Source: a bacterium (GTDB lineage: Bacteria; UBA8248). From it: a stretch of 64,000 bases of DNA. The position numbers and the translations under genes are program-made. The stretch covers positions 480,001 to 544,000 of the forward strand of contig CBDBZY010000064.1 in assembly GCA_965213685.1 (NCBI GenBank), in the 5' to 3' direction. The notes beneath the pieces are model-generated. The model was not told where the DNA came from and ran no database searches. It worked only from the letters and a program-made list of their open reading frames with translations. Shown piece after piece: positions 1-64,000 of this stretch. Within the stretch, counting starts at the first letter, position 1. Each line of letters opens with the position of its first letter.

Positions 1-322
1 GGATGAAAGAGACGGCTAGGATCTCCACTGCGTCTGACATCAGAGACACACCATTCACAAAAAAGAGTAAGACGTGGAAGAACCCAAAACCCACGTGCTT
101 CAAGGCCACCTCATAGTCTCTCACCACCCCGTTCTCCTCCTGTTTTAAGAGGCTCCTGCGGTCCTCCCTGGCTTCCAGAACCGGCTCTCCATCAGAGCCT
201 GCATCGACCTCCGCCTCTCCATGCCCACCCTCCAGAGGAAAGGTAGTCAACTCAATTTGGCCCTGCTCCTCCTCCTCCTCCTCCCTTCCCTGACTGAAGA
301 GGACTCGGTAGGATCCAGACAT
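1..322 (-). CDS. SV2/SVOP-like MFS transporter, N-terminal part (continues beyond window start)
   Basis: Manual translation from ATG at 322: MSGSYRVLFSQGREEEEEEQGQIELTTFP...DYEVALKHVGFGFFHVLLFFVNGVSLMSDAVEILAVSFI. An acidic N-terminus is followed by a GFGxF...D(A/G)VE..VSF TM1 motif typical of SV2/SVOP. Not in the ORF track. Confidence 0.8.
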   Translation of the reverse strand, partial: MSGSYRVLFSQGREEEEEEQGQIELTTFPLEGGHGEAEVDAGSDGEPVLEAREDRRSLLKQEENGVVRDYEVALKHVGFGFFHVLLFFVNGVSLMSDAVEILAVSFI

Positions 323-579
323 ACCAAGACGTCGGCCACAGGTCTCTTTACTGACCTTTTATCACCACTTTGGCAGCAACATCGTTACGCAAAGTGCTCT
401 AAGATACTCACTGCTCAGCCTCGCCACGCCTGTTTATTAGCTTCGTCCCCAGGCCCCGCCCCCCCAAATCCTTAGCGCTCTGTCGTACATTCCTGGCGGC
501 GGATGGCGTCGCGCGTGTGTTGCCAAGAGGCGAGTCCTGGGCAGTGAAAGACCAGCCACAGATTTTACATCTGCACTAC

Positions 580-693
580 TTGTTGTTGTTGTTGTTGTTG
601 TTGTTGCACTACTTGTTGTAGTAGTTGTTGTTGTTGTTGTTGTTGTTGTTGTTCTTCTTCTTCTTCTTCTTCTTCTTCTTCTTCTTCTTTTTC
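580..693. repeat. (TTG)n/(TTC)n microsatellite
   Basis: Direct trinucleotide repeats. Confidence 0.95.
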
Positions 694-954
694 TTACTTC
701 TCAGCAAGTGGCCTCAACAAAACGGGCGAAATAGATGGTATCCGGACCACAGGAACTCCGCTCACCATAGCTCGCTGGAGAGAGGTGACCCCTGTATTGT
801 ACAAAGCTGCACGTAGCATTGCGTGCACCGTGTTTTTCTAACCAGCCGTGATTTCGGAAAACACACGGAAATTAATTACGGCTGGCTTGCATGAATAAAT
901 CGAAAACTGGGCCTAGACGTTAACAATCACCCAATGCGCATGCATGATTGCACT

Positions 955-1147
955 GGGTATAGTATATTTCTTCGGTACAGTGGAACGAAATAGGTTACCC
1001 GTTGAAGAGGGTGTCAAGTCTCTTTGGAGCAGTAAACTTAGGTCTACATGCGCCATTGCGAGCGTTATAATCTACATGCGCCATTGCGAGCGTTATAATC
1101 TCTGCCTTTCTTCATGTGGAGTCTCTCTCTCCCCCCTGTTCAGTGTG
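955..1147 (+). pseudogene. Degenerate fragment of the 5' region of an ELOVL gene
   Basis: tacatgcgccattgcgagcgttataatctc...ttcatgtggagtct...cctgttcagt matches 7327-7402 of the ELOVL gene; 958-1010 resembles 7165-7228. Contains deletions and a 28-bp tandem duplication. Confidence 0.75.
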
Positions 1148-1371
1148 TACATGTACTGCTTGAAGAAAATAGTTCAAAGCAGCCATTAACAAACTGTTGA
1201 GCGTGCTTCTAATTAATAATAATAGTGAAGTCCGTACGAGTGAAAATCCTACGCTCGTGCTGTCTGGACAACCTGTGGCCCGTTTGGAGCGCTCTGGTGA
1301 AGCTACAAAATAGTCAGCTACAAAACAGTCAGCAGATATATGCCCACACCAATTGTGCAAATGTCAAGGAG

Positions 1372-2690
1372 ATGCCGCCTAAGAGGACGCAGTCTCGTGT
1401 GCAGAAGACGCCTGCAGGACAGGTGCCTGTTCAGACGCGAGCAAAGACAGAACACTGTGCTTTGTGCTGTCAGAAGATTGTGCACAACAAGGAGGATGTC
1501 TTGTTTTGTACTGCCAAGTGCAACGGTCCGATTCACCGTTACTGTGCTGGTGTCTCTGTTCTTCAGTTCGAAGAAATGAAAGCGACTTCTGCGACGGCCA
1601 CTGCACCTACCCCTGGTTCCAAGCGAGTACCATTTTTGTGCCTCGTATGCACACAGCACGCTCACAAAGAAGAGGTCCATGAGCTTAAGAGCATAATCGC
1701 TGCCATGAAATTTAAGATGCATGACTTGCAAGATACTGTGCAAAAGCTGTCAGTTTCCGTTGCTTCTTGTTGCAATGCTGGTCTCCCTTCATCGTTTGCT
1801 GCTGCTACGGCATCAAACCGTGGGCATGCTAAGCATAGGAAACATGCAGACAAGTTCAATAGAGGTGGGAATGGTGGAGTTGGGTCAGGTGGTGTGGTTG
1901 GGAGAGGTGAATTTGAAATGCAGGGTGACAGCTGTGATGGTGTGACTGGTGTGACCAGTGTGACTGGTATGGTAAGGAGTGGTGGTTGTGGGGCTGGTGC
2001 AGATGGCCGTGGAGGTGGGCGTGGTAGTGCTGGTGCTGGTGCTGGTAGTGGGCGTGGGTCTGGGGGTAGTGGTGGTGGGAGGAGTGGTGGAGAGGTTAGG
2101 AGGAGGTTGCACAGATTTGAAAGAGGTGTGCCAGTAGAGAATGCAAGAAAGATTTGGGGGACCCTGAAAACTACTACCTGTTCAGTTATCACCTCTGTCA
2201 TCAGAAAGTTTACATCCAAGTCACTTGCAGATAGCCTCATGGTGAAGAGGAAGTACAAGACCAGTCAGGATGGTTCACTAAAGAGATGGTGGTATGTGGT
2301 GTGTGGTGAGAAACCGGATGTGGAGAGGCTTGTGGTGAGAAACCGGATGTGGAGAGGCTTGAACGAAAATGGGAAGCCATTGCTATACACACTGGATGGA
2401 AACTGCAGGCCGTATTTCGTTTCGATGGTTGTGATGCAGCTACTCCCCTCTCCTCTGATGTTCCTGCTACACCCACTTCTGATAAACAGGTATCAGATAC
2501 ACAGCCTGCTGTTCAACACATTAGCTCTCACAATGGTGATGTATTTGAGCCTGTCCACTCATTGTCAGCCAATGATAAAGGCAGTGGTGGTGAAACCATC
2601 GTTGTCACTAACACTTCTAGCCCAACCAGTTCTTTTTTAGAGTCCCATCCAGAGTCTCCTCTACTGGAGATCAAATCCCCTCAGTGCTAA
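1372..2690 (+). CDS. LINE ORF1 (PHD finger, coiled coil, Gly-rich); frameshifted by a 29-bp tandem duplication at 2302-2359
   Basis: ATG at 1372 (MPPKRTQ); CALC...CTAKC...HRYC...CLVC PHD pattern. Removing one 29-bp copy joins it to the 2349-2690 frame (ERLERKWEAIAIHTGWKL...PQC*). Confidence 0.8.
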
Positions 2691-5536
2691 ATTGTCCAAG
2701 GCATGCCGTGGAGGGTGTACGCTCTCATTTCAGTAATGAAAAGCAACTACAAGTATTGTACTTTAATGCAAGAAGTTTAACCCCAAAGTTGGATGAATTG
2801 CGTGTTCTCTGTGACTTAAGAAAACCAGACATTGTGTGCATTACTGAAAGTTGGCTATGTGAAGACATTGGTCCATCAGAATGCTCCATACATGGATACC
2901 ATTGTGTAAGATGTGATAGGCACAGACATGGAGGTGGTGTAGCATTGTTCATATCTGATCTGTTAGAGTCTCATGTAATTCTGTGTGGTCCTAACAAGCT
3001 AGAGCTGCTACTTGTCTCAGTTCACAATACACACCATCCCAACCACAAGTTATACATTGGTGTGTGGTATAGGCCACCAGACAACTCGGATGCTTTAGAT
3101 TCTTTATATTCTGTTCTGGAGACCCTTGACATTTCTATTTTTTCAAGATTTTTGTTGGTTGGGGACTTCAATGTTGATTTTTCAAACAAGCAGCATCCTC
3201 TCTTTTATAAGCTCCTCACTATATTGGATAGTTTTTTACTGGCGCAGGTGGTACCTGGTCCAACACACATCAGTTCCTCTGGAAATCAAACACTTATAGA
3301 CCTAGCCCTACTTTCAAATCCAGCTCTGCTGGTATCGTGTTCCATTACAGCACCTTTTAGTAACTCGGACCATGATGGAATAAGTATTTATCTCTTATGG
3401 AATAACATAGCATCCCCAAGCATTAAGACAAGAACAATATGGAGATATGAGTATGCGGATTTTGAGAGGGCCAATGTACTGATAAACACTGTTGATTGGT
3501 CACTCTTTTACACTGAGGCTGACATTGACAAGGCCTGGGAGTTGTGGTTGAGAACATTCTTGTCCATAATGAATGAATGCATTCCAAAGAAAACTATCAC
3601 CCAGAAGTGCACCCTTCCATGGATGAACAAGTTCATTCAGACTAAAATTAAAAAGAGAAACTCAGCATACAAAAGGGCAAAACAAACTAGAGTCTTTGAT
3701 GGTTACAAGAAACTTAGGAATGAGGTAGTGAATCTGTTGCGCATTTCGAAGAGAGACTATTTGAGGAAGTCATGTTTGGGAGGAAGTAAAAAGTTTTGGA
3801 AAGTTGTAAAGCATATCAAGAATTCATCCAACCATGCTATTCCAGCTTTAAGAGTGAAATCTACTGTTGCATCATCTAATGTTGAGAAAGCTACTCTATT
3901 GAATCTAACACTTGCAACTAACTTCAATCATAGTGTTCATCCATTGTCTCCTTCTAATATCCACATTTTCCAGGCAAATCCTTCATCACCAATATCCAAT
4001 GAAGTCCTTTGTGTAGAGGATGACATTTTTTGTTTATTAAACACTATTGATGTCACAAAAGCTTCTGGACCTGATGGAATATCTGGATACATGCTGAAGG
4101 GTACAGCGGAAGCTATCACACCAACAGTAACGCATCTGTTTAACCTGTCATTAAAATCTGGTAAGGTACCTGAGGCATGGAAAACATCATCTGTGGTTCC
4201 AATACCTAAGGCTCACAGACCATCTGATAATCCTATCAACTACAGACCAATTTCTTTGCTGTCTACAGTGAGCAAGCTTCTAGAAAAGCATGTTTATAAG
4301 CTGCTGTGGCAACATCTTAATGCAAATGGACTTGTATCTGATTCTCAATGGGGATTCTGCCCAAGTAGATCAACAGTTACAGCCTTACTGTCCACCTTTC
4401 ATGCAATATTTCAATTGTTGGAAAAGGGATCAGACGTGTGTCTAATATTCTTTGACTTGCGTAAAGCATTTGACAGTGTGCCACATGCTCCTCTACTTCA
4501 GCATCTAAAGGATATTGGGCTTAACTCACACATCCTCCAATGGATCTCCTCATATCTGTGTTGTAGAAAACAGTATGTTGTTGTTGAGGGAACATCATCC
4601 AGCACTACTTCTGTTCCATCTGGGGTCCCACAGGGATCTGTCCTGGGTCCCTTGCTCTTTCTGACATACATAAATTGTGTAGCTGATCTTGGCTTCTCTG
4701 ATGGAACATTGATCTCAATGTATGCTGATGACATACTTTTGTGGAAGCCCATCAAGTGCTCCAATGATTATGTCTACCTACAGACAGATATTAATAACAT
4801 TTCCAACTGTATTAAAAGCTTATATCTGTCACTGAACTCTTCTAAATGTAAGTACATCATTGCATCACGAAAGAGACAGCCTACACTACCATCTTCAGGG
4901 CTACATCTGAATGGTGAAGCTCTGGAACATGTTAGGAGTTATCAGTACCTGGGCATACTTGTCACTGAAACTCTTACTTGGTCTGAGCACATACAGCAAG
5001 TGTGCTCAAAGGCAAGAAAGCTAATTGGAATGATGTACAGGCAATTCTACTTCTGGACAAGCACATCTGTTCTTCGATCCATATACATAACATGTATTCG
5101 CCCTCACTTGGAGTATGCTGCTCAGCTGTGGGACCCGCATGTCAAGAGAAACATTCAAATGTTAGAGTCAGTGCAAAAGTTTGCATGTAAAGTGTGCTTG
5201 AAATGCTGGGACATGGACTATGATAACATGCTGCACTGTCTTGATTTACCTCTTCTTCGTGTCAGGCGTCAACATCTTAAGCTCATCACTATGTTCAACA
5301 TTATTAATGGAAACATAGTTTTTCCAGCAGGTATCTTCAATCTACACCAGCATTTGTCACAGAGAAACAATTCATCTGTATTTCACAGACTCCATTCTCA
5401 CACCAACTACTTCTATTTTTCATATGTACCTAGCGTTATTACTGTTTGGAATACTTTACCAGTAGACATAAGATCATCATCATCTGTTTCTGTTTTTAAG
5501 CATAACTTACCGCACTGGGCTCATGTCTTGTATTAG
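2684..5536 (+). CDS. LINE ORF2: APE endonuclease plus reverse transcriptase
   Basis: Endonuclease motifs YFNARS, ITESW, GDFN, SDH; RT motifs NYRPISLL, DLRKAFDSV, GVPQGSVLGP, YADD; uninterrupted 950 codons. Confidence 0.95.
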   Translation: MLNCPRHAVEGVRSHFSNEKQLQVLYFNARSLTPKLDELRVLCDLRKPDIVCITESWLCEDIGPSECSIHGYHCVRCDRHRHGGGVALFISDLLESHVILCGPNKLELLLVSVHNTHHPNHKLYIGVWYRPPDNSDALDSLYSVLETLDISIFSRFLLVGDFNVDFSNKQHPLFYKLLTILDSFLLAQVVPGPTHISSSGNQTLIDLALLSNPALLVSCSITAPFSNSDHDGISIYLLWNNIASPSIKTRTIWRYEYADFERANVLINTVDWSLFYTEADIDKAWELWLRTFLSIMNECIPKKTITQKCTLPWMNKFIQTKIKKRNSAYKRAKQTRVFDGYKKLRNEVVNLLRISKRDYLRKSCLGGSKKFWKVVKHIKNSSNHAIPALRVKSTVASSNVEKATLLNLTLATNFNHSVHPLSPSNIHIFQANPSSPISNEVLCVEDDIFCLLNTIDVTKASGPDGISGYMLKGTAEAITPTVTHLFNLSLKSGKVPEAWKTSSVVPIPKAHRPSDNPINYRPISLLSTVSKLLEKHVYKLLWQHLNANGLVSDSQWGFCPSRSTVTALLSTFHAIFQLLEKGSDVCLIFFDLRKAFDSVPHAPLLQHLKDIGLNSHILQWISSYLCCRKQYVVVEGTSSSTTSVPSGVPQGSVLGPLLFLTYINCVADLGFSDGTLISMYADDILLWKPIKCSNDYVYLQTDINNISNCIKSLYLSLNSSKCKYIIASRKRQPTLPSSGLHLNGEALEHVRSYQYLGILVTETLTWSEHIQQVCSKARKLIGMMYRQFYFWTSTSVLRSIYITCIRPHLEYAAQLWDPHVKRNIQMLESVQKFACKVCLKCWDMDYDNMLHCLDLPLLRVRRQHLKLITMFNIINGNIVFPAGIFNLHQHLSQRNNSSVFHRLHSHTNYFYFSYVPSVITVWNTLPVDIRSSSSVSVFKHNLPHWAHVLY

Positions 5537-6004
5537 CTTACAGCTATTTACATGTTGCCTCCCATATCTTTGTACTGTACTTCTTATCTCACTTGTATAG
5601 AAAAAAAAAACAAAAAAACAAAAAAAGTGCTGGTGGACTGCTGATTTCCCTAGCCTGGCGCCTCGTATCAAGGACGCGCCGAGTGGAGGAAGCACGTGCG
5701 GGGGGCCGCGTGCGGAGAAGGAATCTGGGTACTTTGTAAACTAGTCTACTACGCAAAACATTCAGTAAATGTTTACTGACAAGCGATTTCGATGCTGCGT
5801 TAACGTTGTTGTAGGTTTTGTCTTTAGTAAAGCAAGGCTAGAACGTGCTGAGCAAAGAGAGGTAGCTAGTATCCTTGGGACGCATTCTGCTTGAAGAAAG
5901 ACGTCTCTAGCTCTCTCTGGCCTGAAATCTGACTTGGACCCAGCTTCTGCTTGTTGCAAGCAACTGCGGAAATGAAAAGTAGGAGATAGCATGCGAGCAG
6001 GAAG

Positions 6005-6813
6005 GTAAGGTAGGGGCGGGGATTCCCGAACGGGTTAGCCTATTTAAGCGCTCTTGCATCAAACGAAAGCGTCACTGCTTTTGGTGCTAAGGTGAGCAGG
6101 TCTCCTTTGCTTCTGCTCCAGCGCTTAGCGCTATCCCTTTCTACTGTGGTTCCAGAGCTAAGGCGGCTAGAATAGCAATGGGTGGGGCTTCCAAAGTTCA
6201 AAACCTTTAGTACTCTATTTCACTAAAGCTAGACTAGCGCAAACCGTAAGAATATGCTGCCATCACGAAGCACGTGTATCTAGACTGAGGCGGAGAGATT
6301 CTCGCCCACGTTCGTTAAAGTTTTAAACTGCGCACGCGTGTTGTGGAGTTTTCAAATGGCATGCAAGAAAACACCCGCTACACGCAGGAAGATTTGCAAT
6401 TTGCTCTCCGAGCAAATTGCTATCACTCTTGTAGTCAGCCATAATCACAGCTGCTTTTTGTTCGTCTTATATATTATCTATGCCCTCACGTACAACTGTG
6501 TCACTCCATCATCATCAGATGTCCATTTTACTATTCTCACATCTAAAACAGTCCTTAGCAATTCTTTGAGCCCGAGTACAGCGACAAAAAGTCCATGGTT
6601 CTCGTCCGATAGCTTTGTTGCACGCGTTCGGGATTACCAGCCGCTCTTGAACGAAGTAAAACCCTCAGCGATAGAAGGTAGCGTATGAAGCGCAAGTCTT
6701 CAGAGGTCCGTTAGTGAAAATGGCATCGTTTTAAGTGAAGTACAAGAAAAGTTGTAGCGCAAGATATCAGACCAAGTTCAAAGTTTGTTCGGGAATCTCC
6801 GCCCTTACCTTAC
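6005..6813. mobile_element. Putative non-autonomous TIR element
   Basis: 27-bp inverted repeats gtaaggtaggggcggggattcccgaac (6005-6031) and gttcgggaatctccgcccttaccttac (6787-6813); no convincing internal coding sequence. Confidence 0.5.
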
Positions 6814-7197
6814 TTGCTCAATACTCCCGAACTGAAGAGGGCTCTGTAATGCTTCGACTCTATCGCACAAACACAGAAGCGGCTAAACGGTATGCGTACA
6901 TAGACATATTATAAAACCCGCTATCTCTTCTTGTTCTCACGTGCACTCCGTATTCTTGGCCAGCGTAATTCACTCCGTTCATGACACGCATGCGCAAGCA
7001 GTGTACCAGGCCTACACTCGACATCCAATAGCGCCAAACACAATCATCGCCATCTGAACGCTGTCAAAATTCATAATGATGGCTACACCCTAGAGGTGAC
7101 CCCGGTGCCCGCTGCCGCAGTTTTTGTATACAAAGGTGGGCGCGAGGTCACGTAGCTGAGTGACTATAGCGTATCTCCTAAGTACGGTCAACCGAAA

Positions 7198-8136
7198 ATG
7201 GATTACCTGTTGAAAATCGAGGAGAGGTTCGACAAAGCAAAGGCCGTCTCGTTCATGCAGAACTACTGGCACTACTCGCTGTACATTTCTGCTTTCTACG
7301 TGGTCAGTGTGTTCTCTTTGAAGCGGTACATGCGCCATCGCGAGCGTTACAATCTCCGCTTTCCTCTCTTCATGTGGAGTCTGTCCCTGTCCCTGTTCAG
7401 TATGGTGGGGTTCGTGGTTTCCGGAGTACGACACGTTACTCACCTCTTTCACAGCGGATGGGAGAGCAGCGTGTGTGATGATGTGTTCACCACCGGCAGG
7501 CCAGGTCTCTGGGCTTTCCTCTTTTGCTTCTCCAAGCTACCAGAGCTTACTGACACCTACTTTATCATTGCACGGAAACAGAGACTTATATTCCTTCACT
7601 GGTATCACCACATCACTGTCTTCGTCTACTGTTGGTACAACTATGGTTATCAAACAAACCCAGCTCAGTGGTTTATAACTCTCAACTACTTTGTTCATTC
7701 CATTATGTACCTGTACTATGCTGTTCGTGCATCGGGCCGGTTCCGTCCGCCGATATGGGTAAACATGATCATCACAGTGTTGCAGATCCTGCAGATGGTC
7801 CTGGGGGTGTACATCAATCTATATATCTACGTTAGAATGGCCCAAGACTCCAACTGGAAATGTGACAGAACCACGTACTCGTTTCTGTACTTGTCTTCTG
7901 CCATGTACTTCAGCTACTTCGTACTCTTTGCTCACTTCTTTTGGAGTACCTATTTCAGCAAGTCACTGAAATCCGACAAAAAGCCACGGGCAGAAGGAGA
8001 GCAATATAGTGGGAGCACTCCTGAAATGGATACACGTGTTCTCTGCAATGGCCTCTCAAGTAATAGATCAGTCATCCACAGGGCAAATGGGGTGGGCCCC
8101 AAGTGTCAGGGTGGTGTGATTGGCACAAGACATTAA
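7198..8136 (+). CDS. ELOVL6: Fatty acid elongase, ELOVL3/6 type, intronless
   Basis: Motifs FSKLPELTDT, RKQRLIFLHWYHH, NYFVHSIMYLYY, TVLQILQM; multiple TM segments. Confidence 0.92.
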   Translation: MDYLLKIEERFDKAKAVSFMQNYWHYSLYISAFYVVSVFSLKRYMRHRERYNLRFPLFMWSLSLSLFSMVGFVVSGVRHVTHLFHSGWESSVCDDVFTTGRPGLWAFLFCFSKLPELTDTYFIIARKQRLIFLHWYHHITVFVYCWYNYGYQTNPAQWFITLNYFVHSIMYLYYAVRASGRFRPPIWVNMIITVLQILQMVLGVYINLYIYVRMAQDSNWKCDRTTYSFLYLSSAMYFSYFVLFAHFFWSTYFSKSLKSDKKPRAEGEQYSGSTPEMDTRVLCNGLSSNRSVIHRANGVGPKCQGGVIGTRH

Positions 8137-8148
8137 TGAAACTGTCCC

Positions 8149-8587
8149 TCCCATCCCCCAAGATGCCTCTTACTCAAAATGAACCAGGCAATTCTTTTAT
8201 ATGGCAACTAGTTACATGTACATATACAAGTGTGTGTGTGACAACTCTACTATTTTGATGACGTTATTTGAATGGTTTGTAATTGACATAGATCATACAG
8301 TAGTATCATCCCACATACCATGTGCATACCATGCACAAGGCAAGATCACCAGACTGCAGGCCTGGTCCCATCCCCCAAGATGCCTCTTACTCAAAATGAA
8401 CCAGGCAATTCTTTTATATGGCAACTAGTTACATGTACATATACAAGTGTGTGTGTGACAACTCTACTATTTTGATGACGTTATTTGGATGGTTTGTAAT
8501 TGACATAGATCATACAGTAGTATCATCCCACATACCATGTGCATACCATGCACGAGGCAAGATCACCAGACTGCAGGCCTGGTCCCA
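8149..8587 (+). repeat. 217-bp near-perfect tandem duplication downstream of ELOVL
   Basis: 8149-8365 is repeated at 8366-8582 with only a couple of substitutions. Confidence 0.95.
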
Positions 8588-9053
8588 CAAAGGCAATTAG
8601 CAATGCCTAGTTCAGGTGACACGATAACATTCCTTTTCAGGGCCAACAGGTCACCTTAGTGCACAATGCAATTCATAACTCACCCTAGCTGCTGTCATAC
8701 CACTTATCAATCATACTACATGTGGTTACATGGGCTAGTGTTCAGCTGAACCACATTACAAAATACCTGCACTTCTATATTCACATCCCCACATGAACAT
8801 GATACTAGTATAGCAAGTTAGTACAGAGGCAAAGGCTAGATATTTTGCTGCCACAAATCGGTGAATGATCAATTCATCACCTAAAATTCTCACAATGTGT
8901 ACAATGCAACAAGAAAGACAAGAAGTGAAAATAAACATCAACAGAAATGTTGTCACATTATAGATGAAATGGCATTAATCTCTCTTAAAATTAAGTGCAT
9001 AGGTATACAGTGAACAATGCCACATAATAAGTATACAGTTAGCTGTTCAAGAG

Positions 9054-9980
9054 CTATCGAATACGGGGTACACCATTGGAGATCTGCCCATTTAGCTGAA
9101 CATGTCCACTGGTCACTTCCGATTTTAGCTTTGAAGCTAGCTCCCCTTCTTTCTTTAGCTCCTTCAACTTGCTCTCACTGCCCTTCTTTGGTGGACGCTT
9201 GTGCAGGTATGCCCAGTAGAAGAAATTACCAAACAAGATGGCATAGGAGACGTAGAAGAACACTGATATGCCCACATCAAACCAAGAAGTCCTGCATGTC
9301 TTTCCATTGAGTAGTGCGTTCACCCCAACATAGTTGATCCACATTCCAACAAACATCTGTGAGAGTTGGATGGTTGTGATAGAGGTAGCAATCCAGCGTG
9401 GTGGGCTACGGCCACTGGCCTTCACTGCATAGTAACCGTACATAATCCCATGCACCATCAAGTTAACAAAGCCAAACCAGAGCCCAGTGGATATCGGATA
9501 GGCATAGCTGTACCAGCAGTAGATAAACACACTGAAGTGGTGGTACACGTGGAGGAAACTGAGTTTCTGCTTACGTAAGACAATGAAGACTGTGTCGACC
9601 AATTCTGGCAGTTTGGAAAAGGGAAAGAGGAATGACCATAGGCCCGCGCCGTTACTGCCAGTGTAGGCCCACAGATCACAAAGTGCATGATTCCACCCAC
9701 CATAGTACACCATTTGGCTTGCATGGCGTGTGCCTCTGAACACAGCAAAGAAACTGAAGGCACAAAGGAGAGTGCTCCACATGCACAGAGCACGGCGAAG
9801 GTCCATTGGCTTCCGATTCTTCATGAAGCGCTGCCCATACCAAACAAGGAAAAGGTAGAGAGCAGAGAAGTAGAAGGACCAGTGCCATCGCTTAGTCATC
9901 CATGGAATTGCTTTCTTGTCATCAAACTGGCTCTCTATACGATCAAGAAATTCAAATGGATGCAGAAGATAGTACGTCAT
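9054..9980 (-). CDS. ELOVL6: Fatty acid elongase, ELOVL3/6 type (second paralog); CDS in one exon
   Basis: Motifs FSKLPELVDT, RKQKLSFLHVYHH, NLMVHGIMYGYY. Likely ATG at 9980 (MTYYLLHPF), splice acceptor at 10013 and a probable 5'UTR exon donor at 12083. The N-terminal extension in the ORF track is a CA-repeat artefact. Confidence 0.9.
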   Translation of the reverse strand: MTYYLLHPFEFLDRIESQFDDKKAIPWMTKRWHWSFYFSALYLFLVWYGQRFMKNRKPMDLRRALCMWSTLLCAFSFFAVFRGTRHASQMVYYGGWNHALCDLWAYTGSNGAGLWSFLFPFSKLPELVDTVFIVLRKQKLSFLHVYHHFSVFIYCWYSYAYPISTGLWFGFVNLMVHGIMYGYYAVKASGRSPPRWIATSITTIQLSQMFVGMWINYVGVNALLNGKTCRTSWFDVGISVFFYVSYAILFGNFFYWAYLHKRPPKKGSESKLKELKKEGELASKLKSEVTSGHVQLNGQISNGVPRIR

Positions 9981-10073
9981 ATTGGTACAGGTAGTGAGTT
10001 GTACACAGTTGCCTGCAGGAAAAGAGGGACGGAGGGAGGGAGAGAGAGAGGAAGTGAAAGGTTGCCCACCCAT

Positions 10074-10184
<111 letters not shown>

Positions 10185-10267
10185 GCTATTTTTCCTTCCA
10201 CATCTCAACATGTTCATGACAAAGTGGACCAACATTTCTTCATTCTTGTGTGGTCAAGAAAGATTCA

Positions 10268-10337
10268 TTCCCTAATATCAGGAGCTTATGAGCGGCAAAG
10301 CCGGCCTCACCACTCATAAGCTCCTGATATTAGGGAA
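10268..10337. repeat. Perfect 25-bp inverted repeat hairpin
   Basis: ttccctaatatcaggagcttatgag / ctcataagctcctgatattagggaa; related core at 48235-48273. Confidence 0.85.
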
Positions 10338-11065
10338 GGGATCAGTTGGTCTGAGACTACCAGTATATGAATGTACTGAATCCAGATACAATTCATCCTA
10401 ATGTAATACACTATAATCAGGGTGTACATTGGGGACCTACGTATGTTGCTTTGGCTGAAGACATTGCAGGCTGTCTTACATACCAAGGGCCAGGTAGGTA
10501 GGACTTTACAGTCAATAGCTGTGCTCCTGTAAGCACCAGGCCTGACTCCAGGAGTTTATCCAACTCGGGCCCTAGTTCATGAATAGCATGCAGGAAGCCT
10601 GGTACCTCGACCAGGCGAACCAGCTTGCTTAAGCGGAACTAATTATCCATCTATATAAACTTAGGTGTATGTGTGTGTAGTGTGAGAGTAGGTCTTAGCT
10701 GGTAACCATAGCAGCTAGATTTCTACTAGTACTCCATTCACAAGGACGCGTGTTTCCATTTAGCATTGTCCATAATGCCTGTGTTCCGTGCAGGGAGGGA
10801 GTCTGAAGAGCCATTTTCCTAGCATTTGGTTGGCTATCCACTCTAGCAACCACTTAAGCATTTTAGCCTGTTATTTGCCATCACTTCTTTGAGCTACAGT
10901 GCACTAGACATGAAAGGCTTGTGAAATGCTGAGGCTACCAACCATAGATCCACAAGTATTACTTATTGCACACCGTATGACGCAGTATGGTTTCATGTTT
11001 TGAAAAAGAATGCTGAGTAGCATCATGGACATGGGATCACACAATTCATGATCCATATCAATGGT

Positions 11066-11129
11066 TAACCTTGTTCCCAGGCAAAGGTCATACACGTGCG
11101 CTAGGGGGGAGAGCCTTGGAACAAGGCTA
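11066..11129. mobile_element. Degenerate tiny hairpin MITE (TAGCCTCG family)
   Basis: Related to 36161-36273; flanked by atcaatggt/atcagtggt. Confidence 0.65.
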
Positions 11130-12820
11130 ATCAGTGGTCTCTAGAGGACTAAGAAATGATTAGTTATACGGTTCCACTATATGTACATATTATACACATT
11201 TCAGTACAGAGTTTGGACCGATTTTAATTTAAGAGGACCATACAATTGATGCATGATAATGGTACTCCTATAGGGAGAACAACTCCCCAACTACAAAGCT
11301 GTGCATATTAGGAAGCAACCACCTTGGAAGCCATGGAGAAGGTCACTCCATACAACTGTGAGGTCAGAGTACAGTCCCACACATGTGTGCCATCAGTTTT
11401 TCAATGTGATTGTTAATTAGAAGGAGCAGAGGAGAACCCAAAGGAATGCAGGCTAAGAGGACTGAGGGGCACAAGAGGAAAGATGAAGAGGAGGAGGATT
11501 TGGGGTGGAGGAAGGAGCACAGGAGGACAAGGAGGGAGGGGGGATGGAGGGGGGGATATGTATGAAGTGAGGAAAGGGAGACAGAGGGTATAAGGTACTA
11601 CGGAATAAGCAGTAGCCAACCCTACAGTGCAGGGTGTGGGATGAAGATGGTCGGTGGAGAAAGGGTACAAAACGACCTCAGAATATGAAGTAGCCAGCTA
11701 TGTATGCAGTAGCCAACTGTAATATGTACCATACAGTGGGTGGGTTGTCAATACTCGTATTGATGCGTTGGCAGCACCATCTCTTTGTTCCCCTTGTTGT
11801 GCTTTGCACACATATTATTATACTGTATACATACTATGTTCTTTGAAGACCGCTATTTTACTAGTTGTGCCGTACATTACTAGTGGCATATAATGGTATT
11901 GGCAACGTTATTTCACTGCACGCAGCAATGAGGAGAGAGAGGCACTAGTGCAGCCCCTTCCTAATCTCGCAATTCTCCCCCCACGACTATCCCACCGTCA
12001 TTACAGACTCGGAAGGAGTCACAGCATAGCCAGCAGCCGTGCAACACGCACGTATCTGCATCAAAATGTATCAGAATACTTACCTCAGGTGTAACTTTGG
12101 GTCGTAAAAGGTAACTGCTTCAGCCTTCCCAGCTTTGTAGCCGTAATGGAGATTTCTGTTGTGGTACTCTAGTAATCTACAGTTCTACAGCACTTCGGCA
12201 GTAAGGGAGTGACCTTTCCATGTGTATTTGTGTCACGCGCTTACTTAAGTGGGCATTTTGCACGTGATGCGATCATCCGATCGCGCAGGCTTGGCCTAGA
12301 AGAGGTGACTTTCCGTCACAGGGAACAAAGGCCATGAGCGACTGCGTGGGCGGGAGTTTATATAATGGGATGCGTCGACGTGTCAACGAGCTGCGGTGTG
12401 GATTATCGGAATTGAGGACAATCGAGCCTAAATGCGCGATTATACGTTACATCCAACATCAATCGTCTATTTCTCTGGCCTTGAAACCGAATGACGACCA
12501 CAAGGTTGATCTACCTATCTATGCAGTTTCTTAATGGTGCCAATTTAGCAATTTTGCCAGCCCAAATAATCATTACCGTATTTGTGATTGCAGAATGGGT
12601 AGAGGAGTGGTTGTGTCGCAATATGAAATGGCTAGTACTAGTCGTGCTGTTGCCAGCGCTGTGAGTTCAAATCGTCAGTAGCGCAGCCACACCCACACGA
12701 CTGGTTCATAAGGTGAAGCCATCCTTCATACTGTGGAGCATCGCTGATTGGCATACATGCTTAGGTACATTTATGAATACCAATACGTCAGTCTATGCAC
12801 GTCTGATTATACTGTCCCTG

Positions 12821-12876
12821 TAGCCTCGTTCCCAGGCTCTCTACGCGTGCGCTAGGGGGGAAAGCCTGGGAGGGTA
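12821..12876. mobile_element. Tiny hairpin MITE (TAGCCTCG family), right end degenerate
   Basis: tagcctcgttcccaggctct...aaagcctggg; flanks ctgtccctg/ctgtgcctg. Confidence 0.65.
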
Positions 12877-13278
12877 CTGTGCCTGTGGAGGCGTAGCCTG
12901 ACCACACCCTTCTAATCGCGCACACGCGAAAGTAGAGTCTCATTCCCAGACACTTTCACGCCTCACTGAGGAACGCGTGTATGTGGTTCCAAATTTTGTC
13001 AATATTCACAGGCTCCTGCTGATCGCGAGACTCGGCTGTTCTTCGCGAGCTGGAACGCTGTATGACAGCGTTCCTAGACGTTCACGCAGTACGCGAGATC
13101 GTCTTGGTAAGACGATTTAACTGTGTTTGTTGTGTTGTGATAGAAATCATTTTAGTAGTGACTCAATGCAGCATCAGCCAGTTAATTAAGATATAACTTA
13201 AAAGCATGGACCTCAGGAAACAATGCCGTTACGTCACAATGCATGTTAGCACGTGACAACTGAAGACTATTAATATTT

Positions 13279-13453
13279 CATAGGCGTAGGAAGGGGGGCT
13301 GGGGGGCTGGAGCCCCCCTCAATATTTTTCTGCAGGGGGCAGAGCCCCCCCAATATTTTAGGCCTGACTCTTGTTGACATAATCATAAGCTCCTCCCCAA
13401 AAGTGCTTAAAGGCTTTGTGCTCTCCAATATTTATGCCTCACATACGCCTATG
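13279..13453. mobile_element. MITE with 5-bp TSD (hAT5-like)
   Basis: TIR cataggcgta/tacgcctatg; TSD tattt on both sides. Confidence 0.8.
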
Positions 13454-13552
13454 TATTTGCGACGATGCCTCAACTTGAGCTGGAGTGCATCCTCCCATTC
13501 TGTAGTTACACGTTAATTGATCAACAGTCTACAAGTGCCAATGAATGATCAA

Positions 13553-13598
<46 letters not shown>

Positions 13599-13639
13599 TT
13601 GACACTGATCCTCCCCTCGGCTCAGTCAGCTGAGAGAAT

Positions 13640-15843
13640 ATGGGGGTCTCCACAAAGCAACAAACTGCCAACTATACCCTGAGGTATCTCCTGACTGTTT
13701 CAGCTTCTGATGTGGCAGAATTTGGTAGGTCCACGCACAGGAATAGATCAAGAACCACAAGTCCCTGGGCCATGAACGGACACATACATGTACATGTAGA
13801 CTTAACTTTGTGTTAAGACACAGCCAAAACGGGAACAATGTGGCATTGTGTGGGCTACATAACACTAGTAGTGAGCTATGGTACACTGAATTCTTGTGTA
13901 AGTAGGAGTTCAGAAGTGCGAAAGGTTTTGAGAACCGTACATGCTGTCCATACCCTTCGATATCTCCTCACTTCTCTCTTCCTCTGTTGCTATCCTCTTT
14001 GTGTCTCCCAGTAACCTTCCCACTAGACATCACAAAGACCAGACTACAGGTACAGGGTCAGTTAAACTGTACAGCTCCGTACAGAGGAATGACAAAGACA
14101 GCCCTGGGCATTGGTAAGGAAGGATTAAGATTCAGTGTACTAGGTTGAGTATGTGTTATATCCTTGGTGTTCTTGTTGCAGTCCATGAGGAAGGTTTCCT
14201 GAAGCTGTGGAGAGGAATACCACCTGCTCTTTTTAGACATTGCTGTGAGAATGTACAATGTCATGTAAAGACTTCATCTTAACAAATAGATTGTACGGAG
14301 ACTACATGTACTAGTTTGTACGACCGTTCTTGATTCATGATAGAGAACATTAAACATAGTTACATATGGTTTCTCTTAATCTCGTTTCTCTCTGCACACA
14401 GTTTACTCATCTCGAGTTCTGTTTTATGAGATTATCAGAAAACATGTCTTTAAACGGGACAAAAATGGCAGATTTCCACTCTGGTGAGGTGACCTTCAGT
14501 AACCAGTGTGCCTGTCAGTAGTGATCTGTTGCACTGTTGTTGCTGCTGCATGTTCTATGAACAACAACCGTGACACAGGAAATCAGTACCATCAGCAATG
14601 ATTGCTGGGGTGATGGGGCAGTTCTTGGCTAGTCCAACCGACCTGGTGAAGATCAGACTACAAGTGGAGGGGAAGAGATTGCTAGAGGGCCATCTTCCAA
14701 GGTTAGTGACATGAAGAAGGTGGTCAAGTAGAGCAGGGAGGCAGGGAGATTTGTAGGCACAAATCTTTCCTGGTAAAGCCTGCTTGAGAGGCGAAGCCTG
14801 CCAGGAGTAGTGCTTCCAACCTCTCTCCTAGCCACAAAGTGAGGGAGGGAGAAGGAAAAGTAGGGGAGAGAGAGAACAGAGATAATGAGTCCCTACTCTG
14901 ACATAGGCATCACGGCATGTGGGACGCATTCCGGGCTATAGTGAGATCAGATGGGGTAAGAGGACTGTGGAGTGGTTGGGTACCGAACTGCCAGAGAGCG
15001 GCACTGGTGTGTCTTGGAGGTAGGGATATCTGGTGACATGCTGAGCTACACCTTATTATGTCTCAACTATGCCACTTTCCACTGCAGGACTCACAACCTA
15101 TGACATAGCGAAGCAAATGATACTCAGAAACACTAGGCTTGAAGATGGTACAACTACTCATACTTTGTCAAGGTACACCTTCATATACATCTAATTTTAA
15201 TCTACTTTCAAACTTCTACTTTTGTTTTCAAAAGCCATTTTTAGTTTCTTTTGAAGTGTACAGTAGATGCTCACGTAGTTTCAATTTTTATGTTGTCAGT
15301 ATGCTGTTTCTCTCTTCTCCCACCCTCTCTCTGTCTGTCTGTCTGTCTGTCTGTCTCTGACATGTGCAGTGCATGTGCTGGTCTGGTAGCCTCTATTTTG
15401 AGCACCCCAGCTGACGTGATAAAGTCCAGGATGATGAGTCAGAGTTATGAGAATGGTAGAGGAATCCACTACCCATCAACTCTGCAATGTTTACACTTGA
15501 CTGTAAGAGCTTACCACTATGCATACAGTGCTCAACAATATTGCTAATGTAGATGTTATTTTCCAATTTCTCACAGGCTCCTCTTAGGTGTATTATTGTT
15601 TCCCATCTCCATACAGGTTCGTGGTGAAGGATTCTTTGCTCTCTACAAAGGTTTCTTTCCCACGTGGATAAGACTGGTGATTATGCAATACTCATAAACC
15701 TTCCACAACTACCAACATCAGATTCTGCTTCTAATGTACATACATTTCATTTCCTTATCCCCATACTGCAGGGTCCATGGTTGTTAACCTTTTGGATTGT
15801 GTATGAGGAGATCAGAGTATTGGCTGGAATTGATACTTTTTAG
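13640..15843 (+). CDS. UCP4: Mitochondrial uncoupling protein 4-like carrier, paralog A (10 coding exons)
   Basis: Exons 13640-13724, 14012-14113, 14182-14244, 14402-14483, 14579-14701, 14907-15019, 15088-15172, 15370-15502, 15617-15676, 15772-15843, all GT-AG with consistent phases. Three carrier signatures [24 protein letters not shown]; UCP4-like PNCQRAALV and PWLLTFW. Confidence 0.88.
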
Positions 15844-16654
15844 TAAAATGTCATCAGTCAAAATTATTTATTTTAATGTTTTTATTACCTGTGTGGACAC
15901 TCAATATCACAGACGTAACTTATAATTAGGACTACAAAACTTCATGGTGGAATTATGCTCACTATAACATTAGCAATACAGTCCGGGAACTGAATAACTC
16001 ATTTTGGGTATGTGGGATGCACAGCAGTCGTCAATGTATATTCCTGACATCCTGTCACTGATCAGGAAGTCTTGTCTTAGTACGTACTCACGCTCATTTT
16101 ACTTTGAAGAGTTAGCCTGGTCAACTGGCCCTCCATCCCCGCATGGTGGAATGGTGAGACTCTCTGTTATAGGAGTTTATACGTAACTATGATACACCAG
16201 TCATGTAAGGGAACTCTCCGTACTATGTGTAAACCGAGTAGCTGTGGAACTTTACCTCGTAAATACTAGGGTCATGATAACAAAAAAGCTCTACATATAG
16301 ATTTGCTGCGTACATTTTGAATAGCAGCAAATTAAAATGGACAATGAAGTCCCCTAGCTTGGTAGCTCATTCTTCGCTCGGTTGTTTTATTCCCAAAGTT
16401 CTTGCAAAGATTATTCTGGTGGGAGGTAAGGTTCATCACCACTCGCGGTCTACATAATTATAGACCTACCCGATTTCCGGTTGGAAACTAGCCCCACCCA
16501 CCACAAAACCACCATCATGTCTGACCCTTGACCCTTCCACCACTTAGCGAAAACTGCAGGTGTGTAGCAACTCTGCGTGCGTTGAAGTGTAGCTCGGCCG
16601 ACGGTCAACCAATTCAAATGGTGTATTGCTTGTCCTGTGCACAGATCCAGTGGT

Positions 16655-19600
16655 ATGGCGCCTTCTCCCAGGGATAAGGACCCTTTTGTTCTGAAATACC
16701 TTCTGACAATATCAGCTGCAGCTGTTGCAGAGTTTGGTAAGGACTCTGAAGTGATAGAATACAAGTAGATAAGCCAAGTGGATACAGACATTCTAGAAGC
16801 AGCACACAGGTCTATTTCAACTGTTTTCTGTTTCCTTACAAACACAAGTAATAATGTGTTCATGTTAACCTTCACTCTGACTCTGTCAGTTCCTGTTTCT
16901 GTATATAACCTTCCTTCCTACTATCGCATCTTATGACCCAATCTCTGTCCTCACCCTCCTCTACTCTTCCTCCCTTTCTCACATCCTTTCTTTCATTTTC
17001 CTTTCTACCTCCCCTCGTTCTCCCATTCCTCCTCTTCCTCTCTCTCCACCTACTCTTCCGTTACTCCCTACTCCATGCTCCCTCTGTTTGTATCAACCAA
17101 ACTTCCACCCCTTCATCTCACTCACTTTATTCTCCTGCACGTATCTGTGTGTCATCTCCTTTCATTTTGTTTATTGTTTGCACTTCCCCTCCCCTCTCCC
17201 CTTTTCCCCTCCCCCCCTTTCTCTCTATGCCTCTTTACACTCCCCCTCCCTCCCTTCCCCCTCCGCCCCACCCCCCCCCACCCCCCCCCCCTTTCTCTCT
17301 ATGCCTTTTTACCCCCCCCCCCCCCCCCTTCCCCTCCCCCTTCTCTCTATGCCTTTTTGCTTCTTCCTGCTTTCCTCCCTTTGTATTTTAGTAACCTTCC
17401 CTCTGGACATCACCAAAACTAGGCTGCAAGTGCAAGGCCAATTGCAGTCAGCAACTCCATACAGAGGAATGATAAGTACTGCCATCGGCATAGGTCAGTT
17501 ACTTTTAAAACATCCCCACTCACAATTATTATGCTAAGTCTAGTGTGAGTGGTATAGAGGCATAATATTTCTTCATGTAGTTCGGGAAGAAGGATTCCGG
17601 AGATTATGGAGAGGGATCAAGCCAGCCATACTAAGGCACACTAGTAAGGCTAAAATGCAGGGTGCTAGATCTAGATGGCAACTCTGAAGGTTACATACAA
17701 GCTGTGTGACTATGAAGACTTAAGGCCAGCCATCTGTGTTGCACGTGCATGACATGTAATACCCACACTCCCAGTCACCCCAGCACAGCTGATGAGGCCT
17801 GGTATTGGCCGAAATGCATCCTGCGCATTGGGTGACTGTTTAACATCTAGGCCTAAGGGCTGTTCGCAGCTTAGGGAGTTGTGGTTCTCGACTTACTCAT
17901 GTATACTGTAGTTCACCTCAGTTGTGTATACATGTGAGTGTGTTGTATGTACAATGGAGGCATGGCTGCTAATTGTTCTTCCTGCAAGTCTATTCTGGAT
18001 GCCGGATGTCATTTTATGAGGCCATTCGAGACCACATATTCAAAAGAGATAGTTCAGGAAGATACCCTCTCTGGTAAGGCACGATGCACCTGTGTTTGGA
18101 GTTTGAATGTGCATGTATTTAGACAGACACATCTCAAATACATGTATATAAGATATTATCAATCCCTCATGTAAGTAGATTTACTATGGACACACCTTGT
18201 ACATATGCATATTCTGAGCAGTAACAGCATCAGTGCCACTTAGAGCGTTTTTGTAGCTCAGCCAGACACCTCTTACAGCTGAGTCTTGCCATGCATTTAC
18301 AGTAATTATCTATGGCATATTTCACTACATCTGAAAGCCATTCCTGATAATTTCTGAGGTAGTGTCATAAGCCTAAGCTAATAGATTGCTGGCCACAGTT
18401 TGTGGATTGCTACAGGCAGTAGATCACTTCTAGATAATACAGCCCTCCATTGCAAGTCTGTGTTCCCACATGCAGGAAAGCAATCCCAACTGGTATGATT
18501 GCAGGGGCAGGGGGACAATTTTTGGCTAGTCCAACTGACCTGGTGAAGGTCAGACTGCAAGTGGAGGGGAAACGAGTGCTAGAGGGTCACCCTCCAAGGT
18601 CAGTTACACACCCCAAAACTAACAAAGGAGAGGCAGGGGAGGGTTCTGCTACCCATCTTGCACCTGATGAGAGACGGGGTCTACTACAAGTGTCTGTGTA
18701 GTAAAGTGATAGACATAAATACACAAGAAGTGTACATGCACGTACATGTATTTTGCTTCATGCTGGCCACTACACATGCATGCACAGATGTGGAGTTAAC
18801 CATTTCTGAGCATGACTAGCTCACGTTCCTGAGTGTGACCAACATGTATATACATATGTACATGCATTGCAAGATAGATCCTGGATTAGTTTCCTCGCAC
18901 TAATGCACTCACTATTAGTGTTTTATAATCAGGCTTGACTGTAGGAATAGGTAGAAAGATCATTGGATATAGAGGCAATAAGATTGGGAAGGAGGGGAAC
19001 AGTTACTACACAACAGAAAGAAGTGAGTTCCACAAGCCTATCATGACCTCACCCTCTCTCCCAGGTACCGTGGCACATGGGATGCATTTCGCTCCATTGT
19101 GCGTTCAGAGGGTGTGAGGGGGTTGTGGAGTGGCTGGGCACCAAACTGCCAGAGAGCTGCTCTAGTGTGCCTTGGAGGTAGGAACATTCTTGTACAATTC
19201 ATTTTCATCAAGAGGTGGAGGGATGGTTTTATGTTTTACCTTCTTGTGGATACTGCACTGCCTACCTTTTCTTTCTTTGCTTCCTGGCCTGAAATTGCTA
19301 CATCTGCATGACAATAATTATAGTTGTCTCACTCTCTTTGCACAATAATAGCGGACATTAGTGTTTCAATCACTCTGCACTTCAGCTGTGCTAGAAAATA
19401 TAATGAACCAAATTTTTGCAGTGCTGGAACTCAAAATTGTAATTGTAAGAAAAAGATATGAAAGTGAAATGTAGCAACACATTTCATACTTGGGTTATAT
19501 AATTCAAAAGATAGACCAATAATTACATATGATGCTAAGTATGTTGGTGTTCACGAATGTAGAAAGCTCTATAGTCATGGTAGTGCTATCCCTGCATAGA

Positions 19601-20771
19601 GAGTGTGCCACCTCTCTGACATAGGCTATGTTGATACATATTATATGTAATAGCAGAAGAGAGTAGAGGGAGTATACTAAGGTTTATAGTGTAGAGTTGG
19701 GTAGGGTATAGATTATCTTCTTTCATGAGTGAAATTTCTTACCCATAGATCTTACTACATATGACACAGTGAAACAAGCAATACTCAGAAACACTAATTT
19801 AAAGGATAATGCCATTACCCATGCTATGTCAAGGTAGGTAATAAACAGTGTTTGTATTATATAGGCTTAGAGATTTGTGTCTCGGTTCAGTGCTCCTGTT
19901 CAACTGCTACCGTGTATGAATGTTGACACACATGTAGCGGGGCTTCAGGTCTAGTATCTGCTACCATGGGGACACCAGCAGATGTGGTAAAGACGAGAAT
20001 GATGAGCCAACCTTATGAAAATGGAAGAGGACTCTACTACTCCTCTACTATGGACTGCTTGGTCTCAACAGTCAGTGAAGCACACTGCTCTAGTTGCCTG
20101 TGTTTGTGAATATTATGATTTCAACTATGGTATATGTTTGTTCTCTCTCTACAGGTCAGACAAGAAGGAGTCTTTGCTCTTTACAAAGGCTTCATTCCAA
20201 CTTGGTCTAGAATGGTATATTTCTATTCCTCATTCATGTATCAATATTACCAAATACTTGGTTACTGAGTGTAAATTTAGCACCAGTGCTTTCCTTTGTG
20301 TACAGTGTTCCTACCATGCTTACTTTGTAACCTGACTCCTCCATATTATATTGGCTAAGAACTGCCTATTTCAAAATATAGTGTTATAATGTGAGTGTGC
20401 TGCAGCACTGCACTTAAGAATGTAAACACAAAAGAGTGATGAGTTCATACTCAAGAAGGTCATTTTTTCCAGCAGTTTCACCATTCCCATCACTCATAGT
20501 GCAACTCCTTGTTTATAGGAAGGCAGCTACTTATCTCCAGGTGCACCAATGACATTTATAGCTCCTATTTTCAATATTGCATTCCTCATCAATGAACAAT
20601 TTCAAAGCAGTAGCTCATTTTCTTTGGTGTGTCTGCATGCTTCCACGTAGTTTGTTAGTAGTTCTAATGTGCAATACTATGTGCTATCTCTCTCCTCAGG
20701 CTCCATGGTCACTAACATTTTGGCTGGTGTACGAGGAGATTAGAGTTTTAGCTGGTATTGGTAACTTTTAG
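16655..20771 (+). CDS. UCP4: Mitochondrial uncoupling protein 4-like carrier, paralog B (10 coding exons)
   Basis: Exons 16655-16736, 17392-17493, 17581-17643, 17989-18073, 18476-18598, 19065-19177, 19749-19833, 19938-20070, 20155-20214, 20700-20771. Motifs [55 protein letters not shown]. Confidence 0.92.
16945..17380. repeat. Polypyrimidine/poly-C low-complexity tract
   Basis: CT-rich intron 1 with three ttctctctatgcct units separated by C-runs. Confidence 0.85.
17772..17838 (+). ncRNA. Minimal type I hammerhead ribozyme
   Basis: cagtcaccc-ca-gcacag CTGATGA GGCC tggtatt GGCC GAAA TGCA TC^ ctgcgc-att-gggtgactg. Core boxes are intact, stem II has 4 bp, stem III is palindromic and stem I is extended. 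Confidence 0.75.
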
Positions 20772-21313
20772 GTAGTAATATATCATGCTATGACAGTTAG
20801 GATTCAAATGTGTATTTATGTGAAACAATAGCACATAGTGTGAAATACAGTAAAGTATTTATTCATATATAACACCAACAAAATTGGCTGTATGCTATCA
20901 TACAAGAGATTAGTATAGTAAGATGGGGATTGCGTGTAAACAATGCAGTGCATGGTATATAGGTTAGGGGTACCATATAGGGAAGAAAGCAGTGAAATAG
21001 TGATCACAGTGTTAATTTAATTGAATGCGAGAGGTTATTGCTAATCGATTATAGTAGGCCTACATGATTGTAGTATAAAGTAAAATTAATGCTAGAATTA
21101 TGGGAGTGTGATAAAGATCAAGGGAGTTCAAGAACACGCAACAAGGCTGAAAGTTTAATTCAGGCAATCTTTTACTTCCACTGATGGTTGGTAAGTAATA
21201 CCTGAAGCAGGAGACGTTGCTGATAACGCCTGACAATTTTTGCTTCAATCCGTGACTATAACTTTACCTCACACATATGGCAGGAGACTTAGACCCACAA
21301 GATGGGGCTGAAA

Positions 21314-21468
21314 TATGTTGGTGCCAAAATCTTTATACACAACATTGACAATCTTTTGATAAATTATAATAAACAACGTTTCGGCCCCTGTCTTTCCTGG
21401 CCTGGCCGAAACTTTGTGAATAATATATGATTATCAAAGATTTTTGCAACAATCTTGGCACCAACATA
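21314..21468. repeat. Imperfect palindrome with central tttcggcc...ggccgaaa (possible Penelope-like terminal remnant)
   Basis: tatgttggtgccaa/ttggcaccaacata outer arms; gtttcggcc/ggccgaaac inner arms. Confidence 0.55.
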
Positions 21469-21700
21469 GTCCAGCCTGTCTTCTATATCACTTGGAAATT
21501 TCTAGCTGCGACTGACTTCAATATGTCATGAGATGACAGGTACAAAATGCATTGTGCAATTAAAAAGATGTAGAAATTAGATTAATTGTGTAGTCCTAGT
21601 GTACCCTGTCTGACTAGTTTTCATGGTTTTATGGCGCTGCCATTCCTTTATACTTGTTCTTTGCTGTACAAAATACACAAAGGCAGACGCGGTTCTTGCA

Positions 21701-21778
21701 TAGTCCGGCGTAGCCTGACCACACCCTTCTAACCGCGTGTGCGCGATTAGAAGGGTGTGGTCAGGCTACGCCAGACTA
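21701..21778. mobile_element. 78-bp palindromic MITE with 9-bp TSD
   Basis: tagtccggcgtagcctgaccacacccttctaa...ttagaagggtgtggtcaggctacgccagacta flanked by gttcttgca on both sides; half copy at about 12890-12928. Confidence 0.85.
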
Positions 21779-21849
21779 GTTCTTGCAGACTCCTTGCAGA
21801 CGCTAGCAAACAAATAGTAACCACAGCAGCTTTTGCTGTGTGTCAGAGT

Positions 21850-22465
21850 AAGGGAACAAGGGGACCACCACTTAGTGGGTGGGGCTGAGGCACACTAGAG
21901 ACACTAGTTAGCCCGGCTATAAAGTACAGCGTCCACACGTCGTGTATGTAACTCGTAAAACTAGCATCAATATTTGTTGTACAATAGTACAGTGAATTAA
22001 GATACGGCTCATACAAACTCATATCAGGCATAGAGAAAACTACAGTAGCCGCGAACGCTCGGGCGAACGAAAAATTTATAGGCGTGGTTTCGCGTGACCA
22101 GCCCTCACGTACTCCAAGAGTAGAGAAGTGTCTGGGGCTTCTAGTTTCTGATCACCAGGATTGGAAAGGTAAAAACATTCTGTTAGCAAAGGCACTACGC
22201 ACACAGAAATGGAGGAGATTCGTACGAGAATCACGGTGACATCTTCAGCCACTTGAAGAAAAAAAATGGAACGAACGATCACTGCTTCTTTTCAGTAAGT
22301 CTAGCGACGTCTTTTAGCCTTTAGAGGGTATCGTTGGATACAGAAACACTGGAATAGGATAGCTAAGCGCCCAGAAAGGTTTAGAACGGGAGTATTCGCC
22401 CGTGTTTAAACCTATGCACGCGCACCATGGGCGTGTTGGCGCCATCCCTTCTACGGACTCTGATG
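21850..22465 (+). mobile_element. Partial diverged copy of the hairpin-ended (HINE-like) element
   Basis: Shares ataggcgtggtttcgcg...ccctcacgt and atgggcgtgttggcgccatccct with 33900-34628; left boundary approximate. Confidence 0.6.
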
Positions 22466-22920
22466 TACCACTATCATAGTGAATTCAAAATCAAAACCAT
22501 ACATGTGTACTCCATCTACATTTTGCTCTGCATACTGTAACAGCTGTAATGTCATATCCAGCCTATATTCTTATCAAATATAATTGACGGTGTTCCAGAC
22601 CTAATTTTTTCGCATGTACTCCTTTGTTCCTGAAGCATGGTGCTGCTGTTACGAAGTCTGTAGCTGTGTGAAAGTTACTGCAGCAATATGGCAACCAGTT
22701 GTCAAGAGTAACCTGATCTACAGAGATCACAGTTCCTGACTAGTAACATGATCAGCAGAGATTACAATTCTTGTAACCTGATCTGCTTGAATGCGGAGTG
22801 CCAGACTTTACATAAGCAGGCATAATTAATGTTAATGAATGTGAAGCAGTGTAATAGCTGACCCACCCAAGGACCGTTGCTGATTCCCACTTTCAATCTT
22901 CCAATTGTTCAATAAAAATA

Positions 22921-24900
22921 TTAATAATAATAATAATAATAATAATACTTTTATTGACAACGGAAGCCGGGGTGGCTTATTTGCCATGCAGTGGTACACA
23001 AATGCAATTTAAATGACTTATACACAAAAGCAGATAGTTCACATAGAATGTGCACATTTGTGGATGTTAGCAGATATATGAACTTGTCAGTTGTGCTGAG
23101 CCACTGGAAAGGCGGATAATAAGCATGAACCATTGCAAAAAGTTCCCGACGTAATGTCGAGAATCTGGGACACACACAAATGAAGTGTATCTCATCTTCC
23201 ACCATCTGGCATCTCCGACACAGCCGAAGGGGTACAGGAGTAGGTGTTGGCTTATGATACCTGCCGACTTCAATTTCAAGGCGATGGCAGCTTAGTCTTA
23301 ATCGAGTGAGGGCCACTCTATGCTTTACATTTGCCACGATAGATAAATATGGTTCCTGCTCAAACTTTCTTTTAAAAAGTTGATAGGTTCTTAACTTATT
23401 TCTACCACTTCCTCTTGTACTAGTTGTTCTATGGAGCTTCTGATACCAGGATTGGATGTACTGGTCTCAGTAACGTAGCATTATTAAGTTGGTTAACTCT
23501 TTGTCACAGCCATTATATGTAAAGGCAGAAGCAAAACCTGCCCCCTCAAATATTGCTTGCACCTTGGTTAGCCAACATTGTTTGCCTTTTTCAAGCAAGT
23601 GCTTTAGATGAAGAATTGCATGTCTGAGTAGTACTGGAGCATCCTCTGAGCAGAGTCTGTTCCAGTATCTCAAAATCCTCTCTTTCCATAACAGATGGAT
23701 AGGTAGTTCACCAAGTTCACCTCGAATAGCTGCTGTAGTTGCATTAGGTGGGAGGTAAAGAACAAACTTAAGGTAGTGGTCTTCAACTCTCTCCAAATCT
23801 TGCCCTCATGAAACCCCCATAACTCACAACCATAAAATAGAATGGGTACAATCATTACATCATAAAATGTTAAGGCCACTGGGACTGGAGGGTAGAGCAG
23901 CTTGGAGAGTGCTGATTTAAGGGAAAAAACTGCCTTTTTTCCTTGATTACTAAGATGTCTTTTAGCTGTCCTGAATTCCCCATTTGATGTTACCCACACT
24001 CCCAGATACTTGTATGCACTCACTCTCTCCAGTGGGATACCTTCCCAGAAGAATGGCAATTTATCATGATTGTTACCAAATATGCAAATCTTAGTTTTCT
24101 CAGTATTGATTATTAGGTTCCACTTGTGACAGAATGTTTGCAGGGAGCTCAGGTGTTTTCTCAAACCATTTGCACTTGGAGACAATAGCAAAACATCATC
24201 TGCAAACATTAATATACTTAAAAACATATCATTTAATTGAGCTCCATCATGGTTGCCCAAAATGTCTGACTCCAGATCACTTATGAATAGGCTGAAGAGT
24301 AGTGGGCTAAGGTTGCATCCTTGTCTCACACCTTTCTGACTTGGAAATGGCTCTGTACTCTCACACCTGGACACTCTGACTCTCGATACAGCCTGGAGAT
24401 ACATTGATTTGATTACGTTAAGGCACTGCTGACTTATTCCTAATGCAACCAGTTTATTCCATAATAAATTGTGATTCACATTATCAAAAGCTTTACTGAA
24501 ATCCACAAAACAGGCAAAGAGAGCTCTCTTTTGCAACTTTGCACTTTGAATGAGACTGTTAAGGATGAACAAACAATCTGGTGTTCTCCGATTCTTCCGA
24601 AATCCAAATTGTGTTTCAGGTAGTAGCTATAGACCTCTCATTTCAGCCCAGTCATTAAGTCTGTTGAATAGCACAGTAGTGAAGAGCTTTCCAATACAGT
24701 TGAGTAGTGTTATTCCTCTATAATTATTAGGGTCCCATTTGCCACCTGCCTTGTGAATAGGGCATATAACTCCAGTAGACCAAGAAGCAGGATATTCACC
24801 AGTTCGCAAAACCTGATTTAACAGGATGGTAATTAGTCGTTCATTTAAGGCTTTGTATACATCTGGTGGGATTCCATCATCACCTGGAGATTTTCCTGAT
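22921..24900 (-). mobile_element. 5'-truncated, frameshifted non-LTR retrotransposon (RTE-X-like)
   Basis: RT motifs NYRGITLL, DFSKAFD, GVRQGCNLSP, FADD; C-terminal CxxC...H...C; (TTA)n tail. Absent from the duplicate locus at about 29900. Confidence 0.88.
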
Positions 24901-25650
24901 TAATGATACTCATAATTCAGTTGTTGTTCATTATTGTAACAGTAGTTCACAAAAGTTGCTAATACTCAAGCATTCTTCTGTAAGTACTAACTAATGTAGT
25001 AAATTGCTGAGAAAGCCTCTTCCCTTCCACATGCATGCACAATGCAGAGGGGTAGCAGGCACTAAAAATGTGGGGGGGCAAAAACTAAAGACCACATTTT
25101 CTTGTATTGCGTATCAATGGTGAAAGCATAATTTAGTACGCACGCTATACATTTATTGAAATAAATAGTGTCATCTGCCTATGCAGAGGCATTGCTAATA
25201 GCAAGAAATTGTTGGCAATAAAAAGTGGGGGGGGCAGCTACCCCCTCATGTGCCAGATGCAGCATGCATTGGCAAAATTCGTTGACCTTTAAAACATATT
25301 TTTCAGTAGCAAATACAACTCCAGAGTCCAAACACAGCACAGCTACTGTCCTATAGTGGCCTATAAAATATGCAGATACCTTACAAGAAAAGAGTTCCAA
25401 TGTATGTAGTTGGATACTATAATACTATATGTAATCGGCTAGTGACTGTCTCTACATAGGGATTCCTTACTACTGTATACTGTCATTTCCACGTCATCAA
25501 CACCTGTACAAATGGTAAATACATTCAGGAACTTTTGATGCTACCACGTAACAGGTATATATACCATACAATTATACTTTACGTCGCTATATTATTTTGC
25601 ATTCTATTTGACTGTAGAATGTGAATACATCAGTATACGTACCGTTGCAC

Positions 25651-26346
25651 TTAACGGCAGCGAGGAAGATGAACCCGAACACACACATCAGTGGGAAAGG
25701 CCTGCACGTAGACATCCACAGCTACGTTTCCCTTAGGTACTGGAACTGTGATTGGGACTTTAAGTGCCAGAGGACTGACTCGAGAACAGTCATTTGCAAT
25801 GGGCCTGTAGCACAGATTACCATTTCCTGTGGAGGGAAAGATTTAAGTTGTCAGCTCGCGAGTTGTTCAGTTGTAATGCCTTAACGCATGTATGCATATA
25901 GTAAGCCTAGAAAATCATACGATGTGCTACGTAAAACACTCACGGTCACAGACTCGGACATCCACAGTCACCCTTGCACCGAGGCTGATACCCAGGAAAT
26001 TAGTACCGCCAACATCCACCTTTACCCATCCACATTGGTTAGGCGTCACAGAGCAAACGTCCACGTTGACGAATGGAACATTCACGGGCACGCGGTCTCC
26101 CATACACTGTTGCTGCTGTACCTCCACCAACTCCCGAGGGTACTGCGGGTAATACATGGGCGAACGTGCCTCTGCGTCTTGAGCTCTCACAGACGCGAAC
26201 GGCTGGTAATACATAGGCGGCCGGTAATTAGAAGGAGCCCCAGCGTCATCAGCCATGGCTTCCTCAGTGTAAAGGGAACGAGCAGAGGCCGTGCACATGA
26301 GCCCCAACACGAGAATGGCTGACAGCGCGAGTCCAGCTGGATACAT
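25651..26346 (-). CDS. Secreted Cys-rich beta-strand protein, copy 1 (2 exons, 192 aa), unknown family
   Basis: Exon 1 26346-25944 (donor GAC C|GTGAGT); exon 2 25826-25651 (acceptor ccctccacag|) ending VRVHLPRCR*. Signal peptide MYPAGLALSAILVLGLMCTASA; 8 Cys in the C-terminal domain; TATAAA at 26491-26496 on the minus strand. Confidence 0.82.
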
Positions 26347-27579
26347 GGTGCGTGGTCGTAACTGCTGAATGAGTGCGATAGTCTTCAAGTTGTCGACAGA
26401 GTATCGTGGAAACGGCTCTCCTTTGTCCTCCTTGTGCTGTGAGATTTAGTTGTTGTCGCTGCCGATGACTCCAGGCTGAGCGGTGGCCCTTTTATACTCG
26501 TTCTTCCCCCCCGAGCTCAGAGGCCTCCCCCTCATTCCAGGAGCACTCCTGTTTCAGGAGTGCTCCTAGAAAGGGGGGGGGGCATGTCCGAATGAATGCT
26601 CCCAAACCCACGTAGGACCTAATTCGTTGGAATTGCCGCAAACGTACAGTGTAAATGCAACCTTCGTGGAATAGCTTTATCTGCATACCGAGAGGGTTTT
26701 GCTCATGAGTAACAAGTTCCCTGAATTTTAAACAAAAGGTTACCAACGGCCGGCATTAATTTACGTGTTGTACCAGGTTACAGAATTGTGCACGAACTGC
26801 AATATCAATGGCAACTGTCGCTACCGTTTGTTTATGCCCTCAATTTTATGCGCATTTACGAGGTGCGTTTGCGGGAATTTCAACGATTTAGCCAGGACTG
26901 GCCAGGGCAAATGGATATGCTGTGAGCAGTACGTTTTAGCAATGGGTGATATCCCATCTGGACCACTTGCTGTGTTGTTACTGCCGATGACTCCGCGCTG
27001 AGCAGTTGCCTCTCGTTCTTCCCACGGAGCACAGAGGCCTCCTCCTCCTTCCAAGAGCATCCGTTTCTGACAAAACTCACTCCGCAGATAAGGATGTTCC
27101 ACGAACCATGGAATTAAGGGACACATTTGAGGCTATTACAACGATTTAGGTTAAAGACATTGCTAGTACTAGCTAGTGCATGCATATTGGTCATTCTCAT
27201 AATTATTACGAGTCGTAAATATCCTGAATGTAAAAAAGAAAACAAAGGCCGGCCGTATTCTGGGTATTGTGTCAGGTTCCAAGATTGCATGTGCAGGGTT
27301 GCAATATCAATGGCATGCAGTTCCCACTACTGTTAGTTTATGCTCTAAATTGTATGCATGCTTACCGAGTGTTATAATACACTGACTGTCGGTCGTATGA
27401 AGAGTAGGGACAGGTGGCACAACTTCAGTTTGCCTTTTGGGGAACAGCTAGATGATAGCATACATTCCATTTTGATATAGGCCTAGTACCAGCACCAGTG
27501 TAGTCGTTGGCTGCTAATGCTATCACATGCTTGATAAGAAGTCTGACACAAAATGTGTCATTAGTTCGACGAGGATTGT

Positions 27580-27859
27580 CAGGGTTCTATGTAGAAAATT
27601 ACTTTTGAGGGGGAAGCGTCTTGCAGTGCAATGAAAACAATAGCTTACTACAGAAGTACACATTGTGTAGGGGGTCTGGGGGAGTATCCCCCAAGAAATA
27701 TTCTGATTTTGAGGTGTCTTTAAGTCATTTGATGCGATTTAGACCAAAAATCTCTTGGATGCCATGATCAGTGGCCAACTTTTGCGGGGGGAAGCTTGGG
27801 AGTTTGGGGGAGAAGCTTCCCCCCTGCCCCGCCTCCCCCCCCCAGTGGATAGAACCCTG
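27580..27859. mobile_element. MITE with 5-bp TSD (hAT5-like)
   Basis: TIR cagggttcta/tagaaccctg; TSD attgt. Confidence 0.8.
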
Positions 27860-28544
27860 ATTGTTCTCTTTTCTATCACGCTTGCATGCATGACGGTTGT
27901 CTTCCACGCTAGCACGTATGTACATGTACGTGTCACATTATCGTGACCGTTAATTCGTGACATTTTCGTGTCCTCTGAGGAATAAAACACTCTTCTCTTA
28001 ACTTGTAAGTGGTGTGTTTGCTTTGCGAAGTACATATTACAGATTGGCACACCAGTTACACTTGGTAATAGCTGACTTCGATTGTGATAATTATGTCATA
28101 AGTCATAATGCGTTCGAAATTTGTGTGGGTGCTGTCTGCATCGCGGTACGTTGGGGCAGTAACTTCCTCCACTGCTCTCAAGTTACTATGTTTCGTGTAA
28201 TTCCCAGGACAGCTGATAGAATCTAAACAAGATTAAGGGCACCTTTCTCTGGTATCAATGGAATGCGTGCTTACCAAGTATTTCACTCGCACTGTCGGTC
28301 CCACGAATAGCTATTCACATTTCGCGTGCTTCAGAGAAAGCCGTGGACAGCTGTCACAACTTCAGTATACTTCCTGAAATCTTGTAGGAACAGATAATCT
28401 CATGCACACCATTCCATTTTCCTACTAGTGGACTCTCCCGGAATTCAAAGTGAGGCCTTAGCACAAGAAGACAAGTGTCATGTCCGCTGAGTTAATTGCT
28501 CCTGTGGCCAGTACTCAGGCAGTAGAACCCAGTTGGACCATAAA

Positions 28545-28733
28545 TACTATATTACCCACGTATCTGTGGTTGGACATACCTCATGATACTGTCTCAGCCA
28601 GTAATATACATACTTTTAAGTTACTTATATCTCCCTTATTTTCTTAATGTATTCATTTCTTTGGTTGCACTTGTATATTAGCTTACAGCTATTAGTGCTG
28701 CCTTGCCATGTGCAGAAAGTTATTATAAAAAAA
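28545..28733 (+). mobile_element. Short LINE 3'-end remnant
   Basis: tattagcttacagctatt is shared with the 3' end of the LINE at about 5531; ends in an A-tail. Confidence 0.5.
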
Positions 28734-30013
28734 GTACGTCTTGCCGTGCAAGATCGTACCACAAGTTTAACTTAGAACTATCTTCAGCCGTGTTACATCA
28801 TACGTCATAACGCGTTTAGCCCTCCTGCTAATATTTGTGGGGGTATAATTTCCGATCGCTCTCAGGGTACAGTATACCTGCCTAACTCCCAGGATCTGCT
28901 GATAGTCCTTAAAAAAGAGAGCACCTGATTCCCAGGTACTGACTCCTCGCCACAACAACACAGATTGAGAAGGACGAGCCAACATCGCACTCCGTATACT
29001 GATCCGTATACTTAGAATATGTTAGCACAGAGAAGTGATGGGACACCGCCCTTATCCAACACAGTTGGCACCCCACGGCAATATTGCAGGGTCGAATTCT
29101 AGCCACGCTATGATGTATCCACTGGCATTATGCACCTGCAAAATGCTAGGCCAAGCTGCCAGCCAGGTTGGAAACTCTCCTAGCAAAACTATATGTCGCT
29201 GCGGCGACGGAAAGTTTCAGATTCTTTAATACTTCACAAGCATGCGCCATTATAGCAGCAAGGCAAAACAAGAACGGGCAGCGAAAAACTACTCAGCAAT
29301 GAAGAGGGGAGTAGCAGGCTCTATAAGAGGAAAGAGGAAGCGGGGGTGGGGAGTTCAGGAGACGACTAGGGAGGCCTATCATGAATATATTGTTCCCCAC
29401 AGTAACAACTTACTCTGTGAATACCCTGCGACTGCGTGGATTGTTGTATCGTACCAGCTATCTAGGCTGGGTAAAGAGATTGGCTAGGTCCGTATTGATC
29501 CATTTCAGGTGTTATATGGGTGAAGTATACGGCAGTACTTCGTCGTCATTCCGTTGTCGTAATAATCGTACCTGGGAATCAGATCCACTCTTAATTGAAT
29601 TACAAACTTCATAGTATCGTTTTATCTGTAGAGCAAGTTTTGCTCAGAAATAGGGGTGCTCCTGGAACGAGGAGGAGGTCTCTGCGCTCCGCGCGTATAT
29701 AGTTCCTGACAAGTAACGTGATCAGCAGAGATTACAATTCTTGTAACCTGATCTGCTTGAATGCGGAGTGCCAGACTTTACATAAGCAGGCATAATAATA
29801 ATGTTAATGAATGTGAAGCAGTGTAATAGCTGACCCACCCAAGAACCGTTGCTGTCAAAGATTCCCACTTTCAATCTTCCAATTGTTCAAAAAAAATTTT
29901 AAATGATACTCATAATTCAGTTGTTGTTCATTATTGTAACAGTAGTTCACAACAGGGCACTATCAAATGTAGTAAATTGCTGAGAAAGCCTCTTCTCTTC
30001 CACATGCACAATG

Positions 30014-30238
30014 CAGAGGGGTAGCAGGCACTAGAAATGTGGGGGGGCAAACACCGAGAAAATTAAAGACCATTTTTTCTTGTATTGCGTATCAATGGTG
30101 ATAAATATTTAGTACACACACTATACATTAGATAGTGTCATCTGTCTATGCAGAGGCATTGCTGATACCAAGAAGTTGTTGGCAATAAAAAGTGTGGGGG
30201 CAACTGCCCCCCCTGCCCCCTCTTTTCCTACCCCTCTG
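30014..30238. mobile_element. MITE with 5-bp TSD (hAT5-like)
   Basis: TIR cagaggggtag/ctacccctctg; TSD caatg; damaged counterpart at 25045-25250. Confidence 0.8.
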
Positions 30239-30658
30239 CAATGGGAACACAAATCCCGATCCTGCAGCATGCATTGGCAAAATTCTTAATGGTTGACCAT
30301 TAAAACATTTTTTTTCAGTAGCAAATACAACTCCAAACACAACACAGCTACTGTCCTATAGTGGCGTATAAAATATACAGATACCTTACAAAAAACGAGT
30401 TCCAATGTATATGTAGTTGGATACTATAATACTATGTAATGCTAGTGACTGTCTCTACATAGGGATTCCTTACTACTGTATACTGTCCACTATTGTAATT
30501 TCCACGTCATCAACACCTGTACAAATGGTAAATACATTCAGGAACTTTTGATGCTACCACGTAACAGGTATATATATCATAGAATTAACTATACGTCGCT
30601 ATATTATTTTGCATTCTATTTGTAGAATGTGAATACATCAGTATACGTACCGTTGCAC

Positions 30659-31401
30659 TTAACGGCAGCGAGGAAGATGAACCCGAACGCAAACATCAGT
30701 GGTGGGAAAGGCCTGCACGTAGACATCCACAGCTACGTTTCCCTTAGGTACTGGAACTGTGATTGGGACTTTAAGTGCCAGAGGACTGACTCGAGAACAG
30801 TCATTTGCGATGGGTGTGTAGCACAGATTACCATTTCCTGTGGAGGGAAAGATTTAAGTTGTTCAGTTGAAATGCCTTAACGCATGCATGCATATAGTAA
30901 GCCTATAGAAAATCATACGATGTGCTACGTAAAACACTCACGGTCACAGACTCGGACATCCACAGTCACCCTTGCACCGAGGCTGATACCCAGGAAATTA
31001 GTACCGCCAACATCCACCTTTACCCATCCGCATTGGTTAGGCGTCACAGAGCAAACGTCCACTTTGACGAATGGAACATTCACGGGCACGTGGGTTCCCA
31101 TACACTGTTGCTGCTGTACCTCCACCAACTCCCGAGGGTACTGCGGGTAATACATGGGCGAACGTGCCTCTGCGTCTTGAGCTCTAACCTGCTCCACAGA
31201 CGCGAACGGCTGGTAATACATGGGCGAACGTGCCTCTGCGTCTTGAGCTCTAAACTGCTCCACAGACGCGAACGGCTGGTAATTAGAAGGAGCCCCAGCA
31301 TCATCAGCCATGGCCTCCTCAGTGTAAAGGGAGCGAGCAGAGGCCGTGCACATTAGCCCCAACACGAGAAGGGCTGACAGCGCGAGTCCAGCTGGATACA
31401 T
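30659..31401 (-). CDS. Secreted Cys-rich beta-strand protein, copy 2 (2 exons, 212 aa)
   Basis: Exon 1 31401-30942 and exon 2 30837-30659, with the same splice sites as copy 1. Two 22-aa propeptide repeats YQPFASVEQ(F/V)RAQDAEARSPMY. Confidence 0.82.
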
Positions 31402-32160
31402 GGTGCGTGGTCGTAGCTGCTGAATGAGTGCGATAGTCTTCAAGTTGTCGACAGAGTATCGTGGAAACGGCTCTCCTTTGTCCTCCTTGTGCTGTGAGAT
31501 TTATTCGTTGTCGCTGCCGATGACTCCAGGCTGAGCGGTGGCTTTTTATACTCGTTCTCCCCCCGAACTCAGAGGTCTCCCCCTCATTTCCGGAGCACCC
31601 CTGTTTCTGACCAAAACCCTCTCGGTATGCAGATAACGCTATTCCACGAAGGTTACATTTACAAGGTACGTTTGCGGCAATTTCAACGAATTAGGTCTTA
31701 CGCTGGTTTGGGGGCACATGAGTAACAAGTTCCCTGAATTTTAAACAAAAGGTTACCAACGGCCGGCATCAATTTACGTGTTGTGCCAGGTTACGGAATT
31801 GCATGTGCACGGACTGCAGTATCTGTCGCTACCGTTAGTTTATGCCCTCAATTTTATGCGCTTTACAAGTACCGTTTTCCATAACATTTTTGCAACAAAA
31901 CAGTGCAAAGGACACATAATATAGCCAATCAGGGTATGCACCCTTTATTACTTTACACAGAGCAAAGTGTTTATAAAAAACGGAGCTTCAATATATTGTT
32001 TAAAATATGAAATGGAGGATAACGAGTGAGTATCCAAAGTAAGATTATTCCAAGGAGGAATTACACTTGGAAGCAAGTTATGACATATTATGTTCTAGTA
32101 TATGGGCAAATGATACAAGTATATATAATTATCAAAAAATAGTTTCTGTTACTGGTACTA

Positions 32161-32726
32161 CACTGCAAAATCTTCATGTTTTAACCAATAAGAACACAGA
32201 GGTATGAACAATGTGTAAGCTGTGTATAGGATATTCCCAAAGAAATATGATCAAGGGATTGAGTGGTAGAGTGAATGACAATCAATTAGTCTACACAGCA
32301 AAGAAGGGATGGCTATTTCAACCTGAGTATGGTTATCTCAGTTACAAGTACTTGAGCTCAATTCTACCAATATGTTCACACTGTTCTCAGTTGCATATTA
32401 TCATATCTGCTATACTCTATGGAATGTGTAAGGTGTCTCCAAAGTAATGGGTGTCGCGACATGTACTTAAAGTGTGACGGGTTGGAACATGCATGCCTTT
32501 CATGATCAATGCTGTGGTCATGGATGATCAGTGTTTAAACTTACTCATGCCCAGTGACCTAGTGAACTACCTCTTCCTCTACTGCTCAATGACCTGTATT
32601 ATTGGAGGATATCCTACTCATTCCACACATATTACACATCCAATCAGTGCCAGATGTTGAAGGCATAAACCTGCAACTGAGACAACCATACTTATGGGTT
32701 AAACTAACCATAAAATTTTTACAGTG
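32161..32726. mobile_element. Non-autonomous TIR element with CACTG termini (EnSpm/CACTA-like)
   Basis: cactgcaaaa...ttttacagtg termini; related pieces at 35084-36346, 47387-47835 and about 60210. Confidence 0.55.
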
Positions 32727-33471
32727 TGGATAAGTTATGTAGATATGAGCTTGACCCTCACATAGTCACATTGGCACATAGCTGCTTGACAGACAGACAA
32801 CAGCATGTGCATGGAGTGAGTATGCATGATTGAACAGTCTCTGGCATTTATACAGCATCATTCTAAGGAACATTATGATGTGTGCACTGTGTGCCTGTAG
32901 TGCCTATACTCAGGTTTCAGGAAGCATATCATATGTCCAACAGAATCCATAAGATTAATGACTCATTCATGGATGTTCTCTGAAAGATACCATGTAATAA
33001 CTGTGCCAACATTCCTCTATCTCAATAGCAAACCGTAGTATGTAATCAGTACATTTCTACCTCCGAGATAAGGACAACCCCTAACCTCGGGACAACAGAC
33101 AAGCTTCACACCCTGTGAAGACCAGTGGTCGTACAAAATTACCTATGTGAATGGACAAGTGGAAGCTCCACTTGAGGAGGACAGGGTAGAGTCAAAGGCC
33201 TTTTGAAGGTCATAGAAACACACAACATTGTACATTTTTCATTGTACATTTTTTCATTCTTCTAGGAGTACCCTCAAGGGTAGAAAAGACGGCCTCTGCT
33301 CTTCTCCAGTATGCTGTCTGGTTGAGGTGAGGTATGTCTCTCTCAGCCAGGTGACTTAGAAGACAAGCTAAAACTAAGGATTCCAACACTTTGACAACAG
33401 CATGTGCATGGAGTGAGTATGCATGATTGAACAGTCTCTGTTTTAGGCCCCCATGCAAATATATATGTGGA

Positions 33472-34628
33472 AAGTATGAAAAACATTTTCAAAAAATGTA
33501 TAGGGATGTAGGGATGGCCATGCCAAAAACTACAGAAACTAGGTGTAGGGATGGCAGTGTGCAGGCAAGACATGTTATACAAAGACTACACAACTAACCC
33601 CATCCCTACATCTTTTTTTATATCTGAAATCATTCTGTGAGTTATGCTACAAGATTACTGGGAAGAGCAATTTTTGAGCCAAAAAAAAAAGATGTAGGGA
33701 TGGGGTTAGTTGTGTAGTCTTTGTATAACATGTCTTGCCTGCACACTGCCATCCCTACACCTAGTTTCTGTAGTTTTTGGCACGGCCATCCCTACATCCC
33801 TATACATTTTTTGAAAATGTTTTTCATACTTGTTTGCATTTCTTTTTTTGCACAAGGGTATGTATTGTTCTTGCCACTGAAGCTTCTTTCAGAGTCCAGC
33901 AAACAAATCAGTGGTCATAACAGCCATTGCTAAGGCGGGTAGGGGTAGGGAGGGGCTTGAACACGGTCATTTCTGACTGAGTTGGGGGCTGAGTCCCTCT
34001 ACAAATTCTTGAGCTAGAGTAGCTACATATGTACCTCACTGTATCTAACTGGCCAACTCATCCCCGCTACATAATAGTATAGTGAAGTAAGACGCTGCTC
34101 GAACGCGCCATCAGATATGAGCAGCCTTTGCTACGTCTCGCGAACCTATAATTAATAGGCGTGGCTTCGCGAGGCCCGCCCTCACGTGCTTACCGTTTGC
34201 GCCACGTGACAGTAACTATTACAAAATGGTTGGGAAGTTGTCGGGGACGTCTAGTTTCTGCCCATTTGGGAACGTACTAAGAGTTTTATTAGCGCAGATC
34301 GTACTTGGTAGTGATTACAGTGGATCCGTGAAAGAACTACGGTGATTACTTCAGCCAGTTTTGAGATACGTTAGTCTAAAGAAATCTCTGAAGAAGAATA
34401 GGAAGAAAGACAAAACGACCTTTGGAGAGTTTTCTGGTAGTAAGTCAAGGGATGCATTTTAGCTACTTGGGGGGTATTGTTGGGTAGAGATCCACTGGAA
34501 TAGAATAGCTAGGAGCCCAGAAAGGCTTAGAACGCGAGCGTTCGCGAGTTAAGAAGGCTTTCCTATGTACACGCACTATGGGCGTGTCGGCGCCATCCCT
34601 ACATAGAGAGTCTACCGACTCTCTGATA
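33472..34628 (+). mobile_element. Hairpin-ended dispersed element (HINE/Helentron-like), copy A
   Basis: About 148-bp inverted arms at 33472-33619 and 33684-33830; the other end is gccatccctaca plus the stem-loop agagagtc-tacc-gactctct. Confidence 0.7.
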
Positions 34629-34649
34629 ATGTCCTATAACTCACTGATA

Positions 34650-34900
34650 GTGTATACTCACTCTTTTTGCTGATGACCTGTTGCTATACAAACACATCAA
34701 ATGCAGTGGAGACTACTACCACCTTCAAGATGTTCACAGCATATATGATTGCATGAACATGCCCAAACAATTTCACTTTAAATTATGCTAAGTGTACAAT
34801 TATGCCTGTCACCAGGAGGCACTTCCACAACTTCACTTGAATAATAGGCCAATTGAACAGGTTTATGCATACAAATGTCATCATCAGACCTATCATGAGC
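34650..34900 (+). mobile_element. Degenerate LINE RT fragment
   Basis: ctcactctttttgctgatgacctgttgctatac translates to LTLFADDLLLY. Confidence 0.5.
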
Positions 34901-35083
34901 ATCACACATCATGTTGTACAGGCAATTTTTCAACTACACCAGTAATCAGACTGAACTAAAACTCTATAAAATATTAGTGTGACCTCATCTAGGATAAATG
35001 TCCCAATTCTATACAAAATTGAAGACAATAGTTGAAATTGCTATAAACTGTTTATCGTTTATATCTCCTATTCTCCTTCCTAC

Positions 35084-36346
35084 ACTGCAAAAAGGAGATG
35101 TAACTTTGCTGTTTTTATCTCAGTGCAGCTGAATGACATCATATTACTCCCACACTGAGTTCTTGTTTCTTCTACACTGCAAAAAATTTCATGGTTATTT
35201 TAACCAATAAGAATAGTTATCTCAGTTGCACATTTGTCCTCTCAACACTTGGCACTGAACAGAGGTATAAAAAATGTGCAAGATGTGTAGGATATCACCA
35301 AGGAGGGATTGAGTGATAGAATACATGACAGTCCATTAGTCTACTGAGCATGACAGAGGAGTGAGTTATCCTATACTCTTGAGATTGAAGCTGAATGACA
35401 TCACGTCACCCCCCACACAGAGTTATCCTATACTATTGAGATGGAAGGCTTGTGGCATAGATAATATAGACGCGTAACCCCCTACGCGTTCATACTATCT
35501 ATGCTTGTGGGCAAAGTGTAGGGTGTCTACAGGAAATTGACAGGGGATGGGTAAACAGCCCATGATGGGGGGTCAGTGTGGGGGTGGCTTGCACATGCGT
35601 ATGACCTTTGACCGATTCTTGTACGGTCAGAGTATGGTTATCTCATGAGCTCAATTCTACCAATATGTTCACACTTTTCTCAGTTGCATATTATCATATC
35701 TGCTATACTCTGTGGAATGTGTAAGGTGTCTCCAAAGTAATGGGTGTCGCGACATGTACTTAAAGTGTGATGGGTTGGAACTTTCATGATCAATGCTGTG
35801 GTCATGGATGATCACTTGGCACTGAACAGAGGTATAAAGAATGTGCAAGATGTGTAGGATATCACCAAGGAGGGATTGAGCGGTAGAATACATGACAGTC
35901 CATTAGTCTACTGAGCATGACAGAGGAGTGACCCCCCATCATGGGCTGTTTACCCATCCCCTGTCAATTTCCTGTAGACACCCTACACTTTGCCCACAAG
36001 CATAGATAGTATGGACGCGTAGAGGGTTACGCGTCTATATTATCTATGCCACAAGCCTTCCATCTCAATAGTATAGGATAACTCTGTGTGGGGGGGTGAC
36101 ATGATGTCATTCAGCTTCAATCTCAAGAGTATAGGATAACTCAGTGTGGGGGTGACATGATAGCCTCGTTCCCAGGCTCTCCCCCCTAGCGCACACGTAT
36201 GACCTTTGACCGATTCTTGTACGGTCAAAGGTCATACGCATGCGCTAGGGGGGAGAGCCTGGGAACGAGGCTAGTGACATGATGTCATTCAGCTGCAACT
36301 GAGATAACCATAGCAAGGTTAAAATAACCATCTCCTTTTTGCAGTG
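35084..36346. mobile_element. Rearranged CACTG-ended TIR element with internal inverted and direct repeats
   Basis: Outer IR cactgcaaaaaggagatg/catctcctttttgcagtg; inner IR about 35362-35574 versus 35932-36143; direct repeat about 35247-35362 versus 35814-35929. Confidence 0.65.
36161..36273. mobile_element. 113-bp palindromic MITE with 9-bp TSD
   Basis: tagcctcgttcccaggctctcccccctagcgca...tgcgctaggggggagagcctgggaacgaggcta flanked by gtgacatga twice. Confidence 0.9.
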
Positions 36347-36765
36347 CATGAGAGACTGATGAGGCACAGAGTCAAATGCTTTCCTTATATCAAGCAAAAT
36401 GGCCCCGATATCTCTACCATGATCCAGTGTTTTTGCCACTCATTCACTACTGATTTCCTGCTTGAAACCCCATCAGTTGCTATAGAAACCTGCCTTGCTT
36501 CATTGAGGTGTTCATGCAGTTAGCATAGGCATTGAGGATGATGCTCAATCAGTATGCTTAAAAGTGGTAATAGGCCTGTAGTTGGATGCTTCATTGTGGT
36601 TTGATGATTTAGGAACTGGCACTATACAAGAGTTTCCCCAAAGTTTTGGAGATTGGCCAGGGAGAATGGATATAATAAACATTGTGTTAAGAGATGGTGC
36701 TATGCTGTGAGCAGTACGTTTTAGCATTATGGGTTATATCCCATCTGGACCACTTGCTTTGTTGT
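36347..36765 (-). mobile_element. Degenerate LINE RT fragment
   Basis: GPDGI...MLKRTAHSIAPSL...NYRPI...DIRKAFDSVPH across frameshifts. Confidence 0.75.
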
Positions 36766-37597
36766 TACTGCCGATGACTCCGCGCTGAGCAGTCATCTCT
36801 TATTACACTCGTTCTTCCCACGGAGCACAGAGGCCTCCTCCTCGCATCCCTGTTTCCGAGCAAAAGTCACTCCGCACATAAGGATGTTCCATGAACCATG
36901 CAATTAAGGGGCACGTTTGAGCTATACCACATGGTTCTGTGAGGTATGGGTGACAGCGATTGTGTTATGTCATAAGTCATAACGCATTCGAAATTTGTGT
37001 GGGTGCTGTCTGTATCTCGGAATGCTGGGGCAGTGACTTCCTCCACGGCCCTCAAGTTACTATGCTTTGTCTTAATTCCCAGGATCAGCTGATAGAATCT
37101 TAAAGAGTGGGCCTGATTCCCAGGTACAATTACTGGCTGGATCAAGCAGCAACAGAATGATGAAGAAGTACTGCTCGTGCACTTCGTAAACTTCGTCCAT
37201 AACATATTTCTAGTGTTGTATATTTTCTGTTTAATTTATATACTGGTAGTAGATCTATGGTGTCACATCTCACATTGGCATTATGTGTATAGCCATGTCC
37301 ACCTGAAATGGATCAGTACTGACCTAGACCTAGACCAATCTCTTTACCCAGCCTAGCTGGTACGCCACAACAAACCACGTAGGGTATTCACACAGTAAGT
37401 TGTTAATATGGGGAACATGACAGGCCTTCCTTGTCATCTTCTCAACTCCCCCCCCCCGCTTCCTCTTTCCTCTTATGCGCCTGCTACTCTCCTCTCCATA
37501 TGTTAAGTAGATCTAGTTTTTCCCTGCCCGTTCTTGTTTTGCCTTGCCTCGCAGCGCATGCCCGTGAAATACGAACCTTTCCGTCGCAGCAGCGACA

Positions 37598-38754
37598 TAT
37601 CAGAGAGTCGGTAAACTCTCTATGTAGGGATGGCGCCGACACGCCCATAGTGCGTGTACATACAAAAGCTTTCTAAACACCCCTGCGCTAGCGTTCTAAG
37701 CCTTTCTAGGCACATAGCTACCCTATTCAGGCGTTTCTCTACCCATAGATACCTCCCAAGTAGCTAGAGTCTATCTACAGACTTCCTGCCAGGGAACGGC
37801 TGAACCGTCGGATTGTTCATCTTTCTTAAGAGATTTTTTCAATTGACCTACGCCCAAACTGGCTAAAGTTATCACGTTGGCTTTTGTACGTATGTCCTTC
37901 ATTCCTGTATGCGTAGTGCCTTTTACTACCAGAATGTTCGTACCTTCTCGATTCGATTCCGAGCAAAACGCAGTAGCCCCAGACTCTTCCCCACACTTAG
38001 AAGCCATTTTCTAATATAATGTCACGTGGCGGAGTTTTGAGCACGTGACGGCTGACCCTGCATGCGCGCGCCCCACGCGCGAAGCCAAGCCTAGATCTTT
38101 GACCTAGCTCTGTACAAGTAGCATCGTACTATTAAAGCTACACCTATTTTCGCTAGAGCACCTACAATAGCTACTGTAGCAACTGATTTAATTTTCCTTA
38201 TGTTTGTATGTTGATGATGCTTGTTTGATGTAGGCAGTCGCATACATGCAGTGAGTATATAGCTAAGAACTTTTTAAAGGGGCTCAGCCCCTTCCTCAAG
38301 TGGTGGTCCTCAACTTCTTCTTGCTATGTACTCCCAGCCCATGACACATAGCAAAAGCTGTCTGTGGTCACGAGTTTGTTTATTAGTGCCTGAAGGAAGT
38401 GCACTTGAACAGCACCCTCCTATATGGTGTACTATTGTACAGCAAAAAATGACACAAACAAGTAAATAAAACATTTTCCAAAAATGTACAGGGATGTAGG
38501 GATGGCAGTGCCAAAAATCACAGCAACTAGGTGTAGAGACAGGGCATACAAACACTGCACAAATAACCCCATCCCTACATCTTTTTTTGTGCGTGACCTA
38601 TTCTTTATTTATGCTCTGAGATTACTGGGAAACGACATTGTGCATGAAAAAAAAGATGTAGGGATGGGGTTATTTGTGCAGTGTTTGTATGCCCTGTCTC
38701 TACACCTAGTTGCTGTGGTTTTTGGCACTGCCATCCCTACATCCCTGTATATTT
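37598..38754 (-). mobile_element. Hairpin-ended dispersed element (HINE/Helentron-like), copy B
   Basis: Begins tatcagagagtcggtaaactctctatgtagggatggcgcc; long IR about 38479-38589 / 38647-38754. Confidence 0.7.
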
Positions 38755-38955
38755 TATTTACTTTAATATAGAAGAGTTTCCAACCTGGGTAGCCTGGTAG
38801 CCCGGCCTAGCATTTTGCACAGGCACATGATGCCAGTGGATACAACAGAGCATGGCTATATTTCGAACGCAACACTGGCGTAAGAAGTAGAGGGGCTGGG
38901 AGGGCTACAGCCCCTCCCCCCACCATGTTTTTGGAAAGGGCCACACCCACTCAGT

Positions 38956-41248
38956 ACACCATCAATGTTCGGACGCTCTCTCGCTGCTGTCGCTCAATGC
39001 GTGTATTTTTCTGTGTACCTAAATGATAGTTCATAACCAGATACTCCACTACTAGGATTGGGGCAAGTCCTCGTGCCCCCGTTTTTTCGCTACTGGGCGA
39101 CAAAAATAGATATCGGACACAGGTATGTTCGGAACTGAGAATGTACCACCGGACTCACGCGAAACGTTACTCCACCGTACCGAACAACGCGGTGGAGGAC
39201 ACCACTCCCTAACACCCGACAACTGCGCTTGCGTCCCATCACATACTAACCTTTGACCTCGACGATCGGCTGCCTAAAACTGATCATTCACCGCTATTGT
39301 CCGCACGTACGAATAATGGTAAGACAACAACGAAAATGATGGAAAGGCAAGTATTCATACGGAGATCGGTCACAAGTAAAGCTAAAACTATCTGGCTTGG
39401 CTTCACTGACACGAACGCCCACGCAGCAGTCGTACCAGCCCCCGCAGTGGATCCACTTCAGTGGCGTAGGATGATTGTTTCATTAGTGGGGGCACTCCAT
39501 CAATATGCGGTCTAGATGAGAAGGCGTGGCTCCGCGCACTTAAGATACGGCGCAGTTACGCACGACCTTTGACCCCGTATTTGCGTGGACACGACACATC
39601 CACAGACGGTTCTATTATCTATGACGCATCGCGATGCAGCGCGTGACGAGAAGACTGCGAGTGAGGCTAGAGCCAACGTCTGGGTTAGCTCAAGGCAAGC
39701 TAAGTAATTTCTCTACTACATAGTACTATTGCTTGGGACATGAAGATACGGCTAAGTCATTACATACGCCTGCGCTCCAGCGAAATTGCCCCCCCCCTTC
39801 CCCCAAGTTTTAGTGTGGGGGGCACTAATTTCGCTGGAAAGTAGGCGTATGTAATGACTTGGCCATATCTTCATGTCCTATATATGTGAGGCACCATGTA
39901 TAAATCTAAGGCTACAATTATAGAGAGAGGCCACAATTATTGTTGTGAAGCTACATTAATATACAAATGTAAGACTGTGAAGTACATGTAGGTTTGTCAC
40001 ATGCAGGTCACACGAAATCATGTGATAGCTAACCAGCCTCATTAAAATGGCTACTAGAGAGGCTTTAGAGTTGACAGTTAGTGTTGCTGCAGGTGCAGTA
40101 TAGCAGGCAGTGAAGAAGACATTTATTATGATCAAGAGTGAGAATAATGTGTAGTGCATGTGCTAATAAGACTAGCAAGTGAATTGATGAAATGGAGGCT
40201 TATGATACTCCATCATTTTGTAACACATCCACTCACCATTCAAAATGACACATTACCATAAACTCCTATTCCACAAATGTGAGTCAATTCACTTGCAAAA
40301 TTATATTAGTACATGCATTACACAACAACAATTATTTTGACTCTTGACCATCATAAATGCCTTCTTCACTGAGCATGATGCCTGCAAGCTGCAAGTTGCA
40401 ACTGCCCCTGCAACGACACTAACTGTCAGCTCTAAAGACTCTCAAGTAGCAACTATAATGACATGATTTCATGTGATCTGCATGTGACAAACAACCTCAC
40501 ATTTATAAATGTAGCCTTACATTTGTTTCACATTTCTAAACGAGGCCTCATACACACAATTTCCCACACAATTCCCATAGATAATAGAACCGATCATTCA
40601 TTATCTATGGACGCGTCATGTTCCACGCAAATACGGGGTCAAAGGTCGTACGTAACTGCGCCGCATCTCACGTGCGCGGAACCACGCCTTCTCATCTAGA
40701 CCGCATATTGATGGAGTGCCCCCACTAATGAAACAATCCTCCTACGCCACTGAAGTGGGTCCACTGCGGGGGCTGGTACGACTGCTGCGTGGGCGTTCGT
40801 GCCAGTGAAGCCAAGCCAGATAGTTTTAACTTTACTTGTGACCGATCTCCGTATGCCTTTCCATCATTTTCCGCTGCCGTCTTACCATTATTCGTACGTG
40901 CGGACAATAGCGGTCAATGGTCAGAATTAAGCAGCCCATCGTTGAGGTCAAAGGTTAGTATATGATGGGACGCAAGCGCAGTTGTCGGGTGTTAGGGAGT
41001 GGTGTCCTCCACCGCGTTGTTCGGTACGGTGGAGTAACGTTTCGCGTGAGTCCTGTGGTACATTCTCAGTTCCGAACATACCTGTGTCCGATATCTATTT
41101 TTGTCGCCCCGTAGCGAAAAAACGGGGGCACGAGGACTTGCCCCAATCCTAGTAGTGGAGTATCTGGCTATGAACTCTCATTCAGGCACGCAGCGAACTA
41201 CACGCATTAAGCGACAGCAACGGGAGAGCGTCCGAACATTGATGGTGT
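38956..41248. mobile_element. 2.3-kb foldback (long inverted repeat) element
   Basis: 38956-about 39620 is the reverse complement of about 40580-41248; inner arms about 39948-40189 / 40284-40518; extra hairpin at 39737-39879. Confidence 0.85.
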
Positions 41249-41289
41249 CCGAGATTTGATGGCTTACTCTATAGTTGTCTAGCTGGCTC

Positions 41290-43271
41290 TAATACATTAA
41301 GAAGAAGATGCCTCTTACATCCTACAATCCATAACTCTTCTAAACTACAAATTTCTGAAACACAACTTCAGCATAAAATGTTGGCAGCCAAAGCTAGTTT
41401 TGAAGCAGATTTAATTCAAGAATCTTCTCCAAAGAATATCTCAAGGGTTTATAGATATATTAACAGCATCACTAGGCATGATACAATACCACCAACTGTC
41501 AGCCTGGACTCCCATATCGCCACCTCTGATATTGAAAAGGCTAATCTCTTCAACACATTTTTCCACTCAGTCTTTACACACAGCTCCTACAACTTGCCTC
41601 CTCTAGAAATACTACCCATGCCTCCTTCAACAATTAGTGACATAACTATATCTGAGTCTGACGTTTATGATGCGATGACTTCATTGAACCCAACTAAAGC
41701 AATGGGAATTGATGGAATTGGACCAAGATTACTAAAGCATTGTGCTTTAGCACTGTATCAACCTCTCCACCATCTATTTACTTTGAGCCTTGTTCAGCAT
41801 TATTTGCCCCAAGAGTGGAGATTTCACCTGATCACACCTATCTACAAGTCAGGAAATAAGTCTTCAGTGAAAAAATATAGACCTATCTCACTCCTCTGCA
41901 TTGTTTCTAAAGTACTTGAAAAAATTGTTTATGACAAAATTGTTTCATTTGTTTCCAGATCCATTTCTTCGTGTCAGTTTGGTTTCAGGCAGAATCACTC
42001 CCCTCTTCAACAGTTGCTACTATTCTTGAACTCTGTACATGAGTCCTTCAGCACAACTACACAGACTGATGTTATCTACCTTGATTTCAAGAAAGCTTTC
42101 GATAGCGTTGCACATAATGAGTTGCTCGTCAAACTATGGTCTTTTGGCATCCAAGGAAATCTTTGGAAATGGTTTAGAGGTTACCTTACTTCAAGAATGC
42201 AGTGTGTGTCTATAAATACTTCCATCTCAGCCCAATTACCTGTTATTTCTGGAGTGCCTCAAGGTAGCATTCTTGGCCCACTATTATTTTTAATCTTTGT
42301 GAATGACCTTCCTCCATCAGCGTCAACCTCAAGTGTTTTTCTCTTTGCAGATGACACTAAATGTCTCAAAACTATCCGTAACATCTCTGATTGTCTTTCT
42401 ATGCAGAAAGATCTGCAAAACCTAACAATATGGAGTCAGTGCTGGAAATTGATCATGAATTTCAATGTTGCAAAGTGTGCTCTCCTCCGCTTCTCCTCTG
42501 GATGTTCATCTGTTATCTTCAATTACACCATCAATGACAACTTAATCTCTGCTCAAGAAACTCACAGAGATCTAGGCATCATTATGTCCAGTGATCTCTC
42601 ATGGAGAGAGCACATGAAAAGTATTCTGTGCAGAGCTTACAAAACTCTCAACCTTGTTCGACGCTCATTTAGCAGAGGACACAGTCCTCAAACCAAGAAG
42701 ATCATCTATTTGTCCTTAATTCGTTCACAGCTTACATATTGTTCACAGATTTGGCGTCCCCACCTTCTGAAAGACATAGTAGCTCTTGAAAAGATCCAGC
42801 GCCGTGCAACAAAATATGTTCTGAATGACTACACATCAGACTACAGATCTCGTCTTATTGCTCTCCACATCCTTCCCTTGATGATGCAACTAGAGCTATT
42901 TGATGTCATGTTCTTTATTCGATGTCTGAAAGCACCAACTGATGCCTTCAACATATATGACCATGTTACCTTTCACACTAGCTCTACACGTTCTTCCACC
43001 CACCTCAAGTTGAAACATGTTTTGTCAAGAACAAACTCTGCAAGACATTTTTATTTCAACAGAATTCCTAGATTGTGGAATTCTCTGCCTACCTTTGACT
43101 TGGACCAGTCCATTTCCTCTATTAAGAGAGAGGTAATGCGTAACGCACTTCTGGCCATTAGTTTCCACTAATGGACCCTCAGTACATCTGTCTTTGATCG
43201 TATCACCACACTATCCACTCCCTTTCATTTCTGTACTGTGAAGCATAATAATAATAATAATAATAATAATA
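41290..43271 (+). mobile_element. 5'-truncated CR1/L2-group LINE with (TAA)n tail
   Basis: RT ORF 41378-43171; (TAA)n at 43245-43271. Confidence 0.9.
41378..43171 (+). CDS. LINE reverse transcriptase (truncated ORF2)
   Basis: YRPISLL, DFKKAFDSV, GVPQGSILGP, FADD. Confidence 0.88.
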   Translation: MLAAKASFEADLIQESSPKNISRVYRYINSITRHDTIPPTVSLDSHIATSDIEKANLFNTFFHSVFTHSSYNLPPLEILPMPPSTISDITISESDVYDAMTSLNPTKAMGIDGIGPRLLKHCALALYQPLHHLFTLSLVQHYLPQEWRFHLITPIYKSGNKSSVKKYRPISLLCIVSKVLEKIVYDKIVSFVSRSISSCQFGFRQNHSPLQQLLLFLNSVHESFSTTTQTDVIYLDFKKAFDSVAHNELLVKLWSFGIQGNLWKWFRGYLTSRMQCVSINTSISAQLPVISGVPQGSILGPLLFLIFVNDLPPSASTSSVFLFADDTKCLKTIRNISDCLSMQKDLQNLTIWSQCWKLIMNFNVAKCALLRFSSGCSSVIFNYTINDNLISAQETHRDLGIIMSSDLSWREHMKSILCRAYKTLNLVRRSFSRGHSPQTKKIIYLSLIRSQLTYCSQIWRPHLLKDIVALEKIQRRATKYVLNDYTSDYRSRLIALHILPLMMQLELFDVMFFIRCLKAPTDAFNIYDHVTFHTSSTRSSTHLKLKHVLSRTNSARHFYFNRIPRLWNSLPTFDLDQSISSIKREVMRNALLAISFH

Positions 43272-43849
43272 GTTTTCGTAGTTCCTATTAATGTTATTTG
43301 TCTCAGAATGCACCAGAATTGATTTCAGAGCATGCAAGTAAAAACTTTCCTAGGGAAGCATGCCCCCCGACCGTCCTATAGGTAGGTTGGGCCACCCACA
43401 CGGTCAGCCCCCCCATCCAAAAGCATCTTCTTACGCCCCTGCGCAACATCGCCGTGCATGGGGTGCCAACTGTGTTGGATAAGGGCGGTGTACATATTAA
43501 AGTATACGGATCAGTCGGAGTGCGATGTTGGCGTTTGTCGTTCGTCCTTCTGTTGTTGTGGCGAAGAGTCAGTACCTGGGAATCAGGTGCTCTCTTTTTA
43601 GGACTCTATCAGCAGATCCTGGAAATTAGGCGAGGCACCGCAACCTGAGAGCGATTGAGGGAGCTACCCCCACAACATGTCAATTAAGGTGGTGGGAAAT
43701 ACCCCAACAAGTATTTGCAGGAGGCTGAACGCGTTACGACGTATGATGTAACAGGTGAAGCAAGGCTGAAGCTAGTTCTAAGTTAAACTTGTAGTACAGC
43801 AAGGCATACTTTGCTAAGGTGCGTGTATTAACTATCACATGGGATCAGT

Positions 43850-44420
43850 GATGCAGGAACTGGACTTCTGTTCCAATTCAGCCGCGGTTCAGGACCACAT
43901 GATTTGAATGAAGGGTTAGGCAGGTACAGGGGCCAGTCTGGCAAAACAGAGTGTACTTTATGTGATACTGAGTGTAAAAGTGTGGTTCATGCCTTGTGGG
44001 AGTGTCCAGCTTATAAAAGAGAGTAGGGATGAATTTATGGACTTGCTAGGAAGAGTTTCAGGACTTCAAATCACTGAGCATTGTTGAGAGGTCTTCTTAT
44101 ATGTTCTTGGTTGTGAGCTTTGGGTGGAGAGATTTGAATTGTTGCTTCCTTTAGTGAAGGAATAAGGAGGAATACATGTCTGATCCAATTTGTGGGAGGT
44201 TAAATTGTATGGAGAACCATGCTTTCCTCAGCCTCAGCCTCAGTCCTCGGCTGGGACTCTGAGCTGAGGGGTGCCACTGTGGACCAAATGAAATTGGTAA
44301 GGCTGCTAAGTTCCGTCACTCATTTCTTACAGTGAAAGTGACAGGTAAGTTGTATAATAGAAAGGCATTGTGAAAAACTGGCTCCACCCAGATGTCTGGG
44401 TAACTGCGTGGTCAATTGCA
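43850..44420 (+). mobile_element. Degenerate LINE 3' remnant (Cys/His C-terminal domain)
   Basis: CTLCDTECKSVVHALWECPAY-like translation at about 43950-44015; boundaries approximate. Confidence 0.5.
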
Positions 44421-45228
44421 GTAAACGTGTACCTGCGTTTCAAACTGTGCATCGACTGTGTGGAACACACACAATAGTATTTACACCGAAAAACAAGAGA
44501 GATACTGGCACTAACAAGAACTCTTTGCTAGATTGCCGGGGAAGGTGGAAATGTATGTCCAACTGGTACTGCCTGCAGCTGAGTACTGGACACGGGCGAA
44601 ATTATTTTAACTCAGCGTGCATGACACTTGTCTGGTTGTCTAAGCCCTCATTTTCCAGGAGGGTCCACCATATAGTAGGAAAGAGGAATGGAGTGCATGA
44701 CTTCCTACGAGGTTTCAGGAAGTATAGTAAAGTTGTGACAGCTGTCCATAGCTTTCTCTGAAGCACGAAATGCGAGGTTGAAAAAGTATGCGTGGGAACG
44801 ACAGTAGGTGAAACATGCAGTGAAATACTTGGTAAGCACTCATTCCTTGATACCAGAACACGCAGCCTTGGGACATGGCAGAATACAACCTTGCGTAATT
44901 CAGGGAGCTTACTTGCATGGCAATGTCTCTACCTATTTCGTTGTAATTCACCGCAAAGGTGCCCCTTACTTGAATTGCAAGCTTCGTGGTAACTTATAGC
45001 TTTATCTGTAGGGCAAGTGTTACTCAGAAATAGCGGTGCTCCTGGAACGAGGAGGAGGTCTCTGTGCTCCGCGGGGAGAACGTGTGTAATTAAGGCGACT
45101 GCTCTGCCTGGAGTCATCGGCAGTGACGGCGGCTGAAACTGCACTATATTGCGAAGACCAGGGTGACACGCCTCACTGTCGACAACGTGAAGATTATCGC
45201 ACTCATTCAGCAGCTACGACCACGCACC

Positions 45229-46281
45229 ATGTCACCAGCTGGACTCGCGCTGTCAGCCCTTCTCACGTTGGGGCTCATGCACAGCCTCTGCTCGCTCCAT
45301 TTACGCTGAGGAAGCCATGGCTGAAGACACTGGGGCTCTACCGCTGTTCGCGTCTGAGGAGCAAATTGTACCCTCGGGAGTTGGTGGAGGTACAGCAGTA
45401 GCAGTGTATGGGAAACAACGTGCCCGTGAGTGTTCCATTCGTCAACGCGGACGTTTGCTCTGTGACGTCTAACCAATGTGGATAGGTATAAAAGATGGAC
45501 GTTGGCGGTACATGTACTAATTTTCTGGGTATCAGCCTCGGTGCAAGGGTGACTGTGGATGTCCGAGTCTGTGACCGTGATTATGTATAGAATGTAGCAC
45601 ATCATATGATTTCCCAGGATTACTAGTATGGCTTTTAAGCTAGCACGCTGCTTATAGTCGCAATGGCAGTTTGATTTTATGAATAAATAATTAGGCAAAC
45701 ACTTCACCGTTCACAACTGAACAACTGGTGTGCTGACAACTTAATCTTGCCTTGGGAAACAACGTGCCCGTGAGTGTTCCATTCGCCAACGTGGACGTTT
45801 GCTCTGTGACGTATAACCAATGTGGATAGGTAAAGATGGACGTTGGCAGTAAGTTCATATGTACTCATTTTCTGGATATCAGCCTCGGTGCAAGGCCAGG
45901 GTGACTGTGGATGTCCAAGTCTGTGACCGTGATTATTATTATAGAACGTAGCACATCATATGATTTTCCAGGCTTACTAGTATGGCTTAAGCTAGCACGC
46001 TGCTTATAGTCGCAATGGCAGTTTGATTTTATGAATAAATAATTAGGCAAACACTTCACCGTCCTTAAGGCATTACAACTGAACAACTTGCTTGCTGACA
46101 ACTTAATCTTGCCTTCCACAGAGATTGGCAATTTGTGCTACACGCCCATCACAAATTACTGTTCTCGAATCAGTCCTCTGGCACTTAAAGTCCCAATTAC
46201 AGTTCCTAAATACCTAACGTAGCAGTGGCCTTTCCCACCACTGATGTGTGTGTTCGGGTTCACCTTCCTCACTGTCGTTAA
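45229..46281 (+). pseudogene. Inverted pseudogene copy of the secreted Cys-rich protein
   Basis: Homologous signal peptide, Cys domain and exon 2 (46122-46281), with frameshifts, a TAG in the QQQQ run and an internal duplication of about 300 bp (about 45750-46060). Confidence 0.85.
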
Positions 46282-47195
46282 GTGTATGTATAGACAGTTC
46301 ATGTGTTATGAATTAGTAAGGAACCTCCATAGAGACAATCCATAGCTTAAATTGATGCTGCACATTGTCTTTTGTAATTATTACATGTGTAGGGTATAGG
46401 CAATTACAGGAGAGTAGATGTGCTACTTTTCGGAGATGTACATGCATTTGCTGCTAAAGAAATGTTGTGATGGTCAACTACAATTCAAATCTTCTCCCAA
46501 AGCATGTTATATCTTATGGGTGGGAAATTGGTGGTGCATTATTTGTGTTCACTTTGTGCATGTGGCTTTTGAGCAAGTAGCCTTTGTTTTCTTCTTTTAC
46601 TTTTTCCTATCTATACGTATAATAATTACTATTGTATGCCAACACTATTTCAATAGTAACTGCTTGTTAAATAAGTTCAACCTTTGTGCACATAATCATT
46701 AAACCCAGAACCAATCTCAGTTTATGAGCAGAGTTGTAGCTTAGCTGTTAAAGTTGGAATTTGCTTTACTCAGTAATGTCAGCGTGCATTATGACACACA
46801 ACCATGCATGGTCCTGCCAGGTTAAGTGATAGTCAGAGACGAGCAGGCTGCTCTTGAGATGTCAACGTGTAACATTATAGGGGATTGACAGCTCGCTCTT
46901 TGCAACAAGCTAGGGACAAGTTAGGCCACAGAAGAGCTCCTTAACTAGATCAGTTACAGCTCCAGGTTACAGCTTTCCTTCATCAGCATCCTGCAATGAG
47001 CACTTCAATATTTAGCCTGTCATCCGTGTAATTCGGAAGATTTTTCAAAGTTGATTAAAACAACCAGGTCACCTTACAGTCAAAAGGAATAATGTGTAAG
47101 AGCACAATGCACATTGCTATACAAGAAAGTACATAATTTACCATAATCATCATTTTGCACGCTCAGGTCACACCACCACAATTACAATGTCTCCT

Positions 47196-48312
47196 CTAAT
47201 TCCCAGCTATGAGCTCATAGGTAGGTTCCTGTATCCGAGTTCCAGTTTGTGGTACTGAATGGGAACTGACCAACTTCTGGGAGGGGTCAGCTGTGGAGAG
47301 CTTCTGTCTGAGACTGTGACTGGTGCAGAGCCAGCAGCTCGTACTCATGCTCTAGGTCTCCCTCCTCAGGGTCATGTGATATTACCACTGTAACATTTTC
47401 GTGATTGCTTTAACCAATATTCATTCTATACAGACCTGTGTGGTTATAGGTGTACATGTACTCATATCTGACCTTGTTAAACCAACACTAGCCAAAACGA
47501 CAAAATGAAAGCTAGTGTTTGGTATAACAAGTTTAGACACCAATATTTATGGTTATGTCAGTTGCACATTTGCTCTCTCAACACCTGGCACTGAAGAATG
47601 TGCAAGGAATGTGCAAAAATTAATGTGTAGGATAATTCCTATGAAATGATAATAGGGGATTGAATCACACAGTCCTTAGATCACGAAAACATTCATCCAT
47701 TACTCCGGAGACACCCAGTGTATTGCATATATACATGCATTCTGCCTCAAGAAAGAAGTAAAACTCAGCGTGGGATTGACATATGAAGTCATTCTGTTGC
47801 AACTGAGACAACCATAACAAGGTTAAAACAACTCCCTGTGGGCCTGGTTGCTGGAAGTGGACATGGTAGCATCCTTGGTCACTCCAGCCTCACTACAGAA
47901 GGATTTGAATGATTGCTAGTATGTATAGGGCATATCCAATCCTTACTCACTTCTTTTGACTAAATTTTCTATGTATCTTCAGATGAACTACTACAACCAC
48001 AGCCACACTAATAACTACTGCTATACTGCCATTTCTGCTGCTCCGTCCACTGCACCAGATGTACTGACAGTCTCTGTGGGGGTTACTGTGAGCCTGATAT
48101 TGATGCCATGCCTTTCTACTGCTGACCTAGGAGGTGCAATGCTGTATATAGCACTCTTCTCTCCTGTTAGTAGCCCACACAAGTATCATGTACATGTACA
48201 TGTACATTCCTACCATCAGGTCATTAATCACCACCAGGAACATATGAGTAGCAAAGCCACTCATAAGCTCCTGTCACCATTTTGGGTGGGGTGTGTGGCC
48301 ATATTGTTTGTC
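47196..48312 (-). pseudogene. Degenerate duplicate of the receptor's FN3-TM-cytoplasmic module
   Basis: Homologous to 49390-50040 (HEYELL, PTYELI, TM-like exon about 47950-48090); interrupted by insertions at about 47387-47835 and 48235-48273. Confidence 0.75.
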
Positions 48313-49389
48313 TTGAAAAACTCTTCATTCAACTGAATGACTTCTATTGAGTGAGTCAGAACACACATGCACTTGAGAGCAGGCAGCCCACCTTCCCTGG
48401 CCCCTGTCTCTTCCTACATTTGCCTGATGGCATGAGTTGTGTGTTGCATGCAGTGTGTGTGGTCAACACTGCTGTGTGTGGCCCCCAGGTGCTGACTCAT
48501 GGAGTCTATACTAAGAACAACTGGTAGTCATACCCATGGCACATCTCCTCTCTGCATCTCTAAGGTACACAATGACTGGTGGGGGTGGAGTGTGTGCATA
48601 TTCGTAGGGAGGTACACAGGTACTAGTGTTGACTGTTTATGTACACAGTGTAGGTACTGTCCAGTAGAGCATGTACACACAGTCAGGATATTAATGAAGG
48701 AGATACAGTAGTGTTTGTGTAAACCCAACCAGTCCTAACATGTACTGCACATCAACGTGCCGTCTCAACCATATTGTGTACTGCAAACAACATGCCATCT
48801 CAAGCTCATGGTATGTGCTGTGTCTCTCTCTAGCAGGAGACAGCGTGGGGCACCTCCACTCGACTAAACCCAGACAACTTGAATGAGGTTCATCTAGTGG
48901 ACCTCTTAGTGGGCCCTGTGACTCTGGAGTACCTGCATGGCACCATATATATAACAGCCCCCCCAATCTTAAAACTATTCCTACACCTATGCCTGGACAG
49001 CCTCCACTCCTACCACCTGCCAGTCAGTGGACACTGCATACTGTTCATACTCTCCCACAGTACACATAAGCAAAGCACACTGAGATCATGTACTCACAAT
49101 GTATTGCTGTATCATCCAATGCTGTGTTTGTGTCTGCTCTCGGCTCTGCAGGAGCTGCACGCTGCATTCGACCACAAGTGCTGAGACACAGATAGACTAG
49201 AACACTTTGTGTTTTAGTTACATCACATGATTGTACCTTGTACAAGTACCTTCAGAATGATAATGCACCATGTTTAACTACAACTAACAGCACACTGATT
49301 ATCTAAGCACTACAAAATTCACACTGTCTTGTACACACCCTAAGATGCAAACTTCAAGTCACAGATCCAATGATGTGTGTTGTGATGAT

Positions 49390-52300
49390 CTACTGCCTAG
49401 CCACGAGTTCATAGGCAGGTTCCTGTGTCCCAGTTCCAGTCTGTGGTATGGCATGGGGACATACATGCTTTTGGGAAGGGTCAGGTGCAGAGGTGTGCTG
49501 TGTCTGTGGCTGGTTCAGGGCCACCAGCTCATACTCATGCCTCTGGCCTCCCTCCTGAGGGTCATGTGATACCACACCATAGGCCAGGTTACTTGATGTG
49601 GACATGGAAACATCACCATTGGCTGCTCTGGTGATCTCACTGCAGAGAGATTTGAGTAATTGCTAGTACGTGTATGTAGGGCATATCCGATCATCCTGAC
49701 TTACCTGTTATGACTAGATTTTCTTCGGGACTTCAAGACAAGAAGAACTACTACAACAACAGCTACACCAATAACTGTAGATACACTAACAGCTACTGCC
49801 ACAGCTACTACTCCACCTAGTACAGCAGAGGTCCTGGTGGTCTTTGTGAAAATATATTGCCTCATTGATACTAGCATAATTAAATAGTTAATGCTGACCT
49901 AAAAGATGGAATCCCACAGCACTCTTCTCCCCTGCTCCAGCTGAGTTTGTAGCCCACAGAAGTACTGAGTATGATCCTATCATCAGGTCATTAATCACCA
50001 CACTGTTTTGCATTGGGTGTGTCGATATATTGTTTGTCTTTGTAGAGTCACTGTAGGTCACTGTGTAGCTGAGGACATGGCCCCTGGCCTCATCAGGTGA
50101 GAGCAGAGCCCACTCCACTCTCACATGAGTACTGTCAAGCACACTGGTACTCAGATGGCCAGGGGCTCTGGGAGCTGGAGCAATGCACAAGTGGACACTC
50201 GGACAATGACCACATACAGTGTTGGCCATCAGCTGCACTCACTCAGCTCCTCAGTGAACACATACTCAGTTGCCCTCCACTCTCCCTCTCCAGCACTGTT
50301 CACTGCAGCCACATACACCCTGTATGGCACTCCACTGTCTGCAAGAGAGGGAAGGGGTAGTCCTTGCAGTGTGAGAGGAAGTGTATCATTGAGAGAGAAG
50401 CTCACCCAGTTGGCTCACTAGCACACTCTGAGCATGAGCTGGGCCACTGGTCATTAGGTACTGTGAGGATGAGTTGACCCACACAAGGTAGTGGGAGGTG
50501 ACTCCATTGGCCAGCTGGACTGGTCCCCAGGTGATGTCCAGACTGGAGCTGTTTACAGTCTTGACGGTAATATATGACACAGGACCTAAACCTACATGTA
50601 TGCATAGTGTGAGATAAATGTGTGTTATACACAATGACATAGTCCTAATAAATTAAGTTACCTGTGAATAGAGCAACCTCAGACGTTTGTCTGCTGCCCC
50701 CACCATCATACTCAGCTACACATGTGTACTGGCCACCATCTGACATTCTGAGAGGCTGAAAATGTAACTCAAGGGTCGTCACATGCCCACCAGTGCTTGT
50801 GTTGAGAGTGTGGCCTGTGGAGTTCCTCCACCTCAGACCACTTAGTTGTTGATCACAGGGCAAATGTACTGTGCATGCCATTGTGTAGGTGTGCCCAACT
50901 ACAGAGACTCCAGAGGACTGGATTTGAAATGCTGTAAAAGAGACCAGTCTTTTACACCCACTTATATCTGTAGAATATAACTCACAGCTATCTCCTGTCC
51001 TGAAACTCTGCACACCACTTACAGACTTGTCTGCTGTGTTGGTGGCCACCACTTGGTACTGGTAGTTGGTGGCTGGCTCCAGGTTGGATAACTGTACTGA
51101 GTAGGTCACATCTGTAACGATGATGTCAGGTCCACTCTTCTGAGGGTAGCTGGTCAGGTTCAGGCTGTCCTGACTGGTCCCATACTCCACCACATAGGTT
51201 TCAGGAGTGTAGGCTATGGAGGGCACTGTCCACTGGATAGTGGCTCTGTTCCCACTTATAGCAATCACTGCAACATTCTGTGGCGGGTGAGGGGCTCTTG
51301 GACCTGCACACATGTGAAGGAGGAATGAGATGTTGAAACTAGCAAATCAGTACTTACCAATTAGTGAGACAAATGCTTGGTCTGTGCGATGAATGTTGTC
51401 AGTTCCTTCCAGGTCAAACCTGCACCAATACCCAATACTGCCATTGATTGTCTCACTCATAATCAGTGTACTGCTACTCCCATTGTCAGTGTGGAACATG
51501 TCACTGACGGGCAGAAATGAACCACCTCCCACTCCTCTTTTCTTCCACTGCCACGTCCTCCTCAGCTGTTCCCTCCCCTCCAGTCCAGTGACCTCCACTG
51601 TGGCAGAGCAGGTGGCAGTGAATGTGTTGTATGGAGGAACGTCAAGTATCCCAGTGGTGGCTGTTGTCATGATAACAGTCACTCTAGGAACTGTAACGAT
51701 GAGCAATATAGCTCATACATGTATGAACAACATGAAGCATTTAGTCATATGAATATATATCTGCCTTGTGGACAGTCTAGTTCACTAACCTGCTACTTGT
51801 AGAGGTGTATTGTTGGATACTCCTGTCTGAGTCCTCAGATATGTGTACTGTGCTGTAGGACTAAGGACTACTTCACAGGAGTAGGTTCCATTATCATTTC
51901 TGTAGCTGAGAGGAGTGAATTTAGTAGTGCAGCGATATAGAGTAGGAGAGAGTCTTTCAGTGTCAGGACAGCTCCTGAAGCTCCGCCCATTCTTCCTCCA
52001 TTCAACAGATACATTCACATGTGTATCAGTCACAGTGAGCAAGGTCACATCACACTGCAGGGTCAGGTTCAGACCAGCATAGAGTATGTCTGGAGCACCT
52101 AATGCTGTGGCAGTCACTGCAGGTGGGGGCACTGGAGAAGAAAGTTTGGTACTACATATAAATCAACACACTTACACACACACACACATTCATGATGACT
52201 CACCTGTGACTAGCACCACCTCAGACGTTTGTCTGCTGCCCCCACCATCATACTCAGCTACACATGTGTACTGGCCACCATCTGACACTCTGAGAGGCTG

Positions 52301-55300
52301 AAAGTGTAACTCAAGAGCAGTCACATGACCACCAGTGCTTGTGTTGAGAGTGCGGCCTGTGGAGTTCCTCCACCTCAGACCACTCAGTTGTTGATCACAG
52401 GGTACATACGTAATGCATTTCATTGTGTAGTTGTGTCCAACTATAGAGTTTTCAGATGACTGGATTTGAAGCAATGCTGTAAAAGAGTATTTGTTATTTA
52501 TTTGCACAAATTGAAACTGTAGGACATAACTTACAACTGCATATATCTCCTGCCCCAAAACTCTGTGCACCACTTGTGGACTTGTCTGCTGTGTTGTTGG
52601 CTACCACTTGGTAGTGGCTGTAGGACTAAGGACTACTTCACAGGAGTAGGTTCCATTATCATTTCTGTAGCTGAGAGGAGTGAATTTAGTAGTGCAGCGA
52701 AATAGAGTTGGAGAGAGTCTTTCAGTGTCAGGACAGCTCCTGAAGCTCCGCCCATTCTTCCTCCATTCAACAGATACATTCACATGTGTATCAGTCACAG
52801 TTAGCAAGGTCACATCACACTGCAGGGTCAGGTTCAGACCAGCATAGAGTATGTCTGGAGCACCCAATGCTGTGGCAGTCACCGCAGGTGGGGGCACTGG
52901 AGAAGAAAGTGTGGTACTATATCAACACACCTATACACACACTAATGATGACTCACCTGTGACTAAAACCACCTCAGATGTTTGTCTGCTGCCCCCACCA
53001 TCATACTCAGCTACACATGTGTACTGGCCACCATCTGACACTCTGAGAGGCTGAAAGTGTAACTCAAGAGCAGTCACATGACCACCAGTGCTTGTGTTGA
53101 GAGTGTGGCCTGTGGAGTTCCTCCACTTCAGACCACTCAGTTGCTCCCCACCAGACACATGTACAGTGCATGTCAGTGTGTAGTGGTGCCCAACTTCAGA
53201 GTGTCCAGAGCTCTGTATATGTAGTGCTGTGTATACTATGATACACAGCTATTCAATATGATGTACACTGCTTATAGAATTGTTGCACAACTTACAACTG
53301 TCTGATGCAAGGAAAGCATGCACACCACTTGCAGTGGACCTGTCTGCTGTGTTGGTGGCCACCACTTGGTAGTGGTAAATGGCTGGTTCCAGGTTGGATA
53401 ACTGCACTGAGTAGGTCACATCAGTAACAGTGATGTCAGGTCCACTGTGCTGAGAGTCACTGGTCAGGTCCAGGCTGTCCCGACTGGTCCCATACTTCAC
53501 CACATAGGTCTCAGGAGTGTAGGCTATGGAATGCACTGTCCATTGGATGGTGGCTCTGTCATTACAGACCTCAGTAACCATCACATTGTACGGTGGTATT
53601 GGGTTAGTAGGACCTATATGTTTGTGTTGTATGGATGTTATTATTGTAGTAAAAGATCAAGACCAGAGAATACATTTCTATTGAGCTCCCTGAAATACAT
53701 CTCTTATCAACGAATTCATAGTGATTCATACCTTGTACTTCCAGAGTTGTTTCATTGTATCCTTGAATACTTCTTTCTGGAATAAACCTAGCTCTACAAC
53801 GATATAGCACTTTCTTCATTGTGTCAGTCTCAGTGGTGGTCAGAATGCTCTGGTAGCCATCCTCAGGGGAGCCCGTTGTCACATACTTAGTGGAAGGAAC
53901 AGCCGAGAAAGATGGTTGATCAGATGAAGCCTCTGCCTTTCGTACCCAGTACACAGTCATCTCCAGAGGAAGAGTCTCCCCCTCAACTTCAGCACTAACA
54001 TTGCAGGTCACTGTGAACTGGTTGTAGGGAGATATATTGAGGATATGAACTGAGGAAGGAGAGGACTCTACCATCACTGACGGAGCTGCAGGAAGAGTGG
54101 GTGGAGGAAATCCTTGTTCATTAGGAATATACCTCACATTTTTGCAACTGTATACAGATACACAGTATGAACTAACCAACCACAGTCAGGTTCATGTCTT
54201 GAGAGGCAGTAGTGGAAGAGAAGGTTCCCTGTAGAGCAAAGACAGTGGCCTCACACTCATACCTTTCACTGTCAGAGGACAGGAGGTGAGTGAAGGACAT
54301 GGTACTCTGAACAAAACCACCAGAACCAACTGGACCAGCAATTATGACTCTGCCAGCGACTCCAATGAACTCACTGCCAGCTTTCAACCACCTCACAGTT
54401 ACACCAACATCACCACCATCCACCACCCCAGTCAACAGAACACCACACACAACAGTGATGTCATTGCCAACATAGGGCACTTTGTTGTTATTGATTCCCA
54501 CACTCAGTGATGGTGGTGGAACTAAAGAAAAGGTATCACAGTTAGCACACAGGAATGAGTAACTACAGTCCATCACTCACTGATAACAGCAACAGTGACA
54601 TTGCCACTCCCCTCAGGAATCTCATCCATAGTGTAGGTAACTGTGCAGGTGTAATCTCCTGCCTGGGAGAGAGTGAGAGGGTTGAGTGTGTGTTGGCTGG
54701 TGTAGGTACTGCCACTGCCCACCACACTCCCAGTGGTGGAGAGACCTGGCCCCTCCCACTGGACAGTGGGTGTCTCTAACACTCCAGTGGGGAGGGTAAT
54801 GGTGCAGGTGAGGGTGAGGGAGGAGCCAGCTGTGGCTGAGTCTTGGGCTGTTACAGTCACTGTGGGAGATGTAGCTAGAGGAATAGAAGCATTTTAAAAG
54901 TGGATTAGGTTCATGTGAACAAAAAATGATAAAAGTACAAGTTGCAGTTTGCCGAGGGCGGACATGATCACGTGATACACGCTCTTAGAAAGTTAAGCGC
55001 CTACCTCCTATTCAGGTTGGCTCTCCGTTTTCGTAGCAAGAGCATGCAAGACATACATATCTTTCAATAGCTCTGATTGAGCCAAACACGAATACTGCGT
55101 GAACCCTGTTGAACCCCTAGGTCGCTGAAGAGATACAGCCGTTTGAAATTTAGACAGCCGTATCTCTCTGTTCCCTCCGGGGAAGGGAACAGTACGGTTA
55201 GGATGAGAATGGTCGAGCCTACAGCATAATCCTTGATTACGATATCGGCTGCTCCTACACTGTAGCAATCCAGGTGCGGGTTCACTTTTATGTACATACG

Positions 55301-58300
55301 AATGTAGAGGGTGTACTTTGAACTCGAAAGCATGTAATTATTACGATACAGTACGTGCGCGTGGTCATGTGATAGTCATGTCGAACCGCCTCCGCCAGAC
55401 AACCACAATAAGCAGGCTAATTGCCCAGTACATTTGAGAGCAGCAGGCACGTATTGTACTGCCTCCTGCTGCAAACCTATGTACTGACCTAAGTGAGAGG
55501 CCTCTAAGAGACATACATGGCTTCAAGTGTAAAAGAGAAACTGAATATGAAACTGTGATAGTACTACATTCTGAAGAACCACATTTCAGCTGGGAGATAT
55601 GTGGCAGTTATCTACATGTTCTGTAAGGGTGATCTATGTATAGTTAGTGCATGTAGAGCAAAGACCACATGTGGGGCTCTAGCTATGGTAGTATTAAGGT
55701 ATGATGTGCATAAATACCTTGTGGCCAATATCCTTGCAAGTATATCTACTGTTACCAGCTAAAACTACACATGAATAGAGAACATTTAGGAACATTTTAT
55801 AGGCAGCCATCATCTCATGTTGCAGGGGCATAGGAAGATGCTTTTGGATGGGGGGGCTGACCTTGTGGTGGCCCAACCAGGCAATTTTTTTTATGTGCAT
55901 GCTCTGAAATCAATCCTGGTGCATTCTGAGACAAATTATAATTGATAGGAATTATACTTAAAATGGGCCCATACTCTTAGAGCAAACTAGACAGCTACAG
56001 CTACTAAAATTTCAGCTAAAGCAGCTAATTGCTAAAGCAGCTTCACAGTATCTATTACAAGTGCAATAAATGGGGGGTGTGGCCCTTCCATAAACATGGG
56101 GGGGCATTATAAAGCCCCCCCAGCCCCCCTGCTTCTTACGCCAGTGTGTTGCTATTTTTGACAGCTTGTTTGATGTTATTTGTTCATTAGATGTTTCTTA
56201 TTTTTCTAATTATTTTATTCTTCTTGGTGATTTTAATGTTCATATGCTGTCACCCTCTTCTCTTTGCTATCATCTCAATTCTATTTTACATAGATTCTCT
56301 CTTGTACAGATTGTTACTGAGCCCACTCACATCAAACACGATGGATCTTCATCCCTGCTAGACCTTGTTATAACTTCTACTCCGGAAGCTGTTTCCACTT
56401 GCTCTACTCTTCCTCCATTGGCCAATTCAGATCACTATGGAGTCCTTATCAATTTTCAGTGCAAGCTGGTTAGAGTAACAAGGAAAAGAAGATTTGTATG
56501 GAGGTATGAGCATGCTGATTTTACCTTGACTTGTGCACTGTTGAGATGCTTTGACTTTGGGCACCTTTTTGATGGAAGATCAATTGATATGTGTTGGACT
56601 CAATGGAACAATGCATTTTTGGAAGTTATGAATAGCTGCATTCCTAAGGCCATTTTGCCTGAAAGGAAGTCACCCACATGGATGAGCAAGAAAATTGTTC
56701 AACTAATAAGGAAAAGGAACTACCGTAGATCGGGAAATTTTCGTCGTTAAAAATATTTCGTCGGTGCCTGTAACGTCGAAATTTTAACACGCGAAATATT
56801 TTCCACGTCGAAAAATAAGAACACGCGAAATATTTTCCAAGTCCAATAATAAGATCGCGAAGCACTTCAGCGAGTAGCCTCGTACCCAGGCCTTCAACGC
56901 GGGGACCTGGGTACGAGGCTATTCAGCGAGTACACATGTGAAGCAAATGGCTGTGTTGAACCAATCGGTTCTCTACCTGATCCTAGAGGAGACTCGATCC
57001 ATGTACGCAAGTGTACAGATACCGTAAACGCCGTTAAAATTTTGTCAGGTTTATAAAATTTCGTGTTTTTAATTTTCGTCGGTGTACTGGAGCGACGAAA
57101 ATATTTTAACGCGACAATTTGACAGACGAAAGTTTCTACAGTTGAAAATTTCCCGATCTACGGTACTACTTCAGAAAGCACAAAGCAACCAAGTCTACCA
57201 TCATGCATGGAAAATACAGGTCTCTCAGAAATAAAGTGGTTGCAAGTCTACGTCAGTCGAAGTGCAGTTTTTACATGAATCTCAAGCCAAAGTCAAGCAA
57301 GACTTTTTGGAAAACTGTTAATACTCTTTCTAGAAGTAAGTCAGCCATACCAACTCTTGTTCATAACAATGTTGCTGTTGCTTCCGATAGGGGTAAGGCT
57401 GAAGCTCTTAATGCCCATTTCACAAAGTGTTTTAGCTATTCTGTTCCTCCTATCATCTGTGGTAGCTGGCACTATTCCACTTCTGATGAGATCTCAGACC
57501 TACTTTGCAGTGAGGAGGAGGTAGAATTTCTTCTTTCATCTGTTGACCCCAACAAAGCCACTGGCCCTGATGGCATATCAGCTAGAATGCTGAAATCAAC
57601 TGCTGCTAGTATTGCACCTGCAGTTATGGCAATCTTCAATTTGTCTCTGATTCAAGGCCAGTTGCCTATGGAGTGGAAAGTGGCTCAAGTCATACCAATA
57701 CCCAAGTCTGAACAACTATCTAATCCTACTAACTACAGACCAATTTCCTTGCTCTCCATTCTGAGTAAATTGTTAGAAAGGTATGTGCAAACCCACCTCC
57801 TCAACCATTTTCACTTCTCAAAAGGAAAATCCACTACTGGTGCTCTCCTGTCTGCAACACATGCCTGGCATATGGCTCTTGAAGCTGGAGAGGATGTTTG
57901 TTGTGTATTTTGGACTTGACAAAGGCTTTTGATAAGGTTCCGCATTTATCTCTCTTACAAACACTTGCTGAACATGGAATTAATGCACACTTATTGAATT
58001 GGTTATATGACTATGTAAGCCAGAGGTCCCAGTTTGTAGTTGTGAATGGTGAGAGGTCAAAGTGCTCAAATGTCATTTCTGGAGTACCTCAAGGATCTGT
58101 GCTTGGTCCTCTTCTCTTCATCATCTACTTGGATGGCATAACAAAACTTCCACTTCATGATGGATCTTGCTTATTGTTATATGCTGATGACATCCTACTG
58201 TATCGCCAGACACAACATCATGAGGACTATCTACTTCTGCAACAGGATATTGCTAGTCTGGAATTATGGCTGCAGCAAAAATATTTGCAGTTGAATGTTA

Positions 58301-60030
58301 CCAAATGTAAGTACATGGTTTTGACTAGGAAATACCATCCCGATCCCTCACATCCTTAGCAATCCAAGGAGCTCCTATTGAGAGAGTTTTTGAGTTTAAA
58401 TACTTAGGAGTATGCTTGACTCACAACTTATCTTGGAAATCTCATATACTACAGATATCTAAGAAGGCTAGGAAGCAGGCAGGAATTATTTACAGAACCT
58501 TTTATAAATATTCAAATCTTGACTGCCTGAAGCAATTGTATCTGTCATTTGTGAGACCTCATCTTGAATATGCTGCACCTGTGTGGGATTCCTACTGTTC
58601 CTCTCATGTTGATATTCTAGAGAAAGTCCAAAAGTTTGCTCTTCGTATTTCCTACAAGGCTTGGAAGGAACAGTACACATCTCTTCTTGAGAGATCTGGA
58701 CTGCAGCCTCTGGCTATACGAAGGAAACTTTTGACACTCTGCTACCTATATCATCTGATACAGGGTAATGTCACTTTTTCTGAGGCTCCAATTATTCCTA
58801 GGAACCTTGACCCCCAGCTTAGAAACTTCTACCCACAACTTCTTTGCCAGCCATATTGTACATCCACCTCATACATGTTCTCATTGTTTCCACATGTTAT
58901 TGCATTATGAAACGCTTTACCTTCTCCATTGCATTGTGTTGATACATTTTCTGAGTTTAAGTGTAATGTTTTGTCCTTCCTGCAGGCTGATTGTGTTGTG
59001 TTGGTGTAATATGGGTGCATTGTTTATTAGGAACATGCTACTAATATATCCCTGCGTGTATGTGCAAACTTTTCATAGGAAAAAAAAGGTATACTGAAAG
59101 AGTATGGCCTGGAAAATGAGAATACAGATTGATAGTGGTTAAGTATATTTGATTCCTTTATCCACGTGCACAACATTCACGATTAACTGGTTCTCTGAAT
59201 ACCTTTACAGTGGAACCCCTCTAAAGCGGACACCATTGGGACCAGGATTTTTTTCCGCTATAGCGAAGTGTCCGTAGCTCAGGGGTTTAGGTGCTCACGT
59301 GTGTGAATGCGCGCGCATGTAGCTAGTGTCCGTATAGGCTATACACACTCATAGGCTGAGGTCAAGATGCGAAAATCTGACTTCGCTGGGAATCCAATCG
59401 TTCGTGAGAAGCCGCCACATGTACCGTACATCACAGATACGTGTAGTTTAGTCTTGACCTACGTGAAGATCATGAGCTTCAATGCTATATATACTTACCA
59501 AGTTGGTATTATTGCTGTATCTACAGTCTAGTTTGTTGTAGCTATTGGGATATAGATGTCCGTAATACAAAATATCGAGGTGTCTGTATCTGAGGGGCTG
59601 ATTTGTGAACTTGAACTTTATATAGGCATGCGTTTGAGACCTTTGATGTTCCTCGTTTTTCGGGAGTCCAGCATAAAGGGATTTACTTTACAATACTAAA
59701 CTGTCCGTTGTGCGGGGTTTTCTAGTATTGCGAGTGTACAATTGGGAACGGATTACTGTCCGTTATACGGAGTAGCGTGGTGTCCGCTATTCAGGGGTTT
59801 CTAATGTATTCAGTCTATGGAGAAACGATCGGGACTTTCAGAACTGTCCGTTATATCGTGGGTGTCCGCCGTTGAGGGGTGTCCGTTAAGCGGGGTTCCA
59901 CTGTACTCCTTAAACCATAAAATACTCACTCACCATTTCCTGCTGTGTCTCCTATGTTGGTAGTAGCCAACATCAAGGCAGAGAGTAGAAAGAAGTTTAC
60001 TGTAACTTGTACCATGCTTCTCTTCTGCAT
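49390..60030 (-). CDS. Ig-like/fibronectin type III single-pass receptor with tyrosine-motif tail (one chimeric out-of-frame exon)
   Basis: Signal exon 60030-59934; phase-1 domain exons 54874-54581, 54521-54177, 54085-53732 (Ig), 53613-53296 (FN3), 53226-52957 (Ig), 52896-52535 (chimeric), 52476-52204, 52131-51790, 51690-51358 (Ig), 51303-50986 (FN3), 50931-50662 (Ig), about 50585-50406, 50338-50243, 50174-49899 (FN3); TM about 49840-49705 (acceptor unresolved); tail 49639-49390. Ig D-x-G-x-Y-x-C and FN3 W...Y...L-x-P...Y-x-V-x-A-x-N motifs. Confidence 0.8.
55823..56146. mobile_element. MITE with 5-bp TSD (hAT5-like)
   Basis: TIR caggggcataggaag/cttcttacgccagtg; TSD tgttg; interrupts the LINE endonuclease frame. 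Confidence 0.82.
56723..57163. mobile_element. Tc1/mariner-pogo type MITE
   Basis: TIR ccgtagatcgggaaattttc/gaaaatttcccgatctacgg; TA TSD; removal restores the LINE frame RNYYFRKA. Confidence 0.88.
56875..56921. mobile_element. 47-bp hairpin MITE with 9-bp TSD
   Basis: tagcctcgtacccagg...cctgggtacgaggcta flanked by ttcagcgag twice. Confidence 0.88.
59208..59903. mobile_element. Tc1/pogo (Tigger-like) MITE
   Basis: TIR cagtggaacccc...cggacacc / ggtgtccg...ggggttccactg; TA TSD. Confidence 0.85.
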
Positions 60031-61676
60031 GAGGTGTTTGTGCACAACTTCTACATATGTTAACAACATCTGTTACACTGCAGACACTCTACATATTGCA
60101 TACATACATTCAGTCCCAAAGGAAAAGTAAAATCTAGTGTGGGAGAACAAAAACGTAGTGTGGGAGAAGAAAAACTTTGTGTAGGAGAAGTAAAACTCTC
60201 TTGACAGGAATGCAACTGAGATAACCACAACATGTTAAAAATAGCTATCTCAGTTTTTCTTTGTAGGTAGGTTGAAGTCTGTCATGTGCTCCACAAGACA
60301 TTCCTATCAGCCTGACAGGGATTTCACTTTCTGAGAAGTTGGCATAACATAATGCCACATATCAGCTGCAGGGTAATGACAAACTCTGGAATAGAAAACA
60401 CTCCTGCTGTCTGCAAGTGCAAGAACAAAGATTATTAGACCATGACCTGATCTAACATGCCACTGTCAATTACTCTTGTGTCCCAAGAGAGTGCTCATAC
60501 CTTGCTTATCACACATGCATCTTGTTCAGTAAGCAATGACTGGAACGAGAGAAGAAATATCTCTACTACTATCAAAAGAGCTGCAGGAGAAATGCAACAA
60601 AACTATTGTCATAGTCAACAGAGGTGAATATGGTGAAGATGTTCCTTTGACATAAGCATCCATACAGTCGTTAACCCATTAAGGGTGGTGTGACATTATG
60701 AATATTAATAAGGTGCTTGGTTGCTATGGGACAGTATTTCTGAAAGTACACTAGCTAAGGACGCCGGATTGGGCTAGAAGCGCTGCACACACCACAGCTG
60801 CTATACGAAGTTTCAGAACTGTAGCTTACTCTGTCACCGGAAGGTGAAGCGGTCAATTCTCGACTTTCTTTTTCATAAAACTCCCTAACTAAACCATCTA
60901 CGTTCTTGAAACTTGGTTCCTAGGGCCATTTCCACTAGCCCAATCGATTAACAGAGCCGTTTTCGTTCTACGCAGTACGCAAGCATGACTTTTTGAACTT
61001 TTCTCAGAATTGGAGCGTTGAATTTGAAAAAAACCCTCTGTTACGGTCTTCGGTACCGCCCCAGGATGACGCAAACGGCTGGGCATCCTTTTCCGGACGA
61101 GCGCAGAGGAGTTTTACAGAGTTATGCATGCTACATACCTTACACGGGCCTTATTGATTCTATGGTTTCCGTAGTTGCCATAGCAAAACCATAGGAATGC
61201 TAATTTATCTGGTTGTGAGAAGGGCGCTATACGCGTAAGCGCCCGTAGGCAACGTAACAGCGCAGCTGTGGCATATGCATGGTTTCCACTAATTAACCGC
61301 GAAGCCCAAGCGCTGCACATTCCTTTGCAGCAACGTCGTATCCATAAAAAATACATTTTGATCCCCCGCTTATGCATGGTAGTCAAGAAATATAATACGG
61401 ATTGTTGGGAAAAAAGAAAGTACAGAAGGCCATCACTTGGTGGTTGTTTTCTGAATACTAGGTTGGGAACATGAACAGGGCAGTTGGTGCTGAGAAGTTG
61501 GAGATTAATGTCGGTGTTGCCTTGGACATGTGCAAATGCAGATTGATTGTACACGTTATGGTAACAGAATCATGAAAGCACAGAAGTACAAACACTCAGC
61601 GCAATGGACTCATATATATGTGCATGCCCAGCTTTGCAATGACATTGGGCGTAAACACATGCAGGTAGGTTCTTCA

Positions 61677-63570
61677 TATCAGAAAGTCGGTAGACTCTCT
61701 ATGTAGGGATGGCGCCGACACTCCCATAGTGCGCGTACATTGGAAAACCTTCTTAACTCGCGAACACTCGCGTTTTAAGCCTTTCTCGGCACGCGAATGG
61801 CCTATTCAACCGATTCTCTACCCAACGATACCCCACAAGTAGCTAGAATGCATTCCTTGACTTACTGCCAGATAATGGACGAAAGGTGATTTTGTTTTTT
61901 TTTCTTATTCTTCTTCTTCTTCTTACGAGATTTCTTTCAAACGACTTTACTCGAAACTGGCTGAAGTAATCACCATAGTTCTTTCACAGATCCACTGTAA
62001 TCACTACGAAGTATGATCTGTGCTAAAAAAATGTTAGTATCTTCTCTACTATGGGCAGAATCTAGATCCCCAGACAACTTTACCATATTTGGAAGCCATT
62101 TTGTAAGCACATGAGGGCGGGCCTCGCGAAGTCACGCCTATTAATTTATCGATGGCTTCACATAGCAAAGGCTACTCGATCTTTTGTCACTGAAAAGAGC
62201 GCGTTCTTACTTCGCCGTACAATTGTACAACGAACTTCAATGTAACTGGTATGAGTTAGCTAGTCAGATACACTGAGGAAACTACTCTAGCTCAGGACTT
62301 TTTAGAGGGGCTCAGCCTCCCAACTTCGTAAGTGACTGATTATGAGGTTTAAGGTAGGAAGGCCCCTAAGTTGCGTTGCATGAAAAGGTATTTTTCTAAC
62401 ATTCTCCCCATGTGCAGATTTACGGTATGGCGTTATTCTCTGGATATTTCCTGCTTCGAACCATCTGTACCACCCGCAAGATGCATATCGCTAAGTTTAA
62501 AAAAAAAATTCCGCAAGAACTACGCATGATAGAAGGATGAACCTTCGCGACTGTATAAAACACTTCTGGCTACACACGAATTGCGGAAGCCTTTTTGCTA
62601 GTTAGTCCTTGTTTTGGATGAAAAACGCATTTATTTTCTAGGCAAAATATTTGAAAAAGCTTCCTAAGAATGTTTTGTGTATGGTCCGTGAAGTCGTTTG
62701 ACGCCAACTGCGCATATTTCGGTTGGTCGTATCTTGCGGAGTTGATGGCCAACTCGAAAGACAGAAATGTGGAACCGGATCCTCCCATTTATATCACGTG
62801 CGCGGTATGGCACACGTACGTACACGTGCGTACGGTATGAGTACACAGTCTGCGATTCCCTAAAGGGGGCGGTGTCTCCGTATATTCTTACTACACGTTA
62901 GTAAAATGTTATGACGTAATTATTTGCGCAGCGCCGCACGTCGAGTTGGAACGACATTTAAAACATTTTTCCACTAAACACTTTGCAAAAATTCCACTGA
63001 ATAATGGTATTTCGCTAACCAGTACAACAACAAAAGTGTGTTAAAAATAGATTTGGCCAGATTCAGAACTCAAGTATTTCCTACCGGCCCACTCGTATCT
63101 CCGCCGCTGACTAGTAGCAATGGCTGTTCTGATCACCGATATGTTTGTTGGATGAAACTTGCAAGAATATTTTGTGTACTATTGTACAAGAAAAAGTACA
63201 CAAACAAGTATGAAAAACATTTTCCAAAAATGTAGAGGGATGTAGGGATGGTAGTGCCAAAAACCACAGAAAATAGGTGTAGAGATGGCAGTGTACAGGC
63301 AAGGCAGGTTATAAAAAGACTACACAAGCAACCCCATCCCTACATCTTTCTTTTTCCTTGAAATTGTTCTGTGAGTTTAGCTATGAAAATTCTGGGAACA
63401 TCAATGCCATGCGATGAGAAAAAGAAAGATGTAGGGATGGAGTTGCTTATGTAGTCTTTTTATAACCTGTCTTGCCTGTACACTGCCATCTCTACACCTA
63501 GTTTCTGTGGTTTTTGGCACTGCCATCCCTACATCCCTCTACATTTTTGGAAAATGTTTTTCATACTTGT
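61677..63570 (-). mobile_element. Hairpin-ended dispersed element (HINE/Helentron-like), copy C, with an internal insertion of about 730 bp
   Basis: Begins tatcagaaagtcggtagactctctatgtagggatggcgcc; long IR about 63204-63352 / 63419-63570; insertion about 62354-63084 bounded by ggtaggaa/ttcctacc. Confidence 0.7.
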
Positions 63571-63614
63571 AATATTATGTTCTCATGAAAATATCACACC
63601 TTTCTTTATACTGC

Positions 63615-64000
63615 TTGGTTCCTTGGGTTCCCTGTGGTTCTTTGAGTTTCTTGAGTTGTTGTGGTCCCTTGAGTTCCTTTGGTTCCTTGAGTTCATCCCG
63701 ATGAAGGATCACCGTCATCCGAAAGCTCGAGATAAGTTTTTGATAATATACTGCTGCCAATTGTATGCACACAAGCATGCCCCCCAAGCAGATCTCGAGG
63801 AGACTGAGAGGATACCCGCCCGAGTCGCAGGAGAGGGTCGAGATTGGGAGTGCTGATGAGGAGGCTTCACCTCCTCGGGGAACTTCGCCCCCACCTGGCT
63901 CCGCCAGGGTTGATTGGGTTCCATGTGGTTCTTCAAGTTCTTTGGGTTCCCTGTGGTTTCTAGAGTTCCTCTGGTGCCTTTAATTCCTCTGGTTCCTTGG
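63615..64000. repeat. Degenerate 9-bp-periodic minisatellite blocks
   Basis: ggttccttg/ggttccctg/agttccttt-like units at 63615-63695 and 63915-64000. Confidence 0.55.

Follow-up and report, generated by a model that had tools for sequence, protein, structure and literature searches.

The locus considered here raises a simple question: is a hammerhead ribozyme that lies in the sense strand of an intron, in only one of two tandem carrier genes, a working part of that gene, or did it arrive as part of something mobile? The motif occupies positions 17772-17838 (+ strand) of the window, by which we mean the whole stretch of 64,000 nucleotides that was analysed. A preliminary description of the window had presented it as a solitary intronic ribozyme that could affect pre-mRNA processing of a single paralog. 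Our analyses show a ribozyme that is real, yet an ordinary new member of the known retrozyme or SINE-like hammerhead elements. At a probability of roughly 85%, we read the hammerhead as an RNA-processing module of a short, non-coding and non-autonomous retroposon, best described as retrozyme-like or SINE-like, and the copy at this locus as a decaying passenger.

Direct reading of the sequence confirms the hammerhead letters and pairings as first described, with one A-C mismatch, and every core base is present. The outer 5' strand of helix I (CAGTCACCC, 17772-17780) pairs over 9 bp with the returning strand GGGUGACUG (17830-17838; GGGTGACTG in DNA letters). An internal loop follows, with CA (17781-17782) opposite AUU (17827-17829), and the inner 5' strand GCACAG (17783-17788) then pairs over 6 bp with CUGCGC (17821-17826), where A17785 faces C17824 in the single mismatch, leaving 5/6 inner and 9 outer pairs. 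The core strand C3-A9 (CUGAUGA, 17789-17795, read directly and also found by pattern scan) leads into helix II (GGCC/GGCC, 4 bp, with the 7-nt loop 2 UGGUAUU; 17796-17810), the core bases G12 A13 A14 (17811-17813, with G12 intact), the self-complementary hexamer AUGCAU of helix III (A15.1 to U16.1, 17814-17819) and C17 (17820). By standard hammerhead numbering, cleavage is predicted at 17820/17821, the position given in the preliminary description, and the 3' strands of helix I fill the remaining 17821-17838. The core consensus is complete (C3 U4 G5 A6 N7 G8 A9, G12 A13 A14, A15.1-U16.1, and an N17 that is not G), and the helices are arranged as in type I, with helices I and II flanking the core, helix I open and the G10.1-C11.1 pair present. 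By analogy with other type I hammerheads, the internal loop of helix I corresponds to the 'loop 1' position, and a tertiary contact between loop 1 and loop 2 may form. Both bases of CA 17781-17782 are unchanged in 29/29 copies of the repeat described below.

Helix III deserves separate comment. In a monomer it amounts to at most 1 bp (A15.1-U16.1) with a 4-nt loop, while two copies could pair over 6 bp. This minimal type I build with a palindromic stem III and a dimer architecture had been recognized at the outset, and it agrees with Cervera and de la Pena (PMC4209133), according to whom metazoan type I hammerheads with a minimal self-complementary helix III act as dimers and a short palindromic helix III impedes cleavage of the monomer. 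For the 67-nt monomer, the lowest predicted energy (-29.6 kcal/mol) belongs to a competing structure and not to the hammerhead, and the hammerhead-compatible fold (-27.3 kcal/mol) is 2.3 kcal/mol less stable; the comparison consists of these two energies, as a constrained partition-function fraction looked unreliable, and one evaluated structure includes a non-standard A.C pair.

Could the motif be a chance match to the hammerhead consensus? The Rfam search proposed initially gave a divided answer, and one half of it would suit such a reading: no match was found at the window copy at gathering thresholds over the whole window, nor any at E-values up to 10 over 17600-18000, and the copy does not reach the RF00163 gathering score of 34 bits. 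A sister copy with helix III ACGCGCGU, however, scored 37.5 bits on RF00163 (the scoring took in 150 of 951 candidates). The pattern CTGATGA-N(8-30)-GAAATGCATC has one match in the 64-kb window, on the + strand, and was matched in 0/100 dinucleotide shuffles of it. A general type I descriptor gave 20 matches over the whole 7.97 Mb assembly, all on low-GC contigs, and 19 of them belong to one repeat family, which we call family 1. A second hammerhead family has the same core, with 3/6 helix I and 2/4 helix II pairs changed on both sides, and its helix III is likewise a palindrome. The chance reading, whose probability is negligible, is already refuted by the shuffles, the descriptor, the RF00163 score and these compensatory differences between the two families. 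In exact-pattern scans, metagenome contigs gave 0 matches and genome contigs gave one, in another MAG record, where it is the sole copy in that genome.

Two UCP-like mitochondrial-carrier genes, both with Pfam Mito_carr matches, lie in tandem on the + strand, and the motif sits within the second. Gene B (16655-20768) was delimited with Pfam and by tblastn with a 312-aa homologue (P0001), whose best solved relatives are UCP1 (E 3.9e-51) and UCP2; membership of the UCP clade was checked, and 'UCP-like' is the level that is supported. By homology, its exons lie at ~17388-17500, 17568-17643, 17989-18074, 18480-18599, 19060-19176, 19748-19830, 19936-20070, 20155-20220 and 20700-20768. The first exon is probably 16655-16735 (weak support, E 0.009), and a GTAAGG donor follows it. 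Mapping with the same homologue places the motif in an intron of 345 nt (17644-17988, GTAAGG donor and AG acceptor) between the exons for residues 68-87 and 88-117. This is the sense strand of intron 3, as had been described, if the weakly supported first exon is counted. The motif lies 177 nt from the donor and 168 nt from the acceptor. Gene A (13906-15840, by Pfam and exon mapping) has a matching intron of ~155 nt (~14245-14399), and neither the pattern scan nor BLAST found a family-1 match anywhere in gene A, which bears out the earlier statement that this intron of the paralog has no such motif. Since the intron measures 345 nt in B and ~155 nt in A and the element 206 nt, the insertion probably came after the tandem gene duplication. 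The corresponding introns no longer align, so the exact insertion boundaries and any target-site duplication cannot be read. In the public sequencing runs, one contig of run X5 bridges the 3' junction at the locus with 42 letters inside the element, and contigs of run X1 enter its ends by 28 and 30 letters, which is under the 31-letter rule for bridging; the insertion is thus not private to the assembly. No joint skipping 17698-17903, as an empty site would give, is among the joints listed, but these are 15 of 36 and support no conclusion.

The description of the ribozyme as solitary did not survive the genome-wide copy search. BLAST of 17400-18200 against the assembly gave 85 HSPs, and the eukaryote-like, low-GC contigs of this mixed assembly, 4.9 Mb in all, contain 84 copies or fragments of family 1, 37 of which span the whole ribozyme. 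The copy that carries our hammerhead occupies 17698-17903 (+ strand, 206 bp); a second, short fragment lies in the window at ~885-945 on the - strand, far from genes A and B. Many BLAST matches end on the left at 17698-17699 and on the right at 17899-17904. Longer copies extend ~100 or ~330 bp further upstream, up to ~540 bp in all, and sequence shared before 17698 is also found in 46, 33, 7 and 53 contigs of four public runs, so the window copy is 5'-truncated. Summed contig depth over 17744-17977 is 624457 in run X1 against ~175 in the flanks, with a similar excess in X5, X7 and X8; across the four runs the ratio of repeat to flanks is hundreds to thousands fold, although summed contig depth over a repeat is not a copy number. 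The copies are not all independent, as five lie in one repeat of >9 kb and others in duplicated contigs. An apparent truncation hot spot at 17787 was set aside for this reason, its five copies on contig C18 being a single insertion within the >9 kb repeat.

The ends of the copies point to how the family spread. The 3' ends are sharp, with 48 copies ending at 17895-17912, and the 5' starts are scattered from 17698 to 17872. An ATGTACA-type motif is present at 20/48 3' ends (background 3.9%) and at 21/71 5' junctions (background 3.3%). A fixed 3' end, scattered 5' ends and such junctions, along with decay that falls mostly on CpG sites across the copies, are signs of target-primed retroposition. 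There is no pile-up of starts at the cleavage site, with 2/71 truncated assembly copies starting within ~2 nt of 17821 where ~1 is expected. One weak hint that the family is cleaved in vivo comes from run X8, where the breaks of 19 contigs fall precisely ahead of 17821, at which the 5' end of a cleavage product is predicted. No tandem dimer or array of family 1 was found in the 4.9 Mb: the copies are dispersed, with only partial, spaced arrangements, such as the region of C64:1038581 and a contig where 25 letters separate the 3' end of one copy, at 17901, from position 17785 of the copy that comes next.

On one hand, several features of the locus would suit a domesticated intronic ribozyme. 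By cutting the pre-mRNA of paralog B alone, it would adjust the splicing or the level of that paralog, a role of the kind suggested for amniote hammerheads that are conserved in introns. The motif is intronic and on the sense strand, at some distance from both splice sites; its core and helix II are intact; paralog A has no element; and the X5 and X1 contigs enter the element at this very locus. The amniote HH9 and HH10 hammerheads (cited in PMC7761336) likewise occupy the sense strand of introns in protein-coding genes. However, these are single-copy and kept at orthologous sites over long times, whereas the window motif is one of 84 sibling copies, and the evidence for it across samples is limited to the run contigs that reach into the element at this locus. 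The Rfam HH9 model scored a sister copy at 21.4 bits, where the gathering score is 52. The core is kept in 28/45 family copies, so that an intact core in the window is not unusual but the default state; where a core base is lost, it is most often G12, which is A in 15/45 copies.

The state of decay of the window copy also stands against domestication. It differs from the family majority at 14/206 sites, all by transitions and 6 of them at CpG, and its divergence of 6.8% is near the family median of 9.6%. Position 17785 is G in the family majority, which makes the A.C mismatch in inner helix I a fresh CpG transition of the window copy. Similarly, both inner positions of helix III are CpG in the family majority; the window copy has undergone CpG transitions at 17815 and 17818, which happen to preserve the palindrome. 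We see no sign of locus-specific constraint on this copy. Since a monomer cannot form helix III and the transcript contains a single copy, domestication seems to us very unlikely, and the proposed effect on pre-mRNA processing finds no support.

If not in the intron, where was the ribozyme selected? Helix pairing over 29 copies of family 1 is 88.8%, against 27-38% with partners slid, and the outer part of helix I is 92% paired. Neither pairing nor covariation in these 29 copies rises above column shuffles, 103 and 107 of 500 of which reach the observed values, so the covariation among genomic copies that the preliminary description had looked to did not appear. Family-1 copies give no evidence of structure beyond common descent. 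Since these are dead copies, covariation at the level of shuffles is expected, and it speaks neither for nor against structure. The two-sided pair changes in the second family, the RF00163 score of the sister copy and the outermost pair of helix I, which is C-G in the window and a compensatory G-C in a copy from another assembly, argue instead that the ribozyme was selected in the source elements and not after insertion.

Among known systems, family 1 resembles the non-LTR retrozymes of animals. These, according to PMC7229834 and a recent preprint (bioRxiv 10.64898/2026.07.22.740005), are short, non-coding, low-GC and non-autonomous, with a canonical type I hammerhead (helix I of 6 bp plus an internal loop, helix II of 4 bp, helix III very short and its loop palindromic) and high copy number with many single 'monomers' in introns and intergenic DNA. 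All of this is like family 1, which is a non-coding, non-autonomous repeat with a canonical type I hammerhead. An intronic position is itself unremarkable, as the preprint describes single, dispersed, intronic retrozyme-derived monomers as common, with 43.9% of Xenopus copies overlapping introns. In contrast, the same sources define non-LTR retrozymes by head-to-tail tandems of 150-450 bp and circular RNAs, whereas family 1 has no head-to-tail tandem repeats in the 4.9 Mb of host sequence searched. Its copies are dispersed, 3'-anchored and 5'-truncated, their boundaries do not fall at the ribozyme cut, and the longest reach ~540 bp.

The preliminary description had associated the motif with both retrozymes and Penelope-like elements, and of these the retrozyme-like canonical build is what we confirm. 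The terminal repeats of Penelope-like elements contain type I hammerheads, and the elements are often 5'-truncated, with partial tandems, short 'tail' extensions and microsatellite targets, according to PMC4209133 and PMC8557442. Their min-HHRs share with the window motif the type I topology, the palindromic or missing helix III and the proposed dimers, and they are mostly single motifs from truncated elements, with partial tandems and microsatellite targets (PMC8557442). We therefore considered whether the window copy is a solo terminal repeat (pLTR), or the 3' tail, of an autonomous Penelope-like element after 5' truncation. Family 1 does show truncation, partial tandems and a microsatellite-like junction motif, although these are also compatible with LINE-driven retroposition, and GIY-YIG and RT-like ORFs are present elsewhere on these contigs (C64:195334-198553, C18:31864-32382). 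Against this, no copy runs into an ORF, the three longest stopping ~330 bp upstream; the GIY-YIG loci have no adjoining family copy; and the hammerhead was not found in direct repeats flanking an RT and GIY-YIG ORF. The ribozyme is also of the 'canonical' 6-bp/4-bp build and not the min-HHR, which according to PMC4209133 has a helix II of 7-8 bp, preceded by an extra base, and a helix I of 4-5 bp, features absent from the window motif. Together with the 3' end described below, which suggests a SINE-type dependence in which the partner need not be Penelope-like, this makes a Penelope origin improbable.

No ORF or RT adjoins the upstream extensions of family-1 copies, and the longest copies have no long ORF. 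In scans with RVT_1 and GIY-YIG, no family-1 copy adjoined a match as part of one same-strand unit. A convincing tail with the 3' box was found downstream of 0/60 RT loci; the motif was seen at five, one of which has a family-1 fragment 1.2 kb away, with the RT in a separate 3.2-kb insertion. In a scan of the low-GC contigs for the tail motif, the longest upstream ORF was 312 aa and stood beside a chance-looking match. An autonomous partner bearing the 3' box was thus not found in the assembly.

The 3' terminal box itself lies at 17890-17903 (+ strand). It reads GACTTACTCATG in the window copy; the family form is GATTT[AG][AT]TCATG, frequently with TACAT after it. The box is common to family 1, to the second hammerhead family (family 2) and to two tRNA-derived SINE families. 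ARAGORN found tRNA-like structures in 3/5 sequences of each of the two tRNA-headed families (on the opposite strand in one sequence of family 4) and in 0/3 of the longest family-1 copies, in which the family's true 5' end is perhaps not sampled. An Rfam E-value scan of five loci for tRNA, 5S or 7SL gave no match. Family 1 accordingly has the common 3' tail with a fixed 3' and variable 5' end that is expected of a SINE, and no polymerase III type head (tRNA, 5S or 7SL) in the copies sampled. The schistosome Sm-alpha and Sj-alpha elements are short SINE-like retroposons that have a polymerase III type head and carry an active hammerhead of type I, and their dispersed copies depend on the reverse transcriptase of a partner. 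Family 1 is like them as a short dispersed hammerhead retroposon and unlike them in the missing tRNA-like head of its longest copies. We found no description of hammerhead elements from sponges in a literature search that took in little of the older hammerhead work, and we make no claim of a first report.

How would such an element come to lie in gene B? In the passenger reading that we prefer, the ribozyme would cut transcripts of the element after C17 during the element's own life cycle and, because helix III is merely a palindrome, would most likely act as a dimer of two copies. As an observation on its own, a dimer model finds no genomic support in the assembly, where family 1 has no tandem dimer. 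Next, a reverse transcriptase provided in trans would start at the conserved 3' box and copy the RNA onto nicked target DNA of the ATGTACA type, which would give fixed 3' ends and ragged 5' ends. One 5'-truncated copy would thereby have landed, in the sense direction, within intron 3 of gene B. There it would be transcribed only within the pre-mRNA and have no partner copy nearby. As it also shows the same CpG decay as its siblings, this copy is most likely a neutral passenger with slow cleavage, if any. The complete core at the locus means that some activity may remain.

A different suggestion would be that the locus is an active retrozyme source giving small circular RNA, in keeping with sense transcription along with the host gene and an intact core. 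Excision, however, needs two cleavage sites, and the gene holds one hammerhead; the copy is 5'-truncated, the assembly has no tandem array, and the sequence after 17903 is heterogeneous in 17 X1 contigs (agreement 0.44). We regard this as extremely unlikely.

A wider reading, which we consider doubtful, is that hammerhead elements of this kind spread, in this sponge-like host, as 3'-anchored, SINE-like retrocopies that use the RT partner of tRNA-derived SINEs, and not as tandem arrays from RNA circles. As four unrelated families have the same box and ATGTACA-type sites, they may have a common RT partner. As parts of this same doubtful reading, the ribozyme may be a portable 5'-processing module acquired by different short retroposons, and abundant family RNA could assist in trans, forming dimers in which the many sense intronic copies with an intact core, the window copy among them, are cut.

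For the locus itself, the consequence of the passenger reading is small: the ribozyme travels with a common repeat and shows no indication of regulating gene B. Its interest lies with the family. In this sponge-like genome, type I hammerhead elements are dispersed and 5'-truncated, whereas the literature on animal retrozymes describes tandem arrays. Cervera and de la Pena (2020, PMC7229834) left open whether LINEs or Penelope-like elements provide the reverse transcriptase that moves animal retrozymes, and Li et al. (2026 preprint, 10.64898/2026.07.22.740005) argue for Penelope-like elements; a 3' end common to tRNA-derived SINEs bears on this question. Finally, because helix III is merely a palindrome, the curated Rfam thresholds miss most copies, and genome annotation therefore undercounts such motifs.

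At 17772–17838 (+), an intron of gene B, the downstream of two tandem UCP-like mitochondrial carrier paralogs, carries a hammerhead ribozyme whose sequence agrees base for base with the preliminary description. Helix I has an outer part of 9 bp (17772–17780 with 17830–17838) and an inner part of 6 bp with one A·C mismatch (17783–17788 with 17821–17826), separated by an internal loop of CA opposite AUU. The core CUGAUGA (17789–17795), helix II (GGCC/GGCC, loop UGGUAUU), G12 A13 A14 (17811–17813), the self-complementary hexamer AUGCAU as helix III (17814–17819), and C17 (17820) complete the motif, all on the + strand. The window holds a single instance of the spaced hammerhead pattern, and 100 shuffles produced none; over the whole 7.97-Mb assembly, a general descriptor for type I matched 20 sites, 19 of them relatives of the window motif. 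Rfam returned no match for the window copy, which we attribute to its minimal helix III; a sister copy whose helix III is 2 nt longer scored 37.5 bits on Rfam Hammerhead_1 (gathering score 34). This is the "canonical" metazoan type I build, in which helix III is described as too short for efficient monomer cleavage and is proposed to work between two copies (PMC4209133). Energy prediction for the 67-nt monomer favours a competing fold (−29.6 kcal/mol, the minimum) over the hammerhead-compatible one (−27.3 kcal/mol). We infer that a ribozyme of this build may cleave, most likely as a dimer.

The assembly is a mixed bin of 49 contigs at ~65% GC (3.07 Mb) and 22 contigs at 42–53% GC (4.90 Mb), and the 1.6-Mb contig containing the window (C64) belongs to the latter. 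The low-GC contigs are transposon-rich and eukaryote-like, with introns and 107 RVT_1 matches, and public runs labelled "sponge metagenome" contain part of the locus, one covering 30/30 bins. We therefore take the window to be host rather than bacterial DNA, probably of sponge origin and binned with a symbiont. Scored as a prokaryote genome, the assembly is 94% complete and 3.7% contaminated, yet 4.90 of its 7.97 Mb are eukaryote-like. A public MAG titled Gammaproteobacteria holds an 82%-identical hammerhead element beside an (ATGT)n microsatellite (JAHRAH010000185.1, 41538–43965), and this bin, too, has apparently taken up host DNA.

Pfam Mito_carr matches define the two tandem genes on the + strand, and a 312-aa homologue (P0001), whose best solved relatives are UCP1 and UCP2, maps nine exons in each. 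The element lies in a 345-nt intron of gene B (17644–17988), which is intron 3, as it had been called, only when a weakly supported first exon (16655–16735) is counted. The equivalent intron of gene A, described as free of the hammerhead, is indeed ~155 nt long and no copy was found in it; the extra length in gene B is close to that of the 206-bp element, which fits insertion after the gene duplication. Just upstream of gene B exon 2, a CT-rich, proline-coding-looking low-complexity stretch (17150–17350, +) has ~160–240 assembly matches and is probably a simple repeat, not an element; 17240–17350 was treated as repeat in contig mapping. Retrotransposons are plentiful around the carrier genes: several RVT_1 matches lie in the window, at 4205–4957 (+), 23994–24758 (−), 41858–42487 (+), and 57850–58335 (+), and two of these fall within open frames (971 and 642 aa).

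The ribozyme had been taken for solitary; a BLAST comparison of the region with the assembly instead returned 85 HSPs, corresponding to 84 copies or fragments (family 1), all on low-GC contigs. At the 3' end, 48 copies stop at 17895–17912 with the box GATTT[AG][AT]TCATG, and their 5' starts are spread over 17698–17872. Six copies extend ~100 bp further upstream and three ~330 bp, and in four runs 46, 33, 7, and 53 contigs share an upstream continuation at 17698, so the window copy (17698–17903) is 5'-truncated. Family 1 is clearly abundant, summed contig depth over the element exceeding that of its flanks hundreds to thousands-fold in 4/4 runs, although this ratio should not be read as a copy number. 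Not all copies are independent: on contig C18, a repeat unit of >9 kb, 93–95% identical among five loci (~48.4, 131.8, 577.8, 636.8, and 796.8 kb), includes, besides an RT fragment, a single embedded hammerhead copy with 5' truncation; the unit may be a large transposon or a segmental duplication. A strongly 5'-truncated, diverged fragment at ~885–945 (−) of the window, absent from the BLAST list, keeps only the helix I 3' strand and the 3' box.

An ATGTACA-type motif is present at 20 of 48 3' ends and 21 of 71 5' junctions (background 3–4%), and the ends have the pattern of target-primed reverse transcription in which microhomology is shared with a microsatellite-like target. The 3' box, GATTT[AG]ATCATGTA(CAT), is common to family 1, a second hammerhead family, and two tRNA-derived SINE families, which suggests one shared reverse transcriptase partner. 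The second hammerhead family (~160 bp, unrelated to family 1 but on the same contigs) has an 8-nt palindrome, ACAGCUGU, as helix III and differs in helices I and II; its RF00163 score is 29.9 bits, and the copies seen carry a mutated G12 or A15.1. Its copy at C41:335872–335916 (−) has inserted cleanly into another repeat, the site being of ACATGTA type, and five others (C16:11210–11364, C16:45315–45470, C16:67294–67448, C4:8829–8977, and C4:37824–37984) represent one insertion, later duplicated, since their flanks are identical. The SINE families (family 3, for example C64:752597, C64:785864, C41:471098, and C53:23260; family 4, C64:1263122, C64:1500456, C64:1081637, and C41:328450) have tRNA-Thr-like and tRNA-Ser-like heads, ARAGORN finding tRNA-like structures in 3/5 sequences of each, with the hit in one family 4 sequence on the opposite strand. 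It found no tRNA-like head in the three long family 1 copies.

No ORF was found adjoining any family 1 copy and, given the box shared with tRNA-headed families, family 1 has the behaviour of a short retroposon that depends on a partner. We infer a partner enzyme, for which a LINE and a Penelope-like element are both candidates; no such partner was found in the 4.9 Mb available. GIY-YIG plus RT-like ORFs occur elsewhere in the assembly, with no family 1 copy beside them. In one ORF run, at C64:195334–198553 (−), a GIY-YIG match precedes an RT-like ORF ("...VLVPADKAANNVVVVCKRYY..."), the domain order of Naiad-type Penelope-like elements, and the run has no hammerhead family copy beside it. Naiad-type elements are reported to be without canonical hammerheads. 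The retroelement type proposed for the hammerhead was right. This form is described as typical of animal non-LTR retrozymes (PMC7229834); family 1 differs from retrozymes as defined in showing no tandem arrays, while its helix lengths and the lack of any attached ORF set it apart from the Penelope-like "min-HHR". For one Penelope-like element, in vitro insertion is reported to be unaffected by ribozyme mutants (PMC11167929).

The preliminary description also implied a role specific to gene B. Across family 1, 37 copies span the whole ribozyme, and the core is kept in 28 of the 45 having all core columns, its commonest lesion being G12 to A at a CpG (15 copies). Compared with the family majority, the window copy has 14 differences in 206 sites; every one is a transition and six are at CpG; one produces the helix I mismatch, and two change the majority helix III to AUGCAU, the palindrome being retained. 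In a set of 29 copies, helix pairing stands at 88.8%, compared with 27–38% for slid partners, and shuffled columns matched this pairing in 103 of 500 trials. There is thus no sign of selection on the fold after insertion among these 29 copies. The gene-specific role is unsupported. In Xenopus, intronic monomers derived from retrozymes and occurring singly are described as common, with 43.9% of copies overlapping introns (preprint 10.64898/2026.07.22.740005). Sequence comparison gives evidence that the hammerhead fold would have mattered in the source elements. The second hammerhead family has the same core as family 1, with 3/6 helix I and 2/4 helix II pairs changed on both sides, and, in a copy from another assembly, the outermost pair of helix I shows a compensatory change; the Hammerhead_1 score of the sister copy belongs to the same evidence. 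Overall, the most likely reading of the window copy, with a probability of roughly 85%, is that of a neutral retroposon copy, truncated at its 5' end, with a ribozyme that worked for the element rather than for the gene.

Follow-up and report, generated by a model that had tools for sequence, protein, structure and literature searches.

In invertebrates, cationic defence peptides rich in cysteine, such as the big defensins, the macins, and the coral damicornin, are made as precursors, and orphan secreted cysteine-rich families are common. The eight-cysteine family described here has in common with these precursors a signal peptide followed by an anionic N-terminal region and a C-terminal part that is cationic and rich in disulfides, a combination that marks a functional kind and not one homologous family, as well as short clustered genes with pseudogenes and fast amino-acid change around fixed cysteines. 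It differs from them in that neither sequence nor profile comparison gives a match, in that its domain of 111-116 amino acids is all-beta by prediction and has its own spacing of eight cysteines, and in that it has no conserved basic processing site. By description, it also resembles the ML domain (PF02221), whose members include NPC2, MD-2, and Der p 2 and which is a small, secreted, beta-rich, and disulfide-stapled domain of similar size. Fungal hydrophobins are secreted amphipathic proteins with eight cysteines in the pattern C-CC-C-C-CC-C; the family shares with them the cysteine number, the small secreted size, and the amphipathic character, but it lacks this pattern, has no adjacent cysteines, comes from an animal source, and has no Pfam match. 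Cystine-knot growth factors and IL-17-like ligands were also rejected, with the CxGxC and CxC motifs absent and no Pfam match. Finally, CSVTCG is a motif of the thrombospondin type 1 repeat and is resembled by the invariant CSVT...CG of the family; this likeness is probably due to chance, and three residues separate T and CG in 13 of 13 sequences, with no WxxW layer and no PF00090 match.

The contig carrying these genes is animal DNA that was binned into a bacterial assembly, and the eight-cysteine genes are not bacterial. Within the window, i.e. the whole stretch of 64,000 nucleotides that was analysed, there are LINE reverse transcriptase/endonuclease ORFs, Ig/Fn3 exons, and ELO genes. The contig has a GC content of 44% and sparse ORFs, compared with ~65% and dense ORFs on other contigs. 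In total, 4.90 of the 7.97 Mb of the assembly (~61%) are animal, low in GC, and contain LINEs, Ig/Fn3 exons, and introns; genomes of the same genus are 2.9-4.6 Mb in size, and none of 41 bacterial relatives contained the eight-cysteine family. The marker-based figures for the assembly (94% complete, 3.7% contaminated) do not reveal the chimerism, and gene catalogues built from this assembly will assign animal genes to a bacterium.

The initial annotation had noted that two minus-strand ORFs both end in ...CDRECFT* and had suggested that a GTGAGT donor and a conserved downstream acceptor add a second exon to each. The ORF read-out agrees with the former, and the latter is borne out by comparison of splice sites, phase, and stop among three paralogues. 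Each gene has a promoter with a TATA box and an initiator (Inr), and its coding part is split into two exons by a single phase-1 intron, as in the following predicted features:

26466..26555, minus strand: copy 1 core promoter, with TATAAAAG at 26496-26489, 30 nt upstream of the conserved GGAGTCATCGG block, and an Inr-like A at 26466
26346-25651, minus strand: copy 1 whole gene, with ATG at 26346, two exons, 192 aa
25944..26346, minus strand: copy 1 exon 1 coding part, 134 codons plus 1 base; signal peptide, acidic linker, and first domain half with Cys 1-4
25827..25943, minus strand: copy 1 putative intron, 117 nt, phase 1; GTGAGT donor at 25943, CTGAC branch-like site, acceptor TTTCCCTCCACAG ending at 25827
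25651..25826, minus strand: copy 1 exon 2 coding part including the TAA stop; second domain half with Cys 5-8
31521..31607, minus strand: copy 2 core promoter, with TATAAAAA at 31550-31543 and an Inr-like A at 31521
31401-30659, minus strand: copy 2 whole gene, with ATG at 31401, two exons, 212 aa
30942..31401, minus strand: copy 2 exon 1 coding part, 153 codons plus 1 base
31146..31283, minus strand: in-frame tandem repeat in the copy 2 linker, 66-nt unit, 2.1 copies, 98% matches, adding 22-aa units
30838..30941, minus strand: copy 2 putative intron, 104 nt, phase 1
30659..30837, minus strand: copy 2 exon 2 coding part including the stop codon
G000:C64:546727-547375 (locus L004): copy 3, an intact paralogue lying 2.7 kb past the window, with a GTAAGT...GCAG intron at the same codon position and in the same phase

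The GGAGTCATCGG block is kept in all six aligned upstream regions, and the 5'UTR of copy 1 is ~120 nt long and free of ATG. By reading, no canonical AATAAA is visible in either copy 1 or copy 2 within 250 nt downstream of the stop.

Copy 3 has 52-58% protein identity to copies 1 and 2, keeps all eight domain cysteines, and stops at the same position; its exon 2 comprises 57 codons with 58% identity and 4/4 cysteines retained. The donor, the branch-like CTGAC, the pyrimidine tract, and the AG are common to all three copies. Gap columns of copies 1 and 2 against copy 3 number 2-5 in exon 2, 26-29 in the intron, and 72-76 in the downstream 200 nt (2, 29, and 72, respectively, for copy 1). Between copies 1 and 2 the indels preserve frame, as had been claimed: there are 57 gap columns (19 codons) in exon 1 and 3 in exon 2, and part of the exon 1 length difference exists because of the 66-nt tandem repeat in copy 2. 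Within the domain, dN/dS of copies 1 and 2 versus copy 3 is 0.58-0.84 with the cysteines fixed; because values of 0.6-0.8 are weakly below 1, the coding argument leans on frame, cysteines, and indel pattern over substitution rates. Based on this comparison of paralogues, we infer that the two-exon genes are spliced. Contigs of four listed runs (one study, none recorded as RNA) span intergenic DNA and bridge the intron and are genomic-like, and DNA contigs of four runs contain a form of the copy 1 intron that is 15 nt shorter.

A profile search gave 12 matches at E<=1e-3, 11 of which are family members with identity down to ~30%. In an alignment of 13 sequences, four cysteines are invariant together with the S, T, G, and V of a CSVT...CG[WL]V motif. 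The eleven nameless relatives are known only as bacterial-style ORF calls that end just past exon 1. More broadly, 14 of 17 database relatives reach the fourth cysteine, and all 14 end 2-39 residues further on with unrelated tails, which is expected if an intron is present there family-wide. No spliced relative was found in any protein collection searched. The statement in the initial annotation that no known family was recognised also stands: no named relative was found in Pfam, PDB sequences, the ESM Atlas, two large protein collections, or full-text motif searches of the literature. The Pfam queries were the separate exon products and the copy 1 read-through in place of the joined spliced protein. 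Neither the exon 1 product of either copy nor the copy 2 exon 2 product matched any Pfam-A family at E<=10, and the read-through of the copy 1 intron (with X at four intron stops) likewise matched none. For the copy 1 exon 2 product, PKAT_KLD was rejected as sub-threshold (14.7 bits over 14 residues, where the cut-off is 27.7). By sequence, these genes appear to constitute a lineage-restricted animal family without a match among known families. Provided that the gene model is right and the protein is secreted, they represent an animal protein family that has escaped annotation, with at least 11 diverged relatives that are public only as truncated, nameless ORF calls.

The spliced products, joined from the coordinates by script, are 192 and 212 aa long and contain nine cysteines each, i.e. 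one in the signal peptide and eight in the domain, so that the count of exactly eight domain cysteines held for both copies. The domain spacing is C-x16-C-x6-C-x27-C-x6-C-x7-C-x34/35-C-x7-C. From the N-terminus, the protein would consist of a cleavable signal peptide (...TASA|R), an acidic, disordered Tyr/Pro/Gln/Glu-rich region that would change fast and shift in length via in-frame repeats, and a cationic 111-116 aa domain with eight invariant cysteines and about seven predicted beta strands. The linker has a net charge of -2 to -6 and a pI of 4.3-5.2, and the domain +4 to +6 and 8.7-9.1. The N-terminus is hydrophobic and has A-S-A just ahead of the cleavage point, and AF2 predicts a helix at 6-17; nine of ten relatives that include the N-terminus have a signal-like sequence there, and the tenth (P0138) has it behind an extra N-terminal stretch. 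These features suggest that the protein is secreted.

When the halves were folded separately with AF2, the exon 1 half gave four strands at low confidence (mean pLDDT 49.4; 53-68 in the last six 10-residue blocks, 71-134) and the exon 2 half three strands (mean pLDDT 76.6). The beta-periodic hydrophobic moment has z=4.1, a value reached by 0 of 1000 shuffles. The strands predicted from the two halves are consistent with a compact beta-sandwich that four disulfides would stabilise. Altogether, the proposal of a secreted, strand-rich domain with eight cysteines is supported by the signal-like N-terminus, the retention of 8/8 cysteines, and the predicted strands, but two finer claims did not fare as well. 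The alternating Val-x pattern is present in copies 1 and 2 (25 Val in 115-116 aa) but is not a family trait, with 14 Val in 111 aa in copy 3. Reading the strands as amphipathic beta-hairpins that hint at membrane activity is not supported: any beta-sandwich strand alternates hydrophobic and polar residues. Also, the acidic region had been called a propeptide, yet the 13 aligned sequences share no K/R pair of a furin-type processing site ahead of the QQxC junction, and this region may stay on the mature protein.

We consider it moderately probable that the best explanation holds, i.e. an animal family of two-exon genes encoding a secreted eight-cysteine protein. The initial annotation had conjectured a defence, toxin, or structural role. 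As for function, an extracellular defence or recognition effector is our leading candidate, held tentatively: the cationic domain would attach to surfaces of microbial or foreign origin, and the acidic region would serve as a charge-masking or spacer part. A domain of 111-116 aa is large for a classical antimicrobial peptide, which counts against this function. Lineage-specific secreted cysteine-rich families are a frequent source of host-microbe effectors, toxins, and new folds, and a structure of the domain would tell whether its fold is new. In a bolder version, which we regard as quite unlikely, the genes would be founding members of a new disulfide-stapled beta-sandwich fold, encoding fast-evolving secreted immune effectors of a poorly sampled lineage of marine animals living among dense bacterial communities, possibly acting on its own symbionts, with the acidic repeat region tuning activity or localisation.

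Alternatively, the protein could be a structural, matrix, or adhesive protein in which the acidic region is retained, and cross-linked or mineral- or matrix-binding, with the eight-cysteine domain as an anchor module. Many extracellular matrix and adhesive proteins typically have acidic repeats rich in Tyr, Pro, and Gln, and the linker here is repeat-built, of this composition, and predicted to be disordered; the lack of a conserved cleavage site between linker and domain fits, and the strong TATA promoter is compatible with abundant expression. However, it is the domain that is conserved across the 13 relatives and the linker that varies most, in length as well as in sequence, the copies are few with quick turnover, and no matrix family matched; we consider this alternative unlikely. 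We give decidedly little credence to an MD-2/NPC2-type lipid- or ligand-binding beta-sandwich, or a secreted signalling ligand, that has diverged beyond the reach of sequence methods: the size of the protein, its predicted secretion, the all-beta prediction, and the stapling by disulfides would all fit, but neither PF02221 nor any other Pfam family was matched at E<=10 by the halves or the copy 1 read-through, no PDB sequence of such a protein was matched, there are eight cysteines instead of six, and the cystine-knot motifs are absent. Least probable, with a very slight chance, is that exon 2 is unused and the product is the unspliced ORF, or that the loci are not expressed protein genes: every database entry is an unspliced ORF, dN/dS is near 1, and the splice model is drawn entirely from sequence comparison, but these entries are automatic bacterial-style calls on short contigs (0/14 cluster members named) that are uninformative on splicing, their read-in tails differ, a mature unspliced product would carry an odd number of cysteines, the splice signals are kept in all three copies, and the frame, four cysteines, and stop of exon 2 are kept at ~20% nucleotide divergence while intron and flanks are riddled with gaps.

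The window also contains remnants of further copies:

45027..46284, plus strand: inverted pseudogene with promoter, exon 1 with frameshift and stops, internal duplication, and exon 2 remnant with a deletion
45753-45984, plus strand: internal duplication in the pseudogene of the 3' part of exon 1 and the intron
26916..27136, minus strand: orphan promoter fragment A, sharing 78% identity with the promoter of copy 1 across 105 bp, TATA box deleted, followed by no coding part
36701..36925, minus strand: orphan promoter fragment B, sharing 85% identity with fragment A across 235 columns
29647-29689: further promoter piece of 43 bp

The pseudogene, previously placed at 45229-46281, is real and extends further with its promoter; one exon 1 copy contains two TAG and one TAA stops, and the duplicated second copy one TGA and one TAG. 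The two orphan promoters exist as had been proposed, although they are slightly wider than the extents first given. Because the pseudogene and promoter fragments are real, the suggested local birth-and-death cluster is supported, with three intact copies (one outside the window), a decayed inverted copy, and promoter remnants on one contig. The pseudogene and the promoter remnants fall within the same 41 kb.

Read directly from the sequence, both minus-strand ORFs terminate in CDRECFT followed by a stop codon, as described in the initial annotation, and the two intact genes, here termed copy 1 and copy 2, are each divided by a short intron.

Gene structure of copies 1 and 2, read directly from the sequence
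26346, minus strand: start codon (ATG) of copy 1
25944, minus strand: end of copy 1 exon 1, with one base of the split codon
25943-25827, minus strand: intron of copy 1, 117 nt, GTGAGT...CAG
25826-25651, minus strand: exon 2 of copy 1, including TAA
31401, minus strand: start codon (ATG) of copy 2
30941-30838, minus strand: intron of copy 2, 104 nt
30837-30659, minus strand: exon 2 of copy 2

Joining the exons by coordinates with a script gave spliced products of 192 aa (copy 1) and 212 aa (copy 2). Each contains exactly eight Cys in the C-terminal domain, as had been proposed, and one more in the signal peptide; in both copies the domain Cys are spaced x16, x6, x27, x6, x7, x34/35, and x7. 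The indels between the copies do keep the frame, with exon 1 showing 57 gap columns and exon 2 showing 3, and a 66-nt tandem repeat present in 2.1 copies in copy 2 supplies part of the length difference. The start codon lies in the context CACC ATG behind a leader of ~120 nt without an upstream ATG, and in the promoter a conserved TCA(+1)T-type block is preceded by TATAAAAG at a distance of 30 nt. The promoter of copy 1 also carries, at 26523-26583, a near-palindrome AGGAGCACTCCTG...CAGGAGTGCTCCT that arose from an inverted local duplication and of which copy 2 has just one arm.

Four sequencing runs of unknown kind, all from one study, are listed and none is recorded as RNA; their contigs span intergenic DNA and bridge the intron, thus behaving as genomic, contain no splice joint, and include an intron form that is 15 nt shorter. 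The case for exon 2 is a comparative one, made in part with copy 3, an intact paralogue of 182 aa located on the plus strand 2.7 kb beyond the window (G000:C64:546727-547375, corresponding to locus L004 1501-2149), which shows 55% identity over exon 1 and 58% over exon 2 (range 52-58%). In copy 3, GTAAGT follows the same split codon and is succeeded by a CTGAC branch-like site, a pyrimidine tract, and GCAG; intron position and phase are the same and all eight Cys are kept. Its exon 2 comprises 57 full codons with four of four Cys retained and a stop at the same place, and it possesses its own TATAAGAAG promoter. Between copies 1 and 3, gap columns number 2 in exon 2, 29 in the intron, and 72 in the following 200 nt. 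Assuming uniform codons, a 58-codon frame would stay open by chance with a probability of ~(61/64)^58 = 0.06, a value that excludes the agreement in Cys, phase, and stop. Moreover, 14 of 17 database relatives reach the fourth Cys, and all 14 end 2-39 residues later in mutually unrelated tails; tails such as REY, RECFT, and SKF would be expected from reading into GTGAGT or GTAAGT. Two observations count against the gene model: within the domain, comparison of copies 1/2 with copy 3 gives a dN/dS of 0.58-0.84, only weakly below 1, and no AATAAA follows the stop. Nevertheless, with splice signals, phase, Cys, and stop shared with copy 3 and exon 2 nearly free of gaps, the hidden second exon suggested previously is supported, and on these comparisons the gene model is very probably correct. 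P0129, a protein retrieved from the databases, is the apparent counterpart of copy 3 in another data set.

The N-terminus is hydrophobic, ends in ...TASA before an Arg, and forms a helix in the AF2 model. It is followed by an acidic linker (net charge -2 to -6, pI 4.3-5.2) that is enriched in Tyr, Pro, Gln, and Glu and has a pLDDT <50 in AF2, and then by the cationic domain (net charge +4 to +6, pI 8.7-9.1). Val accounts for 25 of the 115-116 domain residues in copies 1 and 2 vs 14 of 111 in copy 3, and the beta-periodic hydrophobic moment of the domain exceeds that of 1000/1000 shuffles (z=4.1). In AF2, the exon 1 half has four strands and a mean pLDDT of 49.4 across its length, with values of 53-68 in the last six 10-residue blocks; the exon 2 half, modeled from three sequences only, has three strands and a mean pLDDT of 76.6. 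Secretion is likely, as is an all-beta domain rich in disulfides. With the halves modeled separately, the seven amphipathic strands together with the eight Cys suggest a disulfide-stapled beta-sandwich. We also considered that the two four-Cys halves are an internal duplication and rejected this idea (hhalign probability 0.8%).

Relatives were found in sequence collections with a word-based search using exon 1 (4 proteins among 34 candidates) and an exhaustive profile search (12 matches at E<=1e-3). Eleven of the latter are family members, down to ~30% identity; the twelfth, P0139, is a protein of 1235 aa matched at E 7.7e-4 over linker positions only. All 14 of the cluster members read are unnamed, their sources being short unannotated contigs or two long ones. 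No relative was confirmed among 14 pattern matches in genome contigs or 27 in metagenome contigs, and a search for exon 2 among longer proteins yielded four candidates, none of which scored. For alignment A3, with 13 sequences, we excluded P0006 (the copy 2 ORF itself) and P0132, P0133, and P0135 (fragments or decayed copies). Invariant in A3 are the four exon-1 Cys and S, T, G, and V of CSVT-xxx-CG[WL]V, and Q78, three residues before the first Cys, is nearly so; linker length and sequence differ in almost every member. Because A3 has no conserved basic processing site before the domain, the earlier designation of the linker as a propeptide is unproven.

That the proteins belong to no recognized family agrees with our searches, in which Pfam, PDB sequences, the ESM Atlas, and the literature searched by nine family peptide motifs gave no named match. 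Specifically, Pfam matched neither the halves nor the read-through of copy 1 across its in-frame intron with X at the four stops; the PDB search returned short chance-level rows only (a designed protein on the linker, E 0.009; Tm-1, E 1.7; and a designed propeller, E 2e-4 over 16 residues, in which no single stretch passes alone); neither half had a usable match in the ESM Atlas; and the motifs had no occurrence in that literature. With the exon 2 half, Foldseek gave 0 matches at E<=0.001 and fold searches were without notable match. The proteins carry none of the signatures of hydrophobins, cystine-knot proteins, or TSP1. Invertebrate genomes commonly contain orphan families of secreted Cys-rich proteins.

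Among possible functions, we rank an extracellular defense or recognition effector first, as a tentative reading that falls somewhat short of even odds. The copies resemble precursors of invertebrate cationic Cys-rich defense peptides in having a signal, an anionic part, and a cationic disulfide-rich part, in their clustered genes, and in fast change with fixed Cys, but they differ in being members of no such family. A matrix or adhesive protein is ranked second and is rather doubtful. An ML-like binder or signaling ligand, ranked third, is unlikely. The presumed resemblance to the ML domain was not supported by a profile match. That exon 2 is unused, or the loci not expressed, is ranked fourth and is very improbable given the features shared with copy 3.

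When the entire assembly was searched by blastn with the copy 1 unit, matches were confined to C64, the contig bearing the window, and comprised copy 2, a pseudogene, two larger promoter remnants, a 43-bp piece, and copy 3.

Decayed copies in the window, from blastn with the copy 1 unit
45027-46284, strand opposite to copy 1: pseudogene with stops and an internal duplication
26973-27067: promoter remnant
36759-36843: promoter remnant

Thus, the inverted pseudogene and orphan promoter fragments reported initially were both recovered. The two larger remnants match each other at 85% across 235 columns and are absent elsewhere in the assembly; a dispersed repeat was rejected as their source, since six of six blastn rows fall in the cluster. 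In tblastn with the spliced domains, the 8 Mb assembly contained no further paralogue below E 0.24 outside the cluster. In copy 2, a 109-nt segment is inverted upstream of the promoter. We conclude that copies 1-3, the pseudogene, and the remnants form a birth-and-death cluster of ~41 kb, with intact, decayed, and promoter-remnant copies all on C64, as the initial annotation had envisaged for a locally amplified family. In contigs of three of four DNA runs, part of the linker-coding region (31141-31290 and 26143-26235) is replaced by 29 other letters that are similar to the linker in the pseudogene and in P0132/P0135; therefore, in these data sets the region differs among copies or alleles. 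Between copies 1 and 2, three intergenic stretches (27510-27951, 28394-28835, and 29941-30382) have a summed contig depth 10-200x that of their flanks in the four DNA runs and look like high-copy SINE-like repeats; A-rich loose ends lie at 28733.

A separate, practical finding is that animal DNA has been misfiled in a bacterial assembly. G000, this assembly, totals 7,969,690 bases in 71 contigs, and same-genus bacterial genomes are 2.9-4.6 Mb. Twenty-two low-GC (<0.56) contigs (4,895,517 bases), among them C64 (1,635,321 bases, 44% GC), have scarce long ORFs, whereas the others have ~61-69% GC and dense ORFs. In the window, Pfam detected ORFs for LINE-type reverse transcriptase and endonuclease, a pair of ELO genes lacking introns, and Ig and Fn3 exons, and the gene family studied here is found in 0 of 41 relatives of the same bacterial family. 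Based on the GC/ORF split, this gene content, and the absence from bacterial relatives, we conclude that G000 is chimeric and that the window is animal DNA placed in a bacterial bin, which the marker-based completeness (94.19) and contamination (3.68) fail to reveal. Among the low-GC contigs, gene content was examined for the window on C64, which bears animal-type genes. tRNA and Rfam scans of the window gave no match, and mitochondrial ORFs were not obvious on the small low-GC contigs.

Other genes and elements in the window, from Pfam
7156-8136, plus strand: intronless ELO (GNS1/SUR4) fatty-acid elongase ORF, E 1.7e-63
9054-10253, minus strand: intronless ELO (GNS1/SUR4) fatty-acid elongase ORF, E 4.3e-65
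1213-5536, plus strand: LINE-type retrotransposon ORFs, endonuclease and reverse transcriptase
23670-24626, minus strand: LINE-type retrotransposon ORFs, endonuclease and reverse transcriptase
41243-43171, plus strand: LINE-type retrotransposon ORFs, endonuclease and reverse transcriptase
56094-58910, plus strand: LINE-type retrotransposon ORFs, endonuclease and reverse transcriptase
50645-54576, minus strand: several exon-sized Ig and Fn3 ORFs

Among named proteins, the ELO protein is closest to one from a sea urchin, at 46% identity; unnamed entries, drawn from unannotated assemblies, are up to 86% identical, and by this comparison the host animal would have no close annotated relative. The two ELO ORFs are arranged tail to tail. 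The Ig/Fn3 ORFs are parts of a multi-exon cell-surface-type gene adjoining the cluster. The LINE at 1213-5536, which contains two long open frames of 475 and 971 aa, is possibly intact; an additional LINE-type element lies at 9163-11886 of locus L013.
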